A stretch of 64,000 nt of DNA from Callorhinchus milii (lineage: Eukaryota): positions 17,176,001 through 17,240,000 of the forward strand of contig NW_024704742.1 of NCBI RefSeq assembly GCF_018977255.1, written 5' to 3'. How positions within the stretch are numbered: the stretch's first letter is position 1; each line of letters starts with the position of its first letter. The notes under the pieces are model-generated. The model made no database searches. It had not been told where the DNA came from and saw only the letters and a list, made by a program, of their open reading frames with translations. Shown here in pieces: positions 1-64,000 of this stretch. The translations under genes were made by a program, and so were the position numbers.

Positions 1-3000
1 AATCATAACCACTGTTAAGGGAATACATTCTGAATCATGTGAAAACTGTTCTCTTCACACAAAATGTCAACCATGCTAGTTTATACAAGGGTTTTGACCA
101 AAACTCACAACCCTGATTTCGATGGCTTGTGTAAACTAGTTGAAAATGTAAGGTAAGTTAAAAAAATCAATAACACTTAAACATTTTGACTATAAATTGA
201 TTTGTAATTAAGCAGATAAAATGTGTTTTCTTACACGTGATCTTTGGGAATCAAACAGTCTTTAGTGCAGCAATCTTTGGTGCATCTTACATTACATGTC
301 TGGTAAAGAAATCTGAACCAATTTGATGATAATTGACTAACTTTTGAGGACAAGAACAATAGGAATAAATAGAAATACCTGCTTACAGAGAGCAATTGCA
401 ATGGTGCTTGGTGAGATCAGCATGACCCCAGCGACCCCAAGTCATCGGGAACAGCCACATTATCAGACACCCTAGTTATGATTGTTCTCTGTGTAAAGAA
501 ATACTTCTTGGTTTCCATCTGAAAATTGCCCTTCACAATGTTGAACTCATGGCCTCTTGATCTGCTGTTTTGACACATCTCAAAGTACCTTAATATTTGC
601 AATAACACAAGCAAACACCACCTTAGGCAAGAATAGTAACAATAATGCTTACATTTAATATAGCACCTTCAGTTCGGGAGGATGTCCCAAAGCGCTTCAC
701 AGGATATACTGTAAAGTGTAGTGATTGTGTGTTTTGCGGGCAACTGCGGCAGCCAATTTGTGCACAGCAAAACATAACACATTCAGGAATAAATAGAATG
801 TAAAGTGTGACTCTGGAGAAACCCAAATGTGACTAATTGTTACATTTATTTGGTGAAAATGCTATGAAATTAAAAAGGCAGGTTTTAGTTTAGAGTCAGT
901 TACTTGAGATTTACAGTCAGATTACAGAAACTGGATTATATGCATTATGTATAACATCTACTACTTACTGTCTATTAATATGTTTATACACCAATTTGAT
1001 AAATGTTTTGCTGTACATTTATGATTTAAAATGTAAATCGACTATTGCTTTTTCAGAAATCCCTTTTTAATTCTGAGCAGTCAAGCAGGTATTTTGCATA
1101 TTTTTTACTAGCAGTTACATATTGTGCGTAACTGTAATAATAATTAGATATATCATCTATCTTATCATCAAGACATCTCACGCAGCTTCACAGGATTTAC
1201 TGTAGTGACTGGGTATTCTGTAGGCAAATGTTGAATCATGAGGTGAAACCAATCAAATTTCACCATCATTTGTGGCTAAAATTATTTAGCATTGAAAGAA
1301 TTTATTTTGGTGATGACTGCAAAGCACTCATTTTATTGCTAATTCATGTATGTGTGTGTGGCGGAGGGGGTCATCAAATATATAATCCTATAATAATATT
1401 TGCATTCGATGTTGGGATATAGCCCAGGTATTACATGCAGATTAATAAATGCGCACTTGGATTATGATTCACCTTGCCCTGAATTTATAATGGATGCCTG
1501 GCTTAGCCCTGCTGAATTCTCTGCAGGGGGCTTGAGAAAGCTAGAGCCTGTGCTTGAAACCTCAGTGGAGCACTGACCTTTAAATGCACTGGTAGTATTT
1601 TTGAATAGAGACAGTCTTTGTTTTAACATGTCCTTTTCTTAACGATATCCAGGTATTTAATCTGACACCCACAATTTAAATTCCACCTCAATTGGAAACC
1701 ATTTGCCTATAGTTGTTAAAAACAACTGACCTCCAAATTCACACAGAATATTTCAGAATTCTGTGCCATCTTACATTTAACAGAATGAGTGTGATGCCTA
1801 TATTTTAAGCCATATCTGATAACCTCTATCATAAACTGTGACAGATTAAGAAAAGTGAAGACTACCATACGCCAAGTCTGCTCACATTACTGTACCTGGC
1901 AAATGACAAGCACATAAGTTACTGTTGTGGGAGAATGAAAATTAAAAAATAATAATAACCCTTGAATTTGACATAAAGCCTATAATGCCAAAACATTTCA
2001 CAAGCAATTGCTGTCAAGTTTTATTGACTGTATTTTCTAGGCAAATGCAGAAGCTAATTTGCACAAAACAATATCTTACAAACAGCCATGAATGTCCAAT
2101 TTATTTGATGGATTGTAAAGCAGAACACCAAGAGAAATTCCCTTTGTTTTGAATAGTGGATCTGAACAGGCAGATGGGATTTAGGCTTAATATTTAATCT
2201 GAAGGATGACATTTCCAACTATGAAGTGTTCCCTCAGCACTGCAATAGAGTTTCAGCCTAGGCTATGAGCTCAAGGCCTAATTTATGGGGCTTGAACCCA
2301 TCACCATCTGACCAAATTGAGAGAGTGCTATCAACTGAAAGAATCCGTAAATTGCAGTGATGCATGAACTTCCAACACTGTTTCTGTCAAAGCTCAATTA
2401 AAATGATCAGGAATAGGAGGGACAAACTATAAGTATTTTATCAAGATACCTTGTGGTCTAGCATAGACTGCTCACTAAAGCAATCGGACACTTTGTTCTA
2501 CGTTTACCATGACATTTTCCATTATAGACATAGAGTGAAATGTTTGCTGGAGATAGAAAAATCTTTTGGGCCAAATGATATTTATTACACTGAATTGCAA
2601 ACAAACAATTTAAAAGTGATTTGAGTGGTCCTGTACACAAGTGACACTCTGCTGTCTCAGGTTTGAGTGATGTACTTAGCAAAAAGGGAACCGAAGAGAA
2701 GGAAAAAAATGCCCTATAAATGGCAGTCTCTCCATTAACAAATGTAGGCTAGATTGCATTTAACAGCAGGGCGGTTGTGTGTATGTTAGGCAGAATTGTA
2801 AGTATGGCTCAGTTGGGAGTATCTTTAGCCTGGTAACCTTTTCTGCTAGTTGTTAAAGCAAGTTTTCTGCCTGCCAGTTGTTGATGTGCATATTAACGAT
2901 CCCATGACATTGTTGGAGAAGAACTGGTGTCCTGGCTAATAATCCTCCAGATAAATTGATCATTCACCCCTCGCTATTTGTGTAACCACTCCTGTTGCAG

Positions 3001-3439
3001 CTCAAGCCTTGTCCTGCACTTCCTCTCTACAGGGCAGTTTTAAGTCCTTTTTCCTTTAAACCCCGATGGTACACATTATCCACAGAACAATACATAGTAA
3101 GCAGCACGTGTAGATTTTGGTCAAGCTGATACATAGCTGGGGCTTTGATGAGGGGGAAACAGGGCTTAAATCCTTTGCAGCAGACCACAAAGCAGACTCA
3201 GCATTCCCAATCACAAGCTTCTAGTTAGTCTTCTCACATTGTTCATTGTAGCTGACAGTGTCAAATGCCTTGTTAAGATCCAAGTAAATTGCCTTGCAGT
3301 TCTGTGGAATCAATGGCTGAATATTGATCTGCGAATTCCAAGTGGATAGTAGCTGTATAGTGGAAAGGTCAAAGCCAAGACCGATAATTCTCGAGGAGCT
3401 TCTTCAGCAACAGCTGGAGACTTCAGACTTAGATTCTGT

Positions 3440-3766
3440 GGAGTCCTGTAGCTCAGTGGTTAGAGCACTTGCTTTGCAAGCAAGACACCTGGGTTCAATT
3501 CCAGGCAGGGCGAAACCTTGGGCAAGTTTCCTTACTCCACACGCCTAATAATAATCCCTCCAAAAACCCAAAACAATAATAAATTGGTCTTTTTCAATCT
3601 ACGACTGTTTGTGGGACATTGCTGTGCGCAATTGGCTGCCGCGTTCGCCCACAAATATACAGTCAATTCACTTTACAGTATATTCTGTGAAGCGCTTTGG
3701 GACGTCCTCCCGACGTGAAAAGCGCTATATCAAATGCAAGGATTATTATTATTATTATTATTATTA
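3440..3766 (+). mobile_element. Full-length tRNA-derived SINE (Deu-domain type) with L2-like tail
   Basis: tRNA-like head with A box TAGCTCAGTGG and B box GGTTCAATTCC; core TGTGGGACATTGCTGTGCGCAATTGGCTGCC; 3' stem-loop and (TTA)n tail; target-site duplication ATTCTGT at 3433-3439 and 3766-3772. Dozens of fragments of this family occur across the window. Confidence 0.9.
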
Positions 3767-4299
3767 TTCTGTCTCTACACCTCAGGTATCACCGATGATT
3801 TGAAAATCAAGTTGAAATTGATAACATCATTGGGTTAAATCTTCTTTAAACACATTTCCACCCTGAGTGCACCATACTTTTGCTCAGAAGATAAAGCCGA
3901 TTACTTGAGTTAATGGCTCAATAAGGAACATCACTAGAAAATGTAACTAACTTGGCATCAATCTGATCCAGACCAGTAGCCTGAAATACTGATAGGATCT
4001 TAAAAGCTCCCTCTGCGCAACAGATGGATCTATGTTTTCAAAGTCAAATTCACGGATAATCCGTGTTAAAAAAANTAGTTCAGGAAGAGGTCAATCTGCC
4101 TATGAGACACTCTATGATCGGAAGAATAAGGAAGGTTTCTTCCATGGTAGACTTTTCTCTTAATTTCAGCTGATCTACTCAGAATCTGCTGTCACTCACT
4201 TAAGAACATGGTCAGAAGCAGTTCTGGCTTCTTTTCAATTACATAACTGACTGAGCGAATTTTGTGAGATCCTACAGCTTTTGTAATCTTTTTGAGACT

Positions 4300-5310
4300 T
4301 CATAAATGATGGAAACCAAAAATACCATTTCATATTTCTCTTTTTTCAGATATTTATCTAATTTTCTTTTAAAAACAAAAATGGGTTCTGCCTCAACCAT
4401 TATTATAGGTAGGGCATTCCATGTCTTCTGTATATTAAAAAATATAAAGCTTGGTCTCCTTGGAGCTGAACTGGTTCCAAGTTGACATGCAGTCTCGGTA
4501 GTCCAGTTCCTGAGCCAGGTGGGTCCGCAGTATTCCAGGGCACTGTTGATGCCAGCACAGCCAGCCTGGCTCATCGGCAGACCAGTCACTGGGGGCAGGG
4601 AGTCATCCCACGCAGTTCCTGTTAACCCTGCAAGCTAAAGCCCTAATGGGTAGCTGATCCTAGCTGGACAAGCAGCGGGAAAGCTTGCTGGACAGTAATA
4701 TCAATGGCAAGCTATGCAGTTTTAACTGGTTAGACTCCAGCAGTACCCCAATGCACACTCTGAGGTCCCCAAGCCTTGGCTCTTGCCAACCTGTGCCTAA
4801 TACTTTCGGGAATTAGGTAAGCAGGATGCATCCCTCCGGGGAGAGATTGTGCAGATCATTCCAACAATCTATATCTGGGAGTTCCATGGTGGGCTGCATG
4901 GAAATCTCAGCTTGGTTTGGATACTCTTAAGCATGGTGATGGTTTTCCGCATGTGTTACACACCTGGCTAACCAAAATATATATACATATATTCAAAGAT
5001 AATCTCTCCCTTTGTTCTCTTGGTAACTGTTTTAAATCTATGCCCTCTAGTTACTCACTCACTGACCAGTGGGAATAATGTATTCCTATTTACATGATCG
5101 AAACCCTTCATAATCTTAAAAAGCTCTATCGGGTCTTTTCTCAATCCTTTTTATTATAGGAAAAACAGCCCCAGTTTCTCCAGTCTCTCCTCATAAGTCA
5201 ACCCTTGCATCATTCTAGTGAATCTCCTCTGCATTCTCTCTGGTCTTGACATCCTTTCTAAAGTGAGGGTGCCCAAAACTGGCACAATACTTCAAATTCG
5301 GCTTAACAGG
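4300..5310 (-). mobile_element. Degenerate CR1 LINE 3' fragment, split by an unclassified repeat
   Basis: Minus-strand translation KTWNALPIIMVEAEPIFVFKRKLDKYLK resembles the CR1 ORF2 C-terminus; 4990-5310 resembles the CR1 copy at 29.4-30 kb. Confidence 0.75.
4451..4975. repeat. Unclassified ~500-bp interspersed repeat, copy A
   Basis: Colinear similarity to 16395-16622 and 40320-40720, and in reverse complement to 23660-23965 and 61628-62258. Confidence 0.8.
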
Positions 5311-5475
5311 TTTACCAATTTATTCTCCCACCCTAGAGAACTATGCAACGTTAACCCTCAAATCTCTCAGCTCTTCGATTCTTTTTAATTTTTTACTACT
5401 TAATGTATATTTCTTCCTTGTTCGTTCTCCAAAGGCCCCTCCTCATGTTACACCATTCTGCAATCTGCATGTTAC

Positions 5476-6300
5476 ATTTTGGGGGAAATGATCTTACCCA
5501 CTGAGACAATCGAGAATTTCAGAGCTCAGTAGGATTACATTTAACATTGATTTATAATATAATGTTAGTTACAATTTTGGTAATATAATAACAAGTTGAA
5601 ATGATGCTTAAATAAATCTTAAGTATTTTTACTGTAAAAGGAATAAAAAATTATCTTTACATTCCATGTAATAAGCAACCATATTTGCTGCTAAGAATTA
5701 AAATGGAGTGGTCTTAATGCAGAACAAAGTATGCTTAAACCTTGAGCTTGCAATTTAAACTTTTAGGATGCTCTTAGCATTTTTAAAACACAAGTCTCCA
5801 TATCTTGCTAGTGTACTGCTGTCAAAAGAAAACATCAATGAATACAAATATAAGATAGTTAGTCTGCAGCAAATGCACATTTATCAAGCTGTCACCACTA
5901 AATTAAGTAATTTTTTTTGCTGCACTAAGTGCTTTCACTGACGCGTATAGAATTTACATCAAATCTGATTTTTATAGTTTTAGAACAAAAACCTTTTTTA
6001 GTGAGGGAAATGCTATACATTACAGTATTTACAAGTAATTAATCCAAGCTTGATACAACTAAAACAAATGTAGTGGATATTAGTGATGCGTGTGATGTCA
6101 GGAAAATATAATTTTATCAAAACATTTTTAAAAGGTTTTGTTACTTTTACAGTAAAAGATTTATTTAAGCATCATTTCAACTGTTTATTACATTACCAAA
6201 ATTGCAACTGACATTTATGTTAAACCAATGCAGAATGTTATATTTATTCAGCTCTGAAATTCTCGATAGTCTTAGAGGGTAAGATCATTTCCCTTAAAAT
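5476..6300. repeat. Long imperfect inverted repeat (~160-bp arms), MITE/foldback-like
   Basis: 5476-5640 matches the reverse complement of 6144-6300 (e.g. GGAAATGATCTTACCC..ATCGAGAATTTCAGAGCT and GTTGAAATGATGCTTAAATAAATCTT). Confidence 0.8.
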
Positions 6301-9300
6301 CTGATATTGTGCAGAAATGTGGAACATTTTTCAACTCAGCCTTAATTTGGAAGTCAATTTTCAGAAGTTCTGAGAAAGAACCCAGCTCCAAAATAAAACT
6401 GAATTTAATGATGATAATAATAATAATAATAACATTTGATACAGTACTTTTCACATTGAGAGGACATCTCAAAGTGCTTTACAGGATATACTGTAAAGTG
6501 CACTAGGGTGTATTTTGTTGCCAAATGTGGCAACCAATTTTCGTACAGCAAAGTCCCAATTGAAAGATTTTCCACAAATCTATGTGATCTTAAATTTTAA
6601 GAAAAATGTGTTTCTTACAGACTCAGACTAAGTTGGTATTTCAGGCCCCAAAAAAGATATATGTAAAATATTTTCAGGATTTCCAGCATTTTGTGAAGTC
6701 TCTGTTATTAAGTTTTATGAAATCATTTAAATAGGTATCAAGCATTATTATGCTTTTAATGTTCATTCAAACATTAGGAAGCATGTTAACGCTGCTTTTC
6801 CTGACCTAATCCATGACCTTTCCTAGTAACGTCAGAGATTTTTACCCTGGATGATCCTTTCAAGCTTTGGGCCAGTTTTCAGATTTGTTTTCATTGCCTC
6901 AATAAGCTATTAAGTTTAGGTTGCATAACATAAACCTCTCTCGTGGGGAAAAAACATTGCAAAATAAATCCGCTGGCTGCAACTGTTTTTTTTCTCACAA
7001 ACTTTTATATTTGATAGATGGGGTTTAGCCTTGTGCTGTATTAGAACCCAGCAAGCCTTTTTTAGCATTTGCCCAAGAACCCTGAAATGTTGCACCAGTC
7101 AATAAACCAGAGCTGGAAGTTTGCCCATGTCAACTATGTCCAGGATTGAGTTACACTCCAGTTTGGATGAGCTGTAAAACTCTTTAGCTTATAAGTGTTT
7201 GTCCCTCTAAATCCAATTTCTCATCATTATCACTTCCGCTGACTTATAGCCTTGACCTTTTGAAGCCCTCAATGGGCAATATAGTCTCCTCCCCTGCAAT
7301 AATTTCTATGATTCTTGTCTACACTAAACGACTGCTTCATTATTTGTTCAAGGTGAGTCACTTGAGTTGGGAGAGGAGATTAATTTGCACTCGGTTGCTG
7401 ATGAGACTTTAAAATGATCTTCTAAGTTTCTGTGCTTACATAACACCATGGGGGCTACATATTAATAGGAGGTCTGAACCCGTTGGTGAAACAAGTTTTA
7501 TCTGGGACTGAAACAGTCCAATTAATTTAATATTTAGCAATTGCTGAGAAGAGTCTCAAGACCACATCTGGAAAGGTTTCAGTGACAGTTCACACAATAT
7601 AATGGGTACTTATAAAAGCACCTCAGCATTAAGTTGTTAAATCTAAATATGGGATGAATAAAGCTGGGATTGTTCTATATAAACAAAAGGGAAAAACACA
7701 TACACACAGATGTAATCAGAATTATGTAACAAAAAATAATAAACTATTACTCTTATTCTGACAACCTTAAACCTCATAAGTGATCAGGTCAGTTTGTTTT
7801 GGAAATTTCCATGCATATGTGGGGTAGATATATGGAACTCTAGTTTGTTTTGGATACTCTTAAGCATGGCAATGGGTTTCCAGATGTATCAGACACCATT
7901 TTAAAATACAGTCTTAATTTAGAAGCTAGCGCTCTATAATTTTTTTTAACAACTATAGATAAATAGCTACAAAGACTGGATTTAACAATATGCCAATTTC
8001 TCAACGCTCTGAATTCTAATAAAAATAGAATAAATAGTTGAATTTCTACTTTCCATGTGTCTATATTAGAACTGTTTCAGATTACTTGCTCCATCTGGTG
8101 AACATTGCAATGATAAATACAGAAAAGGGGGCAGTTTACATAGAAGTGTGATACTAATGGGTGAGAACACATTCAGCCCAAAAAGTATTAATGTAACGTA
8201 GGCTATAGCTGTCAGTATACATAGTTAGTTTATTAGTTAGTTTACAAAGTACTAAAGCCTCCACTATGGACCTCCTAAAATGCATCCAATCATTTTATAA
8301 GCACAGCATAAATCAGTAACTCATTAGTTTTGTTTTATGTAAAAGGCGCTATACAAATGTAATCTTGTTGTTATTGTTAGTTACAGTCAAGGCACAGTCT
8401 CCAGGACAGTCTACAATAGGTCTATTTGTTTTACACCACTATATAAAAACAAATTAAACTCAGACAAAGCAGACTGTACGTTTCACACTAATAAAAAAAC
8501 AGAAGGATGTAAGAGATATCAATGCAAACAATAAATCCCCACAAGCATGACTGCGATCAAACTGCTTTCCAACTAGTTTGGGCTTCCTGGTACAATATTG
8601 TGACTTTTAAAAGCTTAAAAATACTATTTATAAAATTACTTACACTCTTCCTAATATAAAGGAAATTGCACCTGGTCATGGTGCTGGTCTGGTTAGCTTC
8701 TGTGTCTCCATAGGGTGCCGAGGCCTTCGACATCTGAAAGAACCTCTGGATATTGTCACAGAGACATGTACAGGTTTTAAGGACAGAGTTTTATGTGCAA
8801 CTTCTGTTCATTCCCTACTTATTGTTGGGAATAAAAGGGAAAGGAGCATATTAGTGAAGTGTGTGATTTTGAGCCTCATGATTCTATGATTATTTCTACC
8901 TTAATATAAATGAAGAGCAAATCATTTTAACTAATTCTGACTTATACACAGTGAAGGTAAAAATTCCACTATTAACTCTAATTTTGGAGCATTTCGGAGC
9001 AAATTGTTAAATTCCGTGGTTTGTTAACAGCAGATACAATAAAGATAGAACAACAACAATTATTTCCAAAGCATCTTAGGTCAGAGAAATAAGTAATTAT
9101 TTATCAACGCTAAAATCTAAAAAGAGAGAGGAGTCAAAAATTCTCGCTGAAAGTGCTTGCTATTATCAAGAGAGAAATTCATTAAATGACTTTTGCCACT
9201 AATGAAAACAGGGGAAACTCTGCAGGGATACGGTGTACTATGATATATCTCCTGTCTCGGGACACATTTTCCACTCGAGGGCTCCTGTACAAACCCATGT

Positions 9301-12300
9301 GTTAAGAAGTGCTAATGATTTAAGATATCAAGTGTCACTCGATGTAACTGTGTGTGTGCCATAGATCTTGTGACACATAATGCTCCAGGAGAATGATCAG
9401 CTATAGCCTGTTGTTGACCTTCTGCTCCAAAGTATCTAATAAAATTAATAATCATAATAATCCTCACATTTGGTATAGCACCTTGCACATTAGGAGGACA
9501 TCTCAAAGTGCTTCACAGCATACTACTGTAAAGTGTAGTGACTGTGTGTTTTGTAGGTGATCTGAGCTATGGGATCTTCATGAAACTCCTAATGCAAAGG
9601 ACTTAATCAACTGACTCTCTCTGATGTACTTTGACACAAAGAGCAAACACTTGCAGCATCTCCTTCCCCTCCCCGACTGAATTCAAGGTCTTGTCAAACT
9701 GAAACATCTCAATTTGCTTCACCTAGTTTGCTGTAAAGTGTAGTAACTGTGTATTGGTGGTAAAATGCACCAGCCAATTTGCCCACAGCCATGAAGTGAA
9801 TGATCAATGTTTGGTTTGGGGAATTGCTGGCCACGGCACTGGAAGAAACTGCCTTTTCTTTTCCAAAAGTGCCAGTGGATCTTTAATGTGTATCTGAACA
9901 AGCAGACAATGCACTGACAATGCAGCACTCCACCAGCATTGCACTGGAGTGTCAGGCAGTGCTGCTGATGAATGGGCACAGGGTCGCTAAAGCAAGGTTT
10001 TGACAGAACTGTCACTGATCATTCTGTGCTACGTGACATTATCCCATTCACCTCCAGTCTTCGATCCTGTTTTAACTGAATGGCCTGAATCTTAATCAGT
10101 GAACTGTCATATTATCAGGATAATCCACACTCTGTAGAACCAAGAGTCTGTCAGCAAAAAATACAAACCCAAAGATTCGACTGAATGTGCTTGTAGGCTT
10201 TACGTCCATCACCCTCAGCATCATCTTCAGTGACAGCTTTGGCTGCATATTTGTTTCGTTGGTAGGTCAGTCAAGGATTTGATGTCACAGTCCAGTGCCA
10301 AGACTCAATCCTAACAGCTTGCAAAATGTCAGGGGATTAAATGTCTATTGAAGTTCAGATTCACTCAGAGGAAGAAGTTTATTTTGTGACTTAATGAAGG
10401 CTATCTTTTAAACTTTACAAAATCAAAACCAGTAAAAACATTGAGTTTTCCATTCTGACCAACAATCTCTCAGATAAAATTGCTCATTCGCTTCAAGGTC
10501 GTTTGTGGGACATTGCAGTGTGCAAATTGGTTGCCACATTTGCCTCCAGAATAATCATTACACTTTACAGTAAATCCTATGAAGCGGTTTGAGACATTCT
10601 GCCAATGTGAAAGACACTATACCAACTGCAAGAATTATTATAATATTTGGCCAGAAATTTGGTATGTGCTAACTGGTGATAATTATCACTGCAACCAAAA
10701 TTGCAGTCAAAGCCAGTCAAAGTAATTAAATGATAATCTTTTCATTTGATATGGTACTGTTATTGTTTCAAAGTGCTTCACAGGGGAAATGTTTTCAAAT
10801 CAAATGTAGTGCAGCAAGGCCCCATAAAGAGCCAAGTTGTGAATGATTAATTTACCAGGGATTGATGGCCAGGCCACAATGGGAGAAAATGTTTTCTTTC
10901 TAAATTGTGTCAGGAGATTTTTCTCCTATAAATCCCTTTACACTCCAGCACATCCCTATCTCTCTGATCTTCTCATACCGCAAGCTTAGTGTGTTTATGG
11001 TAGAGACGTCTTGTTTCATGGAGTGTAAGGCAGTGTTTTGATACCTCTACTTTTTCAGACCACTTTACAAACTTTCACTAAATCTACACTGACGTACCTC
11101 CCCCAAATCAGGAGGAGAGAAATCTATATGTTAGCTAATATTAATTCAGAGTGATAATATCCATTATTATCTAAAACTGTAGGGCTGATGTGGTGATTTC
11201 TAACAGGATTCCTTAAAATATATCTGAGTGGATAAGGACTCCTTATAATGAAAGGAAGAGTTTATTCTGAATGTAGATGTAGAAGCAGAATTACCCTGGT
11301 TGGGATAACATACTTCCGATTTCTTATTTAAGAAATCATGTTATTAATTGCCTAAAGTGGGGTCTCATACGAGATCTCATAATCTCTCATGTTATTAATG
11401 AGATTTTTAATAAGAGGTGTAAGTGGGAACTCATAGTAAATCACATAGAATGTGATATATGGAATGGAAACAGGCTATTCGGTCCAACTCATACGCGCCC
11501 TTGTTTACAAGCCTTCACCTCTCCTAATCCTCTCTTCTATACACCTCTATTCCCTTCTCTATCATATATGCATCAAGGTTCCTCTTAAATACTCCCATTA
11601 CCTTTGCTTCAACCAAAACTCTCTCTGGTAAACCACGACTCATGACACCTCATCTCCGAAAGTTGATTGCATCGGAAGGAGTTCTCTGAGGTCAGTGTGA
11701 TATAATTACTGTTTTCTTATTAAGGAATGTAATTAGAGATTTCTGCCTATTAAACCCCAGTATAGAACAATTGAATTTACACCACAAAAGGAGGTCATTC
11801 AGCCTATCTTGTGTTATAGCTCACTGAAAAAGGTAATTGTTTAGCCGCATTTCCCTTCGCTTTCCACCTTCACCCTTTTAGATTTCTTTTATATCCCTTT
11901 TTGGATATTGATCTCATTCCCTCTTAAAAGTGAATACAGTGTTGATTCTGCCTCAACTACTTTTCCAGGTAAGATGTTCCACATTTTGAGTCCTCCGTTG
12001 TGGGTAAGACAAATCCTCTTAACCCCTTCCCTTTCTCTTTTGACAATTAAATCTGTGCCTTCTAGTTCCTAATTCTTACTGTACGCAGCAAAAAGACAGC
12101 CGTTAGTATCTTACAACCGGGCTAGCTGAAATGCTTGATTGTGTTTGCTCTCTGCTTTTGAAGTGATTTTGTTATTGAGTTACACAGACAACGTAAAGAA
12201 TCCTTTTGGTGTATCCCACAGGTATCTGACCAGGAGGATGTAAGAACTTCCTGTTGTACTATGTACATGTTTGAAGTAGATATATTGCCATCTAGAGGAC

Positions 12301-12737
12301 AATGACATTAAACCATCTCAACCTGGCCTTCATTTAACACAAGCAACACAGCAAGTGACCAGAAATACTTTACACTTCATTGTCCACGTCATACAAATCA
12401 TGTCAACACAAAATCTATTAATTTATCATACCTTGTTTTATTTTCATTTAAAATGCAACCGCTCAAGCTCTCAAATGGTTTAGTTGATAGAGCTAGGATA
12501 TACTATACAGATCCGGAATGTCTCAGGTTCAAAACACAGTTTGAGTTGAGTTAGCAACCAGCTTAGCAATAGAGGTGTTGCAAATGATCTTAGTGCTTCT
12601 AAGTTAGGTGATATTATGTTTCTAGGCTTGAACAAGAAGAATGATCCCTCAGTAAAATAATGGAGGGTGGTCAACATGCGTTGAACCTTGAGAAGTAATG
12701 GTGTAAATAAAATGGGAAAGAGCAAAAGTGACTATAA

Positions 12738-13154
12738 AATAATCCTTGCATTTGGTATAGCGCTTTATCATATCTCAAAGCACTTCACAGAATATACTGT
12801 AATGTGAATTGACTGTATATTTTGTGGGCGAAAAGTGGCAGCCAATAGCGCACAGCAGCGTCCCACAAACAGTCATTGATTGAGTGACCAAATTATTACC
12901 TTCTTATATTTTTTATGAAGGGATTCCTTCTGTTTAAGTCTTTAAGAGTTCTCTGAAATATACTGATCCATTTTGTTTCAAAGCAATCCACAGAAAGCAA
13001 TCTGCTAATCGATTAACAACCAGTTCCTACTTACTGGTGGTAAACACAGGCGTGTGGAGTAAGGAAACTTACCCAACATTTCGTCCTGCCCGGGAATCAA
13101 ATCCAGGTCCTCTCATTTGCAAGGAGGGTGCTCTAACTGATACGCTACAGGACT
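12738..13154 (-). mobile_element. Full-length tRNA/Deu SINE
   Basis: Reverse complement of the same head, core and tail as 3440-3766. Confidence 0.85.
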
Positions 13155-13264
13155 TTAAAAAATAATTAGATGGGTGTGGGTGTTGGGAGGAACGAGAGAG
13201 ACTGCACGGCTCTCTCTTTCCTCCCAACACCCACGCTCATCTAATTATTTTTTAGAAGTCCTGT
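13147..13264. repeat. Near-perfect hairpin, 54/55-bp arms and 9-nt loop
   Basis: 13147-13200 vs reverse complement of 13210-13264: 3 substitutions and 1 indel. Confidence 0.9.
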
Positions 13265-15757
13265 GCCAAAAAACGCCAGCACAGACTTGATGGGTTTCTA
13301 TGAAGTTAGGTTGGACGATTCCAAAAACAGCAAAAAGAGAGTGGGATATCCACAAACGTAATAAAGCAATGGAAGAGGGTCTTTCTATTTTGTTTTGCCA
13401 AAGAGCCTGAAAATAACAGCTGTGAGCCCAGCAGGCCAAGTGTAATCACTCAAACGTCACTGTGGTAACATGAAGCACTCTTACCTGGCTGACTTGTCTT
13501 GTAATGACAAATGTAATGTCTGCCACCAGAATAGAGGACTTCAATACCTAAATTAACATGTGTCAACCTACAAGGGAACCTGATTGAAATAATGTCAGTT
13601 TGATCGCCCACTGACATTCTGGATGTAATCTAATTCATAGATAACCACTAGCCTCTGACAATTGCAATCTCACCAGGGGACGATTCAATGAACAGAACAA
13701 CACTATTTAGACCCAGTAAACTGTATGTTTCCTCAGTGACTGAATTGGAGTGCACAAAACAAAAATCTAGACTATTGCTCTTGCTAACAAGGTTTGGATA
13801 AGCAATGCTACTTGAATTCAGTTTTTAACAGTAGGTTCATTGAAGACAAATGATTGTGCATTTGCTATTTTAAGCTAAATGTTCGACATAGAAGAAAAAA
13901 AATCAAAGAATCTCCTCCACTCCATCAGATCCACCAGTTTGGGATCCGTGCCAGACCGGAGAGCTGAAGCCGTGTATTCCCGATCCTCCTGCAGCCTGAT
14001 TGTGTTTCCAGGACAACCCTCGGTACAAGGACAAGCCAATAGACGCACAAGCACAGCTGCAGCTGCACCTCACCCTGGATGACTGCAAAGACCAACAGAA
14101 CTGAAGAAGCAATGCAGGGAAGAGAATGGAAATAATCCCCATTGTTAAAGGGATCAATTGTAATAATAATCCTTGCATTTGATATAGCGCCTTAGCACAT
14201 TGTCGAGGCGTCTCAAAGTGCTTCACAGGATATACTGTAAAATGGATTCACTGTATATTTTGTATTTTGTATTTTGAATTATCAGGAAGAATTAGAAAAG
14301 CTTGTGCTTTTTGCCCATAAAATATATAGTCAATTCACTTTACAGTATATTCTGCGAAGCGCTTTGAAACATCTCAAAGACGTGAGAAGGCGCTATATCA
14401 AATGCAAGGATTATTATTTTTATTTTTCAGCCTTGTAAAGAGCCTTGCAAGGAGACTTCAACATGGGACCTCATACAGATACATATCAGATGCTAAATAG
14501 GAAAACGTAAACACCTAACAATACTTTAAGATATGCCAAGACACCAGGACAAGATGTTCAATAATAATAATAATCATTTGCATTTGATTTGGTGCCTTTT
14601 AATCAAGAGGATGTCTCAAAGCACTTCACAGGATTTATTGTAAAGTGTAGTGACTGTGTATTGTGTAAGCAAACGTCCAGGGTTGTGAAAGGCAATTTTA
14701 GGCCAGACATCAGGAAGTATTTATTTAAACAGATGACAATCAACAACTGGAAAGCTTACAGGAAAGCGATTAAGGCTAGGACACTCAACTCATTTACCAG
14801 TTATTAAAGGCAGTATTGTGACAGGAGATTAAATGGACCAAAAAACCTTATTCATTTAAACATGAAATTGAGGACATATTTTTTAAAAGTCTTCAAAATT
14901 AAGATTTATGGAAGTGTTTACAGTGTGTAAATTTAGTAACACAGAGGTACAAAACTGTTTTATTAGAACAATCCCTTACGTATATGATGGTTATTATTAA
15001 TAATTACAATAATAATTCTTGCATTTGAATTAGCACCTAATCAAGTCACTGAAATGTCCTAAAGTACTTCACAGGATTTCACTGTAAAGTGAAGTGAATT
15101 AATAAAGTAGGTTAATAAAAAGTTGGATAAAGCACTGTGAAACACATTAATAATATGTTAACACAATATTACTGCAAAATTTGCATTCAATTTGTATTAT
15201 AATCCTATTTATCTGTGTTTATTTAAGGTGTACTAATTAGATTAGCATTTTCAGTTGGGGATGAGGTACTAATCCTCTCAGACAACATATCCACTTGTGT
15301 GTCCTTCCAGTGTTTGCTGACCGAGCAATTCATTCTTTAAAGTCAATCAATATATCGGTACCAGTGTCTAGTTCTGATCTATCCGTCTATCTATTATTTA
15401 TGCAGTCAGTTATATGTGTTGGTGAAAGGAAACATATGGGGAAAATTCTTGTTTTGAATTTAGTATAAGGTCACAAAGGGTTACCCCAGCAGGCAGTGTT
15501 CACCACTTACCACTCAGCATGTATGCTCCAGATTCCAATTAATCCTCACTGTTTGCTTTAATGAATTCCTCAAGCCCGCTCAAAACACATTTATTGTATA
15601 ATTGGAGTAATCAATAGGATTCCAAACAGGAAGTATGTGAAAGTTCCCTCTCCCCTTCCATGAGGAAAAAAAGGCCAGATTTAAGAACATAAAAAAAGTG
15701 AGAAATGACAAATGGCTAACAGTTAAACCTGTGTAATCTACCCTACCATAAATTTAT

Positions 15758-16121
15758 GGAGCCTTGTAGAGTAATGGTTAGCACGCTCACCTTGAAAGAG
15801 AGAGGACACAGGATTGATTCCCAGTTGGGGCAATACCTTAGCAAGTTTCCTTGCTCTACACTCCTCTGTTTATCTAGCAGTAAGTAGGAACTAGGTTGTT
15901 AGTTGATTGACAGATTACTTTCCAGGGTTAATAATCCCTAAAAAAAATAATTTTGGTCACTCAATCTACGACTGTTTATGGGACACTGCTGTGTGCAATT
16001 GACTGCCATGTTTCGCCTACAAAATATGCAATCAATTCACTTTACAATATATTCTGTGAAGGCGCTTTGAGACATCATAATGATGTGATAAGGTGCTATA
16101 TCAAATGCAAGGATTACTATT
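15758..16121 (+). mobile_element. Full-length tRNA/Deu SINE
   Basis: Head, core and tail as in 3440-3766, more diverged. Confidence 0.85.
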
Positions 16122-16394
16122 TTATAAATTATCTGAGGGACACCTCTGCAAAGTATCTCCTTGATCCCTATCGGTTGGTAATCAACCAAAATGCCCAAAT
16201 AACTATCTTTTCTTATCCTCACACAGTATTACCATTATTGCATGGTTGTGTCCAAAGATTACATTTCTATTGTCTGAGTATTCAGAGGAAGATCCTTGGG
16301 AAATGGCTTCATGGTTGTTTTGTGGGACATTGTTGTGTACAGATTGGCTGCCAGTTCCTCTTCAAATACACATAGAGAATTGAGTCAATCCTCT

Positions 16395-16622
16395 GTGGCC
16401 AGTTCTTGAGCCAGGTGTGTCCACAATACTCCTGGGCACTAGTGATGACAGAACAGCCAGCCTGGCTCATCGGCAGGACTTGCAAAGGGCAAAACAGTCA
16501 CTGGGGACGCTGGCATCCTTCCCACTTGGTTCCTGCTAACCCTGCAAGCCAAAGCCCTAACAAGATACGATGGTCCCAGCTGGACAATCAGCAGAGGCTT
16601 GCCAGACAGTGCTATCAATAGC
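16395..16622. repeat. Unclassified interspersed repeat, partial copy
   Basis: Matches ~4500-4710 (CCAGTTC.TGAGCCAGGTG..CAGCCAGCCTGGCTCATCGGCAG..AACCCTGCAAGC). Confidence 0.75.
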
Positions 16623-17097
16623 AAACACTTAATAACCCTGCATGTAGCTTGCTGCACATTACAAAATGGCCAATTTTCAGGTCATTAGGTTATACCAACG
16701 GCACTCCCATACAGAAGGTAACGTCAGGAGTGACCCGTTGGGCAGGAAGTCAGCCAACCGATTGTATGGGCCACATTAAAGAGACTCTACTATACTTGTG
16801 AAATATTTTGAGGTAATGAGGTAAATATTTAAAAGACACACCTTGTGTGCATTGCCATTCCAGACCTCCCTCAGTGGGAGGAGGGGGGAGGAGGAAAGAA
16901 ATTAGAAAAAAAACACTTCTGCAGAAGAAATTGTGTTTGTCTAGACAGACAAACTGGGGACATTTAACATTTTGCAAAGCGTTACCATGCAAACAGTATT
17001 AGGGAAGTAGACACTGGGAGGGTAAAGTCAGCAGCTTGGCGGCCACAAATCTTTTAATTCTCCCCCAAAAACAACTTTTTAAATATATATAGAAAAC

Positions 17098-17556
17098 CTT
17101 TTTCTCGGCTCCTCTTCTAGATTTCACTTTTTCCCCTTGTCGTCTTGATTACCATTTTTCTCACTGTTATCCCCTGGATTTCCCTTTTTTCAACTCTTCA
17201 CTGGATTTCTCTTATTTTCCACTTCTCTACTCGATTTTACTTTTTTCCACTCTTCTCCTCTAGATATTCCTTTTCCATCCTCTTCTACTCTGGATTTCAC
17301 TTATTTTCCACTCTTCTCCTCTGGACTTCCTTTTTTTCCCCACTCTTCTCCTTTGGATGTCCCCTTTTTCCATGTTATCCTCTGGATTTCCACTTTTTCC
17401 CTGTTTTCTTCTAAATTTCTTCTTTATTCCCCTCTGAATTTCTTCTTTTCCCCTCTTCTTCTTTGGAGTCCCCTTTTTCCTCTCTTCTTTGGATTTCCAT
17501 TTTTATCCCTGCTCTCCTCTGAATTTCCCTATTTTTCCTGTTATCTTTTTGCCTCC
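17098..17556 (-). repeat. ~30-bp satellite, pyrimidine-rich (inverted) arm
   Basis: Recurrent CTCTGGATTTCC with T/C-rich linkers; reverse complement of the array to the right. Confidence 0.9.
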
Positions 17557-20080
17557 TAAAGGGAAAAAAAGGGGGAATCCAGATGAGAAAGAAGAAGAAA
17601 TGGGAAATCCAGAGGAGAAATGGGGATAAAACAGAAATCCAGTGGAAAAAGAAATGTGATATAGAGAAAAAAGTAAAGGAAATGGGAAATCCAGCGGAGA
17701 GAGAAGAAGAAATTGGAAATCCAGAGGAGAGAGGAGAAGAAATGGGAAATCCAGAGGAAAGAGAAAAAGAAATGGGAAATCCAGAGGAGAAAGCAGAAAA
17801 AAACGGGAAATCCAAAGAAGAAAGAAGAAGAAAATGGAAACCTAAGAGAGAAATAAGAAGAAAAGGGGAAATCCAGAGGAGAAACCAGAAGAAAGGGGAA
17901 ATCCAGAGAAGAGAGAAGAATACAAAATCCAGAGGAGAAAAGGGGATAACATGGAAATCCAGTGGGAAAAGAAATAGGAAAATAATAATAATAATATAAT
18001 AATATAATAACAATATAATAATAATCCTTGCACTTGATATAGTGCTTTTCATGTCTTCTAGACCTCTCAAAGCGCTTCACACAATACGCTGCAAAGTAAA
18101 TTGACTGAATATTTGTGGGCAAAAGGGAAATCCAGAGGAAAAGGCAGAACAAATGAGAAATCCAGAGGAGGAAGAAGAAGAAATGGGAATTCCAGAGGAT
18201 AAAGTAAAAGAAAAAGGGAAATCCAGTGAAAAATGTAGAAGAAATGGGAAATCCAAATGAAAGAGAAGAAGAAATAGGAAATCCAGAGGAAAAAGAAGAA
18301 ATGTGAAATCCAGTGGAGAGAGAAGAAGAAATGGGAAATCCAGTAGAGAAAAAAGAAGAAATGGGAAACCCAGAGGAGAAAAAATAAATAGGAAATCCAA
18401 AGAAAGAAAGAAGACAAAAAAAATGAAAATCTGGTGGAGAAAGAGGAAAAAGTGAAACCCTGAGGAGAAAGCAGACAAAAAAAGGGAAATCCAGAAGAGA
18501 AAGAAGAACGAAAGTGAAATCCGGAGGAGAAGAAAGGACAAGAGAGGACAAAAGAGGATAAAAGGGAAATCCAGAAGAGAAGAAAGGAAAAAGGGGAAAT
18601 CCAGAGAAGAAAGAAAAAGATAAGGGAAATCCAGGGTAAAAAGAAGAAGAAATGGGAAATCAAGTGGGAAAATAAGAAGAAATGGGAAATCCAGAAGAGA
18701 AAGAAAACAAAAAGGGAAATCCAGAGGAGGAAAAAGGAGAAAAAAGATAATCCAGATGAGAAAGAAGAACAAGAAAGGAAATTCAGAGGAGAAGAGAGGA
18801 AAACAAGGAAATCCAGAGAAGAAAGAAGACAAAAAGAGAAATCCAGATGAGAAAGAAGAAGAAAGGGGAAATTCAGAGGAGAAAGAAGAAGACAATGGAA
18901 AATCCAGACGAAAAAGAAGAAAAAATGGGAAATCCAGAAAACGAAAAAAATGAAATCCAGAGAAGAAATAATAAGAAAAAGCGAAATCCAGAGGAGAAAG
19001 AAGACAAGGGAAATCCAGATGAGAAAGAAGACAAAATAGGGAAATCCAGCAGAGAAACAAGAAAACAAGGGAAATCCAGAAGAGAAAGAAGAATAGGGAA
19101 ATCTAGAGGGGAAAGAAGAAGAAATAGGGAAATTCAGAGAAGATAGAAGAAAAAGGGAAATCCAGAGGACAAAGAAAAAGAAATGGGAAATACAGAGGAG
19201 AAAGAAGAAGAAATGGGAAATCCAGTCGAGAAAGAATAACGGATGGGAAATCCAGTGCAAGAAGAAGAAGATATGGGAAACCCAGTAGAGAACAAAGACA
19301 AAAAAATTAAATCCAGAGGAGAAAGAAGAGATGAAGGGAAATCCAGAGGAGAAAGAAGAAGAAATGGGAAACTAACAGGAGAAAGGAAATGATAAAGGAC
19401 AATCCAGAGGTGAAAGAAGAACAAAAAGGGAAATCCTGAGAAGAGAAGACAAGAGAGGACAAAAGGGAAATCCAGAGGAGAAAGAAGAAGAAATGGGAAA
19501 TCCAGGGTAAAAAGAAGAAGAAATGGGAAATCAAGTGGGAAAATAAGAAGAAATGGGAAATCCAGAAGAGAAAGAAAACAAAAAGGGAAATCCAGAGGAG
19601 GAAAAAGGAGAAAAAAGATAATCCAGATGAGAAAGAAGAACAAGAAAGGAAATTCAGAGGAGAAGAGAGGAAAACAAGGAAATCCAGAGAAGAAAGAAGA
19701 CAAAAAGAGAAATCCAGATGAGAAAGAAGAAGAAAGGGAAATTCAGAGGAGAAAGAAGAAGAAAAAGAGAAACCCAGAGGAGAAATAAGAGAATGGAAAT
19801 CCAGAAGAGAAAGAAGAATAGGAAAACCCAGAGGAGAAAGAACACGAAAAAGGGCAATCCAGAGCAAAGAGGAGAAAAAAGCAAATCCAGAGGAGAAAGA
19901 TACAGAATAAGGCAATCCAGAGGAAATGAGGGGAAAACGGGGAAATCCAGGGGAGAAAGAAGAAAAAAGGGAAATCCAGAGGAGAAAGAAAAAGAATAGG
20001 GAAATCCAGAGAAGAAAGATGAAAAAGGGAAATCTAGAGGAAATTAGGGAAAAAGTGAAATCCAGAGAAGAAAGAAGAGG
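17557..20080 (+). repeat. ~30-bp satellite, purine-rich arm (consensus about GGGAAATCCAGAGGAGAAAGAAGAAGAAAT)
   Basis: GAAATCCAG core recurs about every 30 bp, roughly 80 units by length estimate. Confidence 0.95.
17982..18122 (-). mobile_element. SINE 3' fragment inserted in the satellite
   Basis: (AAT)n followed by CCTTGCACTTGATATAGTGC..AAAGCGCTTCAC..TTTGTGGGC, interrupting the array. Confidence 0.85.
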
Positions 20081-20154
20081 ACTGGATCAGCAGAGCATCA
20101 ATTGCTTTTGCTGAGCAACTGATCCACATATCCATTCCTCTGTAATAGGATTGA

Positions 20155-20688
20155 TTTCAAGATCCTCATCCTCACCTACAAGGCCATTCACGGCCTTGCT
20201 CCCTCCTACCTCTCCAACCTACTATCCCCACCTACCTGCCCGTACCCTCCGTTCCTCTGGCTCCGGTCTGCTCCACGTCCCCCGCCCCAACCGCCCTACC
20301 ATCGGTGGTCGGGCCTTCAGCCTCTCAGCCCCCAGGCTCTGGAACTCCATCCCCCAGTGCCTTCGCCTTGCTTCCTCCCTTTCCTCCTTCAAGGCCGGTC
20401 TCAAAACCTTTCTCTTTGACCGTGCCTTCAGCTCCCCTCTCGACTCTCTTCCCCCTCCTCGCTCCCTCCCTTCCCTCCCCTCACCCTGACCATTTCCCCC
20501 CTCCTCTCTCCCTCCCTTCCCTCCCCTCACCCTGACCATTTCCCCCCTCCTCGCTCCCTCCCTTCCCTCCCCTCACCCTGACCATTTCCCCCCTGCTCGG
20601 GTCATGACCCAACTGTGCAGCGCCTTGGGACGTCCTCCTGACGTGAAAGGCGCTTTATAAATGGAATCTTGTTGTTGTTGTTGTTGTT
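20155..20688 (+). mobile_element. Young 5'-truncated L2-clade LINE
   Basis: ORF2 C-terminal motif GGRAFSLSAPRLWNSIP..SFKAGLKTFLF; 3' stem-loop and (TTG)n tail; 3' UTR segment triplicated. Confidence 0.9.
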
Positions 20689-23659
20689 GGTTGCTGGCCA
20701 AATTAAATCAATGAGCGATTTACGCAGCTTAGTTGGATAAGATATTCCAGTCTCCCAAAGAGAATCTAGGAGGCTGGAATGATAGGAACGTTTAGTTGGT
20801 AAATTAGTAAATTGGTAAGTTAGAGGTTGAATGCAGATCGACTGAAGCAAAAGTCAGTTCACTCCTCCGTCACTAGCGAAAAACTCAAGATTTAGATTCA
20901 GTAACAACTATGAGAGATTGACAGTCAAATGAGGCACCATTAAACTCTTCCAGATGAGAGGAGTAGATAGGGTTTATATTTCACTGCTACAAAGAGTTGG
21001 AACAATTGAAAGGGCTGACTCTTAATTAATCTTGACAAGAATTTTATCTTATCCAGAACCAAAATTAAAGATAGGCCATTCTCTGTATTCATCTTTTATA
21101 TGCAAGATAATTTTATTTAGGTTGAGGAGGATTATGGGTTCTATGTCTGAAGGAAATCTAATACCTAAACATTTAAGGCACTAAGAGATCCAAAGGGCAA
21201 CTCTGTTCATGATTGGGTGATTAATTGATATTTAATCATTCTGCCCCACTCTCTGGAACTCCCATCACGGAGTCCTTCCAACTCGCTCCCTCCTCACCTC
21301 ATACATTTCAAAACATCCCTCTATCCTTGTTTTAGGTCATTTTCCCCCACCCTACCCCCTTTGGTTTCCAACCCTGCTCAGTTGTCCCAGCCAGCATTAT
21401 TAAGTGCTTTGGGAAGTCCTCCTGATATGAAAGGTGCTATATAACTATAAATTGTGTTGATATCGGTTGATTTTACAGTTTAATCTGAGATAAAAAGAAA
21501 AATCATGAACACAGTACTACCACCTTTTACCCAGCTCATCTGCCAAACACATGGCAACACAGAGGAGACTATAGGTTGCATCAATGGCAGAGCACTCCAG
21601 AGCTTATGACCGTGGAAAGGTTGGACCACCACCTATAAGAGCATATTTATATCTCTGTGTAATCATGCAAAATCTAAATACTTGGCAACACTTTGTCAGT
21701 GATGTAGGCATGTGGGGTGCAATGGTAATAATTCACTCTATGTTCTTGTTAATTGATCAACAATTCAAAATCTCTGCAAGAATCTCTCAAGTTGAACACC
21801 CTTTTTAATAAAAAGAGTATTTGATACTAACCTTAAATTATGTTTTATGCATGCAAATTTTATATATTGCCTAATAAATTTCTTTCTGTGCTTTTCATGA
21901 ATGATATTTCCCAAAACATTGTGGCTTTTAAAGTTTGTTCTGTACTTTGGTTTGATGTTTAATAAAAATTTTATTGACCCCACAAAATGTGTGTAACTTT
22001 TCAGAGTGTTCAGAACACTGTTCGGAGCTGCTGTGTGGGAGATTGACAGTCTGATATGCTCTCATGACACAATATGCAACCCAAAAGAGACCACAACAAC
22101 AATTTCACATTTATAAAGCACCTTTTGTGTCAGGAAAACATCACAAAGCACGTCACAAAAACAACAAGGATCCTCCCATCATCCACCCCTCCTGATCCCA
22201 AATACCAGCTTGGTTGCAGATCCCTGACTGTCCAGCGCTTTGGGATGTCCTCCTGACGTGAAAGGTGCTATACAAAAGTGATTTGCTGCTGTTGTTGTAA
22301 AACTCCCTAAGTGCACAGAGGACTGTGATTGACTGTGCTATGTCCTACTTGCTGGAAGTCTCTAGGAAACATGTATGCCTTATCCAGAATAAACTCCCAT
22401 AGCTGTTTGTGGGACGCAGAAGTGTGCAAAATTGGCTGCTGTGTTCACCCACAAAATACAGTCACTACACTTTAAGTAAATCATATGAAGAGCTTTGAGA
22501 CATCCTACCGATGAGAAAAGGCGTCATATTAAATGCAAAGATTTTTATTAATATTATTATTAACGTCAAGAAGATGTAATCAGGTGCTATATCAAACGTA
22601 AGGATTATATTATATTATTATATTATAATATCTGGGTGTAACAAAACCATCCTTATATCTACAAAAAGTCCCACAAACTGACATTAACTCTTTCAATATT
22701 TGTCTAAATCTTTGCATTTCAGGCCCCTAATTTTTTTTCAAAACGCCACTAAAACATGTAAACAAGTCACATAAGAAGGCAAAACTTCTGAAGTTAAAAT
22801 ATCTAGTTTGAGTCATTCAATTGTCACTTCAGTCTGTTTCAGAAATTCTAATTGTAGTTAAAATGACATTGCTCTTTAACGAAGAAAGAAGCAGCACTGA
22901 ACTACCAGAGAGTGCAGCTTGTATGTATGTATTCACTCATCAGGCATATAGAGGCAAAAGGAGAACGGAAATGCCTAGATCACAAAGCTAAATGCATAAT
23001 ATTAGGGAAGTAATGGCAAAAGATGAACGATTTGTGATGAGTGACACACAAATCTTGATAAAACTTAGGGCTGAGACCGTGACTGGGAGTTTGCAAGCAA
23101 AATTGAAATGAAACATCATTGCAGCAGTCAAGGGGATCGTGACTTGGCTGAAAAAAGAGTGAATAGCTTGGTGGAGGCATTTTTCATTAAATAACGCGGA
23201 ACAGGTCTAAATCTCTGAAATAGCAACTTGGATCTTGGAAACTGCACTGCAATCGACTGAATGAATCATTGTTTGATTAATTTTCTCCTGAGCTAAGGGT
23301 TTAGTTAAGCAAATTTGGCATTGGTGGCCGGAATACCCTCAAACAAGCAAATCTCCATACAGGTGGAAGGGAGTAAATTGGTTCTTTAGACTTCAGGAAA
23401 TACAACAGCACAAAATCCATCTCTGACTGCCTCCTGCAATGAAAGTCCAATAGCTCCACTGATAGGGCTATGACTTAAACCTTTCATCTGATTCACTGCA
23501 TAATGAGGTTATCTGAATAAATTATTTTTGGTGCCTAATACTGATTGACAGTAAATTTACCGAATTATGCATCGCACACAATTCAATAAATAATAGGCAG
23601 ATTATCAATGATGTATTTTAAAAAAATTTATCAGGAATTGTTTTTTTTTGGGGGGTTCA

Positions 23660-23965
23660 GCCTGACACATGCAGAAATGTATCACCTTGCTCATAAGTAT
23701 CCAAACCAAGCTGAGATTTCCATGCATCCCACCTACACATGGAAATCCCAGAGATAGATTGTTGGAATTATATGCACACTCTGTCCTTGGAGAGACGCAG
23801 CCTGCTTAACCAACTTCCAAATGTATTAGGTGCAGGTTTGCAAGAGGTAAGACTTGGGGACCCCAGATTGTGCGTTGGGGTACTGATGGAGTCTAACCAG
23901 CTAAAACTGCATAGCTTGCCATTGATATTGCTGTCCAGTAAATTTGCCTATCAAAGTATCACCAT
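23660..23965. repeat. Unclassified interspersed repeat, partial inverted copy
   Basis: Reverse complement of ~4690-4970. Confidence 0.75.
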
Positions 23966-24655
23966 TCAAGGCATGTGCTTTTGAATATATATAGTGTGCC
24001 CACACAAAACACACAGTCACACCACAGTATAAAATATTCGATGAAGTGCTTTGAGATATTTCTATATCATGAAAAGGCAGCATATCAAATACAAGGACTA
24101 TTATTACATTATTATTATTATATATTGTTAACAGTAAATAAGCACAAAGTTAAAATGAGTAGCCAGACCAGATTACCTGATTCCCAGTCTATGTATACAA
24201 TGTAGTAATGTAACCATTGTTGCAGAAATGTACCTTTAGGACATGGCATTCTTAGGTTTGCTCATGTTAGTGTCATTCGTAGGCATGGAAAAAAGGTCAA
24301 AGAGGAAGGCCGTTTAGCAGACTTTGAAGGAGGCCAGGGAAGGAGTGAGTCAAAGGGTCTCAAGGATGGAGATCTAGAGAGTAGTGACACACACCCTGAA
24401 AGAGTTTCCAACCAGAATTTCAGTCCATATAAATCTCTTTCAGTAATTGAGAGTTGCTGGCCTGCTCCTGGGCATATAACCTTATTCTTGTTCTTGAGGC
24501 GATGAGTAGGAGAAACAAGATACCCACTGTGACTCTGGCCTGCTCCCAGTCAGGAGTTATAGGCAAACATTAGGTACAACTCTGGAAGTAACGAGTAATA
24601 AGCAAAGAGTACGTCTTGTGAATCCCATCTGCCAATATTCCATCCATCCGAGTCA

Positions 24656-25310
24656 GCAACAACAACAAGCATTTATATAGTGCCACGTACGCAGGGTAGA
24701 TTCCCAGAGCATTTGTCAGTGGTGGGGCACGATGCCGAGCCTGGGGGAGGTGACCGTAGGCACGGTCGAATAGGAAGGTCTTCAGGGGCGACATGAAGAT
24801 GGGGAAGGAGGGGCTCTGCGGGGGATTGAGGGAGAGTGTTCCAGAATTTTGTGACACGGTGGCTGAAAGTGCAACAGCTGATGGTGGAACAGAGGGCACA
24901 AGGGACAAGCTGGAGCCAGTCAAGTGGAGTCAATGGGTAGTGGGTTGGGGAGTAGGCAAGTTAGAGAGATAGGGAGGTACCAGGGCATGAAAGGATTTGC
25001 CGATAAGTGTGAGGATCTTGAAATCGATCTGTTTGGCGATAGGGAGCTAGTGGAGTCTGGCTAGAACTGGTGTGATGGGGCTACGGAGTTCAGTGCGTGT
25101 GGGTAAGCGCACAGGGGAATTTTGAATTAACTGGATTTTGTGGATAGTGGAGCTGGGGAGAGCAGCGAGGAGGACATTTGAGAAGTTGAGGCAGAAGATG
25201 ACAAATGCATGAACGAGTGTTTCGGCTGGCTTTGGGGTCACGTACATTCAGAAGCAGGCAATGTGGTAGAGGAATACATTCCTAGTGAGCGGCCAGATAT
25301 GGGGTACCAA
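24656..25310 (-). mobile_element. Older L2 LINE 3' fragment
   Basis: Translations AETLVHAFV..KIQLIQNS..SPITPVLARLH and LKTFLFDRAY; (TTG)n tail. Confidence 0.8.
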
Positions 25311-27730
25311 TTACATTTGTAAAGCGCCTTTCATGTTGGGAGGATGTCCCAATGTGCTGAACAGTCAGCGATCAGGAACCAAGTGTGTGGGGGCAAGGTT
25401 GGGATGAGGAAGCGCAGAGAAGTAGGAGGGCGGCCGAAGGCATGGTCGAAAAGGAGGGTCTTGAGTCGTGCCTTGAAGGAGGAAAGGGAGGGAGCAAGGC
25501 AAAGGGATTGTGGGATGGAGCTCCAAAGGGTGGGGGCAGAGAGGCTGAATGCCTGGACCCTGAAGGTAGGGCAAGTCAGGCAGCAGACATGGAGCAGCCA
25601 GGCAGCTGCTGAACGGAGGGAGTGGATAGGTTGATAGGGGATCAATAGCAGGTCAGAGAGGTAAGAGGGGGCAAGGCCATGGAGGACCTTGAAAGTGTGG
25701 ATGATGATTTTGAATTCTATCCTCTGAGGGATTGGGAGCCTGGTGCGGGAGAGGACACGAGCTGCAGAGTTCTGGATGGTCTACAGCTTGTGGAGGGAAG
25801 AGCTGGGGAGGCTGACAAGGAGGAAGTTTCCATAGCCGAGCCTTGAGGTGATGAATGAGTGTATGAGGGTTTCGGCGGCCTGAGGGCTGAGGCAGTGATG
25901 GAGTCGGGCAATGTTGCGGAGGTTGGGGAAGGCAGAGCAAGTCATGGCATGGATATGGGGGAGAAAGGACAGTTGAGGGTCAAACAAGATGCCCAAGTTC
26001 CTGACTGGCTTGGTGACATGGAGTGTGCAACCATGGATGCTGATGCTGTCAGTGCCTGAGGTTCAGAGGCACTGGCACAAGCCAATCAGAGGGACCTCAG
26101 ACTTACTGACCTTCAGCTGTAGAAAGTTGGCTCTCATCCAGGACTTGATGTATGACAGACAGTCTGTCAGCATGTCAGTTGTCCTGGAATCGAGAGTGGA
26201 GTCAGAGAGATAGAGTTGGGTGTCATCCACGTACACGTGGAAGTTGACCCCATATCTGCAGATGATGTCACCAAGAAGGAGCATGTAGATATTGAAGAGG
26301 AGGGGACTGAAGACAGAGCAGCAAGGAACACCTCACAAGACTGTGATGGGTCTGGAAGAGAAACCATTGAGGGAAATAAATTGGAGACAGTGTGATAGAT
26401 AAGATCTGAACCATTCAAGGACAGACCCTTGAAGGTTGAAGTGAAAGGGGAGGCGGTGGAGAAGGATGGAGTGGTCCATGGTAGGCAGCAGAGAGGTGAG
26501 GAGGCTGAGGAGGCAGAGGGAGTCCTGGTCACAGATGGACAAGAAGTCATTTATGACCTTGACCAGAGCAGTTTCCATGCTGTGAGCAGCACAGAAACCA
26601 GATTGGAGCGGCTTGTAAAGGGAGTGGTAGGAGAGAAAGGAGCGAAGCTGGGAAGCAACGAATCTTTCAAGGACCTTCAAAAGAAAAGGGAGGTTGGAGA
26701 TGGGCCAGTAGTTAGAAAGCAGGGATGGGTTCAGGGAAGGATAATTTCAGAATGGGGGTGATTATAGTTGTTATTCGGGGGATGGGAATGGTGCCAGATG
26801 ATAGGGAGAGATTGATGGTGTCGGAGCATAGAGGAACGAGGAGGTGGAGCTGGGAGGTAAGGAGAGGGGTGAGGATGGGGTCAAGACAGCAGGTGGTGTG
26901 TTTCATGCTGGATATAGTGGTGGTGAGAGAGGAGGGGGAGTCAGATTCAAAGATGTGGAGGGAGTGGTGGATGGAGGAGCTAGCTGATGGTGGAGAATAG
27001 GAACCTAGGGTTGTCCTTTGCCTCCAAGATTATCTTGGAGTAGAAGGATGATTTGGTGGAGGCGAGGGCAGAGCGGTACTTTTTGATGTGATCCAGATCT
27101 GCCGGTATACTATTACATCAGATTTGAGCCAGGTGTGTTTGGCAGCCCGCACCTGACCTTTGAGGGAGCGGAGATGGCTGGTGTACCAGGGTAAGGTTCA
27201 TGAATAGGAGGCAGTTCAAGAGGTGAGGGGGACAAGGGCATCAGGAGTGGTGGAGAGGGAGTTGTGGAGAAGAGTGAGCAAGGAGGATTAACCTGTGCGG
27301 CAGGTATGCCAGAGGGGAAAGATTTCAGATGACTCCAGGGCAGGCAAGAGGGATTGCAGGGAAATTTTTTTGCAGGGATGGTAGGAGATGAAGGATTGGT
27401 TTGGTGGCGGTGGGGAGAGGGATTTAGCAGTTAAGGGAGATGAAATGGTGATCTGAGATAGCTTTGTCTGATAGTGATATCCGAGACACTGAGGCCCCGG
27501 GTAATCACCAGGTTGAGTGGGTGACCATGAACCTGGGTGGCAGAGTGGATACGTTGGGAGAGGTTGTGAAAGGAGGAGAGGAGAGAGAAGTCCGAGGAGA
27601 TAGAGCAGGAGGGGGTAAAGTGAAGGTTGAAGTCACCAAGGATGAGGAGGCATTCAGAAGAAAGCCAAAAGGGAAGCTAAGTGGGTGGAGACATCAGAGA
27701 TGAAGGTGGGGAAGGTTTTTGGGGTGGGGG
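25311..27730 (-). mobile_element. Long frameshifted L2 LINE ORF2 remnant (reverse transcriptase region)
   Basis: Fragments [36 protein letters not shown] (YxDD), [15 protein letters not shown] in several frames. Confidence 0.9.
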
Positions 27731-28193
27731 AGTAAATGAGGACAGCTGCGGGTTGAATCTGACACAAGTACTTGCCCTCGGAGGGTTCAATGCTTCCCCA
27801 TAATAGCACTGCTTAGATTAGGAGTTCAAGCAGTTCAGAACCACTATAAGCAATTATTATGAATCCAACCACAACTTTGTTTCATAGGCAAAGGACACAC
27901 CTTATTGAATTACCTGTCAAGGATTCTCAATGATACCTTATTTCTCCTGGATTTGATGCTGTCTCTGTGCATTTTATTGTACAGTACCCGCTCTGAATTA
28001 ATTCCTTCCCTCTGGATTTTGCTGCGAGTTGCTGCCAACTATGTTGTCATTCCATCTGCAGTGTTTTGTTCCAAAGTTCCCCATTTTACTCAGAAAACGA
28101 GCATAAACTTCCCCAGAAAAGCTGCCGCCTTCGTAGGCTCGAGCACAGCTCTGGGGCTCGGATATTGCCGTCAGGCCTGAATTAAAGGGAAAA

Positions 28194-28253
28194 ATGATCA
28201 CACTATTCTTCTTCATCTGGTTGTCGAGCTCCATTTGGTTACAGACACTGGCG
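28194..28253 (+). CDS. Novel type I membrane protein, coding exon 1 (signal peptide MITLFFFIWLSSSIWLQTLA)
   Basis: AAAATG start with in-frame upstream TAG (28134-28136); 20 mostly hydrophobic codons; strong donor GCG|GTAAGT in phase 0, matching the phase-0 acceptor at 37096. Confidence 0.7.
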
Positions 28254-29380
28254 GTAAGTTATTTAATGATTTCTTTTCATTAGTTCAAATATTTTAACCA
28301 GTTACTTGCACACACACACACACTGTTGTATTTTCAGTGGCTCAGTGTGTTGAAAAAGTTTCCTTTTGCCTCTGAGTTCCAGGTTCAGAGACAGTACACA
28401 CACTGATGGGGTTGAAGTGTTCGCTCTCTCTGTTTGTTCTTGAATCATAATTGCATTGAGTCAGGGAGCAAGTTATGTGGGGCAATGTTGATTACACCCC
28501 ATTTTTATTTAGGGAAGCAGTTTACACAATTTCCTGCACTCTTATTGTTCGGAAACCATGGATTTACTCAGTATATTCCGGTCTTGATGTGAATCATGTC
28601 CCTGTACAATTTATTGCGAAACCTCAACACTGTAATGACGTCCAGACTGATGTAATTAATATAGAGGAGGGGTAGATTTCATCTGTGGAGGATAGTGACC
28701 AAGGTTTAATAGTGGCGAGGTGGCGATGGAGTTATAACTGTGAAATATTACTTACGCTGAGCTTTCTGTATTTGGGAACTAGTTTTTCATCCTGGGAAAG
28801 AAGTGGACTTGATTTGTTAAATGACCTTCTCTTTGTCTCCCAATGGATCAACTTCAAGGTTTTTTACCCTCACCGACAAATCCATTTGCCCGCCAGCATC
28901 TCCGAGTGACTCTGATTGTCTCTGATCTTCTCCCACCCTACTCCTCTGCTCTCTCTGACTTCTGGAACTCGCACCCTCAGCCCTTGTGTCTCATCCCCTT
29001 TCCACCTGTCTTCAAGTCCAACCTTATAATCTACCTCCTCTGTGGATTATAACACAACTGTGGTCACCTCCGCCTTCCCTCTTTTCCTCATCCCCCTCCC
29101 CCCCACCCACTCAAAGTTCTTCCCCACCACTGTGAAGTCTTTGAGCTATTATTCTATGTGAAGGATGCTATATAAATGCAAATTGTTACTGTTTATATAC
29201 TTAATGTGTCACACACTGATGGTAAAGTCCCAGGAGGCACAGTCATTAAGGTCTGGACACAGTGGAGGCACAAAACCCAGCAGCAAATGGGATTCCTTGG
29301 GAGTGAAAACTTGCTTAAATGTGTAAATCTTTAATGGAACTTGTTGAACTAAATCAAGCATATATTCTAAACAATACATA

Positions 29381-29960
29381 TCATAGAATTATACAGCACA
29401 GAAAGAGGCCATTCGGTCCATCGTGTCTGTACCGGCTCTTTGAACAGAGCTATCAAATTCAATCCCACTCCCCTGTTCTTTCTCCATAGCCCTGCAAACT
29501 TGTCAGCCCCAAATAATTATCTACATCTCTTTTAAAAGTTGTTATCGAATCAGCTTCCACCACCCTTTCAGGCAATGCATTCCAGATCCAAACAACTCGC
29601 TGTGAAAAAATGTCTCCTCATCTCCTTGCTGTTTCTTTCAACAACTATTTTAAATCGGTGTCCTTGGGTTACTGACCCACCCGCCAGTGGAAATAGTTTC
29701 TCCTTATTCACCCTATCAAATTCCTTCATAATTTTGAAAATTTCTATTAAGTCTCCTCTTAACCTTCTCTGCTCCAAGGAGAATAATCTTAGCTTCTCTA
29801 GCCTCTCCTGATAACTAAAGTCCCTCAGTCCTGGTACCATCCTGGTAAATCTCCTTTGCACCCTCTCCAGTGCCTTGACATTCTTCCTAAAGTGTGGTGC
29901 CCAGACCTGAACACAGTACTTTAGCTGAGGCCTAACCAGTGTTTTATAAAGGTTCATTAT
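29381..29960 (-). mobile_element. CR1 LINE 3' fragment
   Basis: LYKTLVRPQLKYCVQVWAP..LERVQRRFTRM..LFSLEQRRLRGDLIEIFKI is the typical CR1 ORF2 C-terminus. Confidence 0.92.
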
Positions 29961-31738
29961 AACTTTTTTTTAATGCATCATACATATTTTAATAATTCAG
30001 TTTTTACATAGCATTAGCAAGTTAAAAATCCCTCATGTATGATAATGAAATGAGTTGCAAAACAGTTGCTTCATACTTCATTTACAAACTCAATTTTGCT
30101 TAAATTGCTGCTACATAAATAAAAACACATTGCCGTAAAGTACAATTTCAGCAAGCACGATTACTAAAGACACCTTTGACAACCATAAAAATTAAAACAG
30201 TCATAAATAATCTAAAAGCCACGTATAATATAGAAAAGTATGACAAGAGACTTATTAATCTTACATTTGCGTCTCTGTGTCAAGCTGTATGGATTCATTC
30301 TATGCAGCATCTGTAAACATGTTTTCTCCCAACTTTCAAAACAAGGCAGATACATGAATGAGTTGTAGTCTCCACAGAGAACATACAATGAGACACTTAA
30401 TATAGGGTTCGCATTACTGCAAACTAATGATTTTAAAGAACATCTGCATTTCTCACATTTGGTATCAATGCACATGGTCCGAGTTACAGAGGATCGGCAA
30501 CAAGTTGTTCGCTTCACATCTGGCAAACACTAACATCACAAAGCAAAGAAAAACAAAAAAATTATTGAATGTAACATTGAGGGTAAATGTTTGGCTCTTT
30601 CCGATGATTTACAAAGGGTGTTCAGCATGGAAACAGGTCAATCAGCCAAACTAGTCTGTGCCGATGTTTACACTCCACATGAGTCTCCACCCACTCCTTA
30701 CCCCATCCCATACCCTTCTAACATCTTCTCCCTCATGTGTATTTCTAGCTTCCTGTTAAAAGCATCTAAACTATCCGGGTCAACCTCTATTTCGGATAGC
30801 AACTTTACCCTCACCACCCTCTCTGTGAAGAAGATCCTCCTAATTTCTCTTTTAGATGAACGGATAAGACATTAAGCCATCTTGGCTGACACTCCAATGC
30901 AGTGCTGGCAGAGTATTGCAATGTCAGAGGTGCAATCCTTCATATGAGATTTTAAATTGAGGTCCCACTGTCTGTTCAACAACAACAACAACTTGCATTT
31001 ATATAGCGCCCTTCACACCAGGTGACGTTCAGGTGAACGTTAAAGATCCTAAGGTAAAGGGAAGGGAGTTTCTCCCAGTGTTGTGGCAAAGAATCCCCCA
31101 GATAACAAAATGGTCATTCACTTCATGGTTGTTTGTGGGACATTGCTGTGTGCAAAATCGCTTCTGGATTCACCCACAAAATACATAGCAGGCAAAATAC
31201 TACACTTTACAGTAAATTCTGGGAAGCGCTTTGAGACAGCCTCTTGATGTGAAAGCCTCCTGAGACAGCCTCTTGTGTTCGCCCATAAATATACGGTCAA
31301 TTCACTTTACAGTCTATTCTGTGAAGCGCTTTGAGATGTCAAGAAGACATGAAAAGTGCTATATCAAATGCAAGGATTATTATTATAAGGTGCTATAGCA
31401 AATGCAAGGATTATTATTTATATGAGTGATAGAAGATGAACAGGTCACTTCTGAGCTGAATATTGCAAAGCACTGAAAAAACACATCTCATCTCCTTCAT
31501 GCTGACAGCTGGTGCCAAAATTTGAACAGCGTTACATTCCTTAATATTTCAAAGATTTCAAAGTGGCACTTTTATTATGTTGCAGAGTCTAATTGCAGAG
31601 TCTCTTCCATCGTGCCTTTATGTTATTATGTTATCTCTTATTTCCCTGTTCAGTGCCCACCCTTTGTAGACCATTTTGAGACATTCTTTCACTTGAAAGC
31701 TGCCATATAAATGTAAGCTGCTGTTATTCACTGCTCGT

Positions 31739-32106
31739 GGATTCCTGTAGCTTAGTGGTTAGATTACTTGCTTTGCAAGCGAGAGGATCTAGGTTTGATT
31801 TCCACCAGGGCAAAGCGTTGGGCAAGTTTCCTTACTCAACACGCCTCTGTTCACCTGGTTGTTAGTCGATTGGTGGATCGCTTTTCTGGGGGTAATAATC
31901 CCTTCCAAAATAAAAAAATAATAATAATTTGGTCACTCAGACCACAACTGTTTGTGGGAGACTGCCATGCGCAATTGGCTGCTACATTTTACCCACAAAA
32001 TATACAGTCAATTCACTTTGCAGTATATTCTGTGAAGCGCTTTGAGATGTATCGAAGGTTTGATCAGGCTGTTATATCAAATGCAAGGATTATTATTATT
32101 ATTATT
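31739..32106 (+). mobile_element. Full-length tRNA/Deu SINE
   Basis: Head, core and (TTA)n tail present. Confidence 0.85.
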
Positions 32107-35100
32107 TGGAAGAGATCACAATAGAGGTTCAGATGAAAAAGGCCTCTTGACCCCTTTGCTTATTGGGAAGACAGTAGGATCAGTATTCTTCTATTCTTCC
32201 TACAGCATCAAGCTGTTTCTTAAATGAGTCCAGTAATCTGGTCTCTACACCCTTCCTATTACCCCTTTCTGGCTCTTTACTATCCCCCCATCCAAAGTAA
32301 TACTTCCTGATGCCTGTTCCTGAAATTGCCCATCAAAATTCAGAATTTAGTCCCTCTTGTCCTGCCACTTTGGCATATCTGAAAGTATTTTTCTGAAGTC
32401 ACTTTCTGAAACCTATATGGCAACAACAACAACTTGCATTTATAATAGTGCACTGCATATAGGATGACATCTTGGAGCGCTGTGCAGCAACAGTGTTGGA
32501 CACCAAGCAAGGAAGTGGGAGCTCGCCTTATGTAGTACGATATAACATTGATTTCATTTCTAATCAATTATACTTTAAGCATTTCGAAGACATTTAAATT
32601 TTCAAAGGTGCTATAAAAATGTGAGTCATACTGTATTGTATTATGAAATCTTACATACCTCTAAACAATTCACTGTGAGATATTTATCTTCAAAGATGAA
32701 GCCCAAACTTATTGGCTGGTTGTTCTTTTTGTTATGCTTTGTTCTTCAACAAAAATAGTTTTCTGATGCATCATTTAATTATTTACTCACCTACAAAATT
32801 CATAGTCATATTATAAATAAATCTAGTGGAGAGCTTTGAGTTGTCCTCTGATGTGAAAAGTGCAATATTAAATGCAAAAGATTATTATTACCATTTAACT
32901 TCTTGTCCTGATACGTTGGTAAAATTGAAACTAAGATTCGGGGTTAATTTTTTCATATTTAGCAGTTTTTATATCTCTTTGATAGCCACTCTGATATTAT
33001 TATAAATGGGTGCTTTTAAATTTTTCCTTGCCTGCATGATAGGGAGTAGCTTTCACAGGGGCAGCCTGAGGTGCATTGGTGCAGAGAGGTGTACAAACAT
33101 TGTTGCGTTGCTATGCTTTACATTTTGGTTAGCTGTTAGTAACAAAATTGAAAACGTCTGTTGCGAATTTGAACAGAACTATTCCCCAATGTAACAGTCT
33201 GGGCCTAAACCTTTTGGCAGATTCATAGGGTAGTAGGCCAAGATCAGACTCATGGCAAAAATGAGCAACTGTTATAATAATAATGATCCTTACATTCGCT
33301 ATAGCTCTTTTCACATCAAGAGAACATCTCAAAGCGCTTCACAGAATATACTGTGTGTTTTGTGGGCAAACATAGGAGCCAATTTGCAGACAGCAATGTC
33401 CCAGAGCCAGCCATGAAATGAATAACCAATTTTATTTGAAGGATTGTTGGCCAGAACACCAGGAGAAACGCCCTTCTCTATTTTTGAGTTTAACTGTTAG
33501 AAAAAAAGGTTGTACTCTGTACTAAAGAGGTTTTTGCAGAAATACAGATAAAAAGGGCTTGACGTCCTTTTGATCTCTTGTTTCCATAATATGTCGAAGT
33601 GTCATTCATCACATCTCGATGGAAAAGCGTGGGCAGGGTAGTGGTGGTGGTGGTGGTGGTGGGGGAGGATGCGGGTAAGGGTAAGGAGGGGAAACGTATC
33701 TTTTAACAATGGTTGTGAAGGTGATGACTGCTGTGGTGTTGTGGCAAGTCTGTTGTGTGAACTTTAACCCATGAAAGATGCCTTCCTGTATCTGGCTATT
33801 GCCAGCTTCCTAGATACTTGACATGTGGGCAGTAGATAATAGACAAGATGGAATTCATAGGACATTTGACTATGAATCAGGGGAGGGCTGTAGAATATTC
33901 TACCCGATAGCTTTGTTCTGATTTTTCTGTGTTTTACTTATCTAAAACTGTATCTTCAGAGCTTTCACACTTTTATTACAAATCTGACTCTTTGTTCAGT
34001 TAAGTTCTGTTCGTTTTCCCAACATAAAGCAAATGTATTTGTTTCTGCTCCTTTTTTAACCTTGTGTTTTAGTTTCATGACTGTCAGCTCTCAAGTACCT
34101 CACCCATTAAGCCAGTTGCAGTTTATTAGGTCTTAACAGATCCTTTAATCCCTGTCCTCTCATCATCTCTCTCCTAGCCAAGTATCTGCCTATCCCTCTT
34201 TTAAATATCCCTATTTATTATACCTCTACGGCTTTCTGGGGCAGAGTTTTTGACATATACATAACCTTCTGTGTGAAGAAACACTTCCTGACTTCAGTTC
34301 TAACTCTCTTACCTGTTTTAATATTGACAATGTGTTCCCCTTGCAATGGATCCCTCTCCCAGAGTAATCAAACAGATTCTTCCTGTTTGAGTCTACGCAG
34401 TGGTTGGAAGCAGGTTATTCGAACATGGAGGTAAAGTCAATAAAATCACAGCCAATGTCCCCTTTTACACATGTTCTGGCAAGGGCCAATGGCTGGCAAT
34501 CAGGAGTAAGAACCCTGGTTTATCTTTCACTTCTAAGATCAGAGGCACTGAAGCAAATTATAGCATTCCTACATCCCAATCCCAACTGAGAATAAGTAAC
34601 TCAGTGAAATGGCTACTTATTAAATCTATTAATAGTCATAAGTGACAAAAAAAATGTTTAAATGTTTTGTGTTACAGGAAAAGTGCATTACCCGAGAAAA
34701 TTATTTAACATTATTTGCCAGCCCCAAATTCCAGGTAGCTTCAGAGCTTCAGTGCTCCCACTATTCTGAGCCACACAAGCCTTCAGTCATACATTAATTG
34801 TCAGCTTGCTTCAATTTGTAACAAGCTTGCCTCTGGGTCAAAATGTTTAAGCCCAACATTGGGAACTGAGACTCATAATCCAGGCCGACACGGCAGAGCA
34901 CCATCATTGCATTGCTAGAGATATTAAACTAAGGTCCTATCTGCATATTAATCAGGTCAATGTTATGGCACTATTCAAAAAGAGGAGGGAGTTTTCCTGA
35001 TGTCCTGGCCAACAATCCTCCAGATAAATTGGTCATTCATCTCAATGCTGTTTGCGAGACTTTGCCATTTGCAAAATGGTTGTTGCATTTGCCTACAAAT

Positions 35101-35631
35101 ACAGTGAGATTAATGGCTTGGAAAGGATTTTGTTGTTACGGATGCTATAAAAATACCAGTTCTTTCTTTTCTTTCTGCATAACCTCAAAATCTCAGGAGA
35201 GATCAGCCAATTAGGTGGCTTGTTAGCCCAGCCTCTCCTTCCAGATGTTCCAGTGTCACTTTGAAAGGCTCAGAAGTTAACACTTGGAAAACTTTTGAAC
35301 TTGCTGCTCTTCTGAATCTAACACAGTTACATTTTAGCGAGGAGACACCATGTACACAATGAATCTTTGACCTTCCTAGTGATGGCAGGGCAGCAGGGAA
35401 TCTCAACCTGGGTCTCAATAACTTGAATATGGTAACATGGCAACATAAAAATAATGCAGAAAAATGTGTATAAAAATGTGTATACCCATTTCAATCATAA
35501 AGGATGTTGGGCTTCTTGCCAGTGATTCATGAATGAACTCACCAGAGACCCACTTCTTTCAGAGACGTTAGTTTGTGCTAATGTGGGTTCCTACACTCTG
35601 ATTAAAACTTTATGAAGGATTATTTTACAAA

Positions 35632-36089
35632 GGCCCCATCCCCCAGAGGATCGAATTTAAGATCCTCATCCTCACCTACAAGGCCATTCACGGCCTTGCT
35701 CCCTCCGACCTCTCCGACCTACTATTCCCCTACTTACCTGCCTGTACCCTCCGTTCCTCTGGCTCCGGTCTGCTCAATATCCCCCGCCCTAACCACCCTA
35801 CCATCGGTGGTCGGGCTTTCAGCCTCTCAGCCCCGAGGCTCTGGAACTCCATCCTACAGTGCCTTCGCCGCCTCCTCCCTTTCCTCCTTCAAGGCCGGTC
35901 TCAAGACCTTTCTCTTTGACCGTGCCTTCAACTTCCCTCTCGACTCTCTACCCACTCCTCGCTCCCTTCCTTCCCTCCCCTCACCCTGACCATTTCCCCC
36001 TTGCTCGGGTCCCGACCCAACTGTCCAGTGCCCTGGGACGTCTTCCTGACGTGAAAGGCGCTCTATAAATGAAATCTTGTTGTTGTTGT
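35632..36089 (+). mobile_element. Young 5'-truncated L2 LINE
   Basis: Highly similar to 20155-20688; (TTG)n tail. Confidence 0.9.
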
Positions 36090-37095
36090 ATGAACTACAG
36101 GTGTACCTGGCTCATGACCCCATTTTCTGAGAGGTTCATTTTGGTTTATGCACTTTCGGTCATCTTCCCCCTCCCCACCCCTCGGCTCCCACCCGTAGTT
36201 CAGGTGCCCATCCACACTATAAAGCATTTTGAGACACCTTTCCGATAAGCACAGATCATAGGTCCAACCTTGGATCTATCAGGTCAATATGGTTGAGTTT
36301 CACTCCAGACAGCGACTTAACCAGCTGTATCTTTGGGGAACACTAGTTTTGTCTTACTCCATGAATGTTCTGAATAGATGCATCAGTTCCTCAAATTTAG
36401 CTGCTCCACTTTCTAGCTTTCATCTTTAGAAAGCCAAAGGAAGGCACATTTACAAATATTATACCAAAGAACATATTCTGATACTTAGAAAGTTGTTTAC
36501 ATGCACACTATTTTAAATAGAAAGGCCAATAATAGTGTCAAAAAGTTTAATTCACAGGGGTAGGAAGCTAACTGGTCTTACTACTTTCTGGGATTAGATG
36601 AACAGGGTGGATCCTTGTGGAGAGAGAGTTCACAACAGATAATTGTAATTACGAAAACACATCAAAGTATAAAAAATATAAAAAGTTTAAAAAATCGTCT
36701 GGGGAGTGTACAAGAGGAGAAGGTATGTCACTCTCTGGTATTTGTTTCCACACTCTGTCTTTCTATATTGTCAGCTTTCAGAAATCACAATTAGCCACTT
36801 TGTGAATATCATAAGTTAGATCACATGTTGTTATTTAAACCAAAGTAAACGTCAGTTTGTAATGATTGAATTCACCAACACTCCTCACTGTTCAGTGTGA
36901 CTGTGACAACTCAGAGTCATTGCCATGTTTAATGCAGACTTGCAGTTAATTCAGCCTTCACAAAAGCCTTGTGTTTCCAGGCAGCCAAGTGTTTGTAGAC
37001 TTTCATATTATATATTGCATTATATTTTTGTTTCAAGCTGCAGTTGACATGCTTCCTCTGAATTAAGACCAGGTTTGTCTATTTCCTTCTGCTAG

Positions 37096-37257
37096 GTACC
37101 AGTGAGCGCGCAACCAAGCACTGGCGATGAAGGAGAAGCTGATTCACATACTCTTCAGACTTATTTAGTGGCTGTTCTTGTCCTTCTGATAGTAGTGTTG
37201 CTCGTCTGTGTTGCAGCAATTTGCGGAGTTGCTCTCATCTACTTCAAACTCAACCAG
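37096..37257 (+). CDS. Novel type I membrane protein, coding exon 2 (short ectodomain and TM helix)
   Basis: Acceptor TTTCCTTCTGCTAG|GTA, donor CAG|GTATTC; 162 nt, phase 0-0; encodes VPVSAQPSTGDEGEADSHTLQTYLVAVLVLLIVVLLVCVAAICGVALIYFKLNQ. Confidence 0.85.
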
Positions 37258-37559
37258 GTATTCTTCATTGTTAGTTATTACATGTGTCCAAACAAAACAG
37301 GCAAGGAGACTAAAATCTTTAGAAAATCAAAAAAGAAAGCTTGGGTTATTCCTCTGCAGGAGAAGGACATTCAGGGTACAAGCAGGTGAAAGGGCTCTAT
37401 CTTGCACATCTGCACAACATTATTTCCACTATTGTGAGAAATACTACAGGAACCCTACTATGAGCCAGTGACTTCAGAAGAAAAATATTTAAGAAAGCTA
37501 TCGAGGTCATTTCGTTATAAATTCGACCATTGATGTTCTTTTACAAGTCAACTCTCTCA

Positions 37560-37847
37560 GGCAGGGTGAAACCTTAGGCAAATTTCCTTACTCCACACAT
37601 CTCTGTTTACCCAGCAGGAACCTGGTTATTAGTCGATTGGCGGATCGCTTTCCGTTGGTAATAATCCCGTCAACATTTTTTTTAAGAAATAAAGATAATA
37701 ATTTAGTGATTCAATTCGTGACTGTTTGTGGGACACTGCTGTGCACAATTGGCTATCGCGTTTTGCCCAGAAAAGATACAGTCAATTCAGTTGAGAAGTC
37801 TCAACGTGATAAGGAGCTATATCAAAAGCAAGGATTACTATTATTAT
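37560..37847 (+). mobile_element. 5'-truncated SINE in intron 2 of the novel gene
   Basis: SINE body, core and tail. Confidence 0.8.
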
Positions 37848-37935
37848 TGAGAAGAGCCTTTAGCTGCACTTTGACAGATTGAGCCACGTTTTTGAGTGTT
37901 GTGCAGAAAACTCTATTTAATTTGGTTTGTTTCAG

Positions 37936-38994
37936 ATCAGAAAAATATTGTTAGAAAAGGATGACGGGACCTACGCACAGATAGACAGCAATCTGGGCCA
38001 TTTCGTACAGGTGCAAAAGGATCAAAAGTGCTCATCTGGTACCAATGTTGATGTGAAAGGAAACAGCAGCCGTGGAGCAGAGGAGATTAACAATGTATGT
38101 AATGAAAGGTCAAGCAGGCGTTCCTCTCTTAAAATTCCCACTGGGACAGTTCGAGCCACCTCCTTCGAGTTTTACAATGAAACCAGTGTTGATGTGAAGT
38201 TCAGGAAGGCTTCTCCTGCTGATGTACTCAAAAATAGTCAGGCTATGGAGAAAACCCCCAAATATCCCTCACCTCCGTCTTACGGAAATGCTACCAGGAG
38301 TAGTTCACGGAGCACAGTGCATCGAGTGGAAAAGAAAGATGGGAGTCATGACATTGGAGCACAGAGACTGAGAGTCAATTCACAGGCAAATGGCCTTCAG
38401 GACCCATCAGAAGTTAGAGCTTACAATCTTGCTGAGAACATTAGTTCTGTCATTATCCGCCCTAACCAGAAACGTGTACAACATTGCAAAACTGAACCGA
38501 GAGACCATGGAGCAACAGCAGAAGACTTTGGTAACCCAAAGCAAAGTTCTGTGGATCATTATGCTTCCAACTCAAGCATTTATGCGATTTATGACGTCCC
38601 CCGACCCTGCTCATGTTCCTCCCTATCTGTAGGGTGCCAGGGTTTGCCACTGCCTCCGTCAACCACGGCCTCCCATCACGAACCTCTGAAACGCTGCTTG
38701 AGTGAAATGAGTTCTTCTGCTTTCAAGCTGTCACATGATGTGCATCAGGATAGCAAGTGTCCAGTGTCCAGGCCAGTGACCTTTCCGAGCCATGAGAACT
38801 ATGATACTGAGTTTAAGAATCTGAAGGAATCCTCTTCCAAGGACTCCGGTGTTGCTTCATACGTGGATTCCCAGTTGCTAGATTTAATTCCTGAGGGAAA
38901 TGAACCTCATATTGACTCAGCAAATGAGCTAGAATCTGTGGAGAGACAACAATCTGACAAGGATCTCGGTGGAGATAAAAGTCTATTCATTTAA
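37936..38994 (+). CDS. Novel type I membrane protein, terminal exon (352 aa of cytoplasmic tail)
   Basis: Acceptor TTTGGTTTGTTTCAG|ATC in phase 0; 1059-nt non-repetitive open frame ending in TAA; basic juxtamembrane IRK; Ser-rich with 10 Tyr. Confidence 0.88.
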   Translation: MRKILLEKDDGTYAQIDSNLGHFVQVQKDQKCSSGTNVDVKGNSSRGAEEINNVCNERSSRRSSLKIPTGTVRATSFEFYNETSVDVKFRKASPADVLKNSQAMEKTPKYPSPPSYGNATRSSSRSTVHRVEKKDGSHDIGAQRLRVNSQANGLQDPSEVRAYNLAENISSVIIRPNQKRVQHCKTEPRDHGATAEDFGNPKQSSVDHYASNSSIYAIYDVPRPCSCSSLSVGCQGLPLPPSTTASHHEPLKRCLSEMSSSAFKLSHDVHQDSKCPVSRPVTFPSHENYDTEFKNLKESSSKDSGVASYVDSQLLDLIPEGNEPHIDSANELESVERQQSDKDLGGDKSLFI

Positions 38995-39543
38995 TGCAAA
39001 TTGTAATGCTATCTTTAAAACGGAAAGGGAAGGTGCTAAGATGGCATACTGGAGGCACTTTTGGTTGTATTGTACCATCAGTTAATGATTACTGTCTTGC
39101 TTTCCACATATGAGATGAGAAATTGTGGTTTATAACAGTCTTTAAATGTCAACTGTTTTGGACTGCAACCCCCTCACCCCTACCCCACACCCTCCCGCAA
39201 CTTGACTGTGGCACCATTTTACCCCAAGCCTCCGACCTTTGCCATTGTTGCTGCCCAAGGAACATATTTGTGCCACTGAGTGAGAAAACAGCCTGATTGC
39301 CTGTATACTTGAACACCAAGATAGAGGAATGATTCTCCCAGATAAATGATTAAATCCATGGGCCCAACAATTCATCAATAGAAAAAAGAACAATCTCAAA
39401 TTGACGACCAAAATGCAAGCATCTTTTGTGCAGTAAAACAGCTGGGACTGAGCAAAATTTTAGCCCCAAAAATATACAGAGATGTTTCACAGAGAAAAAA
39501 ATGATAACCTTGGGATGGTAAAAAAATCGAACTCAGCAGTGTC

Positions 39544-39549
39544 AATAAA
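39544..39549 (+). terminator. Candidate polyadenylation signal of the novel gene
   Basis: AATAAA about 550 nt after the stop; an alternative AATAAA lies at 40114-40119. Confidence 0.4.
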
Positions 39550-40319
39550 TGTTAACACTGAGAAACACATCATTGATTCCTCGGACTGTGCTTGGTTTTT
39601 ATTATAATGTTGTTTAATGTATATAAATATCACAGTGTAAATCAAATGCAATCATATGTAGTGTGGTTTAAAATGATATGAAGGCCAGCATCATGTTATT
39701 TTGTGAAAAAATATCAATTATTATATTGATTTTTGTATGAAACAGTGCATTTTTCACTCCTGTATAACATAATCCAACCACTGGGTTATTTTGCTAAACT
39801 TGTTACATGCAATGAATTGATTGCTGTCAGATAAATACTATTCAACTTTCAGTAAGTTTCGCACATTTGTCCCCCTCATTTTTGAATGACTATAATACCA
39901 TTTTAATTTAGAAACCACATTAAGTTATAAATGCAATATTAAATTATACAATTAAAATTGCATTAAAGTAACTTCTAAGCACAAGGAAACAAAATCATAA
40001 ATCTTACCCAAACAGAGCAGGCTTGCAGTCATAAACTAATGTGCTGTGTGGAGAATAACTCTTTTAGATGTTGTCCATTGTCTACTCGTACCTGCATTCC
40101 CGAAAGTTAAGCTAATAAAACTCCCTTAAGCAGTACACTAAAATCTACTCACATATCATTTATTTACATCCCGAACCATGGTTTAATCTTCTGCTGAAGA
40201 TATGAATCCAGGAAACCTTTTGTACCACCTCGTTTCACCAGTTGTGCTGGTTAATTTGATCCACGTTGCCTGTTCCCCTTTCTTCAGCACTTCTTAGTTA
40301 CTTTTGTTCTAATTTTGAA

Positions 40320-40720
40320 GGACCAGTCACTGGGGATAGAGAATCTGCTCACTCAACTCCTCTTAACCCTGCAAGCCAAAGTCCTAAAGGGGATCGTGGT
40401 CCTAGCTGGACAAGCAGCAGGAAAGCTTGCAGACAATGTTATCAATGGCAAGTTATGTGGTTTTATCTGGTTAGACTAGAGCAATACCCCAAAGCACTCT
40501 TTGGGGTCTCCAAGCCTTGGCTTTTGCCAACCTATGCCAAATCTCTCCAGAATTAGGTAAGCAGGATGTGTCCCTCCAGGGAGAGAGAACGCATTCCATT
40601 CCAACAATCTATCTCTGGGATTTCCATGTGTAGATGGAATGCATGGAAATCTCAGTTTGGTTTGGATACTCTTAATAGTGATGGGGGATAGGTTTCCCCA
40701 TATGTCAGACATCCAGCTGA
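40320..40720. repeat. Unclassified interspersed repeat copy
   Basis: Colinear with ~4580-4973. Confidence 0.8.
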
Positions 40721-40721
40721 C

Positions 40722-41438
40722 CAACAACAACAACAACAACAACAAGATTCCATTTATTGAGCGCCTTTCACGTCGGGAGGACGTCCCAAGGTGCTGTACA
40801 GTTGGGTCAGGACCCAAGCAGGGGGAAATGGTCAGGGTGAGGGGAGGGAAGGGAGGGAGCGAGGAGGGGGTAGACAGTCGAGAGGGGAGCTGAAGGCATG
40901 GTCAAAGAGAAAGGTCTTGAGACTGGCCTTGAAGGAGGAAAGGGAGGAGGCGGCGAAGGCACTGGGGGATAGAGTTCCAGAGCCTCGGGGCTGAGAGGCT
41001 GAAGGCCCGGCCACTGATAGTAGGGCGGTTGGGGCGGGGGATGTGGAGCAGACCGGAGCCAGAGGAACGGAGGATACGGGCAGGTAAGTAGGGGGATAGT
41101 AGGTCAGAGAGGTAGGAGGGAGCAAGGCCGAGAATGGCCTTGTAGGTGAGGGTGAGGATCTTGAATTCGATCCTCTGGGGGATGGGGAGCCAGTGGAGGC
41201 GAGCGAGGGTGGGAGTGATGTGGTCCCGAAGCCTGGTGCGGGACAGTACACGAGCTGCAGAGTTCTGAATGACCTGCAGCTTGTGGAGGGAGGTGCCGGG
41301 AAGGCCGGCGAGGAGAGAGTTCCCATAGTCCAGCTTTGAGGTGATAAAGGCGTGGACCAGAGTTTCAGCAGCGTGAGGGGTGAGGTAGTGCCGTAGTCTG
41401 GCGACATTCCGGAGGTGATGGAAGGCGGTGCCAGTTGT
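40722..41438 (-). mobile_element. Young 5'-truncated L2 LINE (copy 1 of a near-identical pair)
   Basis: (CAA)n tail and L2 ORF2 C-terminus; GACCAA on both sides is a likely target-site duplication. Confidence 0.9.
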
Positions 41439-41794
41439 TAGACCAAAAAATGTTTTTAAAAAATTTGAAACTACAATTCCATATACAGCAGAAAAACCTA
41501 TTGGTAATCAAATGTTCCAAATCCTCATCATTTTAAACACCTTTATAAGATCCCCTCTCAGCCTAAATTTTTAATAACCAGGTTGGGCTAACCACAGGTT
41601 GATCAATCCTTCTTTGTAGATCTGCCATAGAACCAAAGAACTTTACAGCATAGGAGGCCATTTGGCTGAGTGTTTCTGTGCTGGCTCCCTGAAAAAGCTA
41701 CCTATTTGGTCCAACGTTCCTGCCTTTTTTACCAGATTCTTTCATATTTCTCCTTTTCAGATATGTATCTAATACTCTCTAAAATTCAATAAAT

Positions 41795-42204
41795 GGAGTC
41801 CTGTAGCTCAGAACTCGCCTCGCAAGTGAGAGATCTGAGTTCTATTCCCAGTAGGGCAAAATGTTGGTCAAGTTTCTTTACTCCACAGACCTGTTTACCT
41901 AGCAGTAAGTAGGAACCCAGTTGTTAGTCGATTGGCAGATCGCTTTTCCGTGAGCAATAATCCCTAAAAAAAAATTTGGTCACTCATTCCACGACTGTTT
42001 GTGGGACACTGCTGTGTGCAATTGGCTGTTGTGTTTCACCCACAAATATACAATTCACTTTACCGTATATTCTGTGAAGCGCTTTGAGATGTCTAGAAGA
42101 CGCTTTGGTACGTCCTCCCGACGTGAAAGGTGCTCTATAAATGTAATTTTGTTGTTGTTCACGTGAAAAGCATTATATCAAATGCAACAATTATTATTAT
42201 TATT
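41795..42204 (+). mobile_element. Full-length SINE with a nested short L2 tail
   Basis: GGAGTCCTGTAGCTCAG head; L2 stem-loop and (TTG)n at ~42100-42159 inside the SINE tail; another L2 tail at ~42226-42293. Confidence 0.8.
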
Positions 42205-44591
42205 AAAAGTTAATAAGGATTCTGCCAGCGCCTTGGGACGTCCTCCTGACGTGAAAGGCGCTTTATAAATGGAATCTTGTTGTTGTTGTTGTTGCCTCAG
42301 TCACACGTCTAGGTAGAGCAACCTGTCTTTACAGCCCTCTGTGTAAAACATTGCCCCTAACCTTGATGCAACAGCACTTGTGGTACACAAGGTACAATTG
42401 TAGAGAATTCCACTTGCAGTCCAGACTCTCATGTTGAGGAACGCATCTACACACAAATGGAACATGGCAATTTACAGTAATTGCTGCCGTCATGTGGAAC
42501 AACTAAACTTTGAACAAAAGTAAAAGCAGAATTGACACACAGAACTGTTCCAGATCAGGTGATATGCTCACTTCTCTGTCAGGCAGTTTTCTTTAGTGAA
42601 ATGACTGTAACTGGGAAGGGTAGTTCTGTATTGTGCACAAAACCTGAATGTTCTTGCTTGTGGTATTTACTGATATGATCAACAACAAATTAGAGGACAT
42701 CTCAAAGCGCTGATCAACACGGTAATCGCACATGAACGGCACTTGAAGAAATAACCAAATTGACAAGGGCTACAGGGTAACATTTTATCTTTATCACAAA
42801 CACAAGAAATAGCAAAACACAACAGTGACAGCTCAGTATATTTTGTGCTATAAGGACGTGAACATATGCCGATTTGTTTTCTCAGCTATTTCTGAGGTAA
42901 CAGAACAAGATAGTGTCCAGAAACAATATATTGTACTACATCTCTTCATTGTATAATACAGTAAGATGATTCTGTGTAATGGCTTCACATCACAATTCTT
43001 TGAAGTTATGAGTTGACATTGGACAATTCGAGGATATTGTGACAACACACAGATTTAAGTGGACCACAGCCAAAAGCCCGTGGATCAGGTTTTGTGGCAT
43101 TGTTATTTCTATTCAGTTCATTATAAAATGTACTTTAGAGAACATGGCAATAGTGTTGTAGTGTCGATGTGCAGACTTTTAACACTTTTACATTCAGTCA
43201 ATTTATGATATATGTTCTTTCAGTAGTTTTCGCTTACTTGTAGTAAATGGGAGTGCAGATGCTGTGGTTTTTAAACATCCAAATGTATCCATGTTTGACC
43301 CTGGTTTAAAACCTTTCCATGCAACTGAAGCTGTACATATGACACAGAAGGGGTGAAAAATGCAACGTTTTGCTAATGGATTCAATGTCCTGATGATCAC
43401 ATTAAATGTGTTATGAATTATTACATCTTTCACTCTGGAGATTGTTTGCGGATATGGATGTAAACTTCAGGTTAAGATCCCACTTGTAGGTATTCAGCCT
43501 TTCATTTTTACTAAGATCCTCCCTCTTATAGTGATACCATGTTATCACAGCAACAACGGACTGTCAATTTCTACAGCTACTTCTTGCTAGAGAATTTGTG
43601 AAACATGTTTGGGTATTCTGTCTCCACTTGGTATAGCGAACTAAATCAGAAATCACTGCAGGGTTACTGTGTCAGGCCGGAGATGGTTATCGTGCTTTTT
43701 CTTTCCTTTCATACCATGTATCCCAGTGTAGAAATGTGCATCATATAACTTGGTACTGATGTGATAAAAAGGGTTCTCGCACTCAGAAATCTTGGGTATT
43801 AAAAAAATCACTCTGATCAGCTCAATTGTAAAATAATTGATAATAACCTACTTCAATGTGGGTTCAGTTTGAACTTAATGTAAAACTTCTGATGGCCTCT
43901 TACAGTGATACTTTTGATACATTTAAACCAAACTTCTAATAAGGATATATTTTTTTTAATTTGAAACCCAAAGAGCCCTTTGGTTTGATACCAATGCCTT
44001 CTGGACTTAGCTGAATAGTTGGAATGCTCAAGAATGATCAGCAAATTTTCAAATCACATCAAGGGTGAGAATCACCCTGCTTTGTCACTACAAATAAACT
44101 TAGAATATTTTCAAAGATAATCTACATAAACAAGAGAAGGCCATGCACACTTCACTTATCATGTACATCCCACCACTTATTAAGGTGGAGGGGTGTTGGG
44201 AGGGAAGGAAGGAAAACACCATGATATTTTTAGGTTAGAAAACATCACTTAAAATAAAAAATATAAAGGTAGAAACATGGGGCAATGGTAACAAAGCAAC
44301 TGCAGAGAACACATGAAGGGGCTAGTGTGAATTGATATTTGATTCTATCAGTCAACCTGGAATCCCTACTGAATGGCAACCTACAGACCAGCTGAACAAC
44401 GGCATGATTTTAACTGGAGGGACATCACATTGTTCACCTCACATGTCACCATCACCTCCTAAATCCCTGGATTCAAGTCATATTCAAACACATGGAAACA
44501 GGGAAACATAAATAATTAAATGACTAAAAAATTTGAGATGCCACACGTCTCCTACGAAGCACACGACTGAAAAGGAACAAATTCCTTTTCT

Positions 44592-44690
44592 TTAGAAGTT
44601 CAGCGTTTGCGACATCATCTTCCACCACTGCAACATTTCTTCCTTCTCCTCTTCTTTTCTTTCGGCAAAAGACTCCAGAGCAAAGTTGAC
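44592..44690 (-). CDS. CPE: Carboxypeptidase E, last coding exon (exon 9)
   Basis: [32 protein letters not shown] is the CPE-specific C-terminus; acceptor AAG|GTC; 99 nt including TAA. Confidence 0.96.
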
Positions 44691-44911
44691 CTTGATGTGG
44701 ACGAGGGGTGAGGGAGGGGGTGAGGGAGAAGAAAGAAAAACATGAATCAATGATGTTTGAGCATAGGTTTCTTACTGTAACGGCAGATAATGTGTTACCC
44801 ACATTCTTTAAGACTGGGCGGAGGAATAAACCCCCTTCTATCATCTGACTTTTACACCATGGCTGTACACGAGCATAACTTTGTCAATCTCGTTCTTTGT
44901 GAAAGAATGTG

Positions 44912-45797
44912 CCAACAACAACAACAACAAGATTCCATTTATTGAGCGCCTTTCACGTCGGGAGGACGTCCCAAGGCGCTGTACAGTTGGGTCAGGACCC
45001 GAGCAGGGGGGAAATGGTCAGGGTGAGGGGAGGGAAGGGAGGGAGCAAGGAGGAGGTAGAGAGTCGAGAGGGGAGCTGAAGGCATGGTCAAAGAGAAAGG
45101 TCTTGAGACCGGCCTTGAAGGAGGAAAGGGAGGAGGCGGCGAAGGAACTGGGGGATAGAGTTCCAGAGCCTCGGGGCTGAGAGGCTGAAGGCCCGGCCAC
45201 CGATGGTAGGGCGGTTGGGGCGGGGGATGTGGAGCAGACCGGAGCCAGAGGAATGGAGGGTACGGGCAGGTAGGTAGAGGGATAGTAGGTCGGAGAGGTA
45301 GGAGGGAACAGGGCCGCGAATGGCCTTGTAGGTGAGGATGAGGATCTTGAATTCGATCCTCTGGGGGATGGGGAGCCAGGGGAGGCGAGCGAGGGTGGGA
45401 GTGATGTGGTCCCGAAGCCTGGTGTGGGACAGTACACGAGCTGCAGAGTTCTGAATGACCTGCAGCTTGTGGAGGGAGGTGCCGAGAAGGCCGACGAGGA
45501 GAGAGTTCCCATAGTCCAGCCTTGAGATGATAAAGGCGTGGACCAGAGTTTCAGCAGCGTGAGGGGTGAGGTAGTGCCGTAGTCTGACGACATTCCGGAG
45601 GTGATGGAAGGCGGTGCCAGTTGTTAGACCAAAAAATGTTTTTAAAAAATTTGAAACTACAATTCCATATACAGCAGTTGTGCGGTGCCAGTTGTGGCGC
45701 GGATATGAGGGAGAAAGGACAGCTCAGGGTCAAACAGAACCCCGAGGTTCCTGACTGGCTTTGAGTGGTTTAGAGTGCAGCCTTGGATGCTGAGTGT
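44912..45797 (-). mobile_element. Young L2 LINE in CPE intron 8 (copy 2 of the pair)
   Basis: Nearly identical to 40722-41438, extends further 5', and carries a 53-bp foreign insert. Confidence 0.9.
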
Positions 45798-46233
45798 TCA
45801 TGACTGAGGCCCTTCAATTATTTGTGTCACCCAGTTGCTTTTTTCAATCCACTGCCCACCGCAAACAGAAACTTTCATCCCCATCCCCTGGGTTCGATGA
45901 TTCCACAGATAAAAAAAAGCAGGGGTTGGGGCAAAACTCCTAAAGTCACACTGTGCCATTTTCCCAACAACTTTAATTTTGAAGCGATAAGAATTACAAT
46001 AACCGGATTTCAAAGTTAAGACTGAATTCAACAATATTAACTATTCAAATATTCTATTCGACTTTTATCAATGTTAACAGAGTAAATCTAGAACCAGATA
46101 GAATTTCTACCCCACTGTTTCGTAACATGTGGGAACCTTTGGTTCTGCGCCTACAAATGGTATATACCATTATAAACGGTCAATCAGTGAAAGCGAGTTA
46201 GACACCATCATTGTTTTTTTTATATATAAGTTA

Positions 46234-46386
<153 letters not shown>

Positions 46387-48007
46387 TTAAGTACAGTTTA
46401 ATGGACAATAGGCATGCAAGGTTCACTATAGTGTTGGGGGGCATTTATATTTCCCCCATGGATGCACGTGTATCAGAATTAGACATAAGTATTATCAGTG
46501 AGTAGAGGAGGCTTTCCAAGTGGACAATCAGTTACACAATCACGGGAAATACTAGAAGTGGGAATTTTAGCTGCAAAGACACAACTAATGACCAAAATGC
46601 TAAATGACTATTTTCCTTCCAAGTTTCACTTATGAACTAAGTCCATTTGTCGGGTAAGACCAATGCCCCGCCTACTTGTTCAAGTGGACATTAGAGATCC
46701 AGTAACACTATTTGCAGACGAGAGGTGGGTTTCCTGGCTAACAATCCTCTAGATAAAATTGGTCATGCAGTTTGTGAGTCATTGATGTGTGTAAACTGGC
46801 TGCTGCGTTGGCTTACACTTCACTTTACAGAAATTCCCTGTGAAGTGCTATAGGTACTATATCAAAATGCAAGGATTATTATTAAATCATTTCATGATAA
46901 TTCAGAATAAAAGTAACAGGATATTTGATTTTCTCCGTTTCTAACTCTATACTTCTTAAAGAGATATTCTCTCCAATTTTCTCTCCTGAAGGCACTGAGT
47001 CAAGCTGGTTGTCCTTCTGCACTTTGCTGACTTTCATCATATATGAGTCTGGACAATGGGCATCAATGGACTATACCTAGGGGAGGCATCATTACAGAGT
47101 CTAATCCTGTTCTCAGTGACATCCACTTGCCAGCAGGGATCGCTGGATAATGGCTGCTTTTCCCCTTCCTTAGATCAAAGTGCTATGGCAAATTGTAGTA
47201 GGGCCACCTGCATCCCAACAAAGAGTCAGGGCAGGGCTTGAAGTTATGCCCTTCAGGGTCTTATATGCACTGCACCAACTGAATCACTGTTTAGCAACAT
47301 GGAACAGGAGTGGGCAATTCCACACAGTGACCCTGCACTCCTAAATCTATGACAATTCTTCAATTCCATTCCCTACTTTTTCCACACATCTCGTAACATC
47401 CTAATTTACCAATTATTGCTCTGATATTCCACTTAACCTCAGCCTGTGAGATAATTTTGTCTTAAAAGTTAACATTGTGCAGAACTATGCAAAATTCTTC
47501 ACTACAATCTTAATTTTCAAGTCGTTTTTCTACAATGCTTAAGAACAACTTTGGTGATAACCTCAACATTCCATTTAAAGCCAGATATGACAGCAAGTGC
47601 CAAACAGCGTCAGTCGTGAGAAATCTAACCGCTTTGCTTCCCTCAGAACCAGACACAAAACCAGATCCATTTGGTCCCGTGCAGCTGTTGTGAGTTTTCT
47701 TTTCGTTCTTTACAAAAATGACAAGAAAATACCTTGAAGCAACAGATTCAATTAGTGGAGAGCATTGAGTTACTCACTCTGATTAATATTTGAAACCTGA
47801 TTACTGAGTGCGCCCAGACCCTTTACCCCCAACCCCACAACATCTTTAACCTCGCAGCTTTCAGCAGGCAAGTAACTGAGAAATTCCAAGTGAGCCGCAA
47901 ATACCACACACAGATGTGAGGCTGACACCCCCGGGTGACATCATGTTGGCATGTTCACAAATGTGACTAAATAGTGTTGCAAATTACTGATTCCAGAGAA
48001 AATGTCC

Positions 48008-48295
48008 TGACCCTCAGTCTCTCACTCAAAACCAGCCTAACCTTTTGTCTCATATCCAAAACTAGCTTCACCATTAGTCTCTCACCCAAACTAGACTGAC
48101 TCTTAGTCTCTCACCCAAACCAGTCTGACTCTTAGTCTCTCACTCAAAACCAGTCTGACCTTTTGGCTCAAAAAACAAGCCTGACTCAGTCTCTCACAAC
48201 GAACCAACCTAACTCTCCATCTCTCACTCAGAACAGTCTGACTTTTATCTCTCACCCAAAGCAATCTGACCCTCTATATCTCATCTAAAACAACC
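48008..48295. repeat. ~30-bp minisatellite in CPE intron 7
   Basis: About 9 diverged units of CTGACTCTTAGTCTCTCACCCAAAACCAGT, followed by (CA)n. Confidence 0.85.
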
Positions 48296-49099
48296 GTGTA
48301 CACACACACACACTTCATTTTCCCTTCTCATGGAGCAATACACTAATCAGATTGCCAGCTGCAACAGAAAGACTGCTGTGTCAGAAGCAGTGTAAGAACA
48401 AGACATTAATAACATGGGGATATTTGCGTGTTTGTCAGAAATTGTTGTAGTTGAGAGCATTTAAGGAAGTTACTGACAAATGGTGATAGAGCCCTGGTGT
48501 AAGTGTTGAATGCAGGGATCATTATAAGGTACACTTCCCTGTTCTGCCATCTTTTAGTTGGATTTAATCATTTGGAAATTATTTTATGAAGATGTACATT
48601 TTATTGGGTGAAAACAGGTTTGAAAAATAGGGGCACAAAAAAAATGTGGTGAGTGATATGATAATTATCACTGGTGAAAATGATTATATTGCGAGGCATT
48701 CCACTCCTGGAGATGGACCAGCTGAGAACTGCTCTGAGGAACTACTGTGGGAAGCCCCCCCACACACATTACCTTTAAGTAGTTTCACCCAGAAAAGATT
48801 TGGTCCAGATATTGGGCCAGCGGACAGAGCTTTTTATCCTGTCGCTGTATGACACCCAGCATTTAAGTGCTTGTCCCAAAAACACTGGCTTAATAATAAT
48901 CCTTGCATTTCATATAGCGTCTTATCAATCATTGAGACTTCTCAAAGCGCTTCACAGAATATACTGTAAAGTGACTTGACTGTGTATTTTGTGGACAAAA
49001 CTCAAAATCAAGAAGTTGCATAGATTTGCATAGATTGTACAGTGATTCAGCTCAACCAGTCTGCGCCAGTGTTTATACTCCCACACGAGTCTCCACCTA

Positions 49100-49495
49100 T
49101 ACACCTCTCGCCTATACCCTCTATTTCCTTCTCTCTCATGTGTATGAGGGGGAGGGGAACAAATAGTCTGCCAAATTATTTTCGCCCACAAAATATACAA
49201 TCAATTCATAGTATATTATATCACACACCACATTTTGCAGTTCCAATTGATACATCTCCCCCCCACCCCTCATTTTGTTTCAGATGGTTTCACCCAAACC
49301 TAACATTAAAAATAATCCTTCCATTTGATATAGCACCTTATCATATCTTCTAAACATCTCAAAGCACTTTACAGAATATACAGTAAAGTGAATTGATTGT
49401 ATTTTTGTGGGCAAAAATAATTTGCAAGACTATTTGTTTCTCTCTGCCCCATTCACACGAGGGAGAAGAGAATAGAAGGGTATGGGAGAGAGCAA
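49100..49495. repeat. Local inverted duplication (~105-bp arms)
   Basis: 49100-49208 matches the reverse complement of ~49390-49495, including the non-SINE linker AACAAATAGTCT..CAAATTATTTT. Confidence 0.75.
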
Positions 49496-50899
49496 GGAGT
49501 GTAGCAAGTTTCACAGCAGCCTGGAAAGTGCATGTAGGTACATGTGATTGGTGACAGTGAATCTCAAATATGATAAAAGGCTCTGTCTGTAAGTGAGCGA
49601 ACTGTGACTAGACTAGAACTAACAGCTGCTTCTAAAATGAAGACCCTGTTCAAAGGGACAGCTTAAAAGACTGAACGAAAGATTCAAGGACTAAATTAAA
49701 TCAAACGTGGCTTATGACTGCCTGTTTGGTTGCGAAGGCTGGTTACCTGAGCCTGTGATTTTATGTGACTTTAAGCTTTAATGTTTTCACTGTAAAACTG
49801 CATTTCACTCTTTGATAGTGTAGCCATAGGTCCACATGACAGATTTTCAAATTCTGCACTATTGATTATAAACCTTTTTGAATTATTCATATGCTTCTGA
49901 TCTTATAATAAAACTGTTTGGACTTCAGGTTCACATATCATCTAATGCCATTGAGCAGAGCCCAGAGACTAGATATAAATGTCAGACAACTGTATGTACT
50001 TGAGTCTGATAAAACTGCTTTTTGCTAGTACTTCATGCGAAAATATGGAATGCACATGTACTACAAACCTCCAATGGCAACAAATTCCACTGTTAAGGCC
50101 TCCAAACCATTCTCCTTGGCATGATTGCTTCTTTTAACTAGCCTATTAAGCCACTTAAATCATGTTTAAAGTCTTTGGCAACTGCTGATCTCCCAATGCT
50201 TTGTTTTGTGCCTCTTCATCTTCTGTATGCTGGACAGAAAGCCAATTACAGATCCTCTTCAGTACATAAAAAAGTCCTACACTTCATCCTTTCCCCCCCA
50301 TTTACTTAAGCCTGGAAAAATCTGAGCCCACTAGCTTTTGGAAAGCATGAAGGGAGGAGGATATAAATGGGTTGGACTATCGCTTGAGAGGAAGGATTTA
50401 CAAGCCCCAAAGCTCCTGTTTTTTTCAAACATTCTGTACGATTCCAGTGTTCCTCGTGTCTGTCCAACCTTTGCCCATCTGCACAGCTGCAAGAGGTGGG
50501 GCAGCTAGAGCTGAAGTTTGCTGTCGTGTACACTTTTTATATTAATTGTTTCCATCCTTGTGCATTACCCCCATCCTCCTGCTTCCTCCAGGGTGCTCAA
50601 TTCATGACAGCATCAGGTACTATAACTTTAGACAGCCTTTTAAAACACTCCTGGAATTCATTTTGTTCAATGGGTTAAATTTGAAAGATCCAGTCACCGA
50701 GAAAGACTTGCTATTTATGTTATTCTTCAGCCTCAGACACCTCTGTACAGAGTTCAAACTCACAGCTGCAGAGGAAAATCAGGTCAATCTCAGAGTTGGG
50801 AGACTTTCTGAAAGTTTGGAAATTACTCTGAAAATCCAATCAACCTCAGAACTCCTTAGAGCTTTGATTTTCTATTCACTCTGAATGGGATTTTGCAGG

Positions 50900-53280
50900 C
50901 ATTAACCCTGAAGACTTTTTTTTCCCCAAAATCTTCCCTTCCTTTGAGCACCTTACCCTTGATCACTCCTCCCCCAAAATTCTCCTTATCTATCGCCCCC
51001 TCCCAAGCTCTTCCCCTCCTTCATCCCCGACATCTCCACCCTCCTTACTTCCCTCTCCTTCTGGTCCGAACGCCTCCCCATCCTAGGCGACTTCAAGCTT
51101 CTCTTCACCCCCTCCTGCTCCACCTCTTCTGACTTCTCCTCACTTATCTCTTTCCTCAACCTCTCCCTCCACATCCACTCCACCACCCACTTCCGTGGTC
51201 ACCCCTTTGACCTGGTGATCACTCGGGGACTCACCATCTCAGACCTCACCATCATCAACAAACCAATCTCAGTCCATCACTTCATCTCCCTTAACTCCTC
51301 AATCCCCTACCCACCGCCACCCAACCCACCTCCATCTCTTCCCGCACCTGGAAAAAACCTTCCCCCCCTCTCAGCTGAATTGGAGTCATCTGAACTCCTT
51401 CCCCTCTGGGCTTCCTTCCACAATGACCTATCCTCCTCGGTCACTCTTCTCCACAGCTCCCTCTCATCCACTCGATTCCCTTGCTCCCCTCTCTTCCCAA
51501 ACCATCTCCTACTCACGTAAGTCACCATGATACACCAGCCACCTCCGCTCCCTTAAAGCACAGATGCATGATGCTGAATGCATCTGGCTTAAATCGAACT
51601 TAACAGTCGATGCCAGATCTGGCTGGACCTTATCAAATCTTAATGCTCCGCCCTTGTCCACTAAATCATTGTTCTACTCCAAGACAATCTTGGAGGACAA
51701 GGACAACCCAAGGTTCCTCTTCTCTATCACCAAACGTCTCCTCCGCCCACCCTCTCATGCCTCGCCCATCCTCACCTCCAATGCCAACTGTGAGACAATG
51801 CTGGACTTCCTTGAATCCAAAGTTGAAGGAATTAGTGCTTTCCGTCTACTACTCCCTGCCCATCTCTCCCTCCCACCCCGGGCCTTACCAACCCCTCCCT
51901 CCACACCTTCGAACCTGTCTCCCTGTCCTTTCTCACCACCAATATAACCCGCATGAAATCAACCACCTGCTCCCTCAACCCCATCCCTAACCCTCTCCTT
52001 ACCTCCCAGCTCCACCTCCTTGCCTCTCTACTCACAGACATCATTAACCTCTCCTTGTCCTCTGGTACTGTTTCCACCCCATTAAAAATGGCCGTCATCA
52101 CTCCTATCCTTAAAAAGCCCTCCCTGGACCCATCATTATTCTCAAATTACCGCCCCATCTCCAACCTCCCTTTCCTCTCCAAGGTCCTGGAACGAGTTAT
52201 TGCTTCCCAGCTTCGCTCCTTCCTCTCCCGCCACTCCCTTGATGAACCCCTCCAATCGGGTTTCTGAGGCTCCCTCTGCCTCCTCGTCCTCCTTGACCTC
52301 TCTGCTGCCTTCAGCACAGTTGATAACTCTATCCTCATCCACCGCCTCTCCTCTCACCTCAACGGCTCTGTCCTTGACTGGGTCAGATCATACCTCTCAC
52401 ACCACCTCCACTTCATCTCCACAAACGGGTTCTCCTCTTGTCCCCGCACCGCCTCATGCGGCATTCCTCAGGGATCTGTCCTTGGTCCCCTGCTCTTCAA
52501 TATCTATATGCCCCCTCTTGGTGACATTATCCACAGACATGGGGTCAACTTCCACATTTATGCGGATGACACACAACTGTACCTCTCTACCTCCACCCTT
52601 GACTCCAGGACCACTGCTGTTCTGACACAATGTCTGTCAGACATCAAGTCCTGGATAAGAGCTAACTTTCTGCAGTTGAATGTCAACAAGACCGAGGCTC
52701 TCCAGACTGGCTCCCATCAGCGCCTTCACATTCCACCTTACTAAGCCAGTCCGGAACCTTAGGCTCTTGTTTGACCCTCAACTATGCTTTCTACCCCACA
52801 TCTGTGCCATAACCCACTATGCCTTCCCCCATCTCCGCAACATCGCCCGGCGCTGCCACTGTCCCACACCACAGGCTGCCAAAACCCTCATACATGCATT
52901 CATTATATCGAGGTTTGACCTCCTAACCCCCTATTATCCTGCCTGCTCTCTCCGCTCAGTGGGCTCCAGCCTCCTTCACATCCCACACCTCGCCTGCCCC
53001 ACCATTGGCGGGCGGTCCTTCTGCTACTCTGCCACCACCCTCTGGAATTCTATCCCGTAGTCCTTCCGCCTCACCCCCTCCCTTAACTCCTTCAAGACCC
53101 ATCTCAAGACCCTCCTCTTCGACCATGCTTTCAATCACCCTGCTTCCCCCCCCCACCCCCGCCCGCCACCCTCCCCAATCCTGACCGCCAGCTCGGGTCC
53201 AAAAATCTGACTGTCCAACGCCTTGCGACGTCCTCCTGACGTGAATGGCGCTACACAAATATAATTTTATTGTTGTTGTT
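50900..53280 (+). mobile_element. Long frameshifted L2 LINE ORF2 remnant in CPE intron 7
   Basis: LKKPSLDP..NYRPISNLPFLSKVLERV, FHIYADDTQLY, IGGRSFCYSATTLWNSIP; (TTG)n tail. Confidence 0.92.
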
Positions 53281-53384
53281 TTACACAAGCTCTCTACAGA
53301 GAGCATGCATGAAATAAAGTTAATCTGTCTGTTCAGTTGGATGTTGAAGTTCCCACCGCACTATTCGATAACTAGAAGGGAGAT

Positions 53385-53738
53385 TATGTAGCTTATGGTT
53401 AGAGCACTCGTAAGCGACAGGACCTGGATTCGATTTCCCAGGCCGGGCGAAATGTCAGGCAAGTTTCATTACTCCACAAACCTCCATTTACCTAGCAATA
53501 AGTGGTTAGTCGATTGGTGGATTGCTTTTCCGGGGGTAATAATTCCTTCAAAATAAATAAAATCATTTGGTCACTCAATCCACAGCTGTTTGTGGGACAC
53601 TGCTGTGCAATTCGCAGCCACGTTTCGCCCATAAAATACAGTCAATTCACTTTATAATATATTTTGTATAGCGCTTTGAGGCGTCTCGAAGATGTGATAA
53701 GGCGCTATATCAAATGCAAAGATTATTATTATTATTAT
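53385..53738 (+). mobile_element. Full-length tRNA/Deu SINE
   Basis: Head, core and tail present. Confidence 0.8.
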
Positions 53739-54119
53739 CCCGGCATTCTGGCAGACAATCCCCCAGATAAAATTGTTTGCAACAATTACTACTGCAAGGA
53801 TTATTATAATAGTTATCCACTGAAATGTGTTGAGGCAGTTCTGTAATGGAATCCTCCAGTTCTGAAAGTGTCTTGACTTTCTTTTTCCTTCTGCTACAGT
53901 ATGGTTCCATGAGCTACAAGCTCTGCCTAGTACCTCACCAAGTGGTCATTATACATCGGTTTATAATGAATACCAGTCTGGGCTCACGTTTGTTACATCC
54001 TCGCACTGGGAAATTCTCTGCTTCTCCCCTGTAAATTCACATGTTTTAGCCTTAACACCATGTGACCTTTCAGGCTTGGACAGGTTTGGATTCAGGTGTG
54101 ACATCCCGGGGCCCAAATA

Positions 54120-54900
54120 GACATCATACTCAGGCTGTATAGTGCTCTTCTCAGGTCACACCTAGACTACTGCATACAGCTCTAGAAAAGGCTGCTACAG
54201 GCAGTGCAGAGGAGTTCAGTTAGGATGATCCCCAGTGTTAGATGAATGAGCTGTGAGCGATTATCAGACAAGGTAGGAGTCTAGTCTCTAGGTCTTGAGA
54301 GAAGACAACTCAGAGAAGAACTAATACAGGTGCATAACATTTTAAATTCTAGGCAGCGCGAAACGTTGGGCAAGTTTCCTTACTCCACACACCTAATAAT
54401 AATCCCTCCAAAACAAAAAAACAATAATAAATTGGCCATTTTCAATCCATGACTGTTCGTGGGACATCGCTGTGCGCAATTGGCTCCTGTGTTTCGCCCA
54501 CAAATATACAGTCAATTCACTTTACAGTATATTCTGTGAAGTGCTTTGAGAAGTCCAGAAGACGTGAAAAGCGCTATATCAAATGCAGGGATTATTATTA
54601 TTTATTATTATTAAATGGGATTGAAAATGTAAACACAGAACTATACTTTAGGTATACCTAGACAGTAGAACAAGAGGACATGGATTTTGAGCTGTAAAGG
54701 AAAGGCCAATTTCAGGACAGATACCAGGAAGTCTTTCATTACTTAGAAGGTAATCAACAACTGAAACAGGTTAACCAGAAAGGTAATTGAGGAAGCCAGG
54801 ATACTTGACTCATTTCAAAAACAGCTTTATATCGTGATGCGGAAGGTAGAGTGGATGTCCTGGAGGGATGAGACCAGATGGGCCAAAGCATCTTCTTCAA
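54120..54900 (+). mobile_element. Old CR1 fragment interrupted by a SINE (~54350-54612)
   Basis: Degenerate CR1 3' sequence on both sides of a SINE body; TTAAAT flanks the SINE. Confidence 0.65.
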
Positions 54901-55184
54901 CCAACTTAATCTTGTGGTATTTTGAACTTTCAGTAGGAGACGTTCAGGCTCAGATGCGACATCTCTGGACCCAGATACCTGACTGCCCTTGCCCATTGCC
55001 CTTAAATTGAATATTGTGCAACATTTCGTAAAACTCTTAAATTCCATGTCAATTTGGAAGCTGATTTTATTCCAACAGTTCTCTTTGGTGCAAGCTTTAG
55101 ATTTAAATTATTCCCAACAGCCCCTTTTAAATCCCGAACAGTTTTGTCCTCCAAGCAGAGGGTACTTAATCCTTTTATACGTAC

Positions 55185-55284
55185 CAGATGTGATGTCATG
55201 ATCTATGCCTTCCACAGAAATGGAGGCATTAGAGAGTGGGTTGCCCTGGTGATCCCGGACAAAGCCTTTGACCCCGCGGTGCAC
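55185..55284 (-). CDS. CPE: Carboxypeptidase E exon 7
   Basis: [39 protein letters not shown]| acceptor, |GTACGT donor; 100 nt. Confidence 0.96.
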
Positions 55285-55679
55285 CTGAAATGGAATCAGG
55301 ATAGCATTCAATGAAAGAAATAACCATATATCGAAACTCAATGCTTCAGTTCAACCACATCCATTCAACTGGAAAATAACAACCACCATTTTGCATCGAC
55401 ACAGCACCTTTCATGTTGTAGGATATCTCAAAGCTTCGCAGGGTGGACTGGGAGCCCAAACGTGGGAGATGGGGGGGGAGCTGAAGAATGACTGAGGGTA
55501 GGGGAAGAAGGCAACCAAAGGTGAAGGTTGAAAAGAAAGCATGTAAGGCAAGCTTTAAAGGTGGAGCACAGTGACTGAAAGCTTGTCATGCCCTCTGTTC
55601 CACCATCGGTGCCCATGCTGTCAGCCACGACACCCCAAAACTCTTTCTTTATCCCTCCGTCATGCTCATTCCGGAGCCC

Positions 55680-55860
55680 AAATTATTACCCCCAGAAAAT
55701 TGATCTGCCAATCGACTAGCAACCAGATTCCTACTTACTGCTAGATAAACAGAGGCGTGTGGAGTAAGAAACCTGTCTAACGTTTTGCCCTGTCGGGAAC
55801 TGAACCCAGGGACTCTCGCTTGCGAGGTAAGTGCTCTAACCACTAAGCTACAGAACTCCA
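55680..55860 (-). mobile_element. SINE 5' part (tRNA-like head)
   Basis: Reverse complement reads GGAGTTCTGTAGCTTAGTGGTTAGAGCAC..GGTTCAGTTCC. Confidence 0.8.
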
Positions 55861-56523
55861 CTAGGAGCACTCTATGCTTCAGCACATTGACAATCACCAT
55901 GCTCCCCTTAAAGGGACAACATTTCCACAATAAAGTGTTTGCATAAGCATTCCTGATTTGAGGAAGAGGAAGAACAGTGGAAATGCTGTGCAATTGTTTA
56001 AATATTTTGCATATGTTTTTAAGAGGGTGCTGAAGGCTGCGGGATTGTAGGAAAGAGAGTTTGGGGGATTGGTACGGAGAGCAGGGGCATAGTGGCTGAA
56101 TTCTCATTCACCAATGGTGGAGCAGAAGAGAGGAATGAACACTTTGCCCACTGAAGGTAGTGACTCTAATGCCAGAACAGGTTGCATTGTCACAAGTAAC
56201 AACAACAACAACAAGATTACATTTGTATAGCCTTATTGCTTCATCAAAGTAGTCTTTTATCATGAGTGAGGCTGGACAGCAATTATCAGTGGACTATTCA
56301 ACCATGGAGAGGGTAATTAACCCTGTTTGGGTTCAATCAGATTATCTGCATTAATTGGGACTAGCAAAAAGTGTGGATAATTGGACACTGTGCAAATTAG
56401 CTACAATGCTAACCAAAATAATGTTCCATTATTACGCTATCACAATGGTATCACACTGGGCTAGCTCTTCTCTCTCCGCCACTTTCTCTCTGACTCTTTT
56501 TTCTACCTCTCCGTCTGTGTTTA

Positions 56524-56554
<31 letters not shown>

Positions 56555-57112
56555 ATGAGTGTCTCTTTGACTTTATATCTCTCTTTCTCAATGCCTACAA
56601 TATCTCTATCTCTAACCCTAATTTGTAAAACTAAAAGAACTTACCCTCGCTACTTCCAAAAAGACACTGTTTTTGTTTAATGCAAAGTGCACACATACAC
56701 ATGAGACTGTATTGCTCAACCAAGGCCAACGCTTTGTTCAACCTCAAGTGCAATTATGCACAATGGTATTTCTCAGGCCATGTGGTCCAACTTTCACTTC
56801 GAAAGCCTATGCAGATAAATAGACATGCAGATAAATGGCTTTGTACTGTATCTGCGTGTTCTATTTCCAGGAAATGTTACTGAATATATAATCAGGAATG
56901 TGGACCTGAGCAAATGCACATTCATCCCAACTGATCTCAATAACTTTCCTGGAATCAGCTCACAACAACAAATGTGAATGCAGTTCAGAATACAGACAAG
57001 GCTATGTATGGCTTGACAATGGGCCAATGCTGGTTAAAGAGGTCAAAGAAGAGGGATGCCTTTCTACAATCAGCTTGGTCCAGGAACTCTGTGCATTTTC
57101 CACTTCACTAAC

Positions 57113-57252
57113 CTGTTCAATATAATTAATGAGGGAGTTTTTATTGTCCTTCCAGTATTGTGGCAGTGTGTCCTCTGGTGGGAACTTCTCGCAACTCAGC
57201 TCCACTGTAATCTCAAAGCAATTGCTGCTGAGGTAGTTGAAATCCTGCATAC
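57113..57252 (-). CDS. CPE: Carboxypeptidase E exon 6
   Basis: (G)[46 protein letters not shown], including the catalytic Glu of VELSC; AG/GT sites; 140 nt. Confidence 0.97.
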
Positions 57253-57913
57253 CTGGAAGACAGCAAAAGCACTATTATATTGTCTGAAATGGTCAACACT
57301 TTGGGATAAAATTAGTGAATGATGATTACCGGGAGTTCTCCCTGCCCCCACGGACATACTGATCTCAGTCAGAGAGCAGAAATGATGCAGTGATCCTTAG
57401 GCTAGGACCAAGGTCCTTGGTAAGGAGGGGAATAGATGTATAAAGGTGAGGGCAAGATCACCTAAGAATGAGTTAAAGAAAACGACCCTGGGTGCTCTCC
57501 GTGGACAGACAAACATCGGCACACAGTGTCAGGCTCATGTATAAAGTTCTTCCCATGAAACTATGCCCCAGTGTAAGTCACCATTCCCAGACGCAAGGAG
57601 ATAAAACAGGAGGAAATAAGCAGCAGACATTTAAAGTTTCTATGTATGTTTCGTAAAAGTTGCGTACCACCATTGTGCAGTCAGGCACAGCAGTGTCCCA
57701 CAAACAGCCACAGAGTGAGTGACCAAGTTTATCTGGGGGAATGTTGGCCAAGACTCCATTCTGTAGCAAAGTGAAAAAAAATGATCACTGCAGAGTTTTG
57801 AAGATTGCACGGGCATTTCCCAGGGCAGAACGTTATGTTTCAAGTCAAAGCACGTAGAATTGACTCAGGAGTTAGTATCAAAGCTGTTGCTTTAATGGTT
57901 AGTTGTGACATAC

Positions 57914-58096
57914 CTCCTGGGACGCTGTACCAAGCTCCTCCATTGGTTGTTCCATCCACAAAGCTGCTGTCGTCGTCATTTGAATGGCACGGGGGTCGTT
58001 TGGGGTTGGACATGACAGGATTGAAAGTGGCATACTCCCCTGCCAGGCTTTTAAAAATGGTATCATCAGGGCACGCACTGTACTCGTGAATGGAAC
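57914..58096 (-). CDS. CPE: Carboxypeptidase E exon 5
   Basis: [64 protein letters not shown]| acceptor, |GTATGT donor; 183 nt. Confidence 0.96.
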
Positions 58097-59307
58097 CTGT
58101 GGGGGCACAAGAGAAAGAAGCAATTCAGGTCAGCATTCTGGTCCAAACCTGATGCAACAAATCATTTCCATTTAAAAAGCAGCTTGGTGCTGTGATGGGA
58201 GGATGGGAGGGTATACTGGAGGGATGAGATCAGAATCGGCCAAAGTGCCTCCTTTGTACAAACCAATCTGGTGATCTTGTTATTAAAAAAATAATTCTGT
58301 GTGTTTTTTTTAAGTTACAATATTCACCAATCACCATATGCACAGAATCCCATGCTATCCTTCAGGTAATAATTACCTCAGTAGTGACAACAATTCACAA
58401 CAACAATTGCATTTATACAGAGCCCCTCACACAGGGTACCTAGCGTCCCAGAGCATTTGCCAATAGCGGAGCTCGACACCGAGCCAGGGGAAGAGGGGAG
58501 ATGACCGTAATTGAGAGAGTGTTCCAGCCTTACGTTTAGGAACCCCAAATTCTACCTGGTTTCAGCCTTTACACCATTGTCCTAAACATTTCGAATTGTT
58601 CCAGAATTTTGTCAATTTCATGAATTCAGTCTAAATTTAGAGCTGATGTTTCTCAGGCTTTTTTGAGAGCTGAATAAAAAAATAGGCTCCCAAATTAACT
58701 AATTGTAAGAATTTGCTAACTTTCTGGATAATCTGAAATTTTAGGACAATGGTCTTAAGGCTAAAACCAGGTGGAATTTCAGGCCTCCCTTTACCCAGTT
58801 GAATGTGTAAAAAAAATATTGTAGTTAGGTACAAAATTGTCCAAATCTATGTGTGCTGAACTTTTGCACCCCCCACCCCACACATACACACACACACATT
58901 CTTCCTTCCTCTCCTGATGGTGTTCCTGACTCTTTGTTGTGAGATGGTTCTTTGGATCCCTGCCCTAGTGGCTATTCTTCACATGAAAGTGCAGACAGTG
59001 AGTGTTGGCAGGTTATTCAACCATGGGCAGCAATGGATCTTATCCTCGCACACACAGATATCAACTGAAATGGCAATCAGGAACAAGAATCCTGGCTGTT
59101 ATCGCCCGACCTCTCAGCCCAGTGAGAATAATTCTGCCCCCTCTTACTGCTGCTCAGGTGGAGATAAACCACTCAAGAGAGGCAAAGATTTGAACTAAGG
59201 ATCTTCCCAATCCAGATTGGCTCAATTTGACAAGAGGCAGTAGAGTTACTAGCTGAGCGAGGGTAAATGTCAAAGTATTAATTCTAGATGTAGTAAAGAG
59301 TTTCTTA

Positions 59308-59472
<165 letters not shown>

Positions 59473-60284
59473 TTACAAATCAAACATCACGTTTTAAAAC
59501 ATAAGGCATCAAACAAACTATTGCAATCAACACGTAAATAATAATCTTTGTATTTGATCTAGCACTTTACCATATCAAAATGTCTCAAAGTGATTAATAG
59601 AGTTTTTCTGTATAGTGACAGCGCAATTACAGGGGAAAGCGGCAGCCAATTTGAACACAATAATGTCCCCCACACAGTGAATGAACAATTTTTATTTTAT
59701 CTGGGGGATTGTTGGTCAGGACACCATGAGAAACTCCCTATTCTCTTCAAATACTGCCATAGGATCTTTAACATCCACCTGAACAGGCAGATGGGACCTG
59801 AAGGGCATAATCAAAATTACAAAGACCCAAAACATAATAATAATCCTTGCATTTGATACAGCCTCTTATCATTCATTGAAACAACTCAATTTTACTGTGA
59901 AATAAAATAAAGTGATTGTGTTTATGTAGACATAAATTTACAAATGTCTGTGCTCTATCTGATTATTTAGGTATCACAATTTATGGCTGCAGACATTGCT
60001 TTTGAATCTCGTTATTTGGTTATGTACATTTTAATTCCTTCCCCTTTTCCTCAGCTTCACAGTAACATCTCACAGCCAAAAGAGCAGTCGAGAGAGCCAT
60101 GCAATTCCTGTGTTTTTTAGGAACCACAATTAGCAAGACCAGCCCTTCCTCAGTATGAGCTGAAATGATAGGCAGGAGTTATATAGCAAGCAAAGTGTTC
60201 CACCTAGTGGTCTACTTGGGGCATAACAAACTTTAGAAATCGGACAAAACAGAGGCCAACTTCATGATTCAATTTGATATTGAT

Positions 60285-60630
60285 AATAATAATCATAATC
60301 CTTGCTTTTGATAGGGCGTCTTATCGAATCATTGAGACATCTCAAAGCACTTCACAAAGCATTCAAGCATAAGTGAATTGACTGTATATTTCAATTGCGC
60401 ACAACAGTGCCCCCCAAACAGTCGTGGATTGAGTTACCAATTTTTGAGGGGAGCAATTACCATCCCCGGTTAGCGATCTGCCAATCAACTAACAACTGGG
60501 TTCCTACTTACTGCTAGGTAAACAGAGGCATGCGGAGTAAGGAAACTTGCCTAAGGCTTCGCCCTGCCCAGGAATAGAACCCGGATCCTCTCGCTTGCAA
60601 GGCAAGTGCCTAACCAGTATGCTTCAGGAC
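60285..60630 (-). mobile_element. Full-length tRNA/Deu SINE
   Basis: Reverse-complement head, core and tail. Confidence 0.8.
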
Positions 60631-61627
60631 ACCTACAATCACATTAAATCAACCTGAACATGCCAAAGCTTTTCTTAATGGAGGTCTTTGAAGCAGGTCT
60701 GAGGCATTGAACTTCCAATTCTAAATAGTGGAAGCTTTTGACTGTCAGCTAACAGAATTCCGGAGGTTTTTGTTCAGTAAAAAGCCAGTAGCCAGCAACT
60801 GAAATCTGAATACACTAATAAAGTTTGGTTAAACTGGTAGTACCTTCACCCCTGTTTATAAAGGTTCAGCCCCAGAGCAGACGTGTGAGAGCACTGCAGT
60901 AATGGAGGTGTTGTTCAGATGAAAAAACAACTTGAATACAGATACAACTTTTATATAAATAGCATCTTTCGCATAGAAAAACACTCAAAGCAATTCACAG
61001 AGACAGAGTAGGAACATTAAAGCTCAGGTCAGTTACCTGTTAAAGTTCCCTGGTGACAAGTTTACATTCTTGTGTAGAATTACATAGAAAGTTACAGGTT
61101 GGAAACAGGTTATTTGGCTCAACTAATTAGATTAATTAATGATTAATTAACATGACTAATGTGCATGGGGCATTCCTATTGTAGATTAGCTGTCATATTT
61201 GCCTATATATTTGCCTGTTACTGCACTTCAAAAGTAACTCCTAATTCAACAATAACAACTTGCATTTATATAGCGCCCTTCACGCAGGGTAGCATCCCAG
61301 AGCGCTTCACAATGGCAGAGTCTGACCCCAAGCCAGGGGGAGAAGGAGTGGGGAGGTGACCGTAAGCACGATCAAAAAGGAAGGACTTTAGGTGGGATTT
61401 GAAAGTGGAGCGGGAGGGTGCAAGGTGGAGGGAATTAGTATAATAGAATAAATACATTAATACAAATTGTTTTGACACAAAGGAGCACTATAACACATGC
61501 ATTCTAGATGGCTAAAAGAAACAGTTAACCTGCACCCTCATCTTTCTTAGTCTCTTACCCTTTCTCCCTCCCTTTTCTCTGACCTCCTATCTCCCAAATC
61601 TTTTTCCTCTAGCTGAAACCAAACTCT

Positions 61628-62258
61628 CCTCAGCCAAGTGTCTGACACATGCAGAAACCTATCACCATGCTTAATAGTATCCAAACCAATCTGAGAATCC
61701 CATCATCTCATCTACACATGGAAATTCCAGAGATAGATTGTTGGAATGAAATGCGCACTCTCTCCCTGGAGGGACACATCCTGCTTACCTAATTCCAGAA
61801 AGTATTAGGCACAGGTTGGCGAGAACCAACCTCAATTCAACTGGGGACCCCAGTTGGAGTACTGCTGGAGTCTAACCAACTAAAACCTCATAGCTTGCCA
61901 TTGAGAGCACTGCCTGGCAAGCGTTCCCAATGCTTGTCCAGCTAGGACCAGCCTACCTGTTAGGGCTTTGGCTTGCAGCGTTAACAGGAGCTAAGTGGAA
62001 TGATTCAACAACAACAACTTGCACATATAGCGCCCTCCATGCAGGGTAGCGTCTCAGAGTGATTCCCTGCGCTCAGTGAATGGTCTGCCCTTCCACGTCC
62101 TGCCAATGAGCCAGGCTGGCTTTGCTGTCATCAGCAGTGCCCTGTAATACTGTGAGTCCACCTGGCTCAGGAATCGGACTAGTCACAGCTTTGGCTCAAT
62201 TCCGACATTCTGTTGCCAAACATGTCACCTTGGAGCCAGTTCAGCTCCAGGGAGACCC
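61628..62258. repeat. Unclassified interspersed repeat, long inverted copy with a short L2 tail inserted (~62007-62059)
   Basis: Reverse complement of 4451-4975; the insert is flanked by TGATTC. Confidence 0.8.
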
Positions 62259-62334
62259 CTCTTATCTCTCACTGTAAGATATTTACTGATGCTTAACACC
62301 CATGGGCTTGTCTCAGCATTGGGCGGTCACCTAC

Positions 62335-62502
62335 CCTGGTATTTTTGTCCACAGCAACCTTCATGTTTTTCAGCAGGTGATTGTTGGGCCCCCCTTCCCT
62401 TTCATACACGTAGGCAATTCGGTCCAGATCTGGGAAATTTCTGTTGAGGTCTATTCCTTGGGCATTGCTGCGACCAACAAGCCAGTCCTTCAGATTACCT
62501 GT
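62335..62502 (-). CDS. CPE: Carboxypeptidase E exon 3 (exons 1-2 lie beyond the window)
   Basis: [56 protein letters not shown] (M14 DLNRNF motif); TTCCAG| acceptor, |GTAGGT donor; 168 nt. Confidence 0.97.
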
Positions 62503-63519
62503 CTGGAAGGGGAAAAGCAGAGAGAAAAATCTGGATGAAACTATACTGATGATTGAATTAAAAATGGCCTGTGAAACATAAGCCAAATATTGCTTAAAAT
62601 GTAGACAAACAGTCATATAATGTTTAGAGCACAAAAATTACTCCAATCCATTTTTGCTCTCCACTAAGTTGTATATAATCTGTTGCAACAAGAATGCTTT
62701 GAGGAAGTTCATACATAATAACAATTTTACACGGTAACAATTTCAGGTAGTAGCAGACCATTGCAACTTCCTATAAAAGCGCCAATAACAGGGGAGTTGA
62801 AAGGCATGTTTCTTGGAACATAAGAACAAAGGAGGCCATTCAATCCATCCAGCCTACTCCACCAATTTATTAGATGACAGCAGATCTTTTAAAACCACTG
62901 TTATCTTTTATGGTCCTGTACATTTCTATTTTTAGGAAACTAATGTTGGTGCTCCAAAACCTTCAACCGATGCAAGCTTTTCATACAAAATTGGATCCAG
63001 ACTTTATATTTCAAATGAAGCATTCCAACACGCACAAGTAGCAAAGTTGATTTCAGTAAACCAGACCTGCTGAAGGCTGGTGCCACAAGATGACAAGACT
63101 GAAAAGATTATTGCATCAAAAACTGCCTGTAGTAAAACCTGATCAAATGTAATCAATGCATCAATTGCACCATGAAGACCATCTCCTGCAAGTGATTTGG
63201 AAATGGCACTCAAAATCAGTTTGATTTCTCTAAAATGGATTCACGTTGGACTTTTACCTTCAATACAACTCGTGCATTGTGTCAGATCAATGCACAAATG
63301 AAGTATATAAATAAATCATATCAAAACTATTTGAAAACGAGGAGAGACTGGAGAAACTAGGCCTATTTTTATTGCAACAGAGAATGTTGAGTAGAGACCT
63401 GATAAAGCTATTTACAATTATGAGAGGCTTTAATAATCGATAGGGTAGAATGTTTTGCGTATGCGGTAATTAGGCAAGATCTATTTCAGTTTTCAAGAGG
63501 GAAAAAGTAGTAGTTCACA

Positions 63520-64000
63520 ACAACAATAAAACAAAATTACATTTGTACAGCGCCTTTCATGTCGGGAGGATGTCCCAAGCCGCTAGACAGACAGAGTTTC
63601 AGATCAGAGCTGGGGGTCGGGATCAGGGAGGGTAGAGGACAGGGGGGGAAGCAGGGAGATCGAAAGCATGGTCAAAAAGGAGGGTCTTGAGATGAATCTT
63701 AAAGGAGGCAAGGGAGGGGGTGAAGCGGAGGGACTGCGGGTGGAGTTCCAGAAGATGGGATTGGCAGAAGGTCCGCCCGCCAATAGTGAGGCGAGTGAAG
63801 CGAGGGACGTGAAGCAGGCCAGAGCACACTGAGCGGAGGGAGCGAGCAAGATGGTAGGGGCTTAGGAGGTCACAGAGATGGGGGGAGCAAGACCATGGAG
63901 GGCTTTGAAGGTGAGGATCAGGATCTTGAACTGTATCCTCTGTGTGATGGGAAGCCAGTGGAGTCAGGCGAGGATGGGGGTGATAGGGTTACGGAGCCTC
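63520..64000 (-). mobile_element. L2 LINE 3' end, running off the window
   Basis: GLLHVPRFTRLTIGGRTF..SFKIHLKTLLFDHAF; stem-loop tail. Confidence 0.88.

Follow-up and report, generated by a model that had tools for sequence, protein, structure and literature searches.

A three-exon gene of Callorhinchus milii encoding a putative transmembrane-adaptor-like protein of an unnamed jawed-vertebrate family

Gene structure and transcripts

The window, a 64,000-nt stretch of elephant shark (Callorhinchus milii) DNA, carries on its forward strand, to which all positions given here refer, a three-exon gene for a protein of 426 aa. Exon 1 (28010..28253) has a 5' UTR of at least 184 nt, in which a 21-codon upstream ORF begins at 28041, and a coding part (28194-28253) that translates as MITLFFFIWLSSSIWLQTLA, a signal-peptide-like leader of 20 residues. 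Intron 1 (28254..37095; 8842 nt, GT..AG) is rich in interspersed repeats; repeat depth is very high, and ORFs resembling repeat sequence lie at 29.5-30.0 and 35.6-36.1 kb. Exon 2 (37096..37257; 162 nt, phase 0-0) encodes residues 21-74, in which the last part of the leader (VPVSA|Q) and an acidic ectodomain precede the membrane helix and the first residues of a juxtamembrane helix. Intron 2 (37258..37935; 678 nt, GT..AG) is followed by the coding part of exon 3 (37936..38994), which supplies residues 75-426 of a Ser-rich cytoplasmic tail, predicted to be disordered, and the stop codon. The 3' UTR extends from 38995 to at least 39400, and a sequence scan found candidate poly(A) signals in this region. 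The exons translate into 20 + 54 + 352 residues with the first stop at 38992-38994; the splice sites read gcg|GTAAGT and cag|GTATTC at the donors and ...CTGCTAG| and ...GTTTCAG| at the acceptors, and every junction is in phase 0. An ORF of at least 357 codons is expected 3.9e-5 times by chance in the six frames of the window.

Both splice junctions of this model, which the earlier note had proposed from the letters of the sequence, are spanned by spliced contigs from public runs. Record 8 of run X2 (268 nt) matches 28117-28252 and then 37095-37226, which corresponds to junction 28253^37096 with one ambiguous g. Record 7 of run X1 (1913 nt) skips intron 2, matching 37095-37254 and then 37933-39400, which corresponds to junction 37257^37936 with three ambiguous letters (cag); 1628 of its 1913 letters fall up to 39400 and it continues for approximately 285 nt beyond that position. 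Record 1 of X1 covers 28010-28253 and stops at the exon 1 donor. Contigs of run X6 are unspliced across the same borders (28254-29181, 36483-37474 and 37819-39400). Each junction is represented by one contig in one public run, with X1 and X2, whose RNA label is a guess, coming from a single study. Because a genome search found exon 3 only once, the joined form represents RNA, and its origin in a retrocopy was ruled out. Exon 3 shows three sequence differences, of which one, N222S, changes the protein and the others are synonymous. An in-frame TAG (28134-28136) lies 20 codons above the ATG within RNA-covered exon 1, so a larger, folded ectodomain encoded by upstream exons is excluded for this transcript. 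The three-exon structure is thus confirmed as an observation, and the gene is an expressed, single-copy, protein-coding gene in the elephant shark.

An unnamed family in cartilaginous fishes, reedfish and gar

The gene had been described as unrecognised. However, the joined 426 aa are identical, letter for letter, to the publicly annotated Callorhinchus "uncharacterized protein LOC103177341". Its relatives are 13 other chondrichthyan proteins (orthologues with 41-53% identity), one from reedfish and one from spotted gar, none of them named, which bears out the earlier statement that no orthologue could be assigned. The reedfish and gar proteins share 24-25% identity with the shark protein; a profile search against 1.84 billion representatives retrieved them at an E-value of 2.4e-9, the hhalign probabilities were 97.6% and 96.9%, and the gar protein was found with the reedfish query at an E-value of 4.8e-25. 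The family is therefore not lineage-restricted, contrary to one of the earlier suggestions. No teleost or tetrapod relative was found in sequence and profile searches, and neither of two profile searches returned a named relative. This is an old, unnamed family of jawed vertebrates, so far found only in cartilaginous fishes, reedfish and gar; by their divergence times, the 16 species span more than 400 million years.

None of the 11 members scanned contained a Pfam domain, and none matched the six models for transmembrane adaptor proteins (TRAPs; LAT, LAX, PAG, SIT, LIME1 and SCIMP) at E-values up to 10. The LAT, LAX, SIT, LIME1 and SCIMP models gave nothing significant anywhere in this genome, while the PAG model identified a clear, separate locus at C2:110.73 Mb. 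The neighbours of the gene are a carboxypeptidase E-like gene on one side and a tolloid-like gene on the other.

Predicted protein and conserved tail motifs

Cleavage of the leader had been placed at TLA|VP. Five residues beyond this site, all 14 of the 16 proteins that have the stretch carry a V/A-x-G/A triplet, and in 12 of these proteins the next residue is Q; triplet and Q read VSA|Q in the elephant shark and VTG|Q in most relatives. According to the -3/-1 rule for signal-peptide cleavage sites, the predicted site VSA|Q fits at least as well as TLA|VP. The mature ectodomain would be approximately 18-23 residues long, in keeping with the 22 first estimated, and is acidic, without a fold or a cysteine. 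The membrane helix (37165-37245, residues 44-70) contains C58 and C63 and reaches a hydropathy maximum of 3.64. Among the long stretches of the protein it is the best conserved (identity 0.80), is flanked by conserved VPVTGQ and LQxY, and has no charged residue in any of 11 proteins. Its small-xxx-small face A60xxxG64 is conserved, both residues being invariant in 12 of 12 chondrichthyans and G64 in all 11 proteins of a second alignment (A2). K/R number 0-2 within the 15 positions preceding the helix and 3-6 behind it in all 11 proteins counted, as a type I topology would have it. AlphaFold predicts a leader helix (2-19) and a transmembrane and juxtamembrane helix (37-106, pLDDT up to 91), with pLDDT below 50 and no secondary structure at 108-375 and 377-426.

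The tail (residues 71-426, 356 aa) is 14.9% Ser and contains 10 Tyr; its composition and the lack of a recognisable domain are as the earlier note had described them. Three motifs are shared by all 16 proteins, always in one order. First, EKDDGTYAQI (37954..37983, residues 81-90) combines an acidic stretch with a YxxΦ motif; this combination was seen in 10-14 of 5000 shuffled tails, and Y87 is kept throughout A2. Second, YDVPRPCSCSSLSVGC (38590..38637, residues 293-308) begins with YDxP and continues into a Cys cluster, C299-x-C301...C308; CxC lies 1-6 residues behind YDxP in all 16 proteins, and every one of the 11 proteins of A2 retains Y293, C299, C301 and C308. Third, DSGVASYVDSQLL (38842..38880, residues 377-389) contains DSGxxS and, two residues on, DxxLL, which is present in 13 of the 16 and missing from reedfish, gar and one catshark record. 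Each of EKD..YxxΦ, YDxP and DSGxxS is expected in 0.2-4% of shuffled tails. Between the first two lies PPSY (38272..38283, residues 187-190), a PPxY motif (13/16) that also reads as YGN, a YxN motif (11/16). Conservation is concentrated in islands at 78-92, 288-300, 322-341, 344-360 and 370-399, the last being the best conserved of the tail with a mean column identity of 0.96. Only two of the ten tail tyrosines (Y87 and Y293) are invariant family-wide. A second YxxP site, YAVP, occurs in the sampled elasmobranchs; its Tyr is found in 11 of 12 chondrichthyans and is Cys in the elephant shark. Among the 16 proteins, none has a juxtamembrane CxxC/CC palmitoylation motif, an ITAM or an NPxY, and the ITSM pattern is found in reedfish and gar alone (2/16).

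Motifs of these types have known readings: YxxΦ as an AP-2 signal, PPxY as a NEDD4 site, DxxLL as a GGA signal and, for the SH2 domain of Csk, a preference for Y-[TAS]-[KRQN]-[MIVR]. A feature-based atlas placed the protein near LIME1 and SCIMP clusters and the viral adaptors A36 and UL135, all with scores below 0.9 that serve as leads only.

Putative function and comparison with known systems

As a tentative reading, to which we give somewhat less than even confidence, the protein may be a type I single-pass scaffold, built like a transmembrane adaptor, on which SH2 proteins and ubiquitin ligases dock. Its predicted build is a cleavable leader, a tiny acidic ectodomain, an uncharged membrane helix and a 356-residue disordered tail that would act as a string of short docking motifs. 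A Src-type kinase would phosphorylate the invariant Y87 and Y293; pY293-D-V-P would draw in a Crk/CrkL/Nck-type SH2 adaptor, and Y87-A-Q-I, which follows acidic residues, could, once phosphorylated, bind a Csk/Src-type SH2 domain or, in its unphosphorylated state, serve as a YxxΦ signal for the AP-2 mu subunit. PPxY would recruit a NEDD4-type ligase and the invariant DSGxxS the SCF-beta-TrCP ligase, and these ligases, together with the chondrichthyan DxxLL, would direct the protein to endosomes and lysosomes, terminating the signal. For two of these motifs, published work names the partners: YxxP/YDxP is the Crk/CrkL SH2 site of p130Cas (PMC12071665) and DSGxxS the recognition motif of beta-TrCP (PMC3641602; PMC6770538).

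According to PMC4861716, TRAPs are defined by a long tail that bears tyrosine motifs and is joined through a single membrane helix to a short ectodomain, and most of them have a juxtamembrane palmitoylation motif. The TRAP-like interpretation of the earlier note stands as to build, topology and disordered tail. Against a close likeness to LAT, PAG, NTAL or LIME speak the missing palmitoylation motif, the invariance of only two of ten tyrosines and the conservation of non-SH2 motifs. DSGxxS, PPxY and the Cys cluster point as much toward ubiquitin-ligase control or trafficking as toward SH2 signalling. Weighing against the scaffold reading, short motifs taken singly are weak predictors, two invariant tail tyrosines are fewer than in classical adaptors, and PPxY and DxxLL are each absent from 3 of the 16 proteins. 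The lack of a palmitoylation motif, of ITAM and NPxY and of any match to the six TRAP models also counts against it. The scaffold model also leaves the invariant Cys cluster and blocks 322-341 and 344-360 unexplained.

An unlikely alternative is that the protein is a membrane-embedded ubiquitin-ligase or trafficking adaptor for other membrane proteins, following Vpu-like or NDFIP-like logic. The helix would bind clients in the bilayer, and the tail would recruit to these clients beta-TrCP, NEDD4-type ligases and clathrin adaptors; partners would thereby be down-regulated and there would be no phosphotyrosine relay. The best-conserved element of the protein, DSGxxS in its island, the closely following chondrichthyan DxxLL, PPxY and the conserved helix with its invariant A60 and G64 all favour this, and Vpu offers a precedent for a type I protein with DSGxxS and a client-binding helix (PMC6770538). 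However, invariant YDxP and Y87 are not accounted for, some members lack DxxLL or PPxY, the clients are hypothetical and DSGxxS may be merely the protein's own degron.

We consider it rather improbable that the protein is an accessory or signalling subunit of a receptor or channel, acting like a co-receptor chain through its helix and tiny ectodomain. So small an ectodomain cannot bind a ligand by itself, an argument also made for TRAPs in PMC4861716. The conserved helix, its flanks and the small-xxx-small motif fit this reading as well. The uncharged helix, unlike those of DAP12, FcR-gamma and CD3-zeta type chains, which carry a charged residue, argues against it, as do the absence of an ITAM from all 16 proteins and a partner that is hypothetical.

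Less credit still is due to the idea that this is a strongly diverged orthologue of a named bony-vertebrate gene, such as LAX1, SIT1 or another adaptor, that was missed by the searches. Disordered tails diverge fast, as the identity of reedfish and gar to shark illustrates, and the genome-wide silence of the LAT, LAX, SIT, LIME1 and SCIMP models means that some orthologues may be hidden. Against this, no member matches those models even at E-values up to 10, PAG has its own locus, two profile searches gave no named relative, and the gene lies between CPE-like and tolloid-like genes; to our knowledge, none of the named adaptors sits at the human CPE-TLL1 interval. Finally, it is scarcely credible that the frame is transcribed but yields no protein, or that the gene is an annotation artefact: although the evidence seen is that of contigs from few runs and not at the protein level, frame, length and motif order are preserved in 16 species, a 357-codon frame is hardly expected by chance, the transcript is spliced, and the exon 3 differences are two-thirds synonymous, the other being N222S.

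A near match in overall build is the Csk-binding adaptor PAG1/Cbp, in which one membrane helix links a 16-aa ectodomain to a 397-aa tail containing 10 tyrosines (PMC2213442), nearly the same as the approximately 18-23-aa ectodomain and 356-aa tail with 10 tyrosines seen here. In contrast, PAG is a leaderless type III protein with a CSSC palmitoylation site directly after the helix, according to the same source, while the elephant shark protein has a leader but lacks a site of this kind. YAQI fits the Csk SH2 preference in 14 of the 16 proteins, but the PAG model matches 0 of 11 members and PAG occupies its own locus (C2:110.73 Mb). LAX1 and SIT1, transmembrane adaptors that lie outside rafts, share the short ectodomain, single helix and tyrosine-bearing tail, and SIT has a cleaved leader; however, their models match none of the 11 members, and there is no ectodomain Cys here for a SIT-like disulfide dimer. 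According to PMC4861716, LAX lacks a palmitoylation motif, as this protein does, but is built on multiple Grb2-binding motifs, whereas YxN is not invariant here (11/16). The invariant Y-D-[VA]-P (16/16) is of the type that binds the Crk/CrkL SH2 domain in p130Cas after Src phosphorylation (PMC12071665), although p130Cas, a cytosolic protein, carries 15 YxxP repeats in place of one invariant site.

A juxtamembrane 13-mer, KLSQIRKMLSEKD in sharks and KLNQIRKILLEKD in the elephant shark protein, is similar to the cytoplasmic helix of mouse CD4, RMSQIKRLLSEKK (PMC9333989, Table 1). In 12 full-length chondrichthyans, 5-7 of 13 positions are identical and 0-1 of 2000 shuffles score as high, for a motif picked post hoc; in reedfish and gar the likeness is weaker (31-60 of 2000 shuffles). 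CD4 binds Lck via a CxC zinc clasp (PMC9333989), and CxC is invariant here (16/16), but over 200 residues separate it from the helix, whereas the two are adjacent in CD4. The protein has no Ig ectodomain, its ATG is preceded by the in-frame stop, and no CD4 chain was among the matches of PDB sequence searches at E-values up to 10. Vpu was compared together with receptors that have a DSGxxS degron. HIV-1 Vpu is about five times shorter than the 426-aa elephant shark protein and has no sequence relationship to it, and the shark gene is cellular and adds tyrosine, PPxY and Cys motifs. According to PMC6770538, Vpu is a small type I protein in which the alanine face of the membrane helix binds target helices, and DSGxxS, close to an ExxxLV signal, engages both beta-TrCP and AP mu subunits. 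The elephant shark protein resembles it in its type I build, in DSGxxS closely followed by an acidic di-leucine-type signal and in the small-residue face of its helix.

Gene model, transcript and surroundings of LOC103177341

The window has a G+C content of about 40% and many interspersed repeats, as in vertebrate DNA. LOC103177341 lies on its forward strand as three exons (28194-28253, 37096-37257 and 37936-38994), whose translations of 20, 54 and 352 residues are all joined in phase 0. The two introns (8842 and 678 nt) have GT..AG ends and good polypyrimidine tracts. An open frame of 357 codons has a chance expectation of 3.9e-5 in the six frames of the window. The 426 joined residues are identical to the protein record P0004 (XP_007889656.1 in one source, "uncharacterized protein LOC103177341", Callorhinchus). 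Based on these translations, splice sites and this identity, the three-exon, phase 0 model that had been proposed from the sequence alone is correct. The gene had been called unrecognised in the same earlier note, and this part does not stand: it is already in the public annotation as uncharacterised.

Contigs from four public sequencing runs (X1, X2, X4 and X6), none of which is recorded as RNA, were mapped on 28000-39400. The joint between exons 1 and 2 is crossed by a 268-nt contig of X2, which lies on 28117-28252 and then on 37095-37226 with one ambiguous letter. The joint between exons 2 and 3 is crossed by a 1913-nt contig of X1, which lies on 37095-37254 and then on 37933-39400 with three ambiguous letters, and extends approximately 285 nt beyond 39400. 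A second X1 contig (28010-28253) ends precisely at the exon 1 donor. Both predicted junctions, 28253^37096 and 37257^37936, are therefore bridged, each by one spliced contig of one run, with both runs coming from one study. X4, from a second study, has contigs for exon 3 only, and the contigs of X6, a run that behaves as DNA, are unspliced over the same exon borders. Stretches left uncovered in X1, X2 and X4 were not counted as evidence. Exon 3 maps to one position only in the 991-Mb genome, so the joined form represents a transcript and not a retrocopy. In all four runs, repeats within 28000-39400 piled up to very high summed depths and gave rise to thousands of false joints.

An in-frame TAG at 28134 is located 20 codons above the ATG, within the RNA-covered part of exon 1; therefore, no upstream exon can supply a folded ectodomain in this transcript. 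This rules out, for this transcript, the larger upstream-encoded ectodomain that had been named beforehand as grounds for abandoning the adaptor-like architecture.

The records of three orthologues (P0006, P0007 and P0017) have 40-56 additional N-terminal residues (...CSHRFLSQSLL.VPRKQRRM...) before the shared Met. These look like 5' UTR sequence read through from an upstream ATG; the matching frame in the window is closed by the TAG 20 codons above the ATG. The 5' UTR also has an ATG of its own, which starts a frame of 21 codons (28041-28106) that closes ahead of the main ATG and may be an upstream ORF. In exon 3, X1 differs from the window at 38226, 38378 and 38397 (two synonymous differences, at V171 and L228, and one N222S), and these differences are probably alleles. 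The predicted zebra shark isoform X2 (P0013) joins its leader directly to IRKML..., without the whole exon 2 part including the membrane helix. As exon 2 is 162 nt in length, skipping it preserves the frame; no exon 2-skipping joint was found among the window joints and contig pieces listed.

On the opposite strand, open frames match the Pfam model Peptidase_M14 over its cut-off at 62296-62637, 59308-59472 and 57005-57271 and under it at 57843-58124, while CarboxypepD_reg is matched under its cut-off at 55111-55350 and 46234-46386. These exons belong to an N/E-subfamily carboxypeptidase gene (44592-62637, minus strand) that continues past the window end and is closest, among solved chains, to carboxypeptidases D and M. 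Its last coding exon has a stop near 44592, after an 11-residue stretch (not shown), and from this C-terminal end we take the gene to be carboxypeptidase E. It is convergent with LOC103177341, with the coding ends 5.6 kb apart. On this strand, 111 frames of at least 45 aa lie from 39 kb on, and the scan covered 82 of them; the 29 omitted frames lie in repeat-like stretches at approximately 40.8-41.5, 44.8-45.8, 50.9-53.4 and 63.6-64.0 kb. Genome-wide, Astacin is best matched 138 kb to the left of the window, on the minus strand of the same contig, and we read this locus as a tolloid-like gene; CPE and TLL1 are neighbours in human.

A purine-rich satellite with 30-nt units and a 60-nt higher order occupies 17112-20078, with a main array of approximately 66 copies (18121-20078) and a short inverted block (17112-17538). 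Its open frames of 434 and 367 aa, the longest in the window, arise by chance of composition. Interspersed repeats are found at 20.1-20.6, 24.2-27.6, 35.6-36.1, 40.8-41.5, 44.9-45.7, 50.9-53.4 and 63.6-64.0 kb, and their mutually similar open frames look like retrotransposon fragments.

Relatives, topology and conserved motifs

A search with exon 3 (E ≤0.01) identified 14 proteins: the protein itself and 13 others from sharks, rays, sawfish, electric ray and skate, which are 41-53% identical and all labelled uncharacterised or hypothetical. When a 12-sequence chondrichthyan profile was compared with 1.84 billion representatives (E ≤0.001), two proteins were found: the family's own representative and an uncharacterised reedfish protein (P0018, E 2.4e-9). 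With P0018 as the query, an uncharacterised spotted gar protein (P0019) was found at E 4.8e-25. In hhalign comparisons, the reedfish and gar proteins align with the chondrichthyan profile from the end of the leader through the membrane helix to the first tyrosine motif, with probabilities of 97.6% and 96.9%, respectively. A profile including both proteins again gave 14 chondrichthyan proteins and these two (E ≤1 among 8000 scored candidates, in a search that relies on shared words). Neither profile search recovered a teleost, lobe-finned fish or tetrapod relative, the sensitivity of such searches being limited for disordered proteins. The gar protein searched against the elephant shark genome recovered no paralogue but also missed the window's own gene, a result too insensitive to judge paralogues.

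Pfam scans of exon 2, exon 3 and 11 family members gave no match above threshold; the best one, E_Pc_C (E 0.004-0.007), was under its cut-off and limited to one member. PDB sequence searches gave chance-level matches only (E 1.1 or worse). Searches of the open-access PMC and bioRxiv literature found no mention of LOC103177341 or five other family identifiers, and none of the papers listed there for transmembrane adaptors and elephant shark is on this gene. These proteins make up a new and unnamed family of an already known protein type, around a gene that was itself already annotated as uncharacterised.

Hydropathy analysis (19-residue windows) gives a single strong peak at 36-75, with a maximum of 3.64. 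The leader stays below 1.6, which is more in keeping with a signal peptide that is cleaved off than with a second membrane helix. A V/A-x-G/A stretch is present in all 14 proteins that carry this region, followed by Q in 12 of them, and its retention among relatives suggests cleavage after A25 (between VSA and Q) rather than after A20. The ectodomain (residues 21-43, or 26-43 with cleavage after A25) is acidic and has no Cys, and no N-x-S/T site precedes the membrane helix. AlphaFold2, run with an 11-sequence family alignment, predicts one helix at 2-19 and another at 37-106, the latter reaching a pLDDT of 91. No secondary structure is modelled for segments 108-375 and 377-426, where pLDDT is <50, and the mean pLDDT is 45.6. 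The membrane helix (approximately residues 44-70) is free of D, E, K and R in 11/11 proteins; G64 is invariant in the same 11 and A60 in the 12 chondrichthyans. K and R number 0-2 in the 15 residues before the helix and 3-6 in the 15 after it in each of the 11 proteins, and by the positive-inside rule the tail (356 residues, 14.9% Ser, 10 Tyr) would be cytoplasmic. N-x-S/T sites in the tail were disregarded as cytoplasmic under this topology.

Tail conservation in the chondrichthyans is concentrated in islands at residues 78-92, 288-300, 322-341, 344-360 and 370-399. Three motifs, EKD..YxxΦ, YDxP and DSGxxS, are found in 16/16 proteins and in identical order, with DSGxxS falling in one alignment column block, and all 16 also have a CxC 1-6 residues after YDxP. 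Each of the three universal motifs occurs in 0.2-4% of trials with shuffled tails (for DSGxxS, 120-128 of 5000). PPxY and DxxLL are each present in 13/16 proteins and YxN in 11/16, while ITAM, NPxY and a Cys motif adjoining the membrane helix are each present in none of the 16. In the 11-sequence alignment, the only invariant tyrosines are Y87 (of YxxΦ) and Y293 (of YDxP); Y184, Y190, Y290 and Y363 are shared by 8-9 proteins. Cysteines 299, 301 and 308 are invariant in this alignment and C58, within the helix, is kept in 10/11. A CxxC/CC pattern is found in 3/16 proteins, never adjoining the membrane helix. An ITIM pattern (12/16) was rejected as a motif; in the sequences displayed, it coincides with the last part of the membrane helix (LIYFKL).

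Possible roles of the tail

Because the anatomy matches that of transmembrane adaptor proteins (TRAPs) and the tail motifs can be read as SH2, ligase and sorting signals, we tentatively favour, at slightly less than an even chance, a phosphotyrosine scaffold whose abundance would be controlled by ubiquitin ligases together with sorting in endosomes. Every step past the anatomy is one that we infer. YxxΦ, PPxY and DxxLL are AP-2, NEDD4-WW and GGA signals, respectively, and would serve as such in this tail; the YAQI of the window's protein fits the Csk SH2 preference. In p130Cas, YDxP is described as the type of site that the Crk/CrkL SH2 domain binds once Src kinases have phosphorylated it (PMC12071665), and it would be used in the same way here. 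DSGxxS is described as the beta-TrCP recognition motif (PMC3641602; PMC6770538), recognised, by the account in PMC3641602, once both serines are phosphorylated. Its presence in 16/16 proteins makes this a predicted beta-TrCP site and the family putative members of the beta-TrCP substrate or recruiter class.

In the main alternative, which we consider unlikely, the same signals could operate in reverse, with the helix binding other membrane proteins and the tail delivering ligases and clathrin adaptors to them. This has an analogue in Vpu, which is described as working that way (PMC6770538).

Less probable still is a "headless" kinase-docking adaptor of early jawed vertebrates, in which a CD4-like juxtamembrane helix and the invariant CxC(...C) cluster beside YDxP would zinc-clasp an Lck-type Src kinase. 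Once docked, the kinase would phosphorylate the YDxP tyrosine next to it, with DSGxxS and PPxY timing removal of the complex, and the ancient gene would have been kept in cartilaginous and early-branching ray-finned fishes, whereas teleosts and tetrapods would have lost it or altered it beyond recognition. A juxtamembrane 13-mer, selected after the fact, resembles the CD4 intracellular helix (PMC9333989) at 5-7 of 13 positions in the 12 full-length chondrichthyan proteins, a score reached by 0-1 of 2000 shuffles; in reedfish and gar the resemblance is less marked. In CD4, a CxC motif forms the zinc clasp that binds Lck (PMC9333989), and a CxC is likewise invariant in this family (16/16). However, CD4 is a co-receptor with four Ig domains, an intracellular helix and an Lck-binding CxC clasp (PMC9333989), whereas the window's protein has no Ig ectodomain and its CxC is >200 residues from the helix. 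No CD4 orthologue has been reported in elephant shark (PMC9333989). With no Ig ectodomain, a helix likeness that is post hoc and no CD4 chains in the PDB sequence searches, we do not place the protein among CD4-type co-receptor tails.

The gene is solid and its function, including the scaffold role that we prefer, is read from sequence; the result is useful and overturns no concept. It adds an unnamed old gene family, so far from 14 cartilaginous fishes, reedfish and gar, to the single-pass adaptor-like membrane proteins. The tail has retained a compact and unusual motif set for a very long time (YxxΦ, YDxP beside a Cys cluster and a beta-TrCP-type DSGxxS), and this conservation makes specific, cheap experiments such as point mutants and pull-downs feasible. 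If teleosts and tetrapods truly lack the family, both large bony-vertebrate radiations have lost a component of signalling or trafficking, and such a loss would bear on how receptor signalling, in lymphocytes or elsewhere, is wired in sharks. Should mammals have a hidden orthologue, the motif map would aid in finding it.

Comparison with known adaptor proteins

ITAM-bearing chains of the DAP12, FcR-gamma and CD3-zeta type combine a tail ITAM with a charged residue in the membrane helix. Members of the present family have neither (ITAM in 0/16 proteins, charged helix residue in 0/11). Feature-atlas neighbours of the shark and gar queries were set aside as architecture look-alikes, with all scores <0.9 and TM by query <0.3 in all structure rows. 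These neighbours were A36R, UL132, LIME1 (13% of cluster members), SCIMP, TMEM119, TMEM210, C1orf185, opalin and UL135, the opalin (PF27852) clusters being weak at 0.81-0.82.

The six TRAP models in Pfam, LAT (PF15234), LAX (PF15681), PAG (PF15347), SIT (PF15330), LIME1 (PF15332) and SCIMP (PF15050), match 0/11 members at E ≤10. The earlier note had assigned the protein to no described family, and no clear match to one has emerged here. In the elephant shark genome, the PAG model identifies a clear multi-exon locus at C2:110731933-110748423 and a second, weaker locus at C18:13091975-13114047; the LAT, LAX, SIT, LIME1 and SCIMP models gave nothing significant, and such blanks do not prove absence.

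By the definition in PMC4861716, a TRAP exposes few residues outside the cell, crosses the membrane with a single helix and carries tyrosine motifs along a long tail. Most carry a juxtamembrane CxxC-type palmitoylation motif, which LAX lacks (PMC4861716) and which is missing from the present family (0/16). TRAPs have several tyrosine motifs to which SH2 proteins bind once these are phosphorylated; the tail of the window's protein has 10 tyrosines, of which two, Y87 and Y293, are invariant (11/11). The class is also marked by leukocyte expression and a part in immunoreceptor signalling, and the runs mapped here have coded labels in place of tissue names. Like TRAPs, the protein has an ectodomain so short (21-43 or 26-43) that it is unlikely to bind ligand and, as modelled, one helix followed by a long tail without an enzymatic or folded domain. 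The window's protein thus conforms to the architectural definition of TRAPs, which are a functional class rather than a homology family.
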